A stretch of DNA of 64,000 nucleotides from Anaeramoeba ignava BMAN (GCA_028826165.1 JAPDFW010000087.1:1-64000); one strand, 5' to 3'. Shown: positions 1 through 64,000, counted from the stretch's first letter. A program made the numbers and translations. The notes: generated from the sequence alone by a model not told the origin.

Positions 1-1347
1 AATGTAACAATGAAATGTGGTGAATCTTCTTCTTTCATTAATTTAACAACAAAAATTGATTCTGTAAAAGATTTCCAATTATCAAATCCTTCAAATTATT
101 CAATTAATGTTACATGGAATTATCCAAATGTTCAAATCAATGAAGAAATTGCTCATCTTGATCATTATAATCTTTCTTATCTTAATCAATCTCAACCTGA
201 TTTAATATCTTTCATTTCAGTTGATAATTCCTCACTTGATTATCTTTTGAATAATTTAGAATCTGAAAATGATTATAATATTTCAATTTGTGGATGTAGA
301 ACACAAGAATGTGAAGAAGATGATAAAGGAGAAATTGTTGAATCATCAATTTCATTACTATTTGGAGAAGTTACAAATTTAACATGTTCAATTCAATATT
401 CAATAGATATTAATTGTAATTGGAATCAACCAATTAATTGTTCAATTCCATTTTATTATAATTTAACTTATCAATCAATTTCTCAAAATGATTCAGGAAA
501 TTATCAACCAACTTCATCAAATCAACAATTCGCAACTCAATTCCAAAATCAAGAATATCAAATCAATATATCAGCATGTAATTCAAATGAAAAATGTGGA
601 TATATTTCAACAATTTCAATCACAACAGATAATTTAACAATAGCTCCAACAATTTATGAAACAATTTCTAAAATTGAAGAAATTGAATTAAATTTCACAA
701 AATTAACAGGAGCTTATAATTACTCAATTTCACTTGATAATGGAACAAATTGGCAAAATCTCACATCTCTTAATTTAAGTGGAAATGAAGCTATTGGAAC
801 CATAAGTGGAATATCAGGAAATATTGAATATAATATTTCAATTAGAGGATGTTCAGATTTAAATTGTGAAACACCATATTTAGGATTACCTAGTTCAATC
901 ATTTCAGCAAGAGCTAAATTAGGAAATATTACTTCATTAAATTGTATATCATTAATTAATGGATTTATTTGTACTTGGAATTCATTAATTTTATCAAGTG
1001 GATTAAAATCATATTCATTTAAATTTAATTCAATTTCAATTTGTTTAACAAATTTATTCAATTATTATTTAATTCCTTCAGGATTACAAGGAGGAGAATA
1101 TTATGAAATTTCAGTTTATTCATCAGCTGATTCAAATTGTTTAGATAATGAATATTCAGGAATTAATTCAACAACATCAATTACAATATTATCTCCTTAT
1201 GAACCAACTCAATCAACTGATTCAAACAATTCCAACACAACAACAATAACTGTTGGAATTCTTATTCCAATTATTATTATTTTAATAGTTATTATTGGAA
1301 TTCTTTTATATCAGAAAAAAACAAGAAAAAACAATCCAAAAATTTAA
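1..1347 (+). CDS. Cys-containing fibronectin type III repeat type-I membrane protein, 5' end outside window
   Basis: Frame is open from base 1. Repeated FN3 patterns (INVTWNYP...YNLSY...L.SENDYNISICG; CNWNQP...YQINISAC; CTWNS...LQGGEYYEISVYS), S/T-rich stalk, TM helix ITVGILIPIIIILIVIIGILLY followed by basic QKKTRK. An in-frame extension IKNKEEKELQVDLDL* follows the TAA (to 1395). Confidence 0.8.
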   Translation, partial: NVTMKCGESSSFINLTTKIDSVKDFQLSNPSNYSINVTWNYPNVQINEEIAHLDHYNLSYLNQSQPDLISFISVDNSSLDYLLNNLESENDYNISICGCRTQECEEDDKGEIVESSISLLFGEVTNLTCSIQYSIDINCNWNQPINCSIPFYYNLTYQSISQNDSGNYQPTSSNQQFATQFQNQEYQINISACNSNEKCGYISTISITTDNLTIAPTIYETISKIEEIELNFTKLTGAYNYSISLDNGTNWQNLTSLNLSGNEAIGTISGISGNIEYNISIRGCSDLNCETPYLGLPSSIISARAKLGNITSLNCISLINGFICTWNSLILSSGLKSYSFKFNSISICLTNLFNYYLIPSGLQGGEYYEISVYSSADSNCLDNEYSGINSTTSITILSPYEPTQSTDSNNSNTTTITVGILIPIIIILIVIIGILLYQKKTRKNNPKI

Positions 1348-1473
1348 ATCAAAAACAAAGAAGAAAAAGAACTTCAAGTTGATTTAGATCTTTAATTTCA
1401 ATTCCAATTTCCAAAATTTTTTTCTTTTTTCTTTTCAAAAAATTCAAAACAAAAAAAGACAAAACAAAAACAA

Positions 1474-1626
1474 ATTAATTTTAATTTTAATTTTAATTTT
1501 AATTTTAATTTTAATTTTAATTTTAATTTTAATTTTAATTTTTATTTTGATTTTAATTTTAATTTTAATTTTGATTTTAATTTGATTTTAATTTTAATTT
1601 TAATTTTAATTTTAATTTTGATTTTA
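1474..1626. repeat. (AATTTT)n hexamer microsatellite at the 3' end of the minus-strand RCC1-BTB copy
   Basis: Directly visible tandem ttttaa units abutting the stop codon. Confidence 0.9.
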
Positions 1627-3386
1627 ATTATTAAATTTGTTAATTAATAAATCAAATAAATTTGGATTTGTTTGATTTAATTGAAAATAATCAATTCCAA
1701 TTTGAAGTTCATTAATTATTTCTTGTGTAATTTTAATTTCATCTTTAATTTGATTTGAATAAATCCAATATTCAAATATTTGGAATGATTTATTACTTAA
1801 TTCACTATAATCTGTAACTTTATTAGAAGTATCATTTGTAACAGATAAAAACATTCCTCGATTTAATTCACTTCTCATTATTAATATTAATTTTGGGAAT
1901 TTATATTGTTTTTCTTTTCTTTCAATTATAAAATATTTTTCATTTTCTTTTTCATTTTCATTTAAATAAATTCTTTTCATTGTTTCTTCAATTTTTTCAT
2001 TTGAATTTATAATTTCTTTAATTTCTGAATATAATTTTGGATTTATTATTCTATTGTTTGAATAAATCATTTCAAATATTTGATTTGATTCTTTAATTGA
2101 TTTTTTTGAAATAATTTCTTGAAGTTTTTCAATTTCATTTTGATTTTGATTTAATCTATATTTCAATATTAATTTATGAGCTTCAATTATTTCTCTATTT
2201 TCTGTTTTAAATGAAATATCACAAAATTCTTTTCTTTCAAATAATTTTATCAAATCTTCTTCAAGATTGGAAAAAGAAGATGAAAAATAAAGAAATGATT
2301 TTTCATATACACAAGAAACATGATAATTAGAAATATTTTCATTAAATCTTAATTTAGGAAGTTCAATTTGAATTGTAATTGGTTGATTTTTTGTATCTCC
2401 AGTTCCTAATTGACCATATTGATTATTTCCAAATCCAATTAATTTTGAATTAGAAGTTAAAATCAAAGTATGATCAGTTCCACAAGAAAAATCAAGAATA
2501 TTATCATTTTCAAATAAAGATGATTTGATTTCAGTAAATTCATAAGTATCTCTATATAATTTGCCAAGTCCATTTAATTGATAATTTCCACATGAATAAA
2601 ATTTTCTTTTTGGATTTTCATTTTCATTTTCAATCAACATTATTGAATAAATACTTCCACATTGAATATCAATTATTTCACCTTTTGGAATATTTTGGAT
2701 TTTGGTTAATTTTTGGATTTTTGTTTCTTCTTTTCTTGATTCTCCTAATCCAAGTTGGCCATATTGATTATATCCGCATACAAATAATTCTTGATTTGAA
2801 TTTAAAAGAAAAACGCAATCTGAAGAAGTTCCTGAAAATATTCTAGAAACATTTTTCATCATTAAAATTGGTTTTTCTGTTTCTTCAAGTGTTTCAGAAT
2901 CAAAACCAAGTTGACAATGTTAATTTAAACCAATTCCATAAACATTTTGATTTGAAGTTAATAAGTAAATTGAATAAGCTCCAGAAACAACATCTTCAAT
3001 TATTCTATCATTTGTATCTTCAATTAATGATGAAATATTGATAAATTCATTTGGATTTTTTGGATTAATATCATATCCTTTTGCAAATACATTTCCTTCT
3101 ATTGTTAAAATAGTTTCATTTCGAAAACCAACAGTTACTTTTTGAATATTTTCTTCAATTTGGATTTTTTGAAGGATTTTGTTTTGAATATCTTTCTTTT
3201 AAATATTCTATTGCTTTTCCATTTTTAAAAAGGAAAATTGTTGAATAATTTCCTGATGAAATTTGTTTAATTTGTTTTTCATTTTCATTTTCATTTTCAT
3301 TTTCAAATTTAAATTGAATTGGTTTTGTTATTTTATCTAATTCATTTTTGAAAAGAATTGGATTTTTGTTTTTGAATTTGGTTCAT
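1624..3386 (-). pseudogene. RCC1-repeat + BTB protein paralog, disrupted (or mis-assembled)
   Basis: Homologous along its length to 21262-23067 and 23381-25177. ATG at 3386, +1 frameshifts near 3362 and 3165, and in-frame TAA at 2922-2920 (YGIGLN*HCQLGFD versus paralog YGIGSNQYCQLGFD). The intact part is ORF 1624-2862. Confidence 0.75.
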
Positions 3387-3517
3387 TTTTGAAAAGAGAA
3401 AAAATGAAAAAAATAATTTTAATTTTGATTTTAATTTTTTATTTTAAAATGAACTTTTCAAATTAAAAAAAAATAATATTAATAATAAAAATAATTGTTC
3501 ATTTTCTTTTTTTGATA

Positions 3518-6500
3518 TTATTTTTCTGTTAAATTATACAAGATTTTTTGGATTTGATAAATTGAAATAAATTTATATGGAATTTTTTGGAATCGAAGAA
3601 AATCATCAATAACTTCGCAAATCAATTGTTTTTTATTAAAGTTAATTAAATTTCCATTTAAATCTTTATTTCCTTCTTCAATCAAAGTTAAATCAGCCAA
3701 ATAAACAGATAAATAAGGAATGCAAGCTGATTGAACTTTTGTTATGTGATCTCGATATCTTCGATATGAAAATCTTGGAGCAGTCAAACTGACTAATTCA
3801 TTAAAATTATCAACTAATCTTTTTTGGATTTGATCCCAACATTTTAATTCTGATACTTTTTGGTTTTTTAATCCCTTTTAGAATTGATGATAAATCTTGA
3901 TAATTACTGAAATTCAATAAGTTAATTGATATTCGAATCAATTTCGATATTAACTTGACATTATTTTCTGTTTCAGATAAAATAGTTTTCACAACCCAAT
4001 TTGTAATTGATTTTGAAAATTCAATCATTGAAAAAACATTCTGAGATTTTAACTGTGAAGAAGTTTCATTCCATGAATTATTCAATAATTCTTTTGGCTA
4101 AAAATACAAATATAAATTTTAAAAAAAAAATGACATGTTAATATCAAAAAAAAATATGATAAAATTTTTTTTTTTACTTCAATTAAAGTATAATGATTTG
4201 ATGTTATTAAACACATTTGTTTTGCAATTTCTTCGTCATCAATATCAAAAATGGATAAATTTCGACTAAAGATATTTTTTGGAATTTTTGGTTCAGGATA
4301 TTTTTCAAAAGAATGATCTTCGTGTTTATGAGAATGTTGGTAATTAGATAGCATTGTTCGAAATTTCATTGCAATTGAAGAATATCTTTCTTGAATTAAA
4401 GATTCATTTATAAACTTCATAAATTCTTGAGTTAAACTTTCATCGAAATCTGAATAACTATTTCTCAACCAAAATTTCAAAACTTGGCAAACACGTGCTT
4501 GAATAATTTTTTTATAAGATAAAAATTGTTCATCATCCATTTGAAAAATTTTTGGAACATGAAATCTTTGATCAACAAAAAAAAATATTATAATTGCAAA
4601 ATTAGAATCATCTTAAATTTATTTATATTTTTTTATTTATTTATTTATTTATTTACCTTTCAACTAATTTTTTAAGTAATTCTTTTGGAGTCATAAATGT
4701 TTGATAAGTCATAAAGAAAACTCGCATAAATTCTCTTTTTGCTTTTTCTACTCCTGTAAGTATTTGTATTAATCTATTTATTGATGCAGCACATAAAATG
4801 GTTTCTTTGGGATTTATTTAAGAAAAAGAAAGGATGAATAAGAAAAAAAGAAACAACAATAATAAAATATAAAGAAATTTACTTTCTTGATCAACATAAA
4901 GGATATTTTCATCTGAGTTTTCAGGTTCTAACCAAATTGAATCAATATTTTCGTTCGTTTTTTCATCCCTAAAAAAATACAATTAAAAAATTTTTTTTGA
5001 AATGACATTTGTTAATGGAAAAAATTTTCCCTTTTCTTTTTTGTTAAAATTACTGAAAAGAAAGTAATTCATTTAAAACAACTTCATTATCTTGATCTAA
5101 TGATAAATCATCTTGTTTTGTTTGCTCAATTTCCCATATTTTTTGTGTAGATTTCAAACTAATTAAAAGCATTGTTTTTAAACGGTCTTCATTTTTAGAT
5201 TTTAATTTAAAAGGAATTTGAGTTTCTTCTTCAAGTTGAGAAATTGTTCTCTGATAACCTTTTTGAAATAAAAATTCCATAACTAATTGCATTATAAATT
5301 TATGAGAAAGAGAATATTTCGATTCTGTATATGCCATTGGATGTGATTTTGAAAATCTATTAATTTTTAAAAGGAATTTTAATTTTAATTTTAATTTTAA
5401 TTTTAATTTTAATTTTAATTTTAATTTTAATTTTAATTTTAATTTTAATTTTAATTTTAATTTTAATTTTAATTTTAATTTTAATTTTAATTTTAATTTT
5501 AATTTTAATTTTAATTTTAATTTTAATTTTAATTTTAATTTTAATTTTAATTATAAATTTCTTATTGAATTAAAATACGATTTTGTCTCTGTAAATGAAC
5601 AAAGTTGTTCTCTCAATGATAAAACATCAGGGTGTTTTCTCATTATGTGTGAAATCCATTCACTTTTTGGAATTTCTATTTTCTTATTTTTTTTCAAATT
5701 TTCTGAAATTACATCTTGAGATTGAGATTTTCTAATTGATTCCATTATTGTTTTTTCATCTTCTGATATTTGAGGAGTTATTATCTGATTCTTTATTGGA
5801 TTTCCAGTTAAATTGTCAGATAAATTTACTGGATTTATTTGTGGTGTTTGTATTTTTGTTGGGCTAATTTCTGGTTTTGTATTTGGATTTAAATTTGATT
5901 TTGTATTTGGATTTAAATTTAAATTTGGATTTAAATTGGATTCATTTTGAAATTTTTCTTTTTTTAATTTTTCTTTTTTCTTTTGTTTCGATTTTGATCT
6001 GAATGTAAATGAAAATCTAAGTTTTGATTTTTTTTCACTTTTTGGTTCTTTTTTTTGGTTCTTTTTTTTTGATTCTTTTTTTTGGATTTTTTTGGATTCT
6101 TTTTTTTGATTTTTTTTTGATTCTTTTTTTTGATTTTTTTTTGATTCTTTTTGATTTTTGATTTTGATTTTGATTTTGATTTTGATTTTGATTTTGATTT
6201 TGCTTTCTGTCTTGTTTTGGATTTAATAATGTTGACATTTGACTGATTGTATGTGGTCGATAAACTTCAGAACGAGTTTTTGGAATTCTATCAAGTTTCA
6301 TATTTTCACTTATTAAATTGTGTTCAGTTAAAAAAGAATAAAAATTCTATTTAACAAAAACAAAAAAAAAATTAATTTTATAATTGATTTTTTTTTTTGG
6401 AAAATGTTTTTAAATTAAATTTTTCTTTTTCTTTTTTTTTTTTGAAAATATTTTGCTTTTTTTTTTTTTATAAATAAAAATAAATATAAAAATATTTTAT

Positions 6501-6927
6501 ATACTTTATCATTTTCTTCTAAATTTGATTTGTTTTGATTTTGAGGAATAAAATTAGTAGTCATATTTCTAGTTAATAAATTAGGTTGAGGTTTTTTATC
6601 AGAATTTGAATTCAAATCAGGATTTTTTTGGATTGAATCATTTATTTCATTTGGTTTTTGAGTTGAATCAATTAAATTATTATTTGATTGATTTGAATCA
6701 TTTGAATCATTTGAATCACTAAATGGATTTTCTTTTAATTGTGATTGTGATCTTTTTTTCCTTTTTAAAACTGCATCCCATCCTCTATTTGAAAGACTTA
6801 ATGAGCGGTTAATTTGATTTCCAGTTCTTTCTTGTTTTTCTTCTTGTTTTTCTTCTTGTTTTTCTTCTTGTTTTTCTTCTGGAATTTGTTTTTCTTCTTT
6901 ATTTTCTTCTTTTGGTTCTTTTGACAT
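3518..6927 (-). CDS. LisH-domain RasGEF (LisH + REM + CDC25), about 7 exons
   Basis: LisH (IMQLVMEFLFQKGYQRTISQLEEET), REM (AASINRLIQILT; FLMTYQTFMTPKELL; RVCQVLKFWLRNSYSDF), CDC25 (DIDDEEIAKQMCLI; CIPYLSVYLADLTLIEEGN...LINFNK). GT-AG introns with donors near 6504, 5578, 5053, 4882, 4656, 4177. Apparent homopolymer frameshifts near 6100 and 3865. Confidence 0.88.
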
Positions 6928-7079
6928 TCTTTATTTTGGAAAAGAAAAGAAAAATTTTTTGATTAAAAAATTAAAAAAGAAAAAGAAAAAAAATGAAAAA
7001 AAAAAATAGAAAAAAAAATTTTTTTTAAGTTTTTCTTTCTTTTATTTTTTTTTCTTTTTTTTCAATTAATTTTTTTCAA

Positions 7080-10000
7080 ATGAGAATTGTTATTCTTGCT
7101 GGTTGTAAAGAATATGAAATTTCTATTTCTTTAGATTCAACTTTTGAAGATTTAAAAGCAGTAATTTTTTCAATAACATCAATTCAACCTGAAGAACAAA
7201 AATTTGAAGAAATTCCAGAAGAAACTCCACTTGAAACAACATTAAAAGATTTAAACTTTTCAGATGGAAAAACATTAACATTAAATGGTAATTTTAAAAC
7301 AAATATTAAATTTATAAATGAATTGAATAATGAATTGAATATTGAATATTGAATTGAATATTAAATTGAATAATGAATTGAATATTAAATATTGAATTGA
7401 ATATTGAATTGAATATTAAATTAAATATTGAATTAAATATTGAATTGAATATTGAATTGAATATTGAATTGAATATTGAATTGAATATTGGAATTGAATA
7501 TTGAATATTGAATATTGAATATTGAATATTGAATATTGAATATTGAATATTGAATATTGAATATTGAATATTGAATTGAATATTGAAATTGAATATTGAA
7601 TATTGAATATATTGAATGAATATTGAATATTGAATATTGAATATTGAATATTGAATATTGAATATTGAATATTGAATTGAATATTGGAATAATGGAATAT
7701 TGAATATTGAATATTGAATTGAATAATGAATATTGATTGAATATTGAATATTGAATATTGAATATTGGAATTGAATATTGAAATTGAATTTGAATGAATA
7801 TTGAATTGAATATTGAATTGAATATTGAATTGGAATGAATGAATTGAAATTGAATATTGAATTGAATATTGAATGAATTGGAATATTAAATGAAATTGAA
7901 TATGAATATTGAATTGGTTAAATGAATGAATTGAATATTGAATTATTGAATTGAAATGAATATTGAAATTGGAATTGAATCTGAATATTGGAATTGAAAT
8001 GTGAAATTGAAAATTGAATTGAATGAATAATGGAATTGAATATTGAATTGAATATTGAATGAATATTGAATTGAATGAATGAATACGAATATTGAATATT
8101 GAATGAATTTGAATTGAATATTGGAATGAATATTGAATATTGAATCTTCGAATATTGAATATTTGAATTGAATATGTGAATCGAATATTGAATATTGAAA
8201 TTGAAATTGGAATTGAATATTGAATGAAATTGGTGAATATTGGAATTGGCTTTCGAATTGAATATTGGAAATTGAATTGAATTTGAAATTGGAATTGAAA
8301 TGAAATAATGGAATTGGAATCGGAATATTGAATTGAATTGAATATTGAATTGAATATTGGAATTGAATATTGGGGTGAATATTGGAATTGAATATTGAAT
8401 TGGAAATGGAATCGAATGAACCGAATCGAATTGAATATTGAAAGTGAATATTGAAATGAATATTGGGTGGAATATTGAATTGGAATATTGAATATTGAAT
8501 GGAATGATTGAATTGAATATTGAATGGAATCGAATTGAATATTGAATATTGAATTGAATGAATTGAATATTGAATATTGAATATGAATTGAAATTGAATA
8601 ATGAAACGAATGTGAATTGAATTGAAATATTGAATTGAATATTGAATATTGGAGAGAATTGAATATTGAATGAAACGAATTGAATATTGGAATATTGAAT
8701 ATTGAAATGAATATTGAATTGGAATATTGAATAATGAATATTGAATATTGAATATTGAAATTTGAAATGGAATAAAATGAATTGAATTGAAATTGAATGA
8801 AATTGAATATTGGAATTGAATATTGGTGAATATTAAATTGAATATTGAATCGATATTGAAATTAAATATTGAAATGAAATGAATTGAATATTGAATTGAA
8901 TAATGAATGAAATATTGGAATAAAAAATCGAATATTGAATATTAAAATAAATTTATAAATAAATGGAATGAATATGAATGAATGAATTGAATTGAATATT
9001 GAATATTTGAATTTGAATTGAAAAATGAATATTGAAAATGAATTGAATTAAAATTGAATCATTGAATTGAATTGAATATTGAAATTGAATATTGAATGTA
9101 ATATTGAATGGAATTGAATATTGAATTGAAATTGAATGAATATTGAATTGAATATTGAATTGAATAATTGAATATTGGTGAATATTGAAATGAATATTAA
9201 AATTGAATATTTGAATTAAATATTAAAATTGAATATTGAATTGAATTTAAAATTTATAAAATGAATTGAATATTGAATTGAATTGAATATTGAATTGAAT
9301 ATTGAATTGAATATTGAATATTGAATATTGAATATTGAATATTGAATATTGAATATTGAATATTGAATATTGAATATTGAATATTGAATATTGAATATTG
9401 AAATTGAATATTGAAATTGAATATTGAAAATTGAATATTGAATTGAATATTGAATATTGAATATTGAATATTGAATATTGAATTGAATATTGAATTGAAT
9501 ATTAAATTGAATATTGAATTGAATATTGAATATTGAATTGAATATTGAATATTGAATTGAATATTGAATTAAATATTGAATTGAATATTGAACTGAATTG
9601 AATATTGAATTAAATCTTTTTTAGATACTTTCTGTTCAACTAAAGTAGATGATTTTACAGAAAAAATGGAACAAATTATTCAACAATTTACACAAACAGA
9701 ACAATTAAAATTATTAACAAGAAAAATACAAATTGGATTAGAAACAAAAACACAAAATCAAAATTTATCCCAATTTCAGAAATCTTTTATTCGAACAATA
9801 ATAGCAAATATAGAAAAATCAAATCAATACGAAGATCGATATTTACAAGAAAAAATCTTATCAAAATTACCAATTGAAAAAATCATGGAAAATGAAAATG
9901 AAAATAAAAAAGAAAATGAAAAAGAAAATGAAAAAGAAAAATCGGATTATTTGATAATAAAAAAAACAATTTCATGGTTTAAAAATGAATTTTTTCATTG

Positions 10001-12632
10001 GGTATCAAATCTTCCTTGTGAATTTTGTAAATCTACAAAGACTACAAGAGAAGGAATGGGTGTTCCTAATCAAGAAGACTTACTTTTTGGTGCTTCTCGT
10101 GTTGAGTTATTTCGATGTCCTGATTGCAATCGTGTTTCTAGATTTCCAAGATATAATGTTGTTTCAAAGTTATTGGAAACTCAAAGAGGAAGATGTGGTG
10201 AATATGCTAATGCTTTTACTGCTGTTTTAAGAGCTTTAGGTTTTGATGTTAGATATATTCATGATTGGACTGATCATTGCTGGTAGAAAATTAATTTAAA
10301 AATTAATCCAAAAATTAATCTAAAAATTAATTTAAAAATTAATCTAAAAATTAATCTAAAAATTAATCTAAAAATAAATTTAAAAATTAATCTAAAAATT
10401 AATTTAAAAATTAATTTAAAAATTTATTTAAAAATTAATCTAAAAATTAATTTAAAAATTAATCTAAAAATTTATCAAAAAATTAATTTAAAAATTAATT
10501 TAAAAATTAATTTAAAAATTAATTTAAAAATTAATTAAAAATTTAAAAATTCTAAAAATTAATCTAAAAATTAATTTAAAAAAAATAAATTAATCTAAAA
10601 ATAATCTAAAAATTAAAAAATTAATCTAAAAAAAGTAATCTAAAAATTAATCTAAAAATTAATTTAAAAATTAATCTAAAAAATTAAAATTAATAAAAAA
10701 AAAATAAATTTAAAAAAAAAAATTTAAAAATTAATCTAAAAATTAATTTCAAAAATTAATTTAAAAATTAATCTAAAAATTAATCTAAAAATTAATCTAA
10801 AAATAAATTTAAAAATTAATCTAAAAATTAATCTAAAAATTAATCTAAAAATTAATTTAAAAATTAATCTAAAAATTAATTTAAAAATTAATCTAAAAAT
10901 TAATCTAAAAATTAATCTAAAAATTAATCTAAAAATTAATTTAAAAATTAATCTAAAAATTAATCTAAAAATTAATTTAAAAAATAAAAATTAATTAAAA
11001 AAATTAATCTAAAAATTAATTTAAAAAAAAATTAATCAAAAAATAAAAAAAAAATTAATTAAAAATTAATTTAAAAATTAATTTAAAATTAATCAAAAAT
11101 AATCTAAAAATTAATCCAAAAATTAATTTAAAAATTAATCTAAAAATTAATTTAAAAATTAATCTAAAAATTAATTTAAAAATTAATTTAAAAATTAATC
11201 CAAAAAAAATCTTTTTTAAAATTAATCTAAAAATTAATTTAAAAATTGAATCTAAAAATTTAAAAATTTAATCCAAAAATTTTAAAAATCCAATTTAAAA
11301 ATTAATCTAAAAATTAATTTAAAAATTAATCTAAAAATTAATCCAAAAATTAATTTAAAAATTAATTTAAAAATTAATCCAAAAATTAATCTAAAAATTA
11401 ATCTAAAAATCTAATCTAAAAATTAAAATTAATTTAAAAAAATTTAAAAATTAATCCAAAAATTAATCTAAAAATTAATTTAAAAATTAATTTAAAAATT
11501 AATCTAAAAATTAATCTAAAAATTAATCTAAAAATTAATTTAAAAATTAATTTAAAAATTAATTCTAAAAATAAATTTAAAAATAAATTTAAAAAAATTT
11601 AAAAATTAATTTAAAAAAAAATAAAAATTAATTTTAAAAATTAATCTAAAAATAAAAAATCTAAAAATTAATCTAAAAATTAAGAATCTAAAAATTAATC
11701 TAAAAATTAAAAAATTAATCTAAAAATTAATCTAAAAATTAAATTAATCTAAAAATTAATTTAAAAATTAATCTAAAAATTAATCTAAAAATTAATCTAA
11801 AAATTAATCTAAAAATTAATCTAAAAATTAATCCAAAAATTAATCTAAAAATTAATCTAAAAATTAATCTAAAAATTAATCTAAAAATTAATCTAAAAAT
11901 TAATCTAAAAATTAATCTAAAAATTAATCTAAAAATTAATCCAAAAATTAATCCAAAAATTAATCTAAAAATTAATCTAAAAATTAATCCTAAAAATTAA
12001 TCTAAAAATTAATCCAAAAATTAATCTAAAAATTAATCTAAAAATTAATCTAAAAATTAATTTATCCAAAAATTAATTTAAAAATTAATCTAAAAATTAA
12101 TTTAAAAATTAATCTAAAAATTAATCTAAAAATTAATTTAAAAATTAATCTAAAAATTAATTTAAAAATTAATCTAAAAATTAATCCAAAAATTAATTTA
12201 AAAATTAATCTAAAAAAAAATTTAAATTTAAGGACTGAAGTCTTTATTCCTTCTTGGAATAGATGGGTTCATTGTGATCCTTGCGAAAATATCATTGATG
12301 CTCCAAGAACTTATGAAAAAGGTTGGGGAAAAAAATTAAAATGGGTTGTTGGATTTTCTTCTTCAGAAGTTGTTGATGTTACAAAAAGATATACAGAAAA
12401 ATGGGAAGAAGTTTTACAAAGAAGATCTCAAGAATTAAATGAAGAATGGGTTCAAAATCAAATTACTAAATTTAATTCTGAAGTACTTGAAACAGTCAAT
12501 CAAGAACAAAAAAAAATTATCTTATTAAGACAAGAAAAAGAAAAATTGGAATTTGTTGATTCAAAAGAATCTCTTCCTTTAAAACATGAAGAAACAAGAG
12601 ATAGAATTTCAGGAAATGAAAAAAAAAATTAA
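7080..12632 (+). CDS. PNG1: Peptide:N-glycanase (PNGase) with N-terminal ubiquitin-like domain; exons 7080-7287, 9625-10282, 12233-12632
   Basis: Spliced product has WFKNEFFHWV, Zn-binding CEFC/CPDC, RFPRYN, catalytic RGRCGEY, DHCWTEV (W codon split TG|G) and RWVHCDPCE, plus YEKGWGKKL and VVDVTKRY. Intron phases match exactly. Confidence 0.95.
7288..9624 (+). repeat. PNGase intron 1 filled with (GAATATT)/(GAATT) satellite
   Basis: GT at 7288, TAG ending 9624. Clean 7- and 12-bp units at both ends, noisy in the middle. Confidence 0.9.
10283..12232 (+). repeat. PNGase intron 2 filled with 12-bp (AAAAATTAATCT) satellite
   Basis: GT at 10283, AAG ending 12232; unit variants end in CT/TT/CC. Confidence 0.9.
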
Positions 12633-12705
12633 GAATTTTTCGTTTATTTTCTTTTGCTTTTTTTTTTAAAAATCAAGAACTTTTTTTGCTTTATTTTTTT
12701 TTCCT

Positions 12706-15700
12706 TCATTTCTTTTTCGCATTTTGTAACCATTCTTCAATTTTTTTCTTTAATTCAGGTAAAGGTTTGCACATTTCAATTGTTAAAGGTTCTCTATTAA
12801 AGGGATTAATTGGTTTAATTGCTAACCAACGAACTATATTTTTTCTATCAACAATTTGACCAGTTGGAACCAAATATGGATCTTCCATAAGAGAATATTC
12901 CAATTCACAAAGAAATTCATCAGGAGCATCTTCATCATCAATTTCTACTTGCTTCATTTTTTCAATGTTTTCTTGAATAAGTTTGTGAATTGATTCCAAC
13001 TCTTTTGGGATTTTTTCATCGATTTTTTCATTTTGTTGAAGAAATTTGCTTGCTTTGATGAAAATTTCCTTCTCCAATATTTGAGGATATTCAGAAGATA
13101 TCTGAATAAACTCAGGGAATTTTTTGAATAAAATGTTAATTTTGGCAAATTGATGAACAATTTTCATTGGATCCAAATTGTAATCATGCTGTTGGGAAAT
13201 ATTCATCGATAAAAACTGAGGTTGAAGAATTTTACCAAAATCTTGAGTCAAGAAAATAACAAGTGAATGAATTGTTTCATCTGATAAGAAAAACTCCACA
13301 ATCTTTGTTTTTTTCACAAATGTTTTCAATAAATCCAAAAAGGTGTAAAATTCATCCATCAATCCAGGAATTTGACTTTTCTGGAATTGAAACATTCTTG
13401 CTCTTTCTTCTCTCTCTTCTTGAATAAGGTTTCTCCATTCAGTTGGATTGCGAATTAATTTTTCTGTTTCCATCATTTTTTCAAGTGCATCAAATATATA
13501 ATTCCAAATAACTGTTAATTCATTCATAAAAGTATTAACAAATTGAAACGATAATTTGGAAGAAGTAATTAGTTTGTTAAATAACGATAGGTATAAATTT
13601 TCTTTCTTTTCTTGAATTTCAATTTTCTTGGAGTTTTCATTTGTATTTTCATTTGTATTTTCATTTGTATTTTCATTTATATTTTCATTTGTATTTTCAT
13701 TTGTGAATTGATCATTGCTCTTCAATATTTTGGGAGAAAGTAATGTGACCAAAATTTTCACCATAAAATCTCTTGATGTGAACTTTTCCACATTTTGAGA
13801 ATGAGTTGCTGTTGATTCAATTTCCAAATAAAATAACAGGAGTGATCCAATCAAATATTTTTGAGTGAGTAAATGATGAGAAAATATATCTCTCAAAAAA
13901 ATTGGTTCGTTTTTTCTTTTTGGATCATATTGATTTGTTAAAGCAAGATAGTTTTTCTTAACTGAAACTTCTGCAAAAATAAATATCACTTTGAGTATAT
14001 TCGAGCGAATAAACGCATTGCTTATAATTTTAGGACTTGCAAATAGAATAATAAACATATCCATCAATGGTTTCAAATCGATTTGCTTCATAATTTTAGG
14101 GTTAAATTGTGTAAACATGAATAAAGTATCGCAAATTGTTTCAAGAAAAAAACTTGGAATCATTGTAAATTCTTCTGGAATTTCTAGTTTTAATGGAAGT
14201 TGAATTTCGTTAAAATCAATCATTTTTTGATTGGAATTTAAAAATAATGTGGATAAAATCCATTTTGACATCAAATTCATATAATCTATCATATCCTTCA
14301 CAAAAACAATATCAAACAGATGTATATCGAATATGATTCTTTTGTGGATCAAATTTTCCAAAATTCTTCTGTTATTTTCATCTGGATTAGCTCGAAATTT
14401 TTTATCAATTTTACTCCACTCTTGAAGATAAAGATGATATTGTTTTAAATTAGGAATTAAACCGATTTGAATTATTCTTATTGTATCAAAGAAATAATTT
14501 TCAATTTTTTCAATTTTTTCAATTTCATTATTTTGAATATTTTCATTATTTTCATTATTTTCATTATTTTCATTATTTTGAATATTTTCATTATTTTCAT
14601 TATTTTCATTATTTTCATTATTTTCATCATTTTCAGGATAAAGCTCTTTTAATTTTTCTTCATAATTCTCAATAAATTCTTTAATTAAATTTTGTTGACC
14701 TCGAAAATTTGCAAGATTTTGTCGTTCATCTGTTTCTTGAAAAGATGATAATTTTATTTCTTTTGAAATATCAAATGATAATGAATTAAAATTCATTCTA
14801 ATTTTCAAAGGTAATTGAAGTGAATTGAAGAATATTTCTCCATAATTTAATAAAGGCTTAGTAATTTTTAAAAGAAATAACAAAATATTATGTAAAAACC
14901 CATTTGACGAAGTTTTATGACTTAATCCAATTTCAAACTAAAATTATAAGAATAAAAATATTTTTTTTTGATGTTGCTGTTAAATATTCAGTTATTAATT
15001 CTGTAAATAATTAAATTTGTAATTACATTTATTTGAATCCTCTCGCGATTAGATTTAATTACATCCTGAATCCATTTTGAAACCCGAGGTTTTGTTTCTG
15101 GATTTTTTAATAAAATCATGATGATAGTATAAACTAAATTATGCACAAAATGAAATTCCTTTTCTAAAAAATCCTTTTTTTTGGAAAAGTCAAATTGAAA
15201 AGTACGTGAAATATTTGGGAAATAAAGTTGAGCAAATGGCATATTATCCATTGCCGAAAAAGAAAAAAATGCTCCAAGATTGGATTTTTTTTCAAGAAGA
15301 AGTGGTTTTAATTTCTGTGAAATTGCAGATAAGAATGGAATATTTTGATTTTGTAATTCATTTCCATCATTTTTCTCCCAATCATCTTGAAATTCGAAAA
15401 TAATTTTTGCAATTAAATCAACCTTATACATCACTTCAAATACTTTTAATTGATTAATAATATCAAAGAAATTTAGTGGGTTTCGAATCTTTTCTGCAAA
15501 AAGAGTATTAAGTTTTCTGAAAAAAAATATTCCATTTTCAATATTTTCATCCTCTTTGAATCTGTTGAATAATTTTTGAAAAAACTCTTGATTTGCATAA
15601 ATTTTGTGCTTCAGTGTGTTTTCTTTGAAAAATGATTTTGCAATTAGATTGATTAAATTTTCTGGAAGCAGAATATTTGGAAATATTTGAGGTGAATTTA

Positions 15701-16735
15701 TCAAAATATAAAAATAACCAACAATAAAATCTTTTATTTTTTCTGATGTTAAATTATTTTGATTTGTTTCTTGGAAATTTTGAGCATCGATAAAGCATTT
15801 TAATAAATATTGAAAAGGATTGTAAATTTTTCCTTGTGCTAATATTTCTGCAATGATTAGATCTGGAAGCATTTCAAATTTTTCTTTTAAATTAATTTGT
15901 TGATTTTTGATTTCTTTATGGAGTGAATCTAGAAAAAATTGTGGATATTTTGGATTTTTTGCTAAAATTCCAACACGAAATATTTTTTCTAATAAACGAA
16001 TTTGTTTCCAATTTTGGCTATTGATTCTGAAAATATTTTGATTTTGATTTTGATTTATATTTTGATTTTGATTTTTATTTTGATTTTGATTTTGATTTTG
16101 ATTTTGATTTTGATTTTCATTTTTGATTTTGATTTTCATTTAATTTTCATTTTGAATTGAATCATATCTATTTTGATAAAGTTTAGCTCTTTTTTCTCGA
16201 ATTTCTTTTTCTTTTTCTTTTTCATTTTGATTTTGATTTTGATTTTTATTTTGATTTTGATTTTGATTTTGATTTTGATTTTCATTTTGATTTTGATTTT
16301 GATTTTCATTTTGATTTTCATTTTCATTTTCATTTTCATTTTGATTTTGATTTTGAATTTTTTTCAATTTGATTTTCATTTTGATTTTCTTTTTCAATTT
16401 GATTTTCATTTTCAATTTGAATTTGATTTTCATTTTGATTTTGATTTTGATTTAATTTTTCTTTTTCTTTTTCTTTTTCTTTTTCATTTTCATTTTCATT
16501 TTGAATTGAATCATATCTATTTTGATAAAGTTTAGCTCTTTTTTCTCGAATTTCTAAAAATAATTTATTTTTTAATTGAAAAAGTTAATCGGAAAAAAAA
16601 ATTTAAATATTTCTTCAATAAATTAATTATTTGAAAAAATTTTTTACCTTCAAAAGTTTGAGGTGCTTTTTCTTGTTTTTTTGTTATTTTTTTTTCTTTT
16701 TCTGGTTTAAATAACCAACTTAAAAGACAACCCAT
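12706..16735 (-). CDS. UFD2: U-box ubiquitin conjugation factor E4 (UFD2/UBE4); exons 16735-16648, 16553-15027, 14937-12706
   Basis: C-terminal U-box (DAPDEFLCELEYSLMEDP...VDRKNIVRWL...NPFNREPLT...PLPELKKKIEEW) and Ufd2 core motifs (SSNGFLHN; IPSFFLETI; ISNAFIRS; FYLEIEST...EKFTSR; FVNTFMNE). Frameshifts in the NQ tract at 16120-16365 are probably errors. Confidence 0.9.
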
Positions 16736-16841
16736 TTTTTTTTTATAATAATTTTTTTAAAAAAGGAAAAAAAATGAAAAATGAAAAAAATGAAAAAAAA
16801 AATCATTTTTTCTTTTTTTCTTTTTTTCTTAAATTAATTTT

Positions 16842-19800
16842 ATGCAAGAATTAAAAGTTCTTGTTATTGGAGAACAAAATACTGGAAGAAAAACTTTTAT
16901 TCAAAGAATTGCTACAGGAAGATTTGATGCATAGTAATTTTGTTCTCCTTTTTGAATTATAAATAAAATTATAAATAAAATTATAAATTAAATTATAAAT
17001 AAAATTATAAATTAAATTATAAATAAAAATTATAAATAAAAATTATAAATTAAATTATAAATAAAATTATAAATAAAATTATAAATAAAATTATAAATAA
17101 AATTATAAATTAAATTATAAATAAAATTATAAATTAAAATATAAATAAAAATATAAATAAAAATTATAAATAAAATTATAAATTAAATTATAAATTAAAT
17201 TATAAATTAAATTATAAATTAAATTATAAATTAAATTATAAATAAAATTATTAATAAAATTATAAATAAATAAAATTATAAATAAAATTATAAATAAAAT
17301 TATAAATTAAAATATAAATAAAAATATAAATTAAAATTATAAATAAAATTATAAATAAAATTATAAATAAATTATAAATAAAATTATAAATAAAGTTATA
17401 AATTAAATTATAAATAAAAATATAAATAAAATTATAAATTATAAATTAAATTATAAATAAAATTATAAATAAAATTATAAATTAAATTATAAATAAAATT
17501 ATAAATTAAAATTATAAATAAAATTATAAATAAAATTATAAATAAAATTATAAATAAAATTATAAATTAAATTATAAATAAAATTATAAATAAAATTATA
17601 AATTAAATTATAAATTAAATAATAAATAAAATTATAAATAAAATTATAAATTAAATTATAAATAAAATTAAATAAAATTATAAATTAAATTATAAATTAA
17701 ATTATAAATTGAATTATAAATAAAATTATAAATTAAATTATTAAATTATAAATAAAATTATAAATAAAATTATAAATTAAATTATTAAATTATAAATAAA
17801 ATTATAAATAAAATTATAAATTAAAATTATAAATTAAATTATAAATTAAATTATAAATAAAATTATAAATAAAATTATAAATAAAATTATAAATAAAATT
17901 ATAAATAAAATTATAAATAAAAATCAAATAAAAATGAAATTATAAATAAAATTATAAATAAAAATTATAAATTAAATTATAAATAAAATTATAAATAAAA
18001 ATTATAAATAAAATTATAAATAAAATTATAAATAAAATTATAAATAAAATTATAAATAAAATTATAAATAAAATTATAAATAAAATTATTAAATTATAAA
18101 TAAAATTATAAATTAAATTATAAATTAAAATTATAAATAAAATTATAAATAAAATTATAAATTAAATTATAAATAAAATTATAAATTAAATTATAAATTA
18201 AATTATAAATAAAATTATAAATTAAATTATAAATAAAATTATAAATAAAATTATAAATAAAATTATAAATAAAATTATAAATAAATTATAAATTAAATTA
18301 TAAATTAAATTATAAATAAAATTATAAATTAAATTATTAAATTATAAATAAAATTATAAATAAAATTATAAATTAAATTATAAATTAAATTATAAATTAA
18401 ATTATAAATAAAATTATAAATAAAATTATAAATTAAATTATAAATTTCTAAATAATTAAAATTATAAATTTCTAAATAATTAAAATTATAAATAAAATTA
18501 TAAATTAAATCATAAATAAAATTATAAATTTTAAAGTGCATGGGAAGAATGGTATTATTTTGATCGAGCCAAGAAAAAAGAATTTGAAATCCAAAATAAC
18601 AAATTTATGTTAAATTTTGATTTACTTTCATTACATGAAGAATTTCAACTATTATCTGAAATGGCGTTTCGTTCATCTAATCTTTTCGTCATAATTTGCT
18701 CAATTACAAATAAAAATAGTTTTGAAATAATTCAACAAACTCTTGAAAGTATTGAAAGGTTTAAAGATATAAATTTGAATGAAGTTTCAGTTATTTTAGT
18801 TGCAAATAAAATTGATTTAGAAGATCAAAGAGCAATTTCAAAACAAGAAATCGAACAAATTGCTAAACAATTTCAAATTTTATTTATTGAAACATCCTGT
18901 TTTACAGGAATAAATATTGAAGAATGTTTTAACATTTTATTAAAAGATTATTTAATCAAAAAAGAAGAAAAAGAAAATCCAAAAAAGAAAACAAAACGCC
19001 ATTTTTTCAAATCAAAACAAATTCCTCCTGAACCAAAACTCCCAGACCCATTTCCATTTCCAAAAATCGAAATTTTAGACTCAACATATCAAGATGATTT
19101 TTTGAAAATCCTTAATAATAAAGAATTTTCAGATATTGAATTTATCATTATGGAAAATCAAAATCAAAATCAAAATCAAAATCAAAATCAAAATCAAAAT
19201 GAATCTCAATCCTTATTTTCTCATCAATCAATTCTTTATTCAAGAAATCCAATCTTTAAAGAAATGATACAAAAATTTCAATCAGGTTCAAATTCTCAAA
19301 CAATTTTAAATGAATTAAACCAAACTTATACCAAATATTTAATGAGATTCGAAATTGATGAAGAAGAAAAAAAGGATCAAGTAAAAACTCACAAAAAATT
19401 AAAAGTGTATGTTGATTATCCCTATTTTGCTTTTTATTCAATGATAAAATATCTTTATTGTGGATTAATTGATCATAAAATACTTGAAAATCAAGATTTA
19501 GTAATTAAAATATTATCAATTTCAGATTTATTTCATGTAAAGAGATTATATTTAATAATGGAAGCAGCGATGAAAAAGTTTCAAAATCAAAATCAAAATC
19601 AAAATTCAAATCAAAATCAAAATCAAAATTCAAATGAAAATCAAAATCAAAATTCAAATGAAAATTCAAATGAAAATTCAAATGAAAATTCAAATGAAAA
19701 TTCAAATCAAAATTCAAATGAAAATTCAAATCAAAATTCAAATCAAAATTCAAATCAAAATCAAAATGAACAGAAAATAATTGATGATAATTTGAATAAT

Positions 19801-20478
19801 TTAACTCCAGACGAGAAAATTTCAAAAATACTCGAACTTGAAATTAGTGTAATGTCAAATTGTTATGCGAAATTAATTAGATTTGGAGCATTCGCAGATT
19901 TTTCTATTATCGGAGTTGAAGTAAACAAAAAACAAACTTTAAAAGCACATTTAGCAATATTATCACAAAGATGTGAATATTTCAAATCAATGTCTCATCA
20001 CCAAATGCAAGAAAATATTAAGAAAGAAATTGTTTTTGATGATATTTCGATCGAAGCACTGCTAATGATTCTTGAATATATTTATTGCAATCGATTTGTT
20101 CCACCAAGTATTGAGCTTGCAAAATCTGAAGGAAACACAAAGTTTATTTGTAAATCAAACGAAGCAATTTTAGAGTTACTCATTTTGAGTGATTATTTCC
20201 AGATTAATCGATTAAAACAAATATGCCAAGTTAATTTATCAAAAACTTTAGATCATGAAATGATTTTTTCCGCTCTTCAAGTTTGCAAAAAATGTGAAGC
20301 TCAGTTTTTGAAAGAATATTGTTATTGGGAAATGGGAAGAAATTATCTTAAGTTTACTAACCATAAAATGTTTAAAAAAATGACAGATAAAGAAGATCAA
20401 GAACAAATCAAAAAAAGAAGATTTCCTCCAAAAGAATATGATGATTATCAAAAGAAATATGGCAAAAAAAAGAAATAA
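16842..20478 (+). CDS. RhoBTB/RacA-like protein: degenerate small-GTPase domain + Pro-rich linker + two BTB domains; exons 16842-16933, 18537-20478
   Basis: LKVLVIGEQNTGRKT (P-loop), ILVANKIDL (G4), ETSC (G5), IPPEPKLPDPFPFP, BTB1 (FSDIEF...SHQSILYSRNPIF), BTB2 (FADFSI...AHLAILSQRCEYF), C-terminal RRFPPKEY resembling RhoBTB HRWPPVWY. Split codon TA|T joins the exons in frame. Confidence 0.85.
16934..18536 (+). repeat. Intron filled with 12-bp (TAAAATTATAAA/TTAAATTATAAA) satellite, almost pure A/T
   Basis: GT at 16934, AAG ending 18536. Confidence 0.9.
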
Positions 20479-20489
20479 TAAATAATAAA

Positions 20490-20838
20490 TTAAAAATGAA
20501 AATCTAAACGAAATGAAAAAGATTTTATTATTGAAAGAAAAGAAAAACAATATAAATTTCCTAAATTAATATTAATAATGAGAAGTGAATTATATCGAGG
20601 AATGTTTTTATCTGTAACAAATGATAAATCAAATAAAGTTACAGATTATAGTGAATTAAGTAATAAATCATTTCAAATATTTGAATATTGGATTTATTCA
20701 AATCAAATTAAAGATGAAATTCAAATTACACAAGAAATAATTAATGAAATTGAAACAGGAATTGATTATTTTCAATTAAATCAAACAAATCCAAATTTAT
20801 TTGATTTATTAATTAACAAATTTAATAATCAAAATTAA
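20490..20838 (+). pseudogene. 5'-truncated RCC1-BTB fragment (C-terminal BTB portion only)
   Basis: NEKDFIIERKEKQYKFPKLILIMRSELYRGMF...LLINKFNNQN* is nearly identical to the ends of the two downstream genes; begins about 12 bp after the stop of the preceding gene. Confidence 0.85.
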
Positions 20839-21232
20839 AATTAAAATTAAAATTAAAATTAAAATTTAAAATTAAAAATTAAAATTAAAATTAAAATTAA
20901 AATTAAAATTAAAATTAAAATTAAAATTTAAATTAAAATAATTAAAATTAAAATTAAAATTAAAATTAAAATTAAATTAAAAATTAAAATTAAAATTTAA
21001 AATTAAAAAATTAAAATTAAAATTAAAAAATATAAAATTAAAAATTTTAAAATTAAAATTAAAATTAAAATTAAAATTAAAATTAAAATTAAAAAATTAA
21101 AATTAAAATTAAAATTAAAATTAAAATTAAAATTAAAATTAAAATTAAAATTAAAATCAAAATTAAAATTAAAATTAAAAATAAAATTAAAATTAAAATT
21201 AAAATTAAAATAAATTAAAATTAAAATCAAAA
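20833..21232. repeat. (AAAATT)n spacer between RCC1-BTB units
   Basis: Visible tandem hexamer starting at the stop codon. Confidence 0.9.
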
Positions 21233-21261
21233 TTCATTTTTCATTTTTTTCATTTTCAAAA

Positions 21262-23067
21262 ATGAATGAAATTATATTTTTTGGTTTAAATGAATATCCA
21301 ATTCTTATCAAAAATGAATCAAATAAAATAAAAAAACCAATTCAACTTAAATTTGAAAATGAAAATGAAAATGAAAATGAAAATGAAATTGAAAATGAAA
21401 ATGAAAATGAAAAACAAATTAAACAAATTTTAGCAAATAAATATTCAACAATTTTCCTTTTTAAAAATGGAAAAGCAATAGAATATTTAGATGAAAACGA
21501 TTTAAATCAAAATCCTTCAAAAATCCAAATTAAAGAAAATATTCAAAAAGTAACTGTTGGTGTTCAAAATGTAGCTATTTTAACAATAGAAGGAAATGTA
21601 TTTGCCAAAGGAGAAGATATAAATCCAAAAAATCCAAAAGAATTTATCAATATTTCATCATTAATTGAAGATATAAATGATAGAATAATTGAAGATATTG
21701 TTTCTGGATGGGATTCAATTTACTTATTAACTCCAAATCAAAATGTTTACGGAATTGGTTCAAATGATTTTGGTCAACTTGGTTTTGATTCGTTTTTTCA
21801 AAAAGAAACAGAAAAACCAATTTTAATGATGAAAAATGTTTCTAAAATATTTTCAGGAAATTCTTCTTCTCATGTTTTTCTTTTAAATTCAAATCAAGAA
21901 TTATTTGGATGCGGTTATAATTATGATGGTCAACTTGGATTAGGAGAATCAAGAAAAGAAATAAAAATCATGAAATTAACCAAAATCCAAAATATTCCAA
22001 AAGGTAAAATAATTGATATTCAATGCGGATTTAATCATTCAATAATGTTGATTGAAAACCAAAATCAAAATGAAAATCCAAAAAGAAAACTTTATTCATG
22101 TGGATATTATCTATATAACGGACTTGGCCAAAATGGAAGAATTGATGAATTTACTGAAATTAAATTATCTTTATTTGATGATGATAATATTCTTGAAATT
22201 TCTGTTGGACATGCTCATACTTTGATTTTAACATCTAATTTAAAATTAATTGGATTTGGAAATAATCAATATGATCAATTAGGAATTGGAGATACAGAAT
22301 ATCAATTAATTCCAATTCAAATTGAACTTCCTGAATTAAGATTTAATGAAAATATTTCTAATTATCATATTTCTTGTGGATATCGAAAATCATTTCTTTA
22401 TTCTTCTCCTTCTTTTTCCAATCTTGAAGAAGATTTGATAAAACTATTTAGAAGAAAAGAATTTTGTGATATTTCATTTAAAACCAAAAATGGAGAAATA
22501 ATTGAAGTTCATAAATTAATATTAAAATATAGATTAAATCAAAATCAAAATCAAAATGAAAAACTTCAAGAAATTATTTCAAAAAAATCAATTAAAGAAT
22601 CAAATCAAATATTTGAAATGATTTATTCAAACAGAATAATAAATCCAAAATTATATTCTGAAATTAAAGAAATTATAAATTCAAATGAAAAAATTGAAGA
22701 AACAATGAAAAGAATTTATTTAAATGAAAATGAAAATGAAAATGAAAAAGATTTTATTATTGAAAGAAAAGAAAAACAATATAAATTTCCCAAATTAATA
22801 TTAATAATGAGAAGTGAATTATATCGAGGAATGTTTTTATCTGTAACAGAAGATAAATCAAATAAAGTTACAGATTATAGTGAATTAAGTAATAAATCAT
22901 TTCAAATATTAGAATATTGGATTTATTCAAATCAAATTAAAGATGGAATTCAAATTACACAAGAAATAATTAATGAAATTGAAACAGGAATTGATTATTT
23001 TCAATTAAATCAAACAAATCCAAATTTATTTGATTTATTAATTAACAAATTTAATAATCAAAATTAA
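21262..23067 (+). CDS. RCC1-repeat + BTB/POZ protein (intronless, 601 aa)
   Basis: RCC1 blades (GSNDFGQLG; CGYNYDGQLGLG; VGHAHTLIL...GFGNNQYDQLGIG) and BTB-like motifs (EFCDISF...EVHKLILKYR; PKLILIMRSELYRGMF). Confidence 0.88.
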   Translation: MNEIIFFGLNEYPILIKNESNKIKKPIQLKFENENENENENEIENENENEKQIKQILANKYSTIFLFKNGKAIEYLDENDLNQNPSKIQIKENIQKVTVGVQNVAILTIEGNVFAKGEDINPKNPKEFINISSLIEDINDRIIEDIVSGWDSIYLLTPNQNVYGIGSNDFGQLGFDSFFQKETEKPILMMKNVSKIFSGNSSSHVFLLNSNQELFGCGYNYDGQLGLGESRKEIKIMKLTKIQNIPKGKIIDIQCGFNHSIMLIENQNQNENPKRKLYSCGYYLYNGLGQNGRIDEFTEIKLSLFDDDNILEISVGHAHTLILTSNLKLIGFGNNQYDQLGIGDTEYQLIPIQIELPELRFNENISNYHISCGYRKSFLYSSPSFSNLEEDLIKLFRRKEFCDISFKTKNGEIIEVHKLILKYRLNQNQNQNEKLQEIISKKSIKESNQIFEMIYSNRIINPKLYSEIKEIINSNEKIEETMKRIYLNENENENEKDFIIERKEKQYKFPKLILIMRSELYRGMFLSVTEDKSNKVTDYSELSNKSFQILEYWIYSNQIKDGIQITQEIINEIETGIDYFQLNQTNPNLFDLLINKFNNQN

Positions 23068-23352
23068 AATTAAAATTAAAATTAAAATTAAAATTAAAAT
23101 TAAAAAAATTAAAATTAAAATTAAAATTAAAATTTAAAATTAAAATTAAAATTAAAATTAAAATTAAAATTAAAATTAAAATTAAAATTAAAATAAAATT
23201 AAAATTAAAATTAAAATTAAAATTAAAATTAAAATTAAAATTAAAATTAAAATTAAAATTAAAATTAAAATTAAATTAAAAAAATTAAAATTAAAATTAA
23301 AAATTAAAAATTAAAATTAAAAATTTTAAAATTTAAAATTAAAATTAAAATT
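23062..23352. repeat. (AAAATT)n spacer between RCC1-BTB units
   Basis: Visible tandem hexamer starting at the stop codon. Confidence 0.9.
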
Positions 23353-23380
23353 CATTTTTCATTTTTTTCATTTTTCAAAA

Positions 23381-25177
23381 ATGAATGAAATTATATTTTT
23401 TTTAAGAAATCAATTTCCAAATCTTTTCAAAAATAAACCAAATGAAATAACAAAACCAATTCAATTTAAATTTGAAAATGAAAATGAAAATGAAAATGAA
23501 AATGAAAATGAAAAACAAATTAAACAAATTTCAATAGGTTATTATTCAACAATTTTCCTTTTTAAAAATGGAAAAGCAATAGAATATTTAGATGAAAACG
23601 ATTTAAATCAAAAACCTGAAAAAATCCAAATTGAAAATATTCAAAAAGTATCTGTTGGTGTTCGAAATGAAGCTATTTTAACAATAGAAGGAAATGTATT
23701 TGTTAAAGGAGAAGATATTAATCTAAATAATCCAAATGAATTTATCAATATTTCATCATTAATTGAAGATATAAATGATAGAGTAATTAAAGATATTGTT
23801 TCTGGAGCTAAAACAATTTACTTATTAACTTCAAATCAAAATGCTTATGGAATTGGTTCAAATCAATATTGCCAACTTGGTTTTGATTTTAAAACACTTC
23901 AAAAAACAAAAAAACCAATTTTAATGATGAAAAATGTTTCTAAAATATTTTCAGGAAATTCTTCAAATTTTGTTTTTCTTTTAAATTCAAATCAAGAATT
24001 ATTTGGATCAGGATATAATTTCTATGGTCAACTTGGATTAGGAGAATCAATAAAAAAAGAAACTTATATAAAAAAATTAACCAAAATACAAAATATTCCA
24101 AAAGGCAAAATAATTGATATTAAATGTGGATATTTTCATTCAATAATGTTGATTGAAGATGAAAATCAAAATCCAAAAAGAAAACTTTATTCATGTGGAA
24201 TTTATGAATATAACGGACTTGGCCAAAATGGAAGAATTGATGAATTTACTGAAATCAAATCATCTTTATTTGATGATGATAATATTCTTGAAATTTCTGT
24301 TGGACATGCACATAATTTGATTTTAACATCTACTGGGAAACTGATAGGATTTGGATGGAATCATTATGGTCAATTAGGAACTGGAAATACAAATGATCAA
24401 TTAATTCCAATTCAAATTGAACTTCCTGAATTAAGATTTAATGAAAATATTTATAATTATCATATTTCTTGTGGAGATTTTAATTCATTTCTTTATTATT
24501 CTCCTCTTTCTTTTTCTAATCTTGAAGAAGATTTGATAAAACTATTTAGAAGAAAAGAATTTTGTGATATTTCATTTAAAACCAAAAATGGAGAAATAAT
24601 TGAAGCTCATAAATTAATATTGAAATATAGATTAAAAGATGAAAATCAAAATCAAAATCAAATTGAAAAACTTCAAGAAATTATTTCAAAAAAATCAATT
24701 AAAGAATCAAATCAAATATTTGAAATGATTTATTCAAATAATTCCAAAATAAATCCAAAATTATATTCTGAAATTAAAGAAATTATAAATTTAAATGAAA
24801 AAATTGAAGAAACAATGAAAAGAATTTATTTAAATGAAAATGAAAATGAAAATGAAAAAGATTTTATTATTGAAAGAAAAGAAAAACAATATAAATTTCC
24901 TAAATTAATATTAATAATGAGAAGTGAATTATATCGAGGAATGTTTTTATCTGTAACTGAAGATAAATCCAATAAAGTTACAGATTATAGTGAATTAAGT
25001 AATAAATCATTTCAAATATTTGAATATTGGATTTATTCAAATCAAATTAAAGATGAAATTCAAATTACACAAGAAATAATTAATGAAATTGAAACAGGAA
25101 TTGATTATTTTCAATTAAATCAAACAAATCCAAATTTATTTGATTTATTAATTAACAAATTTAATAATCAAAATTAA
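23381..25177 (+). CDS. RCC1-repeat + BTB/POZ protein (intronless, 598 aa), tandem paralog
   Basis: Same architecture and near-identical C-terminus as 21262-23067. Confidence 0.88.
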   Translation: MNEIIFFLRNQFPNLFKNKPNEITKPIQFKFENENENENENENEKQIKQISIGYYSTIFLFKNGKAIEYLDENDLNQKPEKIQIENIQKVSVGVRNEAILTIEGNVFVKGEDINLNNPNEFINISSLIEDINDRVIKDIVSGAKTIYLLTSNQNAYGIGSNQYCQLGFDFKTLQKTKKPILMMKNVSKIFSGNSSNFVFLLNSNQELFGSGYNFYGQLGLGESIKKETYIKKLTKIQNIPKGKIIDIKCGYFHSIMLIEDENQNPKRKLYSCGIYEYNGLGQNGRIDEFTEIKSSLFDDDNILEISVGHAHNLILTSTGKLIGFGWNHYGQLGTGNTNDQLIPIQIELPELRFNENIYNYHISCGDFNSFLYYSPLSFSNLEEDLIKLFRRKEFCDISFKTKNGEIIEAHKLILKYRLKDENQNQNQIEKLQEIISKKSIKESNQIFEMIYSNNSKINPKLYSEIKEIINLNEKIEETMKRIYLNENENENEKDFIIERKEKQYKFPKLILIMRSELYRGMFLSVTEDKSNKVTDYSELSNKSFQIFEYWIYSNQIKDEIQITQEIINEIETGIDYFQLNQTNPNLFDLLINKFNNQN

Positions 25178-25188
25178 AAATTTTTTTT

Positions 25189-28100
25189 TCATTTCATCTG
25201 ATCTCGATTTTCATAAAGAATTTTTACACTTTCTTCAAAACTTGAATCATTTGTTTCAACAGCTTTTAATAATTGACAAAATCTTAATCTAAATTGGTCT
25301 CCAGACCTAATTCAAAAAAAAAAGTTGAAATTGGAAAAAAATTTAAACCATTTTTCATAAATTATGTTTTTCGAATTGATTTAGATTACCATTTTGTTCC
25401 TTCAGCAAGATTACTCCAATTTATTTCACTTAAATCTTCTGCACCAGTTTCATAAACTCTAAATTAAATAAAACAAAGAAAATTTGAACAAAAAAAATTT
25501 TTTTTTCTTTTCGGGAAAATTTTTTTTTTGGAATTTTAAATTACTTTTCAATTAATATTTTAGCTTCAGATTGATTGAATAAAGATAAAGGAGTAAATAA
25601 TGGATTTATAAATCCGGTTGTCCATTTTTTTCTGCATTGAGTAACTGTTCTTGTTTTAACCAAATTTGCTATTGCTTTCCAATTTATATCTTTTGTAGGA
25701 ATTTTTTCTCCATAAATTTTTTGGAATGCTTCAGCAAGTCTTTCTTCTTCATTTTTGTTCCAAGCTCCTACTTCACGTTTTTTATTTGATTCGAAATCTT
25801 TCCATCGATCTTTAACGGATTCTGAAAATCTTCCAAGTTCTTCACCAATTTTAATCCAGTTAAATCCATAAAGAATAACTAATCTATTTTATTATAATTA
25901 AAAAAAAATAATATCATGAGAATATAATTTGATTTCTCTCTCTATTTTTTAATTTTGATGATATTCACTCTGATAATTTTTTTTTCTCTTCTTTTGTCCA
26001 AGATCCTTTGTAATTTCCCATTGATAATTTTCTTCTGAGATGTTGATAAACTTGTGTTTTATTTCTTTGTGGTAGAACACTTGAAATTGATCTCCAAATT
26101 CCTCTTTTTATAAAATCTTCTTTTTTTTTATTTGTATCAAACAATGCTGAAATGTATCTTTCAAATGAAACATCGTTTGCAACAGCTAAATCTCTTATTC
26201 TTTCTAATAATAACTCGTCTTCTTTTTTTGAGAATTTTCCTTTTTTGGATTCATTTTCTTTTTGTTTTTTGTTTTTCTTATCTTTTTTCTTATCTTTTTT
26301 CTTATCTTTTTTCTTATCTTTTTTCTTATCTTTTTTCTTATCTTTTTTCTTATCTTTTTTCTTATCTTTTTTCTTATCTTTTTTCTTATCTTTTTTCTTA
26401 TCTTTTTTCTTTTCATTTTCATTTTCATTTTCATTTTCATTTTCATTTTGGTTTTCATTTTGATTTTCATTTTGATTTTGGTTTTCATTTTCATTTTGGT
26501 TTTCATTTTCATTTTCATTTTCATTTTCATTTTCATTTATATTTTGATTTTGATTTTGATTTTGATTTTGATTTTGATTTTGATTTTGATTTTGATTTTG
26601 ATTTTGATTTTCATTTTCATTTTCATTTTCATTTTCATTTTCATTTTCATTTTGGTTTTCATTTTCAAATTGGTTTTCATTTTGATTTTGATTTTCATTT
26701 TCATTTTGATTTTGATTTTGATTTTGATTTTCATTTTCATTTTCATTTTGGTTTTCATTTTCATTTTCATTTTCATTTTCATTTTCATTTTGATTTTCAT
26801 TTTGGTTTTCATTTTCATTTTGATTTTGATTTTGATTTTCATTTTGGTTTTCATTTTCATTTTGATTTTGATTTTGATTTTGATTTTGATTTTGAATTTG
26901 ATTTAAATTAATTTCTTCATTATTTTTTTTGTGTTTTCTGTGTTTCTTTTTAATTTGGTTTTGATTCTCATTTATAATTTGATTTTCATTTTCATTTTCA
27001 TTTTCATTTTGATTTTCATTTTCATTTTGATTTTGATTTTGATTTTGATTTAAATTAATTTCTTCATTATTTTTTTTGTGTTTTCTGTGTTTCTTTTTAA
27101 TTTGTTTTTGATTCTCATTTATAATTTGATTTTGATTTTGATTTATAATTTGATTTTGATTTAAATTAATTTCTTCATTATTTTTTTTGTGTTTTCTGTG
27201 TTTCTTTTTAATTTGATTTAGATTTTGTTTTTGATTTTGATTTTGATTTTGATTTAAATTAATTTCTTCATTCTTTTTTTTGTGTTTTCTGTGTTTCTTT
27301 TTAATTTGGTTTTGATTCTCATTTATAATTTGATTTTCATTTTCATTTTGATTCTCATTTATAATTTGATTTTGATTTTGATTTTGATTTTGATTTTGAT
27401 TTTCATTTTGATTCTCATTTATAATTTGATTTTGATTTTGATTTTCATTTTGATTTTGATTATTTTCATTTTCATTTTGATTATTTTCATTTTGATTTTG
27501 ATACAAAATTGGATTTTCATTTTCAAGTGAATTTAAGCTGAAGTTTAAATTTAAATTTTGTTGTGCTTCTTGAATCTTTTTCTTGTGTTTCTTTTTAATT
27601 TGATTGATAATTCGATCTAAATTGGGATTTGAATTCAAATTACTTTTTTGTTTCTTCTTTCTGTTTCTTCTGTGTTTATTTTTGATCTGATTTTGATTTT
27701 GATTTTGTTTTTTATTTTGATTTTTATTTTGATTTTCATTTTCATTTTCAATTTGATTTTCATTTTCATTTTGATTTAAATTAATTTCTTCATTCTTTTT
27801 TTTGTGTTTTCTGTGTTTCTTTTTAATTTGATTTTGATTTTGATTTTGATTTTGATTTTGATTTTGATTTTGATTTTGATTTTGATTTTTGTTTTTTCTT
27901 TTTCATTTTGATTTTCATTTTGATTTTCATTTTCAATTTGATTTTCATTTTGATTTTGATTTAAATTAATTTCTTCATTCTTTTTTTTGTGTTTTCTGTG
28001 TTTCTTTTTAATTTGATTTAGATTTTGATTTTGATTTTGATTTTGATTTTGATTTAAATTAATTTCTTCATTATTTTTTTTGTGTTTTCTGTGTTTCTTT

Positions 28101-29031
28101 TTGATTTTGTTTTGATTCTCATTTATAATTTGATTTTGATTTTGATTTTCATTTTGATTTTGATTTTTATTTTGATTTTGATTTTGATTTAAATTAATTT
28201 CTTCATTCTTTTTTTTGTGTTTTCTGTGTTTCTTTTTGATTTGATTTTGATTCTCATTTATAATTTGATTTTGATTTTCATTTTGATTTAAATTAATTTC
28301 TTCATTATTTTTTTTGTGTTTTCTGTGTTTCTTTTTAATTTGTTTTTGATTCTCATTTATAATTTGATTTTGATTTTGATTTTGATTTTGATTTAAATTA
28401 ATTTCTTCATTATTTTTTTTGTGTTTTCTGTGTTTCTTTTTAATTTGATTTTGATTTTCATTTATAATTTGATTTTGATTTTCATTTTGATTCTCATTTA
28501 TAATTTGATTTTGATTTTGATTTTGATTTAAATTAATTTCTTCATTCTTTTTTTTGTGTTTTCTGTGTTTCTTTTTGATTTGATTTTGATTCTCATTTAT
28601 AATTTGATTTTGATTTTGATTTTGATTTTGATTTTGATTTTGATTTTGATTTTGATTTAGATTTTGATTTTGATTTTGATTTTCATTTTCATTTTCATTT
28701 TGATTTAAATTAATTTTTCATTCTTTTTTTTGTGTTTTCTGTGTTTCTTTTTAATTTGATTTAGATTTTCATTTTCATTTTCATTTTGATTTAAATTAAT
28801 TTCTTCATTATTTTTTTTGTGTTTTCTGTGTTTCTTTTTAATTTGTTTTTGATTCTCATTTATAATTTGTTTGTGATTTTGATTTTGATTTAAATTAATT
28901 TCTTCATTCTTTTTGTTTTTCTTGTTTTTCTTGTTTTTCTTGTGCTTCTTTTTAATTTGTTTGTGATTTCGATTTAAATTAATTCCTTTCCGTTTCTTTC
29001 TTGATTTATTTTTTAATAAACTTAAATCCAT
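25189..29031 (-). CDS. Reb1/TTF1/DMTF1-like multi-Myb DNA-binding protein with long repetitive N-terminus; 4 exons
   Basis: Myb repeats: KGKFSKKEDELL...IWRSISSVLPQRNKTQVYQHLRR; KGSWTKEEKKKL|ELVILYGFNWIKIGEELGRFSESVKDRW; GAWNKNEEERL...INWKAIANLVKTRTVTQCRKKW; EINWSNL. Introns 25968-25884 and two near 25540-25460 and 25390-25307; TGA at 25191-25189. Several frameshifts lie in the repeat region 27640-28900. Confidence 0.85.
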
Positions 29032-29119
29032 TTCTAATTTAAAATGAAAAAAAGAAAAAATGAAAAAAAAATTTTTTTTTATTTTCTTTTTTCATTTTTT
29101 TCCACAAATAAAATTAAAA

Positions 29120-32100
29120 ATGGATTTAACACAACAAGAAGCAGAAGAACAAGAATATATTAACAAAATACTTACAAATGCACTCAGCTCACAAAACCCA
29201 ATTCGAATAGAAGCAGAAAATCAAATACAAAATTTATTCGAAAATGACAAATTTGGGATTTTTTTAGCAAGAAATATTTTACTTGAAAAAGTTGAAAAAA
29301 GAATCAAATTAATTTCATTCATTCTTTTAAAACAATTCATTCAGAAAAAATGGACACAAATACCAATTGAATATAAAAAACAAATCGCATTAATTTTGAG
29401 AGAATCACTTTCATTTTCAGAATCAAGAATTCGCAGACAAATTGCGCTTGGATTAGGAGAAATAGCAAATTCAGAAGGAGGAAGTGAATGGAAAGATTTG
29501 TTTTCTTTGTTTATTGATAATATGGAGCAAATCAACCAATTACAAGTTGAAAAATTTGATGATCAAACAATTAATACTTTGGATGGAATTTTGACAGCAA
29601 TTTCCACAATGATTAATTCAGAAAACGAAGCTTTTTGCCAAAATACAGACTTATTAAACCCACTTTTTATCCACTGCTTAAATATTGTTTTGAACCAGAA
29701 CAATCGCTATTCGGTTGATTTGCAGCTCAAAAGTCTTTCTATTGTCCGAATAGCGTTAAAAGCATTGTCTGTAATTTCGTTTGTTGGAAAATCTGTTGAT
29801 CAATCAATTTCATTGTGGATTGAGTTTATTCAAGGAGTCTTTTCCGCTCAAAATGACTTCTCGTCTGAAAATTGCGGAATCAAAATTGAATGCTTAAATA
29901 TTCTTAGTGCGTTAATCAACGGATTCAAAAAGCAATGGAATTTGGATCTCAAATTAATCATGGATTATATTTGGACTTCTCTTGAATCTTCATATGAAAA
30001 TTATCAAAAATTCTGGGTATATTCATCTCAAAATGAGCCCTCAAATCAATTATCAATGAACTTCCATCCCGACAGCTACGAAGTCATGGATTTTGAAGTT
30101 CTCATTTCAGCATATTTCGAATTTGTTCACACTGTTGTTTGCTATTTATCCACTAGAGAGATTCTCAGACCCCATCTTCAGCAGATCTTCTCAATCTCAT
30201 GGAGATACGCGCAAATCACCCAAGACCAAATCAAAAAATGGTCTTCAGATTCAAACGCATTTCTTTCTGACGAAGAGGATGAACTTGTTTATAACGTCAG
30301 AAGAACTTGCAGCGATTTAATTGAGGAATCCATCTCCTATTTTGAATATGACGCTGTTCTTGCGCTCACTTCTGTGATCGAATCTTCTCTCGATTCAGTC
30401 TTCAAGGAAAAGGATTCAGGAAATGTTTTTTGGTGGAAAAATTTAGAAGCAATTCTTTATATTTTGGGTGATAATTCAAACGACTTTAAGAAATTCCAAT
30501 CAATTTTCAACTTCCAATTATTTATAGATAATATTTTGCTTCCTTTATTACCAACTGTTACAGATTTTCCCTTCTTGTTTGGCCGAATTCTCTGGTTTTG
30601 TGGATTGAATTTTTCTTTAATTTCTCAAAATTCATTACCAGCTTTTTTCGAGAATATTTTATATGGAATTCAAGAATCAAATTCAATTCCCGTCTTAATT
30701 CTATCATTTAAAACAATATCAAAGTATGCAAATCAAAACCAAAACCAAAATCAAAGTGAAAAAATTTTTATTTTTGATTTAAATTAAAATTTTTAAATTT
30801 TATTTAAAGATTATCTCCTAAAAAAAAAGGAGTCGAAACTCTTTTTCCACTTCTTCCTTCAATTTTCTCACAGCTTCTTATTCAAATTCAAAATTCAGAT
30901 GAAGACACACTTCATTTACTTTTAGAAACATTGGAATTCTTACTCAAATTCAACCAAGAAGTCACAATCAAATATTCAAATGAAATTGTGTCGATAACAT
31001 TATCTTCTTGGGAAAAATATATTGAGGATTCTTTATTAACATGTATTTGCAATGAAATTGTTTCTTCATTAATGAAATTCCCAGAAATTCAATCTCAAAT
31101 TTTGGATCAAGTTTTTAATTTAGTTCTGAAATTTTTCGTCAATTATTCGCAATTTGAATCACCAGTTATAAATTCAGCAATTGATTTACTCAACTCAGTT
31201 TTGCTCAAACTAAATGTTGAGATTGGTGGAAATGAAGATGTTTTTAAACAAATTTTCTTTTCTTTATTAAATATTATCCAAGTTCATTCTGAAAATGAAA
31301 TCACTCAAGGCGTGATAACTTCTCTGCGTATTTTCGTAAGAATTGCCGCAGATTATATTCCCCTCTGGAAAAATGAAAACAACGAATCTGCTTTGGATAG
31401 TTTGATTAATTATCTTGGTATTTTGCTTCATCCTGAAACTGACGAATCTGGATTATTGAATATTGGATCATTAATTTCCAAAATTTTCCGATCTTTTCGT
31501 TCATTTTTACAAAATTCAATGGAACAAATTCTTGAAGTGATTCTTCAGCGATTAATGGATCGCAATTTGGATTCTTTGATTCAAAACTTGATTATGGTTT
31601 TTATTCGTGAAATTCATGTTAGTAAAGAATTAATTGTGAATTTTCTTTTAGAAAGAAATCAACTTGAATTTTTTCTTGATTGTTGGACTTTTCATCATCC
31701 ACAATTTTTTGGGAATTATGAAATTAAAACAAGTCTTTTAACACTTTCAATGATGATTGATTTTTCAGTTCATGATGAAAGAATACAAAATTGTTATGTT
31801 CGAGGAATTGAAAATCAAAATCAAAATCGAAAATTTAAATGAAAATTCAAATCAAAATCAAAATGAAAATTCAAATCAAAATAATCAAAATCAAAATCAA
31901 TGGACAAAAGAACCTTTTCCAATTAAAGCAACTAGAATTTTAGTTGATTCACTTCAAAATCCTGATCTTGATAATCAAAATATCTTAAAATTTATTTATC
32001 AACCAACTAACTATAATTATGATGATAATGATAATGATAATGATATTGATGATGATATTGATGATGATATTGATGATGAATATATGAATGATGATGATGA

Positions 32101-32443
32101 TATGAATGAAAACGAAAATGATGAAAAAGCTTTTAATCAAACACTTTCCAAATTAAAAAATTTTAATGATGATGATGATGATGAAAATTTTGATGATGGT
32201 TTTAATGATTTTAATGGTTTTAATGATTTTAATGATTTTAATGATGAATCTGAATCTGATTTTGATGCTAATGAAACTTATGATTTAGATGAAAAAAATG
32301 ATCCAATTTTTAATATTGAAATTAAAAACTTTTTAAAAAATTTCTTACAAAAATTCTCACAAAATCATCAAAGAGAATTTCAAATTATAATCCAATCTTT
32401 TCCACCAAAAAAGAAACAATTTCTTCAAAATATTTTAAATTGA
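29120..32443 (+). CDS. IPO9: Importin-9 (karyopherin beta family); intron 30724-30809
   Basis: IBN_N (RIEAENQIQNL...ILLKQFIQKKW), QITQDQIKKWSSDSNAFLSDEEDE...VRRTCSDL, WWKNLEA, PFLFGRILW, acidic loop then DEKNDPIFNIEIKNFLKNFLQKF. One-base frameshift near 31828 in an NQ tract. Confidence 0.88.
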
Positions 32444-32562
32444 AAACAAAAAACAAAATTTTAAATTTCTTTTCTTTTCGATTTAATAAAATTTTTTTTC
32501 TTTTCTTTTAAATTTTTTGAACCAAAATAATAAAAATAAAAATAAAAATAAAAATTTAAGAT

Positions 32563-35500
32563 TCATTTCTTCTTTAATTCTGATGTTGTTTGAACTTCAT
32601 ATTCAACAAGAAAACGAGGAAGAATTCTTTGTTCATGAAAAATTCCAATTTCATCTCCTTCAATTGAATTTAATTCTTCTTCAGAAATAGGATAATAAGA
32701 ACGTCTTGGTCTTGCATTAAAATCACGAACTTTTTCAAAAATATCTCTTGTTTTGTTTTTGAATTTAACAAGAGTATAATGTGAATCAAAACCTTCTTCC
32801 AAACCTCTTCCAACATTAACCTTTGAAACAGGATTTGGTAAACCTAATAAAACCCAACACATAATAAGTTGGAAATTATTTTGGACATTTTCATTTTGAT
32901 TTGAAAAATTTTGATTTGAAAAATTTTGATTTGAAACATTTTGATTTGAAACATTTTGAGAAAGACTTTTTGATTTAATTTCCAAATAATATTGTCCATA
33001 TGAAGGTTCTTGAGTTAAATAAATTGCTTTTCCAAAATATCCAGGATCTGTTGTTGACAAATTAAGCAATCCTTTCTCACAAATACTGTGGATATATCGC
33101 TTGTCTGTTCCATGAAAGGCAACAATCGGATTTTCTTTTCTTCCTTTTAAAAGTCCGTCAGCATTCCACAAATGCTCCAAATATTTTGCTCCAATATGAT
33201 CATCTGGATGAGTAAATTTATAATATTCCACAAAATTAAAGTCTTTCGATAAGCTTTTCATCTTCAAATTAATTGTATTTGATAATATTTTCTGCTCCTC
33301 TGCAAATTTGCGTTCCAGTTTGGGATTAATAATAACTGAAACTCTTTTCACTTTATAAATATGTTGTTTGTCTTCTCCAACAAATCTATAGAAAGCAGCT
33401 TCCGCTTTCAAAAATAAAAATGCTGCATATGATGAATTCCCTACTGCATGCGGCTTTGAAATGTGCACAATATTTGCTACTGTTTCGCCTGTTTTTTCAT
33501 CTTTGATGTTCTCAATTCCCTCGATTAGTTCTTGACTTGAAAATAAAGAGAAATTATCAATTTTATAATAAAAATCTTCATCCTTCTTGATTCTGGAAAT
33601 AATTTCGCTAATCTGATAGAAAGAGGGTCGTTCTCGTGGATTCTCGGAAAGACATTCCATGATTAATTGTTGGATATATTGAGGGATATTTTCTGGGAAT
33701 TTCAAAACAGATAAAAGTGATGCAAATGGTTTTTGACCAGTGAAAAGTTCATAAAGAATAATCCCAAAACTGTAAACATCCGATTTTTCCCCATATTTCT
33801 TTTCCTTCAAAATCTCCGGCGCAACATATTCAAACGTGCCCATGATATTTCCTGACATTGTTGTTGATTTGTCCGATATAAACGGTCGTGATAATCCAAA
33901 ATCACAAATTTTGCAAATTAAATTTTCATCCAATAAAATGTTGCTTGGTTTCAAATCCAAATGCAGAATGTTCTGGGAATGCAAATAGCACATCCCTTGC
34001 ACAATTTCTTGCACAATTTTCAATTTGTCTTCCATTGTTAGTTTGTTCTTGTATTTTTCACTTGTGTTTTCAATATAATTTTTCAAACTTCCTCCTTCAA
34101 CAAATTCAACAACAATACAATTTTCTTGTTTTTCCGTTTTAAATGTTCCAAAAAATTTCACAATATTTTTGTGTCTAATCGTACTCAATGTTGCCACTTC
34201 TGATTCAAACATTTTTTGGTTTTCCATTTGAATTTTTTTGATTGCAACTTTTGTTGATCTGAATAAAATAATATTTTTTTTTTGTTACAAAAAATAAATG
34301 AAGAGATTAAATAAGATATTTGAATAAATATTCTCTTCTTTTTGTTATTTTTTTTTTATACCGATAAGTTCCATATTCAACTATACTATTATGTTCTTGA
34401 TCAATTAATTCAATTACATGAACTTCCTCAGGATTAATTATTCTTCTTTCAGATAAAATACTGACTCTAATAGATCTACTACTAATTGAGTTTTTATTTG
34501 CAACATCCAAATCTAACATATATTGGCCATTGAAGTTTGGTATGTATGAAACAGTATATTCTCCATTTTGATTATCGATTACTTTCAATGGCTCATTTAT
34601 ACTTGAGAAAATGGCTCTTATTTTTTCTCCTCCTGTTTTAATTAAATTTCCATATTCATCATATGCTTGAATTATAAATTCTGTCTCTTGATTTTCTATT
34701 GCTCTGAATGCTTTTTCTCCAATTATTTTCGATTTATTTATATCAATTTCACCTGGAATGATTTGGATATAACAATTTTTTTGTTTCAATCTTTTTCTTC
34801 CAATTTTAACTGTGATATGAAATTTTCCGATTTGGGTTGATGATAAAATTAAATCATAAGTACCATTATTATTATCTTTTGCAAATCCATCAATAATTTT
34901 TCGATGTTTTTTCTTTTTATTTTGATTTGAATTTTGAATTTGATTTGAATTTTGATTTGAATTTTGAATTTGATTTGAATTTTGAATTTGAATTTGATTT
35001 GAATTTTGAATTTGATTTGAATTTTGAATTTGATTTGAATTTTGAATTTGATTTTGAATTTGATTTAAATTTTGAATTTGATTTTGATTTTGATTTTGAT
35101 TTTGATTTGAATTTTCATTTAAATTTTCATTTAAATTTTCATTTTCATGATAACTCATATAAACACTAATTAAATCTAAATTTCCTCCATAAGCAATTGA
35201 TTCTTTTCTTTTTGTATATAATTTTAATGTAAATATTATATTTTCTCCTGCTTTAAACTGAAATAAATATTAAATTAAAATTAAAATTAAATAAATTTAA
35301 AATTAAATCAAATTAAATTAAATTAAATTAAATTAAATTAAAATTAAATTGAAATTAAAATTAAAATTAAAATTAAAATTAAATTAAAATTAAAATTAAA
35401 ATTAAAATTAAAATTAAAATTAAAATTAAAATTAAATTAAATTAAATTAAAATTAAAATTAAATTAAAATTAAAATTAAAATTAAAATTAAAATAAAATT

Positions 35501-38500
35501 TTCATACAGTTTTCATCTTTTCTTCACTTTCAGAAAACTCTAAGATATTGGAATAAGTTGAAGAAGGTCCAGAAATTGTTCTGAAAGTAAATATTTCTGA
35601 CCATAAACTGAAACCAACTTTATTTTGAGCTCTGATCCTGAGATTATATTCTTTTGAAGGCTTTAAATTTGTTAATAAAATTGAGTTTTGAGATGTTTGG
35701 AAATTTTCCGAATAAGAATATTGTTGAGAAGAAACCTCAATTTCATAAAAATCAATTAAAGAACCATTGAAAGAAGGTTCTTTCCATTCAATAACAGCTT
35801 GAATCGAATCAATTCGTGAACAATAAATTTGAGAAAGTGGAATTTTTTCAGGAGAAGAAATTGAAATTGTTGAAAATTCTTCCCATTCAATCCAATTTGT
35901 CCAATAAATAGAATTATAACAGCAACCACGGACTTTATATTTTGATTGGGGAAGTAAATTATTGAAGATTGCTCCTTCTTCAAATGAACAAAGTGTTTCT
36001 TGAATCGAAACATTTTGTGAGTGAGTTAGTTGTAATGCAAATTGAATTTTCCCAAGTGATTTATGAATTTGACTATAAGAATCAAGAATGTGAATGCGGT
36101 CTCCAGAAACAAGAGAAACTTTGATAACCAATGATGTTGGTCTGGAGATGCACGAGAGCTTTAGGGAAAGAACTGTGTAATCAACTATAAAAAATGGAAT
36201 AACCGAAAAAGAATTTGGAAACTCAATCAAATCGGAATCAGCTTTCTCTCCTCTTGATGAAGGATAAAGTTGCTCAGCAGAATAAATCCATGGAGAATTC
36301 TTTTTCAATAGTTTTTGACGCATTGCAATTTTCTCATTTTTACTTGTCAAAAGTGTATAATTTGAATCAAAACCAGGAATAAATTTGCCATGCTCCGCTT
36401 TCGTTTGCGGAAATGGAACCCCTATCATCCCCTTGCAGCACATCAACCTATTATTGGGTAAATCAATGCTTGTAGTTTGATTATCTTTTTTCTGTGGTTG
36501 TTGGGTTAAAATGTTTGGATTTGTTTGCATATTGGAAAGTGAATAAAACCTGCTTCCTGTACCAAGCATTTGAGAAAATAATGGTGCTGCTCGTTGAAAC
36601 CCTTGCGCACAAATCTCATGAATCTCGTTATGTGAGACAGGTCGCCAGCACAGTATCTCATGTTCGTTGTGTGTTTCCAAAAAATCTTCAGTTGATTTTC
36701 TCAAATAATCAAGATAGGATTTCCCAAGAGAGTTGGATTTGATTCGAGGAAGACTTTGATTTGTGTTTGTGCTCTGATTCATCTCACTTGGATCTTTCAT
36801 GTTTATTGGATGTTTAATTTCCTCGATTTGCGCATTTCCTGATGACAATCTACTGCAAATTTCAACATATTTTTCAAGAATATTTGTAGGTTCATTGTAT
36901 TTTTGTCTCAATAACTTTCTGTGTTTGTTATAACTCCGTTCCAAATAGCGGTTCAAGACTAAAGAGACCTTTGTTACTCGGAAAACAAGCGGGGTTGCTC
37001 CAATAAACTCAAGAAATTTGCGTTCTGCTCGAAGAAAAAATTCCGATCCCAAATCATAACTTTCAATCCCTTCAAAATGACTATCGCTTAATAAATGTGC
37101 AAATCCAAAATTAAGGCGTTGGTCGTTGATGAGATTTTTCAGGAGCTGATAATCGCCGAGTGGACGATGGATATGGACAAGCATACCAACAACTGTGTTA
37201 CTTTCATTTGCAACAATTGGGCTCACGTTTTCATTGGAAACAGAATATAAGATTTGGGAATGATTCCAGTGAAAACAGTCGTATGATAATTCCCATAGCT
37301 TTCGAAGTATCAGATCCATTGTCAGATACTCTTTTCCTTCTAAACTGTATGCATTCTCGCATTTATTAACCAAATCACTTATTTTTTCTCTTATTTTTGG
37401 ACTCATTTTTTCTTCATCTGAAAAGTCTCCAAAAAAGGATTCAGCCAATTTCCCAAAGGCATATATATCTTTTGGAATCTGGTCTATTGGTGGATTCAAG
37501 GAATTTGCAATTCCAATCATTTCCAATCCATTGGGCGGAATATTATCCCATTGTTTGTCTCCAAAAAAATTTATTCTAAACTCATTTTCAGGATTTACCC
37601 CAATCATTGTCTTGTGCAGATTTCCATGAACAATTCCCTTGCGGTGGAGATATAATAATCCTTGGGCAATCTGCACTAACGCATGTATTTTATATTCGAC
37701 ACTTTTTTTTTTCAAAAATTCAATTTCAAGTTTATTCTCAAAATTCTCAGTCACAACCCAGATTGTTGACTCATTAGAAAGATACCCAATCATTGGGATA
37801 ATGTTCGGATGAGAAATCCCAGATAAATTCGAAATGCGCCTCTTTAGTTCCATGTGGATATGCGGGAGAAGATTGGAACATTTTGTAACAATCACAATTT
37901 GATCTCCAAATTTTGCTTTCCAAGAAATCATTTTGATTGAAAAATTCTTTATGAAGAAATCACTCGATTTTTTTTCCACATCTGAATTGGATTGCTGCGG
38001 AAAAACTGTGGGATCTTCATTTTCAAAAACGGGAAATTTGGGGTCTTCTTGCTCACTTGATTGATCAATAAGATCTTCTTCTGAAAAATTTGGAATTTGA
38101 GGTAATTTTGTAATTTCGAAATTTGAATCAGCAAAAACAGGAAGAATAAAAGTTTTCCAAACTCCTTCAGAAGAAACAAAGAGAAAAAGTCTTCCAGGAG
38201 TTATTGGAGTGAAAGATATTGCAAAACTTCCGTCTTTGTTGTCAGTGATATTTGAACTAATTGTATGAAAATTTTCACATTTGATAACAACTTGCATTTT
38301 TTGACCTCCCATTTTAATCTTATTTCCATGTTCATCAAATAACTGAAGGATAACTGTGGAATTTTTGCCTGAGAGTAACGGACTTGAAGGATCTATTCCG
38401 TTTCCATGGAGAATACACTTTGAAAGACAGATTTTTCCTGAAAAAACGTGGAAAACAAAAGGCTCAGTATTTCCTGTTAAAAGATTAACAAATTTACGAG

Positions 38501-40868
38501 AATGAGATTTTTTGGATCGTGGTTGATTTGGACTTTCTCTTCTGCGAGCTTCAGCCAAACTGTACATGCAGAAAGCCCTGTATATTCCTACTGTTTTGGG
38601 TTTAAAAGTGAATGTGTAAGTTCCGTCAAGATTATCTGTGATTTCACCGTTATAAGGAGTTTCTTGCTTTTCTTGATCCTCAGAGGCTTCTTTGCACCGC
38701 AACATAAACGAGAACAGATTTGCACAACCTCCGTTATAGAGTCGCGCTCCTGTGCTGTCGAATGTTTCGATGATGAAACGCAAAGGCTCACCAGAGAAGA
38801 ATTGGGTTTTCTCAGAAATTTTTGCCAAGTCTTTGATCTGTGTTTTGGAGAAATCGGGCAGTCTGAAAGTGTGGACCTCACTCCATTCACTGTATCCTAT
38901 TGAGTTTCTTGAGCGGACGGATATGTAGTATGTTGTTGATTTTGGGGAAACATTCTTGATTCTAATTTGGCATTCTTTTGAGAAAAAAATATTTGGATCA
39001 TAAGGTTCAATTTTGATTTCATATTCTATCACTGATGTTAGAGGATTGGAGGGTTTTGGGGAAGGTGTTTGCATAAGATTTGTTTCTCGCATGCTTTGTG
39101 TATGCATGTTAGAAAGCGTCTGCACAGATCTTAGTTTGGGTGTTCCTTTTTGTTGTGAGACTGAAGATGAGCGGAAAAGTGAATTGAAGAATCCGGACTT
39201 ATTTGATTGGGCTTGTTTGAGAGGTGCGGACTCCCAGCTCACAGAGATCTCATGTTTATTGATCGCGTTGAGGATGATTTGAGGGATTTTTTTTGGAGGA
39301 AATGCGCCCTTTGATGCGTTTCTGAGGAGCTTGATTGCACCTGTTTTTTTGGCTTTTTTTGCAACACTAAGTGGAGTTGCTCCCATTATTTTCTTCTTTT
39401 TCGCCTTTGGGTTGGCGTTGTGGAGAAGAAGAAGCGAGACAATTTCGATGTTCCCTATTTCTGCAGCGATATGCAAAGGAGTCGTGTCGTTTTCCTTTAT
39501 GTCAACAACAACACCCATTCTCAATAGAAATCTTAATCCATCTACATTTGATTTGTTCACACACTCCCAAAGCAAGCTTCTTGGATCGTATTGTGTTTGT
39601 AGTCTTTCTGCTATTTTTTGCATTTCGGGGCACTTCTTCATCTCAATCTCAAGCGATGTTGAAATTCGTATTTGTTTTTGAAGATATTTCGAAATTTTGT
39701 CGAAACTCCATCTTTTCAGTGGATCATTTTCCCAGCAAACCTGGATAAGAACAAGTAAGTTTTTACTGATAAGATTTGTGTAATTTTTCGGATCAAAAGG
39801 AGGCTTGAATTTTTCATGGACAATCTTATTGAAAAGGTTATTTGTCATTGCACCAAACTCACTGAAAGGAATTCGACGAGTCAAGACATAATATGCAAGA
39901 AATCCGAAGCTGTAGATATCGTTTGTGGGGGATTTGCTCCCAGAAATAAATGCCTCAGGAGCATCCACAATGGCATCCAAAAAATTTGAATTTTCCCGAA
40001 AAGCGGTTTGAATTGAGGACAAATTTTCGCTTAGATTCTGAATTTGAGAAGATTTCTGCAAAACATTCATCATATTACTTTTGGCTTCTGCGAAAATCAA
40101 TGGAATCACTTTCACACTCAAGTGAGAATCGATTAAAACATGATCTGCACTGAGTTTGTGATGTTGTAAACCAATCTTATAAAGAAATTCCATTCCTTGA
40201 GAAATTTGCAGAAGAATCAAAAGAACATTTCGTTCTGTTAATTTTTCAGGGAATTTGGATACGAAATGGCTCAGCGAAATGGAGTCTGGAAAATACTCGA
40301 CAATCAAAGAAAGAGGCGACTTGGTGAATCCGTAAAATCGAAGCACATTTGGATGTGAATAACTAGATGTAAGAAGCGTAATTTCATGAAGAGACAATCG
40401 ATCCAAACCGCTTTGTGTTTTTAAAGTGTGAATGGCGATCCTCTTTGAGTTGTAAACCCCTTCGAAAACAGAAAGATTTGGCGACTCAAAAAGTTGTTTT
40501 CCAAACTGAATTTTTTCTGATTGAATTTCAAAAGGAACAATCACATGATTCCAAAACGAATTGATTTGCGAATTTTCCACAAATTTATTGTACTCAGTAA
40601 TGACCTGATTCAACTCAGAAATTATCTCAGGAATAACTGTTTCTTGGGTGATTGTGTAAATTTCATTTTGGAAAGATTGAATAAATTGACAACTCATAAA
40701 AATATAATAAAGAATTCCTTTATTTTTTGATAAAACAAATGATTTTCTTAATTCATGGATTTTATGTGATTTACTATTTAGTTCTTCTTTTTCTGAGAGT
40801 TTTTTTATTGTTAAGATGATTTCTGAAATTAAATTTTTATCTGATTCTGTTGATATTGTAAATGACAT
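32563..40868 (-). CDS. Giant ~2650-aa protein: 2 pseudokinases + 1 TKL-type kinase, ankyrin, 3 FN3, 4 filamin-type Ig repeats, 2 PARP-type ADP-ribosyltransferase domains; exons 40868-35508, 35257-34362, 34258-32563
   Basis: Introns GTATGA(35507)...CAG(35258), phase 0, and GTATAA(34361)...CAG(34259), phase 2, join three ORFs in frame; spliced CDS is 7953 nt. Kinase motifs VAIK/HLDLKPSN/DFG/APE. PARP motifs FHGT/YFGKAIYL/DEIGIF...ILPRFLVEY. Confidence 0.85.
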
Positions 40869-40880
40869 TTTAAAAAGCAA

Positions 40881-40926
40881 AATGAAAAAAAATGAAAAAA
40901 ATGAAAAAATGAAAAAAATGAAAAAA
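40881..40926 (-). promoter_or_regulatory. Cluster of TTTCATTTT initiator-like motifs upstream of the giant gene
   Basis: Five TCATTT copies on the sense strand within 60 bp of the ATG; the same motif precedes most ATGs in the window. Confidence 0.45.
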
Positions 40927-41020
40927 TATTTTTTCCGATTTATTTTATTTTTTTTTTTGAAAGAAGAAGGAAATATTTTTGAAAAGAAAAGAAAAAAATA
41001 AAAGTTTTTGGTGTTTTTGA

Positions 41021-42640
41021 TTAAAAAAATTTGTGTATAATTCCGGAAATAAATCGGATAAATTGAGTATAAACTGGAATCAAAACATCATTTTTCAAAG
41101 TAATAAAAATTCCTAAAAAGGAGATCCAAATTTTGTGAAAAGTTTTGAGAACAGGAGAAATAATTTTATCAATCAAAACGTATTTCACTAATTTAACAAT
41201 TGAAATGATTTTTTTGATGAAAAGTTTAAAAACAAACAAAGTTGGATTCCAAACACGATTTTTAACAAAAATTGCGAATCCTTTGATAGCTTTCCAAACA
41301 GGATAAACGACGTGAAAATAGACAGTTTTTGGAATGTAAAGAAGGATGAACGAAGAGAATCTTTTTGAGCGGAAAAATATTTTGCTTGCGAAAATGGAAA
41401 AAATTTTAAACGAAATTAAAATGATATTGTTATGCACAAATTTGGGGATTTTGACAACAAAAATTTTTGAGTATCGCTTGGAAAAAGAAAGAACTGGCCG
41501 AAGAAAACGGCGATAAAAAAACTTGGGGATTTTGATAAAAAGGAACTTCAGATAGAACTTGATCTGGAACTTGTATTTTCGATAGACTTTTCTGTAGAAA
41601 AAAGAAGGTATTTTGACAAAAATAAACAGAAAAGCAATTTTTGACTTGCGATAAACAGGAAGGATAAGTTTTCTGTAGACAAACAAGGGGAACTTTACGA
41701 AAAGAGCGTTTTTGATGATTCGGAGAAGGCGTATTCTGGGGTTTACAATTGCGTCGTAAATGAGGAACGGGAGTTTAAACACGAAAAATCTGAAAATTTT
41801 CCGAACTCTTTTGATTGTATAAATTATGAATTGTTTGTAAATAAACTTGGGAATTTTCAACATGAAAAAACGGTAAATTAGGGAAAGTAACGGAACAATA
41901 TAACGGACTAATAAACGATATAATTTGACTGGAATTTCCACAAATAAATATTTGAAAAATTTCCGAATTCGTTTGAAAGAGTCGCTCAGCCATTTGTCAT
42001 ACATTTGAAGAGGGAAATCCCAGAGGATGAAGATGACCCATTCGTAGACGAAATTTGCAGAAGGAATGATAATCCGTCGCCAACAAAAAACAGGTAATTT
42101 GACAGACAAAAATTTGACTGTTCTGACCAAGTTGTAAACAATAGGATCAACAAAAGTACGATAAATGTATTTCGGAAAGTATAATATGATATATTTGAAA
42201 AGCAATATCAGAACTTTTCGGATTCTTCCGCCGAAAAGAAAGTTGATTTTTGAGTAGATTTTCATGGCAATTGCGACAATAGGCAAAATTAACTTGGATT
42301 TGATAAAAGAATATAAATTGAAAATTTTTTCTAAAATTCTATCTAAATTGCGAGAAAAAAAGCCCACAATTGACCAGAAACCATAGATAATGATGTTCTT
42401 GATAAAGATGAAAAGCTTAATTATGACTTTTTTGATCAGAAATTTGAGAATTTTTGGGGAATAATAAATCAAAATGACTGGTGAAAAAATAATTGCAATT
42501 AAAACAAAAAATATCTTTTTAAATATGTTCATATTATTCCAATCAAATTGTTTTTGTGAAATGATGTTTTTGATTTCATTTGAATTGTTTGTTTTTTCTG
42601 AACTACGTGTTCTTAATTTAGAATCATTTAATTCATTCAT
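41021..42640 (-). CDS. Unknown basic/hydrophobic protein with about 10 tandem 27-aa amphipathic repeats
   Basis: 539-aa intronless ORF with ATG in typical A-rich context and non-repetitive DNA; N-terminal hydrophobic segment IFFVLIAIIFSPVILIYY. Confidence 0.75.
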   Translation of the reverse strand: MNELNDSKLRTRSSEKTNNSNEIKNIISQKQFDWNNMNIFKKIFFVLIAIIFSPVILIYYSPKILKFLIKKVIIKLFIFIKNIIIYGFWSIVGFFSRNLDRILEKIFNLYSFIKSKLILPIVAIAMKIYSKINFLFGGRIRKVLILLFKYIILYFPKYIYRTFVDPIVYNLVRTVKFLSVKLPVFCWRRIIIPSANFVYEWVIFILWDFPLQMYDKWLSDSFKRIRKFFKYLFVEIPVKLYRLLVRYIVPLLSLIYRFFMLKIPKFIYKQFIIYTIKRVRKIFRFFVFKLPFLIYDAIVNPRIRLLRIIKNALFVKFPLFVYRKLILPVYRKSKIAFLFIFVKIPSFFYRKVYRKYKFQIKFYLKFLFIKIPKFFYRRFLRPVLSFSKRYSKIFVVKIPKFVHNNIILISFKIFSIFASKIFFRSKRFSSFILLYIPKTVYFHVVYPVWKAIKGFAIFVKNRVWNPTLFVFKLFIKKIISIVKLVKYVLIDKIISPVLKTFHKIWISFLGIFITLKNDVLIPVYTQFIRFISGIIHKFF

Positions 42641-42844
42641 AATTAAAAAGAAGAAAAAAATGAAAAAAAAAAAAATAAAAAAATTTATATTTAAAGCAAA
42701 AAAAAAACGAAAAAAAAGAAGAAAATTTTTTTTTCATTTTTTTTTTTCAATTAAAATTAAAATTAAAATCAAAATCAAAATCAAAATTAAAATCAAAATC
42801 AAAATCAAAATACAAATCAAATCAAAATCAAAATACAAATTAAA

Positions 42845-45800
42845 ATGTCAGCTATTTTCCTTTTAACAATTACATTTCCTTATCAACAAACTATTGAAAC
42901 AATGAAATTTAGTCCTTTAGCTCAAATTAAGGATGTTATTTCTTATATTTGTAAAAGTAAAGAACTTAATGATTCAAGTTCTTATGGTTTATTTTGTCCA
43001 TCAAAAAATGGATTTTGGTTAAAAGAAGAAGAAACTTTAATGACTTATCAACTTTGGAAAGAAGTTCGTACTTTTTTTTTAAATGAATTAATTGATTAAA
43101 AAATTTTTCAAAAAGATTTAAAATTAAAAATTTAAATTAAAATTATATTTATATTTATATTTAATAGCGTGTAATTGAATTTAAAACAAAATTAACAAAA
43201 CATTTAAAAGTTATTTTCAAAGGAGATCCTTATATCATTTCCATTGATGAAAGAGCAACAATTAGCCAACAAATGGCACTAATTTGTCGTCAAATGGGAA
43301 TTGATTTAGAAACAAGATATTTAGTAACATTTAATAATGGTAATTTTGAATTGAAAAAAAAATAATTTTTTAAATCAAAAATAATCTAATTGTAAAAATA
43401 AAAATAAAAATAAAAAACAAAAATAAATCTTTTTTAGAAATTATAAATAAAGGAAAATCTTTTTTGGAAAATAAAATTCAAGGTGAAAATGTTTATATTG
43501 TTTTGAAAAAGATCCAACAGATTTTTCTATTCCAAAAAAAATTATTAGAAAGAAAAAAAAAGTAATAAAATATAAAATAATTTTTTTATATTTTTTCTTT
43601 TAAAATTTATTATAATTTTTTTTAAGTCTTTAAAAAATTTTAAACCAAAAAAAGAACCTCAACCAATTTTTGGAAAACCAATTATAAATGCATTAAATAG
43701 AGGAGATAAAGAATTAAAAATATCAGTTTTAATTTCTAAAACAGTTAAATATATAGAAGAACATGGTAAAAATTCAAAATTAAAAATTCAAAATTAAAAA
43801 TTCAAAATTAAAAATTCAAAATTAAAAATTCAAAATTAAAAATTCAAAATTAAAAATTCAAAATTAAAAATTCAAAATTAAAAATTCAAAATTAAAAATT
43901 CAAAATTAAAAATTCAAAATTAAAAATTCAAAATAGGAATTGAAGTTTCTGGAATTTATAGAGAATCAGGACGTAGTACAAATATTCAAAAACTAAAATC
44001 ATTATTTGATGAATGTATCAAAATATCCAAAATATTTAAAATAAATATTTAAAATAAATATTTAAAATAAATATCTAAAATAAATATTTAAAATAAATAT
44101 CTAAAATAAATATTTAAAATATTTAAAATAAATATCCAAAATAAATATTTAAAATAAATATCCAAAATAAATATTTAAAATATTTAAAATAAATATTTAA
44201 AATAAATATCCAAAATAAATATTTAAAATATCCAAAATAAATATTTAAAATATTTAAAATAAATATCCAAAATAAATATTTAAAATAAATATCCAAAATA
44301 AATATTTAAAATATTTAAAATAAATATCCAAAATAAATATCCAAAATAAATATCCAAAATAAATATCTAAAATATCCAAAATAAATATTTAAAAATAAAT
44401 ATTTAAAATAAATATCCAAAATAAATATTTAAAATAAATATTTAAAATAAATATTTAAAATAAATATCTAAAATAAATATCCAAAATAAATATCCAAAAT
44501 AAATATTTAAAATAAATATTTAAAATATATATCCAAAATAAATATCCAAAATAAATATTTAAAATAAATATCCAAAATATATATTCAAAATAAATATCCA
44601 AAATAAATATTTAAAAATAAATATCCAATATATCCAAAATAAATATCCAAAATATTTAAAATAAATATCCAAAATAAATATTTAAAATAAATATTTAAAA
44701 CAAATATTTCAAAATAAATATCCAAAATAAATATCCAAAATAAATATTTAAAATAAATATTTAAAATAAATATTTAAATTCTTTAAAAATTAAAAAAGCT
44801 GATGATGTTAATATAGAAGAATTTATTAATTCTCCTCATGATGCATCTGGATTATTAAAATCATATCTTCGTGAACTTCCTGATCCATTATTAACTTATG
44901 AATTTTTTGATAAACTAAAAGAAGTTTCTGGTAAATTTAAATTTAAATCAAATCTAAAAAAAATAATATTTTTAATAATATTTTTATTAGAAATTGAAGA
45001 TAAAAAAGAAAAAATGGAAAGATTAAAATGGATTTTACAAAGTCTTCCAACAGAAAATTTTGAATTATGCAAAGTTTTATTTGAACATCTTCATAAAATT
45101 TCTCAATATGAAAAAGTAAATAGAATGGGAGTTTCTAATCTTTCAGTAATAATGGGTCCTAATATTCTCAAAAAAGATGATTCAGAACAGTCAGCAGTTT
45201 TACATACAAGTTTACAATATACAATTTCTAATTTATTAATATCTGAATATGATTATTTATTCTTTGTAATTAAACTTCAAGCAAATATTTTAAATATTTG
45301 ATTTAATTTTAATTTAATTTTGATTTAAATTTGATTAAATTTTGATTTAATTTTAATTTAATTTTGATTTAATTTTAATTTAAATTTGATTTAAATTTGA
45401 TTTAATTTTAATTTAATTTTGATTTAATTTTGATTTAAATTTGATTTTAATTTTGATTTAATTTTGATTTAATTTTAATTTAATTTTGATTTAATTTTAA
45501 TTTAATTTTGATTTAATTTTGATTTAATTTTGATTTAATTTTGATTTAATTTTAATTTAATTTTGATTTAATTTTGATTTAATTTTGATTTAATTTTGAT
45601 TTAATTTTGATTTAATTTTGATTTAATTTTGATTTAATTTTTGATTTAAATTTTGATTTAATTTTGATTTAATTTTGATTTAATTTTGATTTCAAATTTG
45701 ATTTAATTTTGATTTAATTTTTAATTTAATTTTGATTTAATTTTAATTTAATTTTGATTTAATTTTGATTTAATTTTGATTTAATTTTAATTTTAATTTA

Positions 45801-48800
45801 ATTTAATTTTAAATTTGATTTTAATTTTAATTTAATTTTGATTTAATTTTGATTTAATTTTGATTTAATTTTAATTTAATTTTGATTTAATTTGATTTAA
45901 TTTTAATTTAATTTTAATTTTAATTTAATTTTGATTTAATTTTAATTTTGATTTAATTTTGATTTAATTTTTGATTTAATTTTGATTTTAATTTTAATTT
46001 AATTTTGATTTTAATTTTGATTTAATTTTGATTTAATTTTGATTTAATTTTGATTTAATTTTGATTTAATTTTAATTTAATTTTGATTTAATTTTGATTT
46101 AATTTTGATTTAATTTTGATTTAATTTTGATTTAATTTTGATTTAATTTTGATTTAATTTTGATTTAATTTTGATTTAATTTTGATTTAATTTTGATTTA
46201 ATTTTGATTTAATTTTGATTTAATTTTGATTTAATTTTAAATTTTGATTTAAATTTTGATTTAATTTAATTTTGATTTAATTTTAATTTAATTTTGATTT
46301 AAATTTTAATTTTAATTTTAATTTTGATTTAATTTTGATTTAATTTTGATTTAATTTTGATTTAATTTTTGATTTAATTTTTGATTTAATTTTGATTTAA
46401 ATTTTGATTTAATTTTGATTTAATTTTGATTTAATTTTGATTTAATTTTGATTTAATTTTGATTTAATTTTGATTTAATTTTTGATTTAATTTTGAGTTT
46501 AATTTGATTTAATTTGATTTAATTTTGATTTAATTTAATTTTGATTTAATTTTGATTTAATTTTTGATTTAATTTTGAGTTTAATTTTTGATTTAATTTT
46601 GATTTAATTTTGATTTAATTTTGATTTAAATTTTGATTTAAATTTTGATTTAATTTTGATTTAATTTTGATTTAATTTTGATTTAATTTTGATTTAAATT
46701 TGATTTAATTTTGATTTAATTTTGATTTAATTTTGATTTAAATTTGATTTAATTTTGATTTAATTTTGATTTAATTTTGATTTAATTTTGATTTAATTTT
46801 GATTTAATTTTGATTTAAATTTTGATTTAATTTTAATTTAATTTTGATTTAATTTAATTTTGATTTAATTTTTGATTTAATTTTTAATTTAATTTTGATT
46901 TAAATTTGATTTAATTTTAATTTTTAATTTTGATTTAATTTTGATTTAATTTTGATTTAATTTTAATTTAATTTTGATTTAATTTTGATTTAATTTTAAT
47001 TTAATTTTAATTTGATTTAATTTTGATTTTAATTTAATTTAATTTTGATTTAATTTTTGATTTAATTTTGATTTAATTTTTGATTTAATTTTGATTTAAT
47101 TTTGATTTAATTTTTTGATTTAATTTTAATTTAATTTTGATTTAATTTTAGTTTAATTTTGATTTAATTTTGATTTAATTTTGAGTTTAATTTTGATTTA
47201 ATTTTGATTTAAATTTTGATTTAATTTTGATTTAATTTTGATTTAATTTTGATTTAATTTTGATTTAATTTTGATTTAATTTTGATTTAATTTTGATTTA
47301 ATTTACAATTTAATTTTGATTTAATTTTGATTTAATTTTGATTTAATTTTTGATTTAATTTTTGATTTAATTTTTGATTTAATTTTTGATTTAATTTTGA
47401 TTTAATTTGATTTTTTGATTTAATTTTGATTTAAATTTTGATTTAATTTTGATTTAATTTTGATTTAATTTTGATTTAATTTTGATTTAAATTTTGATTT
47501 AATTTTGATTTAATTTTGATTTAATTTTTGATTTAATTTTGATTTAATTTTGATTTAATTTTGATTTAATTTTGATTTAATTTTGATTTAATTTTGATTT
47601 AATTTTGATTTAATTTTGATTTAATTTTTGATTTAATTTTTGATTTAAATTTTGATTTAATTTTGATTTAATTTTTGATTTAAATTTGATTTAATTTTTA
47701 ATTTAATTTAATTTAATTTTTGATTTAATTTTAATTTAATTTTGATTTTTAATTTTGATTTAAATTTTGATTTAATTTTGATTTAATTTTGATTTAATTT
47801 TGATTTAATTTTTGATTTAATTTTGATTTAAATTTGATTTTTTGATTTAATTTTGATTTAATTTTGATTTAATTTTGATTTAATTTTGATTTAATTTTTG
47901 ATTTAATTTTGATTAAATTTGATTTAATTTTGATTTCAAAAATTTGATTTAATTTTTTTAATTTTAATTTTAATTTCAATTTTTGATTTAATTTTGATTT
48001 AATTTTGATTTAAATTTTGATTTAATTTTTGAATTTAAATTTGATTTAATTTTGATTTAAATTTTGATTTAATTTTGATTTAAATTTTGATTTAATTTTG
48101 ATTTAATTTTGATTTTAATTTTGATTTAATTTTGATTTAAATTTAATCAATTTTTGATTTAATTTTGATTTAAAATTTGATTTAATTTTTGACAATTTAA
48201 TTTTTAATTTTAATTTTGATTTAAATTTTGATTTAATTTTGAATTTTTGATTTAATTTTTGATTTAATTTTGATTTAATTTTTGATTTAAATTTAATTTA
48301 ATTTAATTTGATTTAATTTTGATTTAATTTTGATTTAATTTTGATTTAAATTTTAATTTAATTTTAATTTAAATTTGACCAAATTTGATTTTAATTTTTG
48401 ATTTAATTTTGATTTCAATTTTTGATTTAATTTTGATTTTAATTTTGATTTAATTTTAATTTAAAATTTTGATTTAATTTTGAATTTTAATTTCAATTTT
48501 GATTTCAATTTTGATTTAATTTTTGATTTAAATTTAAAATTCAAATTTAATTTTGATTTAATTTTGATTTAATTTTGATTTAATTTTTGATTTAAATTTT
48601 GATTTAATTTTGAATTAAATTTTGATTTAATTTTGAATTTAATTTTGATTTTAATTTTGGAATTTAAATTTTAATTTAATTTTAATTTAAATTTGATTTA
48701 ATTTTAAATTTTAAATTTTGATTTAATTTTTTAATTTAATTTTTTGAATTTTTAATTTTGATTTAATTTAATTTTTGATTAAATTTTGATTTAATTTTGA

Positions 48801-51800
48801 TTTAAATTTAATTTAATTTAATTTTAATTTTGATTTAATTTTGATTTAATTTTTGATTTTAATTTTTAATTTAAATTTTGATTTAATTTTTGATTTAATT
48901 TTGATTTAATTTTGATTTAATTTTGATTTAATTTTTGATTTAATTTTGATTTAATTTTGATTTAATTTTGATTTAAATTTTGATTTAAATTTGATTTAAT
49001 TTTTGATTTAATTTTGATTTAATTTTTGATTTAATTTTTTTTTTGATTTTTTGATTTTAATTTTTAATTTTTAATTTTGATTTAATTTTTGATTTAATTT
49101 TTGACAAATTTTGATTTAATTTTGATTTAATTTTTAATTTTGATTTAATTTTTGATTTAATTTTGATTTAATTTTTCCAATTTTGAAATTTTTGATTTAA
49201 TTTTGATTTAATTTTGAGTTTAATTTTGATTTAATTTTTGATTTAATTTTAATTTGATTTAAATTTTGATTTTTAATTTTGATTTAATTTTGATTTAATT
49301 TTGATTTCAAATTTTGATTTAATTTTAATTTAATTTTATTTTAATTTTGATTTAATTTTGATTTAAATTTTGATTTAATTTTGATTTAATTTTTGATTTA
49401 ATTTTAATTTAATTTGATTTAAATTTGATTTAATTTTAATTTAATTTTGATTTAATTTTGATTTAATTTTAATTTTAATTTTGATTTAATTTTGATTTAA
49501 TTTTGATTTAAATTTTGATTTAAATTTTGATTTAATTTTAATTTAATTTTGATTTAATTTTAATTTAATTTTTAAATTTTGATTTAATTTTGATTTAATT
49601 TTGATTTAATTTTGATTTAATTTTGATTTAATTTTTGATTTAATTTTAATTTTTTGATTTAATTTAATTTAATTTAATTTTAATTTAATTTTTTGATTTA
49701 ATTTTGATTTAATTTTTGATTTAATTTTGATTTAATTTTGATTTAATTTTGATTTAATTTTGATTTAATTTTGATTTAATTTTGATTTAATTTTGATTTA
49801 ATTTTGATTTAATTTTGATTTAATTTTGATTTAATTTTGATTTAATTTTTGATTTAATTTTGATTTAATTTTAATTTTTTTTAATTTAATTTTAATTTAA
49901 ATTTCAATTTTGATTTAATTTGATTTAATTTTTGATTTAATTTTGATTTAATTTTGATTTAATTTTGATTTAATTTTGATTTAATTTTGATTTAAATTTT
50001 GATTTAATTTTGATTTAATTTTGATTTAAATTTTGATTTAATTTTGATTTAATTTTGATTTAATTTTGATTTAATTTTAATTTATTTTTTGATTTAATTT
50101 TGATTTAATTTTAATTTTGATTTAATTTTTGATTTTAATTTTGATTTTTAAATTTTAATTTTAATTTTTGATTTAATTTTGATTTAATTTTAATTTTGAT
50201 TTAATTTTTGATTTTAATTTTGATTTTTAAATTTTAATTTTAATTTGATTTATTTTAATTTTAATTTTAAATTTCTGATTTTAATTTTTGAAATTTTGAT
50301 TTAATTTTGATTTAATTTTGATTTAATTTTGATTTAAATTTTGATTTAATTTTGATTTAATTTTTGATTTAATTTTGATTTAATTTTAATTTTAATTTAA
50401 TTTAATTTTGATTTAATTTTTGATTTAATTTTGATTTCAATTTTTGATTTAATTTTGATTTAATTTTGATTTAATTTTGATTTAATTTTGATTTAATTTT
50501 GATTTTAAATTTCCCGAGTTTAATTTTTGATTTAATTTTGATTTAAATTTTGATTTAAATTTTTGATTTAATTTTAATTTAATTTTAGTTTAATTTTGAT
50601 TTTAATTTAATTTTTAATTTTGATTTAATTTTGATTTAAATTTGGATTTAATTTTAATTTAATTTAATTTTGATTTAATTTTAATTTAATTTTGATTTAA
50701 TTTTGATTTAATTTTGATTTAATTTTAATTTAATTTTGATTTTTTAAATTTGATTTTTAATTTAATTTTGATTTAATTTTGATTTTAATTTTGATTTAAT
50801 TTTAATTTAATTTTGATTTAATTTTGATTTAATTTTTTGATTTAATTTTAATTTAATTTTGATTTAATTTTGATTTAATTTTGATTTAATTTTGATTTTA
50901 ATTTTAATTTAATTTTTGATTTAATTTTAATTTAATTTTGATTTAATTTTAATTTAATTTTTAATTTAATTTGATTTTAATTTTGATTTTTTGATTTAAT
51001 TTTGATTTAATTTTGATTTAATTTTGATTTAATTTTGATTTAATTTTGATTTAATTTTGATTTAAATTTAATTTTTGATTTAATTTTGATTTAATTTTGA
51101 TTTAATTTTGATTTAATTTTAATTTAATTTTTGATTTAAATTTTGATTTAATTTTGATTTAATTTTGATTTAATTTTGATTTAATTTTGATTTAATTTTG
51201 ATTTAATTTTGATTTAATTTTGATTTAATTTTGATTTAATTTTGATTTAATTTTGATTTAATTTTTGATTTTAATTTTGAATTTAATTTTTGATTTAATT
51301 TTGATTTAATTTTGATTTAATTTTGATTTAATTTTTAATTTTAATTTTAATTTTAATTTTTGATTTTAATTTAATTTAAATTTTGATTTAATTTTGATTT
51401 AATTTTTGATTTAATTTTGATTTAATTTTGATTTAATTTTTGATTTAATTTTAATTTAATTTTGATTTTTAATTTAAATTTGATTTAAATTTGATTTAAT
51501 TTTGATTTAAATTTGATTTAATTTTTGATTTAAATTTTGATTTAATTTTGATTTAATTTTGATTTAATTTTGATTTAAATTTTGATTTTAAATTTGATTT
51601 AATTTTTGATTAAAATTTAATTTTGATTTAATTTTGATTTAATTTTGATTTAATTTTGATTTAATTTTGATTTAATTTTGATTTAATTTTGATTTAATTT
51701 TAATTTAATTTTGATTTAATTTTGATTAAATTTTGATTTAATATTGATTTAATATTGATTTAATTTTGATTTAATATTGATTTAATTTTGATTTAATTTT

Positions 51801-53425
51801 GATTTAATTTTGATTTAAATTTGATTTAATTTTGATTTAAATTTGATTTAATTTTAATTTAATTTTAATTTAATTTTTGATTTAATTTTGATTTAATTTT
51901 AATTTAATTTTTTTGATTTGAATTTAAATTTGATTTAATTTTGATTTAATTTTAAAATTTGATTTAAATTTAATTTAATTTTTTGATTTTAATTTTGATT
52001 TAATTTTGATTTAATTTTGATTTAATTTTGATTTAAATTTAAATTTTAATTTAATTTTGATTTAATTTTGATTTAATTTTGATTTAATTTGATTTTATTT
52101 TTGATTTAATTTTGAAATTTAATTTAATTTTGATTAAATTTTGATTTAATTTTGATTTAATTTTGATTTAATTTTGATTTAATTTTGATTTAAATTTGAT
52201 TTAAATTTAATTTAATTTTGATTTAATTTTAATTTAATTTTGATTTAAATTTGATTTAATTTTGATTTAATTTTAATTTAATTTTGATTTAATTTTAATT
52301 TAATTTTGATTTAATTTTGAATTAAATTTAATTTAATTTTAATTTAAATTTGATTTAATTTTAATTTAATTTTGATTTAATTTTGATTTAATTTTGAATT
52401 AAATTTTGATTTAATTTTGAATTAAATTTTGATTTAATTTTGAATTAAATTTAATTTAATTTTAATTTAATTTTAATTTAATTTTAATTTAATTTTGATT
52501 TAAATTTAATTTAAATTTGATTTAATTTTGATTTAAATTTAATTTAATTTTGATTTAATTTTGATTTAAATTTGATTTAATTTTGATTTAATTTTGATTT
52601 AAATTTGATTTAATTTTGATTTAAATTTGATTTAATTTTGATTTAATTTTGATTTAATTTTGATTTAATTTTGATTTAATTTTAATTTAATTTTAATTTA
52701 ATTTTGATTTAATTTTGATTTAATTTTGATTTAATTTTGATTTAATTTTGATTTAATTTTGATTTAATTTTGATTTAATTTTGATTTAATTTTGATTTAA
52801 TTTTGATTTAATATTGATTTAATTTTGATTTAATTTTGATTTAAATTTGATTTAAATTTGATTTAATTTTGATTTAAATTTGATTTAATTTTGATTTAAT
52901 TTTGATTTAAATTTAATTTGGGAAATAAAGAATAAAGAAAGAAATTATGGTAGAATTTTCGCAAAATCTAATTATGAATTTATTGCAACAGAAGATCATG
53001 AATTATCAATACAAATTGGAGAAATGATTGAAATACTTCAAAAAGATGAATCAGGATGGTGGATGGCAAAAAAACTAACAAAAGATTCAAAAAAAGGATT
53101 AATTCCTTCATCTTATATTGAAATTCTAACTGATTTTCATCCTGAAAGTGAAACAGAAAGCAAAAAAACAAAAAAGAAATCTCATAAAGAAAAAAATCAT
53201 TCAATCGCTCAATCCCAAATTAATAACTTAATTCATTTAATTCATGAAGAAGAAAATGCTCGTGAGAAATTGGAAAATCAAAATTCTTCTCTTCAAAATT
53301 CTCTTAAACAACTTCGTGAGAAATTAAAAAATGAAATTGAAATTTGGGATAAAATTGAAAAATTTCTTGATTCAAAAATTCAACTTAAACAAAATGAATC
53401 AAATGAATCAAATGAATCAAATTAA
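42845..53425 (+). CDS. RhoGAP with talin-head-like (F0/F1 ubiquitin-fold) N-terminus, SH3 domain and coiled coil; 8 exons
   Basis: YGLFCPSKNGFWLKEEETL and ISIDERATISQQMALICRQMGI (talin F0/F1-like); GAP motifs IFGKPI, GIYRESG (Arg finger), LLKSYLRELPDPLLT, VNRMGVSNLSVIMGPNIL; SH3 AKSNYEFIATEDHELSIQIGEMIEILQKDESGWW...GLIPSSYI. Last intron 45266-52930 is phase 0. One probable homopolymer error near 43503. Confidence 0.88.
43766..43936 (+). repeat. Intron consisting of a near-perfect 14-bp (AAAAATTCAAAATT) tandem array
   Basis: GT at 43766, TAG ending 43936; about 11 identical units. Confidence 0.9.
44015..44798 (+). repeat. Intron filled with 14-bp (AAAATAAATATCC-A/TT-type) satellite
   Basis: GT at 44015, AAG ending 44798; units aaaataaatattt / aaaataaatatcc. 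Confidence 0.85.
45266..52930 (+). repeat. 7.7-kb intron filled with 11-bp (TTTTGATTTAA) satellite
   Basis: GT at 45266, AAG ending 52930; joins the RhoGAP exon to the SH3 exon in frame. Confidence 0.88.
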
Positions 53426-53728
53426 AATTAAAATTAAAATTAAAATTAAAATTGTATTTCAAAAATTAAAAGAAAAATAATAAAAAATTTTTTAAATTTA
53501 ATTTTTAATTTTTTCTTTGTTTCCAAAAAGAAAAAGAAAAGAAAAATAGATTAAGAAATAAGAAGAATAAAATCCAAGAAAAAAGAAAGAAACAATATGA
53601 AAAAAAAAATAACATTTAAAATTCCTTTTTTTTTTTTCGTTTAAAAAAATCAACTTGAAAAATATTGGAAAAAATTTTTTGGATTGAAATTAAATATGAA
53701 AAAAAAAAATTTTTGATGGTTTTTTTTT

Positions 53729-56700
53729 TCAATTTGTATTAGTATTTTCTTGTTGACCACCAATTGTAACAATTGAATCATCAACTTCTTGAACTGAAAC
53801 TTGTTGAAGTTTTTTTAATATTTGAGCAATTTGAAGAACAGGTTGAAGATTATAAGATTTTTTTTGAAATTTTTGAAGTTCTCTAAAAATTAGATAAATT
53901 TGATTTCTTTTGTCAAAATTAATCAAATGATTTTCAACAAAATCATGTTCTAAATCTTCAATAGAAGTGATTTGATCCAAATAAAATCCAATATAAGGAA
54001 TACAAGGTGGTTGAACATTTGAAATAATCATTCTATAATTTTGGAAATCTGATTCATTTGAAATTATCTTTAATAATTCTGGATATGATTCTGTTAATTT
54101 TTTTGGCAAATCCTCCCATAAAGCTTTTGTATTTGTAATTTTTGGATGTTGAATTCCTGCCATTATTGCCATAAAACTATGATAATTATTCAATGATTTT
54201 AAATTTTCTGCTATTTTGATAAATTTTCCTAAAATTTTTGTTCTTCCTTTTAATTTCTTTGATTGGAGAATTGAATTTGGAACCCATTTCGAAAGATCAT
54301 TGTATCTGTAGATTAATTGAATTACATTTGGTGTGCGATGTTTAAGTTTTGGATTTGTCCAAGCTTTATTAAGTAATTCAGAAGACTTTATAAAGAATAT
54401 TTTAATTTTTGATTTTGATTTTAATTTTAATTTTAATTTTTAATTTTGATTTTAATTTTAATTATAATTTTAATTTTATTTTATAGATTAATTTTAAATT
54501 TGATTTTAATTTTAATTTTAATTTTAATTTTAATTTTAAATTTTAATTTTAATTTTAATTTTAATTTTCAAATAATATTCTACTTGAATTTTCTGAAAAA
54601 TTTCGAAATCAATTATTGTTAATTGACGTGCAATTTCTTCTTCATCAATATCAAAAATTGATAATTTAGGACTAAAAATAGTTTTTGGAACTTTTGGTTC
54701 TGGTGGATTTTCATTAAAATGTTCAATCTTTGATTCTTCTTTTTGATTTTGTTTTTTAGAAATTAAATTTCTTAATTCTTTTTCTTGTGTTTTATATCCA
54801 AGATTTGCTAAAACATTATCAATAAATTGTGTTAATTCATAAATCATTAATTCATTAAAATCTTCAAATTTTAATTCAAGCCATGTTTTAATAATATTAA
54901 TTGTTTGAAGTTGTATTTTTTGTTTTTTTTTCCCATAATCTTCTAATAATAAATCTGGAGTTTTGGGAACATGGAATCTATTTTATTAAATTTAATTTTA
55001 ATTTTAATTTTTAATTTTAATTTTAATTTTAATTTTAATTTTAATTTTATAAATGAATTATAATTTTAATTTAATTTAATTTTTAATTTTAACCTTTGGA
55101 TTAATTTAAGAAATAATTTATAAGGAGAAATAAAAGATGAATATGTAAATAAGAAACTATTAATAAATGGAGTATTTGGAGTTGATTCTGTTGTTAATTC
55201 TTCAACAAGTTTATTCAAAGTTCCTGCTCTAATAATTGGGACTAAATTCCAAATATTTTAATTTTTAATTTTTAATTTTTATTTTCTAAAAAAAAATAAT
55301 TTACTATGTTTTGTTTCATCTTTAATGAAAAGTGTATTGTTTTCTGAATTTGGAGGTTCTTCCCAAATAGAAACATCTTCATAAGTAAATTCATCATCAT
55401 CATCGTCATCAACCCTTTAATTATAATTTTAATTTTGATTTTAATTTTGATTTTAATTTTAATTTAATTTTAATTTGAATTTTAATTTTAATTTTGATTT
55501 TAATTTTAATTTTAATTTTAATTTAATTTTATAAATGAATTTTAATTTTAATTTTAATTTTAATTTACCCAAGTCCAATATATTGTTCTCTAAATGGAAC
55601 TTCTGGATCATCAACTTCTTCATGAATTTCAGCAAGAGAAAGATCCCAAAGGGTATCAATATTTGATAAAGCTACAGAAATCAAACTATGTAATTGACTA
55701 TCTTTTAAAATAGGTTTTTCAACTATAAATGAAATAATAAAATAAAGAATTGAGTTTTTGGAAATGGTAAAAAATTTTGATAAAAATATAAGATATTTAA
55801 ACGAATATTTTAAATAAATTAAACAGATAAATTAAAAGAAAAAGATTTAAATAATCTACATTTGCATTCACTTTCTTCTTCAAGTGAATGAAGTGTTTTT
55901 TTAAATCCTAAATTAAAAAGATAATGTTCAACTAATTTAAGTATATTATTTCTTGAAAGAGGATCTTTTGATTCTGTTTTGCTTGAAGATAATAATCTTC
56001 CAAATCTATTCAGTTTAATTTTTTGTTTAATTTTTTATTTAATTTTTTAATTTTTTTTATTGTAAATATTACGATTCAATTGAAGATAATGGTCTTGTTC
56101 TTTCTCGAAGTTCAAGAATATCTGGATGTTCTCTCATTGCATATCCAAACCATTCACTGGATTTAAGTTCATTTTCTATTTAAGTTTAATTATAAATTTA
56201 ATTATAAATTTAATTATAAATTTAATTATAAATCTGATATAAATTTAATTATAAATTTAATTATAAATTTTCTTTTAAATTTAATTATAAATTTAATTAT
56301 AAATTTAATTATAAATTTAATTATAAATTTAATTATAAATATAATTATAAATTTAATTATAAATTTAATTATAAATTTGATATAAATTTGATTATAAATA
56401 TAATTATAAATTTTGTTTTTAAATTTTGTTTTTAAATTTTTGTTTTAAATTTTGTTTTTAAATTTTATTATATATTTAATTATAAATTTGATTATAAATT
56501 TAATTATATATTTAATTATTAATTTAATTATAAATTTAATTATAAATTTAATTATAAATTTAATTATAAATATAATTATAATTTTCTTTTTAAATTTAAT
56601 TATAAATTTAATTATAAATTTAATTATAAATTTAATTATAAATTTAATTATAAATTTAATTATAAATTTAATTATAAATTTAATTATATATTTAATTATA

Positions 56701-57536
56701 GATTTGATTATTAATTTGATTATAAATAAAATTATAAATTTAATTATAAATTTAATTATAAATTTAATTATAAATTTAATTATAAATTTAATTATAAATT
56801 TAATTATAAATTTAATTATAAATTTAATTATAAATTTAATTATAAATTTAATTATAAATTTAATTATAAATTTAATTATAAATTTTCTTTTAAATTTAAT
56901 TATAAATTTAATTATAAATTTAATTATAAATTTAATTATAAATTTTCTTTTAAATTTAATTATAAATTTAATTATATATTTAATTATATATATAATTATA
57001 AATTTAATTATAAATTTAATTATAAATTTAATTATAAATTTAATTATAAATATAATTATAAATATAATTATAAATTTGATTATTAATTTTCTTTTAAATT
57101 TTGTTTTAAATTTTGTTTTAAATTTTGTTTTAAATTTTGTTTTAAATTTTATTATAAATTTTTTTGATTACCATCAATTAAATCAGTTGAAATTGAAGGT
57201 GTTTCTGATTGAGAATTTTCATTAAAAGAAAATCTTTTTTCAGATTTCTCAGTTTCAGTTTTAGTTTCAGTTGATTGTAAATCAGTTTCTTTCTGATTTT
57301 ATTTGTGTTTATTTGATTTGAATTGTTTGAAAAAAAAAAAAGAAGAGAATTTATTTTTATTGAATAATTTTTTTTTTGTGTTAATTTTTTCATTTTATTA
57401 TTTTTTTTTATTTTCATTTCTAAATTGATGGTTGTTTTACCTTTTCTTTAGATTTCGAATTTAATTCATTTTCTTCGTGTGAATCATTTACATTTTTTTT
57501 TATAGTTTTTGAGGTATTAATTTCTGAATCAGCCAT
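53729..57536 (-). CDS. Second LisH-domain RasGEF, about 9 exons
   Basis: LisH (ILKLVEHYLFNLGFKKTLHSLEEES), REM (IIRAGTLNKLVEELT; FLFTYSSFISP), CDC25 (DIDEEEIARQLTIIDFEIF; NNYHSFMAIMAGI; PPCIPYIGFYLDQI...LINFDKR). The 5'-most exon junction is uncertain. Confidence 0.88.
56176..57171 (-). repeat. RasGEF intron filled with 12-bp (TTTATAATTAAA) satellite
   Basis: Minus-strand GT at 57171, TAG ending 56176; explains the spurious (INLI)n ORF. Confidence 0.88.
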
Positions 57537-57783
57537 TTAAAAATGTCAAAAAAAAAATGAAAAGATAAAAATGAAAAAAAAAAAATGAAAAAAAAAAATT
57601 GAAAAAAAAATTTTTTTTGCTTTTTTCTTTTAATTGATTTTTGATTTTTGATTTTTGAAGAGAAATTGAAGAAAAAAGAAATTCCAAAAAAAGAAAACGA
57701 ACAAAAAAAAAAAAGGAACAAGAAATTCATTTGAAAAAATTTTTTCAATTTAAGATGTTTGATCAATTTTTTCAAATTTTTTT

Positions 57784-60620
57784 TTAAAGGAGATTTAAAA
57801 GAATCAAACAAATCCTAAATAAATTAAATCAATTAAATTAATAAATAAAATCAATTAATTAAATCAAATTAAATTAAATTAAAATAATTAAAATAATTAA
57901 ATCAATCAAATCAATTAAATTAAATCAATAATTAAATCAATAATTAAATCAATAAATTAAATTAAATTAAATCAAATTAAATCAATAAATAAATCAATAA
58001 AATTAAATTAATTAAATTAAATTAATTAAATCAATTAATTAAAATTAAATCAATTAAATTAATTAAATCAAATAATTAAATCAATTAAATATTTAAATCA
58101 AATTAAATCAATAAATTCAATAAATTAAATCATAAATTAAATTAAATTAAATTAAACTCAAATTAAATCAAATTAAATCAAATCAATTAAATCAATCAAA
58201 TATTTAAATCAATCAAATTAAATCAATAAATAAAATTAATTAAATTAAATTAAATCAATTAAATAAATCAATTAAATCAATAAATAAATCAATAAATTAA
58301 ATTAATCAAATTAATTAAATTAATTAAATCAAATTAAATTAATTAAATCAATTAATTAAAATTAAATCAAATTAAATCAAATTAAATCAATAATTAAATC
58401 AATCAAATATTTAAATCAAATTAAATTAATTAAATTAAATTAAATCAATTAAATAAATCAATTAAATCAATAAATAAAATATTTGGGATAAAGTTTAAGA
58501 ATAAAAGAATAATTACATGAAAAATGATAAAATTGGTGAAATTAAACTTCCAGCATTAATTTTACTTAAATCCAAATCAATAACAACTGGGTAATGATCA
58601 CTATTATAATTAATAAAAGGATAAGAAAGATTAGGGGAATGATAAATAAAAGCATTTTCAACACAATTCAACAAATTTTGAGTGAATAAAATATGATCAA
58701 TTTGAGTATCTTCACCAGGAAAATCATTCACATCATTTGAGTTTTTATCCCACCAAGCTGAATATCTCATATCTTGTGACATTTTTGTTGCGGTGTTTAT
58801 CAACTTGTTGTTACTTCCATATTGTCCTTCCCTAAGAAATCGAAGTACTCTTGATGTTGGTTGATCATTATTAATATCTGGAACTGCATCTGAATAATCC
58901 TATTTTCCCAAAATGTAAATATTTTGCAATTTGAATTTTGATTTTGATTTTTATTTTATTTTGATTTTAAATTTGAATTTTGATTTTGATTTTGAATTTA
59001 AATTTGAATTTTGATTTTGATTTTGAATTTGAATTTGAATTTGATTTTGAATTTGATTTTGATTTTGATTTTGATTTTGAATTTGAATTTGAATTGAAAA
59101 CTACATTTAAATCACCCATAAGCATAATTTCTCTTCCTTTTGCAAATCCTTCAGTTTCAGCTAAATTACGAAGAACTAATGCTTGAGCTTCTCTCAATGC
59201 ACCTAAAATTCAAATTCAAATTAAAATTCAAATTAAAATTCAAATTAAAATTATTAAAATTATTATTTGATTTTAAGTTGAAAATTAATATACAAGGTTC
59301 AGCTGTTGTTGGAAATGCTCTCAAATGAGCAGCAACAAAAAGTATTTCCTTTCCTCCAACATTAAATAATGCGTATTGATTTTTTGAAACTCCATAATCA
59401 CTTCCAGTACCAGTATATCCACATTGTGAATCATTAACTGGATACCAAACTCGATAATCAGTTCTTAATAGAGCATCTGTTACACTTGAACTTTTATTAA
59501 TTAATTTGAATTTTAATTTTGATTTTAATTTTGATTTTGATTTTGATTTTGATTTTCATTTTGATTTTGAATTTAAATTTGAATTTTGATTTTGATTTTG
59601 ATTTTGATTTTGAATTTGAATTTGAATTTGAATTTGATTTTGATTTTTATTTTGATTTTGATTTTGATTTTGAATTTGATTTTGATTTTGATTTTGAATT
59701 TAAATTTGAATTTGATTTTGAATTTGATTTTGATTTTGAATTTAAATTTGAATTTTAAATTTGATTTTGATTTTGATTTTGAATTTAAATTTGATTTTGA
59801 AATTAATATAAAAAGTACTTAAAAGGAACAGGATCAACTCTAGTTAAAAGTGCAGTTTGTTGTTTTGTGGAATAATCTTTTCCTTTAACTAAATAATAAT
59901 TATAACCAAATCCAGCAGGAAGTAAATCAATAATTCTAGATAAAATTGAGCAATCTTCTACTTCATAAAGTGACAGAAAATCACAATTAATTTGTTCAAT
60001 AACTTTCGTTACATTTTGAAGATGATAAGTAGCAACTGTTGCATTATCCCAAGGCGAACCAGTTGACGAATCATTAATTCCATCACTTTTTAATTTTAAT
60101 TTTAATTTTAATTTTAATTTTGATTTTAATATTAATTTTTGATTTAAATTTTAATTTTATTTTTAAATTTAATTTTAATTTTAATTTTAATTTGAATTTT
60201 AATTTTGATTTTAATTTTGATTTTAATTTTAATTTTAATTTTAATTTTAATTTTAATTTTAATTTTAATTTTAATTTTAATTTTAATTTTAATTTCAATT
60301 TAAATTTTGATTTTAATTTGAATTTTAATTTTGATTTTAATTATTTTAATTTTAATTTAAATTTTAATTTTAATTTTAATTTTGATTTTAATTTTAATTT
60401 TAATTTTAATTTTAATTATAATTTTAATTTTAATTTTAATTTTAATTTTGATTTTGATTTAAAATTTTTACAATAGAAATTTAACATTAAAAGAGCAAAC
60501 TCGAAATTTTGTTTTATCTGCTCTTCTGTCTCCTTGTTCGTTAAGTGTGTTACAATCAAAAGTTTGTGGTCTAACGGAAAAAAGAAATGTCAAAAAAACA
60601 ATAACAACAATCAATTTCAT
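57784..60620 (-). CDS. Secreted, probably GPI-anchored endonuclease/exonuclease/phosphatase (EEP) family protein; 6 exons
   Basis: Signal peptide MKLIVVIVFLTFLFSVRP; motifs SFNV, LYEVE, AAHLRA, MGDLN|D, QIDHIL, SDHYPV. A terminal exon 57814-57784 completes NAGSLISPILSFFMICLILLNLL*. Confidence 0.85.
57815..58516 (-). repeat. Last EEP intron filled with irregular (TTGATTTAA/TTTAA) repeats
   Basis: Minus-strand GTAATT at 58516, TAG ending 57815. Confidence 0.8.
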
Positions 60621-60749
60621 TTTTAATTTATTTGAAAAAAAGAAAAATGGAAAAATGAAAAAATTTTTTTTGTTTTTTTAAAAATTATTCATCAAAAAAA
60701 CATTTGTAGATCAAAATTAAAATATGGCAAAAACACTTAAAATTCTTTT

Positions 60750-62855
60750 TAGATTAAATTAAATCTAAATACATTCAAATTGATTAATTAATTAGATTAA
60801 AATATTTATTGATCAAATAATATATTCAATTTATAAATATTTTAATAAAAAAATATTAAAATTTAATATTATATTTAATATTAATTTATTATTAAATTAA
60901 TTATAAATAATTAGATTAAATTAAATCTAAATTAATTCAAATTGATTAATTAATTAGATTAAAATATTTATTGATTAAATAATATATTCAATTTATAAAT
61001 ATTTTAATAAAAAAATATTAATATTATATTTTTAAATTTTAATTTTAATTAAATTATAAATAATTAGATTAAATTAAATATAAATTAACCCAAATTGAAT
61101 AATTAATTAGATTAAAATATTTATTGATTAAATAATATATTCAATTTATAAATATTTTAATAAAAAAATATTAAAATTTAATTATTATATTTAATATTAA
61201 TTTATTATTAAATTAATTATAAATAATTAGATTAAATTAAATCTAAATTAACCTCAAATTGATTAATTAATTAGATTAAAATATTTATTGATCAAATAAT
61301 ATATTCAATTTATAAATATTTTAATAAAAAAATATTAATATTTAATATTATATTTAATATTAATTTATCATTAAATTAATTATAAATAATTAGATTAAAT
61401 TAAATCTAAATTAAACTCAAATTGATTAATTAATTAGATTAAAATATTTATTGATTAAATAATATATTCAATTTATAAATATTTTAATAAAAAAATATTA
61501 ATATTTAATATTATAAATATTTTAAATTAATAATTATTAAATTAAATTTAACTCAAATTGAATAATTAATTAGATTAAAATATTTATTGATCAAATAATA
61601 TATTCAATTTATAAATATTTTAATAAAAAAATATTAAAATTTAATATTATATTTAATATTAATTTATTATTAAATCAATTATAAATAATTAGATTAAATT
61701 AAATATAAATTGATTCAAATTAAAATATTTATTGATTAAATAATATATTCAATTTATAAATATTTTAATAAAAAATATTAATATTTAATATTATATTGAA
61801 TATTAATTTATTATTAAATTAATTGTAAATAATTAGATTAAATTAAATATAAATTAATTCAATAAATAATTAGATTAAAAATATTTATTGATTAAATAAT
61901 ATATTCAATTTATAAATATTTTAATAAAAAAAATATTAATATTTAATATTGTAAATAATTAGATTAAATTAAATTTTTCAAATTTTTTCATTAAAATATT
62001 TTTATCAAATAATATATTCAATTTATAAATATTTTTAATAAAAAAATTAAAATAAAATATATTGAATATTAATTTATCATTAAATTAATTGTAAATAATT
62101 AGATTAAATTTCAAATCTTTTCAAATTAAAAATTAGATTAAAATATGGCAAACAATATTTATATAAAGATTTTAATAAAAATATTTATCACATTTAATAT
62201 TTATATTGAAACCAATAGAAATTATAAACAAAACAATAAATTGGGATGGAACAAACGATTAATTAATTAGATTAAAATATTTATTTATCAAATAATATAT
62301 TCAATTTATAAATATTTTAATAAAAAATATTAAAATTTAATATTATATTTAATATTAATTTATTATTAAATTAATTGTAAATAATTAGATTAAATTAAAT
62401 ATAAATTAACTCAAATTGATTAATTAATTAGATTAAAATATTTATTGATTAAATAATATATTCAAGTTATAAATATTTTAATAAAAATATTAATATTTGT
62501 TTAATATTAATTTAATAAATCAATTATAAATAATTATATTAAATTAAAAATAATTCAAATTGATTAATTAATTAGATTAAAATATTTATTGATCAAATAT
62601 ATTCAATTTATAAATATTTTAATAAAAATATTAAAATTTAATATTATATTTAATATTAATTTATTATTAAATCAATTGTAAATAATTATATTAAATTAAA
62701 CTCAAATTGATTAATTAATTAGATTAAAAAAATATTCAATTTATAAATATTTTAATAAAAAATATTAAAATTTAATATTATATTCAATTTAATTTATTAT
62801 TATTAAATTAAAAATTCAAAACTTTTGAATTAAATTAAATATAAATTGATTAATT
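60750..62855. repeat. Intergenic minisatellite/satellite, ~160-bp unit, about 13 copies
   Basis: Marker aatatattcaatttataaat recurs at about 60819, 60981, 61134, 61298, 61461, 61597, 61742, 61898, 62011, 62294, 62455, with degenerate copies near 62596 and 62731. Confidence 0.9.
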
Positions 62856-62943
62856 GAAAAAAAAAGAAAGAAAAAAAGAAAAAAAAAACAATTTTTATTT
62901 TTTCATTTTTTTTTTTCACTTCTTTTTTAAAAAAGAAAAAAAA

Positions 62944-63513
62944 ATGAATAAAATAATTTTAATCACAATTTTCTTAATTGAAATTTCAAGTATTTTCACA
63001 TTAAAAACGACACCAATATGGCCAACAACATTTATAGCAGATTTCCACACAATTTATCACACTGAACCAATAGAAACAAGAACAAAACAATATTGGGATG
63101 GAACAAACGAGAAAATTCGAGATGACATTCATAAAACAGATACTTTAACAGAAACATTACTATTATTATTTGGGGAACATAAAGCATGTGAAATTCTGAA
63201 TCATACTACAAATGCTGTTTGTGGTTGTTCTGTTGATAACGGAACAATGCCTCATCCTACTTTTGATGAATGGGATTTTGTTAATAAAACAACTTATCTT
63301 CAAAAATCAGTTTTTTTGTACCAAATTCAAACTCAAACTGGTCATTCTTATATGTATTGGTGGGATGTTAATAATGCTCCTTATACTATCGCTAGAATGT
63401 GGAATTCTGCAGTAGATATTATTTATGATTCTGTTCAAATTGTTGAGCAAATTGATCCTTCTGTTTTTGTTCCACCTTCAATTTGTTCTGAAAAAAAGTT
63501 TCAAAACTTTTGA
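62944..63513 (+). CDS. Ependymin-related (EPDR, LolA-like fold) secreted protein
   Basis: Signal peptide MNKIILITIFLIEISSIFT, PIWPTTF, YWDGTNEKIRDD, and C-terminal IDPSVFVPPSIC matching the ependymin DPSVFxPPxxC signature. Confidence 0.75.
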   Translation: MNKIILITIFLIEISSIFTLKTTPIWPTTFIADFHTIYHTEPIETRTKQYWDGTNEKIRDDIHKTDTLTETLLLLFGEHKACEILNHTTNAVCGCSVDNGTMPHPTFDEWDFVNKTTYLQKSVFLYQIQTQTGHSYMYWWDVNNAPYTIARMWNSAVDIIYDSVQIVEQIDPSVFVPPSICSEKKFQNF

Positions 63514-64000
63514 ATTAAAAATTCATAATTAAATTTTTATCCGATTTTCAATTCAAATTTATAATTAAATTCATAATTAAATTCAATTCAAATTTATAAT
63601 TAAATTTATAATTAAGTTTATAATTAAATTTATAATTAAATTTATAATTAAATTTATAATTAAATTTATAATTAAATTCAATTTAAATTTATAATTAAAT
63701 TTATAATCAAATTCATAATTAAATTCAATTCAAATTCATAATTAAATTCATAATTAAATTCATAATTAAATTCATAATTAAATTTATAATTACATTTATA
63801 ATTAAATTTTTATCCTATTTTCAATTCAAATTCATAATTAAATTTATAATTAAATTCAATTCAAATTCATAATTAAATTTATAATTAAATTTATAATTAA
63901 ATTTATAATTAAATTCAATTTAAATTTATAATTAAATTTATAATTAAATTTATAATTAAATTCATAATTAAATTTATAATTAAATTTATAATTAAATTTA
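63514..64000. repeat. 12-bp (TTTATAATTAAA/TTCATAATTAAA) satellite running off the window end
   Basis: Visible tandem units; same unit family as intron 56176-57171. Confidence 0.85.

What the first reader, a model, noticed from the sequence alone, without database searches (positions are those of the whole stretch)
32563..40868. Giant triple-kinase / double-PARP signalling protein hidden across three ORFs
Seen: two canonical introns join ORFs 35502-40880, 34307-35158 and 32563-34227 into one 2650-aa frame. Approximate order: helical N-terminus, pseudokinase (40520-39650), ankyrin (TPLHIAAEIGNIEIVSLLL), FN3, filamin x2 (ITDNLDGTYTFTFKP; ITDNKDGSFAISFTP), pseudokinase (37930-37290), degenerate ART (37250-36170), FN3 x2, filamin x2 (KDNNNGTYDL; IDNQNGEYTVSYIP), kinase, ART. 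Established: H-Y-E is the catalytic triad of PARP1/tankyrase-type ADP-ribosyltransferases, and the C-terminal domain keeps all three (FHGT, GKAIYL, GDEIGIF). Inference: a single-chain phosphorylation plus ADP-ribosylation switch, with pseudoenzyme domains as sensors or decoys, conceptually like plant tandem kinase-pseudokinase immune proteins. I know no characterised protein with this architecture.
Basis: partly seen in the sequence, partly recalled or inferred. Interest (0 to 1): 0.85.

Follow-up and report, generated by a model that had tools for sequence, protein, structure and literature searches.

The report
Giant spliced kinase–PARP signalling protein
The three ORFs are one expressed, spliced gene for a 2650-residue protist protein carrying a conserved kinase plus PARP-type ADP-ribosyltransferase pair behind a dead duplicate of the same pair; I found no described protein with this domain combination, and its function is untested.

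Summary
On the minus strand, exons 40868-35508, 35257-34362 and 34258-32563 give one 2650-codon frame. Contigs of a public cDNA-like run skip exactly 35258-35507 and 34259-34361 (GT..AG). A paralogue on another contig has introns at the same places and phases.

Domain order, by Pfam, profile and fold evidence:
- helical N-terminus, pseudokinase 1, ankyrin
- FN3, filamin x2, pseudokinase 2, dead ART (H to R, E to L)
- FN3, filamin x2, TKL-type kinase, PARP-fold ART with H-Y-E intact

The roughly 1000-residue module [FN3-filamin2-kinase-ART] is duplicated inside the gene: a dead copy, then a live copy. The two paralogues are 25-35% identical over the front parts but 74% (kinase) and 65% (ART) at the C-terminus.

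The kinase-then-ART cassette recurs. It is found in a TPR protein of the same genome, in an Anaeramoeba flamelloides transcript, and in several metagenomic proteins. I found no paper describing such a fusion.

Function is inferred only. The kinase also lacks every glycine of its glycine-rich loop. First-stage readers of this scan had noted other kinase-plus-PARP-like tandems elsewhere in this genome; those notes are unchecked.

Verdict: a real new domain architecture built from known families, of moderate interest.

The parts
35508..40868 (-). Exon 1 (1787 codons, ATG at 40868-40866, ends in phase 0)
   Evidence: Open frame. The N-terminal Met is shared with the paralogue (M-S/N-F-T/L-I). Only 35508-35700 of this exon was laid, on a 5411-nt cDNA-like contig. 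That contig's length extrapolates to about 40861; this is an inference, not a laid alignment.
40509..40868 (-). N-terminal region of about 120 residues, predicted helical, unclassified
   Evidence: No Pfam hit. No Atlas hit. The AF2 model shows four helices but its pLDDT is only 47.7, so it is unusable. Apart from the gene itself, only the C56 paralogue matches it in this genome.
39684..40502 (-). Pseudokinase 1 (exon 1 residues 123-395)
   Evidence: Pfam PK_Tyr_Ser-Thr, E 8e-34. Alignment: the beta3 Lys is His, HRD reads HHK, and no DFG is present.
39321..39566 (-). Ankyrin repeats (residues 435-516, about 2-3 repeats)
   Evidence: Pfam Ank_2 E 2e-8 and Ank E 3e-8.
38865..39107 (-). FN3 domain a (residues 588-668)
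   Evidence: Pfam fn3, E 8e-6, 26.4 bits against a cut-off of 25.
38166..38807 (-). Filamin repeats 1 and 2 (residues 688-769 and 814-901)
   Evidence: Pfam Filamin E 2e-7 and E 1e-16.
37194..37943 (-). Pseudokinase 2 (residues about 976-1225)
   Evidence: Pfam, E 9e-11. Alignment: HRD reads HGN and DFG reads FFG. It is collinear with the C-terminal kinase-ART (E 4e-21).
36165..37103 (-). Dead ART-like domain (residues about 1256-1568)
   Evidence: No Pfam hit. It matches the ART-family profile A1 (E 3e-16 and 6e-13; 2e-29). The triad His is Arg and the Glu is Leu; the Tyr is kept.
35583..35822 (-). FN3 domain c (residues 1683-1762). A weaker FN3-like stretch lies before it, at about 35829-36101.
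   Evidence: Pfam fn3, E 5e-17. The preceding stretch gets no significant Pfam hit.
35258..35507 (-). Intron 1 (250 nt, GT..AG, 2.4% GC, a (TAATTT)n-like microsatellite)
   Evidence: Sequence. GC content. Absent from the cDNA-like contig (table 8). The paralogue has an intron at the same position and phase.
34362..35257 (-). Exon 2 (298 codons plus 2 nt). It holds filamin-like repeat 3, which carries an in-frame N/Q repeat insert, filamin repeat 4 (34493-34747), and the start of the N-lobe of kinase 3.
   Evidence: Pfam Filamin, E 2e-11. Residues 1-252 align to the paralogue's filamin 1-2 (E 3e-11). The open frame runs through the repeat.
34259..34361 (-). Intron 2 (103 nt, GT..AG, phase 2), inside the kinase N-lobe just before the VAIK strand
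   Evidence: The cDNA-like contig skips exactly these 103 nt (table 5). The paralogue has the same position and phase (TAT CG|GT). The A. flamelloides transcript protein runs straight across this point.
32563..34258 (-). Exon 3 (1 nt plus 564 codons plus TGA)
   Evidence: Open frame. 33900-34258 was laid on a 2330-nt contig. That contig's length extrapolates to about 32530; this is an inference.
33592..34450 (-). Kinase 3, TKL-like, catalytic residues intact; interrupted by intron 2
   Evidence: Pfam, E 7e-55. Best solved relatives are JAK, CTR1, PTK6, B-Raf and TAK1. The VAIK Lys, the alphaC Glu, HLD..N, DFG and APE are all present. The glycine-rich loop has no glycine.
32578..33453 (-). PARP-type ART domain with H-Y-E. 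His codon 33112-33114, Tyr 33019-33021, Glu 32650-32652; these are H2468, Y2499 and E2622 of the spliced model.
   Evidence: Pfam PARP, E 3e-10. AF2 pLDDT 87, pTM 0.84. Every one of the 50 listed Foldseek PDB hits is a PARP-family or pseudo-PARP domain, E 7e-10 to 2.5e-8. Nine of ten Atlas rows carry Pfam PARP and the tenth is a plant RST family. The triad is at least 90% conserved across 46 relatives.

Best explanation
SHOWN. 32563-40868 (minus strand) is one expressed, three-exon gene of a very AT-rich protist. The organism is probably an Anaeramoeba species, judged only from the best outside hit. The product has 2650 residues and no hydrophobic segment long enough to span a membrane, so it is most likely cytosolic.

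It is built from a helical N-terminus, pseudokinase 1 and ankyrin, followed by two copies of a module [FN3 - filamin x2 - kinase - PARP-type ART].
- The first copy has lost the kinase catalytic Asp and DFG, and the ART His and Glu.
- The second copy keeps every kinase catalytic residue except the glycines of the glycine-rich loop, and keeps the full H-Y-E triad of the ART.

INFERRED. The C-terminal kinase and ART are the catalytic output, and they work as a coupled pair. Support for coupling: the same kinase-then-ART order recurs behind quite different N-terminal regions in this genome and elsewhere.

The fast-diverging front two thirds set where and when the output fires. That front comprises pseudokinase 1, ankyrin, the Ig-like rods and the dead copy of the module.

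My preferred version is cis-regulation of the live module by its dead duplicate, as the JH2 pseudokinase regulates JH1 in JAKs. The filamin/FN3 rods would act as spacers or dimerisation elements.

I put the gene model and architecture at about 0.95. I put the regulatory mechanism at about 0.3. The substrates, and whether the ART makes mono- or poly-ADP-ribose, cannot be told from sequence.
For: Gene model:
- Frame arithmetic and GT..AG sites fit.
- cDNA-like contigs skip exactly both introns.
- The C56 paralogue has introns at the same positions and phases, with unrelated intron sequence.
- The A. flamelloides transcript protein P0024 is continuous across the exon 2/3 junction.
- Exon GC is 0.22-0.35 against 0.02-0.14 in the introns.

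Domains: Pfam.

ART fold: the AF2 model has pLDDT 87, and every one of the 50 listed Foldseek PDB hits is a PARP-family or pseudo-PARP domain. Nine of ten Atlas rows carry Pfam PARP.

Catalytic residues: kinase alignment; ART triad.

Internal duplication:
- The middle pseudokinase-ART is collinear with the C-terminal kinase-ART over about 600 residues (E 4e-21 and 1e-22).
- The FN3-filamin parts cross-match as well.

Output versus regulatory split, from identity between the two paralogues:
- kinase 3: 74%; ART: 65%
- N-terminus, pseudokinases and filamin 1-2: 31-34%; dead ART: 25%

Cassette recurrence:
- C62 TPR-...-kinase-PARP, 1565 aa, H-Y-E intact.
- P0024, P0148, P0149, P0239 and P0257, and a kinase ORF directly upstream of P0144.

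No membrane segment: the highest 19-residue Kyte-Doolittle mean is 1.74, and it lies in an ART strand.
Against: - No single contig spans the whole mRNA. The two cDNA-like contigs are separated within the N/Q repeat of exon 2 (34903-35200).
- Run X1 is not on record as RNA.
- Kinase 3 has no glycine in its glycine-rich loop. This is conserved in the paralogue and in P0024, so ATP binding may be atypical or lost.
- P0024 has Trp in place of the triad Tyr.
- The predicted kinase 3-ART complex did not reach the mark, which gives no verdict.
- No enzymatic, localisation or interaction data exist.
- No full-length orthologue was found outside this genome.
Confidence: 0.55

Rival explanations
1. Immune or conflict sensor. 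The pseudokinases and the dead ART would be decoys or baits for factors from symbionts, viruses or parasites. Engaging them would release the live kinase-ART as an effector, in the manner of plant tandem-kinase proteins or integrated-decoy receptors.
For: - Relatives of this ART domain occur fused to NACHT (3 of 46 relatives), TPR, Roc-COR, Macro (4) and WWE. These partners are typical of immune and conflict proteins.
- The front of the protein diverges fast while the output is conserved.
- Anaeramoeba species live with intracellular or symbiosome bacteria (PMC11550330; 10.64898/2026.04.11.717937).
- A kinase-PARP protein (P0239) sits in a metagenome-assembled genome among short overlapping ORFs. 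That is possibly a prokaryote or a virus.
Against: - There are only two paralogues of this architecture in the genome. Receptor families are usually expanded or clustered.
- The neighbours are housekeeping-type genes: importin-9-like and RCC1-BTB.
- No death, TIR or STAND domain is present in this protein.
- Nothing ties it to an invader.
Confidence: 0.2
2. Cytoskeleton-associated regulator. The filamin and FN3 rods and the ankyrin repeats would tether the protein to cortical or actin structures of the amoeba. The kinase and ART would then modify cytoskeletal proteins or small GTPases locally.
For: - There are four filamin-type and two to three FN3 repeats.
- By general knowledge, filamin repeats in amoebae form dimerising rods in actin cross-linkers.
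- The protein is probably cytosolic.
Against: - No calponin-homology or other actin-binding domain was detected.
- The kinase-ART cassette also occurs behind TPR and ankyrin regions with no filamin. The rods are therefore not needed for its function.
Confidence: 0.1
3. Catalytically silent scaffold. Despite the retained motifs, neither C-terminal domain would turn over substrate. The whole protein would be a pseudoenzyme platform.
For: - Kinase 3 lacks all glycines of the GxGxxG loop.
- The ART is only 11-16% identical to solved PARPs, and a sequence-only search of the PDB finds none.
- P0024 has W at the triad Tyr.
Against: - The beta3 Lys, alphaC Glu, catalytic Asp and Asn, DFG and APE are all kept.
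- H, Y and E are each at least 90% conserved across 46 relatives.
- These two domains are the best-conserved parts between the paralogues (74% and 65%). The truly dead copy upstream shows what relaxed catalytic constraint looks like here.
Confidence: 0.1
4. More than one product. A short filamin-kinase-ART protein of about 770-860 aa, and a separate N-terminal protein, would be the real products. The long form would be rare or absent.
For: - The A. flamelloides transcript ORF P0024 (769 aa, labelled complete) starts just where exon 2 starts.
- The two cDNA-like contigs do not overlap.
Against: - One contig joins exon 1 to exon 2 and the other joins exon 2 to exon 3. Both use the predicted splice sites, and their depths are similar (48.8 and 55.3).
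- The gap coincides with a low-complexity repeat that breaks assemblies.
- Exon 1 ends without a stop codon once it is spliced.
- P0024's first Met aligns to an internal Met of exon 1, as expected for a 5'-truncated contig.
Confidence: 0.05

Closest known systems
PARP-family ADP-ribosyltransferases (Pfam PF00644), for example tankyrase, PARP3/4 and PARP10/12/14
   Same: - The C-terminal domain has the PARP ART fold. TM-score normalised to the target is about 0.7 against tankyrase catalytic domains.
- It carries the H-Y-E triad found in PARP1-4 and the tankyrases.
- Its N-terminal strand-helix unit resembles that of the mono-ART clade.
   Different: - Identity to solved PARPs is only 11-16%.
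- No WGR, PARP regulatory (helical), SAM, macro or WWE domain was detected.
- It has family-specific helical insertions and an N/Q insert.
- It is fused directly downstream of a protein kinase, and a dead copy of itself sits in the same chain.
JAK-type pseudokinase-kinase tandems (JH2-JH1), and GCN2 (pseudokinase, kinase, HisRS-like pseudoenzyme)
   Same: - A dead duplicate of the catalytic domain lies N-terminal to the live one in a single polypeptide.
- JAK kinase domains are among the best solved-structure matches of kinase 3.
   Different: - Here the duplicated unit is about 1000 residues and includes Ig-like repeats and an ART.
- No FERM/SH2 or RWD/HisRS parts are present.
- Regulation in cis is my inference and is not shown.
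Plant tandem kinase proteins (Rpg1, WTK/Yr15, Sr60/Sr62 class)
   Same: A kinase plus pseudokinase in one protein. The decoy idea is conceptually applicable.
   Different: - No orthology was shown.
- Plant tandem kinase proteins lack ART, filamin and FN3 domains.
- No link to an NLR partner or to a pathogen is known here.
Filamin / gelation factor rod proteins of amoebae
   Same: Filamin/ABP280 Ig-like repeats are present (Pfam PF00630).
   Different: - There is no actin-binding calponin-homology domain.
- Only four repeats are present, arranged as two pairs, each in front of a kinase.
Other kinase-then-ART proteins found here: C62 TPR-kinase-PARP in the same genome, A. flamelloides P0024, and metagenomic P0148, P0149, P0239, P0257 and the P0144 contig
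   Same: - The domain order is the same.
- The ART subfamily is the same.
- H-Y-E is kept, except for Y to W in P0024.
   Different: - The N-terminal regions differ (TPR, ankyrin, or none).
- None of them shows the internal dead duplicate.
- None has been characterised.

Membership tests
PARP catalytic domain family (PF00644), C-terminal domain | Profile match above the curated threshold | tested here: met
   40.3 bits against a cut-off of 26.7, E 3e-10.
PARP catalytic domain family (PF00644), C-terminal domain | ART (PARP-type) fold | tested here: met
   The AF2 model has pLDDT 87 and pTM 0.84. Every one of the 50 listed Foldseek PDB hits is a PARP-family or pseudo-PARP domain, probability 1.00. 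Nine of ten Atlas rows carry Pfam PARP.
PARP catalytic domain family (PF00644), C-terminal domain | H-Y-E NAD+-binding and catalytic triad | tested here: met
   The motifs FHGT, AIYLT and GDEIG align to the family's conserved H, Y and E.
PARP catalytic domain family (PF00644), C-terminal domain | NAD+-dependent ADP-ribosyl transfer | not testable with these tools
   This needs an enzyme assay.
PARP catalytic domain family, middle domain (36165-37103) | Homology to the ART family | tested here: met
   Pfam gives no hit. The family profile A1 gives E 3e-16 and 2e-29, collinear over profile positions 34-278.
PARP catalytic domain family, middle domain (36165-37103) | H-Y-E triad | tested here: not met
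   The His is Arg and the Glu is Leu; the Tyr is kept. The paralogue's copy has Lys and Leu at these two positions. It is therefore a pseudo-ART.
Active eukaryotic protein kinase (TKL-like), kinase 3 | Beta3 Lys, alphaC Glu, HxD..N catalytic loop, DFG, APE | tested here: met
   Alignment with active TKL kinases. Pfam E 7e-55.
Active eukaryotic protein kinase (TKL-like), kinase 3 | Glycine-rich GxGxxG loop | tested here: not met
   The aligned segment in the exon 2 tail reads Q-E-H-N-S-I-V and contains no Gly. The same holds in the paralogue and in P0024.
Pseudokinases (kinases 1 and 2) | Kinase fold match with loss of catalytic residues | tested here: met
   Pfam E 8e-34 and 9e-11. Kinase 1 has His for the beta3 Lys, HHK for HRD, and no DFG. 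Kinase 2 has HGN for HRD and FFG for DFG.
Tankyrase | Long ankyrin repeat clusters followed by SAM and then PARP | tested here: not met
   Only about 2-3 ankyrin repeats are present, and they lie some 1900 residues upstream of the live ART. No SAM domain was found.
Filamin | N-terminal calponin-homology actin-binding domain plus a rod of filamin repeats | tested here: not met
   Filamin repeats are present but no CH domain was detected.
Plant tandem kinase immune proteins | Orthology or shared descent, and a role in pathogen recognition | not tested
   No phylogeny was made. The top kinase hits include plant kinases at only 30-38% identity over the kinase domain. A role in recognition cannot be tested here.

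The most novel reading that the evidence does not exclude
The kinase-then-(H-Y-E) ART pair would be a conserved, mobile dual-modification output cassette of protist proteins, and possibly of symbiont or viral ones. Different sensor fronts (Ig-like rods, TPR, ankyrin) would plug into it. Phosphorylation and ADP-ribosylation would be mechanistically coupled in it: one domain primes or gates the other. In this gene the cassette would have been duplicated so that a dead copy regulates the live one. That would be a previously unrecognised signalling or innate-immune logic.
Probability: 0.2. Interest if true: 0.75.

Novelty: new variant of a known kind. Interest (0 to 1): 0.55.

Why it matters
Crosstalk between phosphorylation and ADP-ribosylation is normally studied between separate enzymes. 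Here nature has fused a kinase and a PARP-type transferase. It keeps them in the same order behind different front ends, and it has placed a dead copy of both in the same chain.

If the pair is active, the C-terminal fragment of about 600 residues is a compact, expressible system. It would allow a direct test of how the two modifications gate each other, and of how pseudoenzyme duplicates regulate their live twins.

It also adds a new architecture to the PARP family from a barely explored eukaryotic lineage.

Tried and rejected
Joined protein. All searches and folds were done exon by exon, by reference. As a result, kinase 3 was always analysed without its first roughly 30 residues, or with the exon 2 tail shown separately.

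Searches that found nothing useful:
- The search for homologous proteins with exon 1 gave only ankyrin-driven hits.
- The same search restricted to residues 1000-1787 gave nothing. No full-length orthologue of 983-3127 aa was seen.
- A sequence-only PDB search with the ART domain gave no significant hit.

RNA runs. The look-up of sequencing runs listed no run on record as RNA. The single holder, X1, nevertheless proved to be cDNA-like when laid.

N-terminal 120-140 residues:
- Pfam gave no hit.
- The protein Atlas gave no usable hit.
- AF2 with a two-sequence alignment gave pLDDT 47.7, too poor for a fold search.
- An MLKL-like bundle therefore could be neither supported nor excluded.

Complex prediction of kinase 3 (exon 3 part) with the ART scored 0.25, below the mark of 0.34. 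That is no verdict, and counts neither for nor against.

Literature. No described kinase-PARP fusion was found. The papers read were Citarelli 2010 (PMC2964712), Aravind 2012 (PMC3417536), the fungal PARP preprint, the Stentor kinome preprint, and the Anaeramoeba genome and symbiont papers. This is not exhaustive.

Rejected readings:
- Tankyrase-like: too few ankyrin repeats and no SAM domain.
- Filamin-like actin cross-linker: no CH domain.
- Membrane receptor: no hydrophobic span.

Organism. The identity could not be pinned down. Anaeramoeba is inferred from one best hit at 51% identity. A. pumila (25.8 Mb) does not fit the 42.8-Mb assembly.

Full report
**Setting.** The window is extremely AT-rich: 8-38% GC in 2-kb bins. 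It belongs to a 42.8-Mb, 147-contig protist assembly. Long open frames under the standard code, GT..AG introns and N/Q repeats fit a eukaryote using standard stop codons. The best outside relative of the C-terminal exon is a transcript-derived protein of Anaeramoeba flamelloides (EukProt) at 51% identity over 98% of the query. The genome is therefore probably another Anaeramoeba species. This is an inference from one hit. A. pumila, at 25.8 Mb, does not fit.

**Gene model.**
- In the sequence, exon 1 runs from the ATG at 40868 to 35508. It is followed by GTATGA...TTTCAG (intron 1, 35507-35258, phase 0).
- Exon 2 runs 35257-34362 and is followed by GTATAA...TTCAG (intron 2, 34361-34259, phase 2).
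- Exon 3 runs 34258-32563 and ends in TGA.
- The lengths sum to 7953 nt, which is 2650 codons plus the stop. No exon piece contains an internal stop.
- Exon GC is 0.35, 0.22 and 0.30. The introns are 0.02 and 0.14.

Everything below was done exon by exon, by reference.

**Transcript evidence.** No run on record as RNA holds the locus. The one holder, X1, has 196,335 Logan contigs totalling 39.5 Mb and no recorded library type. It behaves as cDNA.
- A 2330-nt contig lies on 33900-34258 and continues at 34362-34902. The reported joint skips 103 nt with ends CT..AC on the + strand.
- A 5411-nt contig lies on 35700-35508 and continues, without a break in the record, at 35257-35201.
- Both predicted introns are therefore absent, at exactly the predicted bases.
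- By extrapolating contig lengths, the long contig would start near 40861 and the short one would end near 32530. That would cover the CDS, but it is an inference.
- The two contigs are separated only within 34903-35200. This is the in-frame N/Q repeat of exon 2, which the tool skipped as repeat.
- The depths are alike (48.8 and 55.3).
- One mRNA is the economical reading, but no single record proves it.

**Independent support from a paralogue.** G000:C56, at about 526,970-535,030 (minus strand), encodes the same architecture.
- Its intron 1 (GTAAAT...ATCAG, phase 0) sits at the same point, in front of the filamin repeat.
- Its intron 2 interrupts the same codon (TAT CG|GT...AG|T), while the intron sequences are unrelated.
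- The A. flamelloides protein P0024 reads straight across the exon 2/3 junction.

**Domains.** Pfam gives the following for exon 1:
- kinase at residues 123-395 (E 8e-34)
- Ank at 435-516
- fn3 at 588-668
- Filamin at 688-769 and 814-901
- a second kinase from about residue 992 (E 9e-11)
- fn3 at 1683-1762 (E 5e-17)

Exon 2 has Filamin at 171-255. Exon 3 has a kinase at 2-218 (E 7e-55) whose profile match starts at position 29, so the N-lobe begins in exon 2. Exon 3 also has PARP PF00644 at 374-554 (E 3e-10, above the gathering score).

- The FN3-like stretch at residues about 1590-1680 has no significant Pfam hit.
- The first filamin of exon 2 has none either. It is supported only by its alignment to the paralogue's filamin pair (E 3e-11).

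No hydrophobic span is present.

**The C-terminal ART.** Sequence alone finds no solved PARP. An exhaustive phmmer search found 180 relatives, 28 of them at E 1e-10 or better.
- A 24-sequence alignment shows conserved HG[TA], G-K-G-I-Y and D-E-[IV]-V-V-F motifs.
- In 46 longer relatives, H, Y and E are each at least 90% conserved.
- The AF2 model built on that alignment is confident (pLDDT 87, pTM 0.84).
- Every one of the 50 listed Foldseek PDB hits is a PARP-family or pseudo-PARP domain. They include PARP3, PARP1, tankyrase, PARP4, PARP10, PARP12, ZAP and the TASOR pseudo-PARP, at E 7e-10 to 2.5e-8. TM-score normalised to the target is about 0.7 for tankyrase.
- Nine of ten ESM-Atlas rows carry Pfam PARP. 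The tenth is a plant RST family.
- The window's residues are H2468, Y2499 and E2622 in the numbering of the spliced model.

**The middle ART and the internal duplication.**
- The stretch 36165-37103 has no Pfam hit.
- It matches the family profile at E 3e-16 and 6e-13 in a six-frame search of the genome. A direct hmmsearch gives 2e-29, collinear over profile positions 34-278.
- At the triad it has Arg for His and Leu for Glu. The paralogue's copy has Lys and Leu.
- The whole middle pseudokinase-ART aligns end to end with the C-terminal kinase-ART (E 4e-21, and 1e-22 against the paralogue).
- The FN3-filamin parts in front of each also cross-match.
- The gene therefore contains two copies of [FN3-filamin2-kinase-ART], a dead one followed by a live one. 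The death of the first copy predates the split of the two paralogues.

**Kinases.**
- Kinase 1 has His for the beta3 Lys, HHK for HRD, and no DFG.
- Kinase 2 has HGN for HRD and FFG for DFG.
- Kinase 3 keeps the VAIK Lys, the alphaC Glu, HLD...N, DFG and APE. Its best solved relatives are TKL/TK kinases.
- The segment of kinase 3 aligned to GxGxxG has no glycine. This is conserved in the paralogue and in P0024, so its ATP-binding mode is uncertain.

**Conservation pattern.** Between the two paralogues:

| Part | Identity |
|---|---|
| Kinase 3 | 74% |
| ART | 65% |
| Filamin 4 | 58% |
| Ankyrin | 46% |
| N-terminus, pseudokinases 1 and 2, filamin 1-2 | 31-34% |
| Dead ART | 25% |

The catalytic pair is thus the constrained part.

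**The cassette elsewhere.** Kinase followed by this ART subfamily recurs:
- A 1565-aa single-ORF protein on contig C62 with TPR at the front and H-Y-E intact.
- A. flamelloides P0024.
- Metagenomic P0148, P0149 and P0257, which are truncated at the kinase.
- A kinase ORF directly upstream of the PARP-ankyrin ORF P0144.
- P0239 (831 aa) in a metagenome-assembled genome of unknown kind.

Other relatives of the ART carry NACHT, TPR, Roc-COR, Macro, WWE or PBZ domains.

**What it most likely does.**
- Shown: this is a large, probably cytosolic multidomain protein. Its only catalytically equipped parts are the C-terminal kinase and the ART.
- Inferred: these two act as a coupled output, and the diverging front two thirds, including the dead duplicate, regulate or target them.
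- I favour cis-regulation by the dead module, on the JAK JH2-JH1 analogy. The Ig-like rods would serve as spacers or dimerisers.
- The immune-decoy reading, a cytoskeletal role, a fully silent scaffold, and separate short products remain as rivals.
- A test of kinase 3-ART docking gave no verdict.
- The N-terminal helical region could not be classified.

**Novelty.** Every domain belongs to a known family. The combination was not found in the literature I could search, nor as a full-length relative. What is new is the kinase fused to a PARP-type ART, and the tandem dead and live copies on Ig-like rods. I file it as a new variant of known kinds.

Noticed in passing
window 34410: The cDNA-like contig reads C where the genome has T on the + strand. 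On the mRNA strand this is A to G, changing Glu to Gly in the exon 2 tail. The paralogue encodes Gly at this position. It could be a strain difference, an assembly error or RNA editing.
   Followed up: partly
window 35258-35507, 34920-35130 and about 32895-32975: Intron 1 is almost pure (TAATTT)n-like microsatellite at 2.4% GC. Exon 2 carries an in-frame N/Q hexanucleotide repeat inside a filamin repeat. The ART carries an N/Q insert that models as disordered (pLDDT below 50).
   Followed up: partly
G000:C62:136534-141231 (L008:35-4732): A single 1565-aa ORF with TPR at the front, then a kinase (residues 1091-1268) followed by PARP (1346-1557, E 5e-17) with H-Y-E intact. This is a third kinase-then-ART gene in this genome, with a different front end.
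   Followed up: partly
G000:C78:56,000-87,200: About ten ART-profile hits lie in tandem on one strand. This is probably the CCCH-PARP array that other first-stage notes mention.
   Followed up: no
L006/L007 (ENA ERZ27237415; NCBI GCA_027431535.1): An 831-aa kinase-PARP protein (P0239) lies on 40%-GC contigs among short ORFs without Pfam hits. The start of its gene overlaps the ORF before it, a layout that looks prokaryotic or viral. The organism was not identified.
   Followed up: no
G000:C56:533,000-535,030 (L004/L005): The paralogue's N-terminal third is split over three ORFs, with a frame change near L004+L005 position 10270 and a break near 9000-9200. These could be extra introns or frameshifts. 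I did not resolve whether the paralogue is intact.
   Followed up: partly
window 41021-42640 (-): A 539-aa ORF lies 150 nt upstream on the same strand and has no Pfam hit. The paralogue's locus has no ORF of 100 aa or more upstream on the same strand, so this is a separate gene. Another first-stage note flags its 27-residue repeats.
   Followed up: no
window 46001-52000: About 6 kb at roughly 8% GC with a GC skew of +0.83 to +0.96 and a strongly negative AT skew. It looks like a strand-asymmetric low-complexity tract.
   Followed up: no
window 29060-32443 (+) and 23381-25177 (+): The neighbours are ordinary. One is an importin-9-like gene; the two ORFs after it, which have no Pfam hit, may be further exons of it, and it converges on the 3' end of the finding. 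The other is an RCC1-BTB protein.
   Followed up: partly
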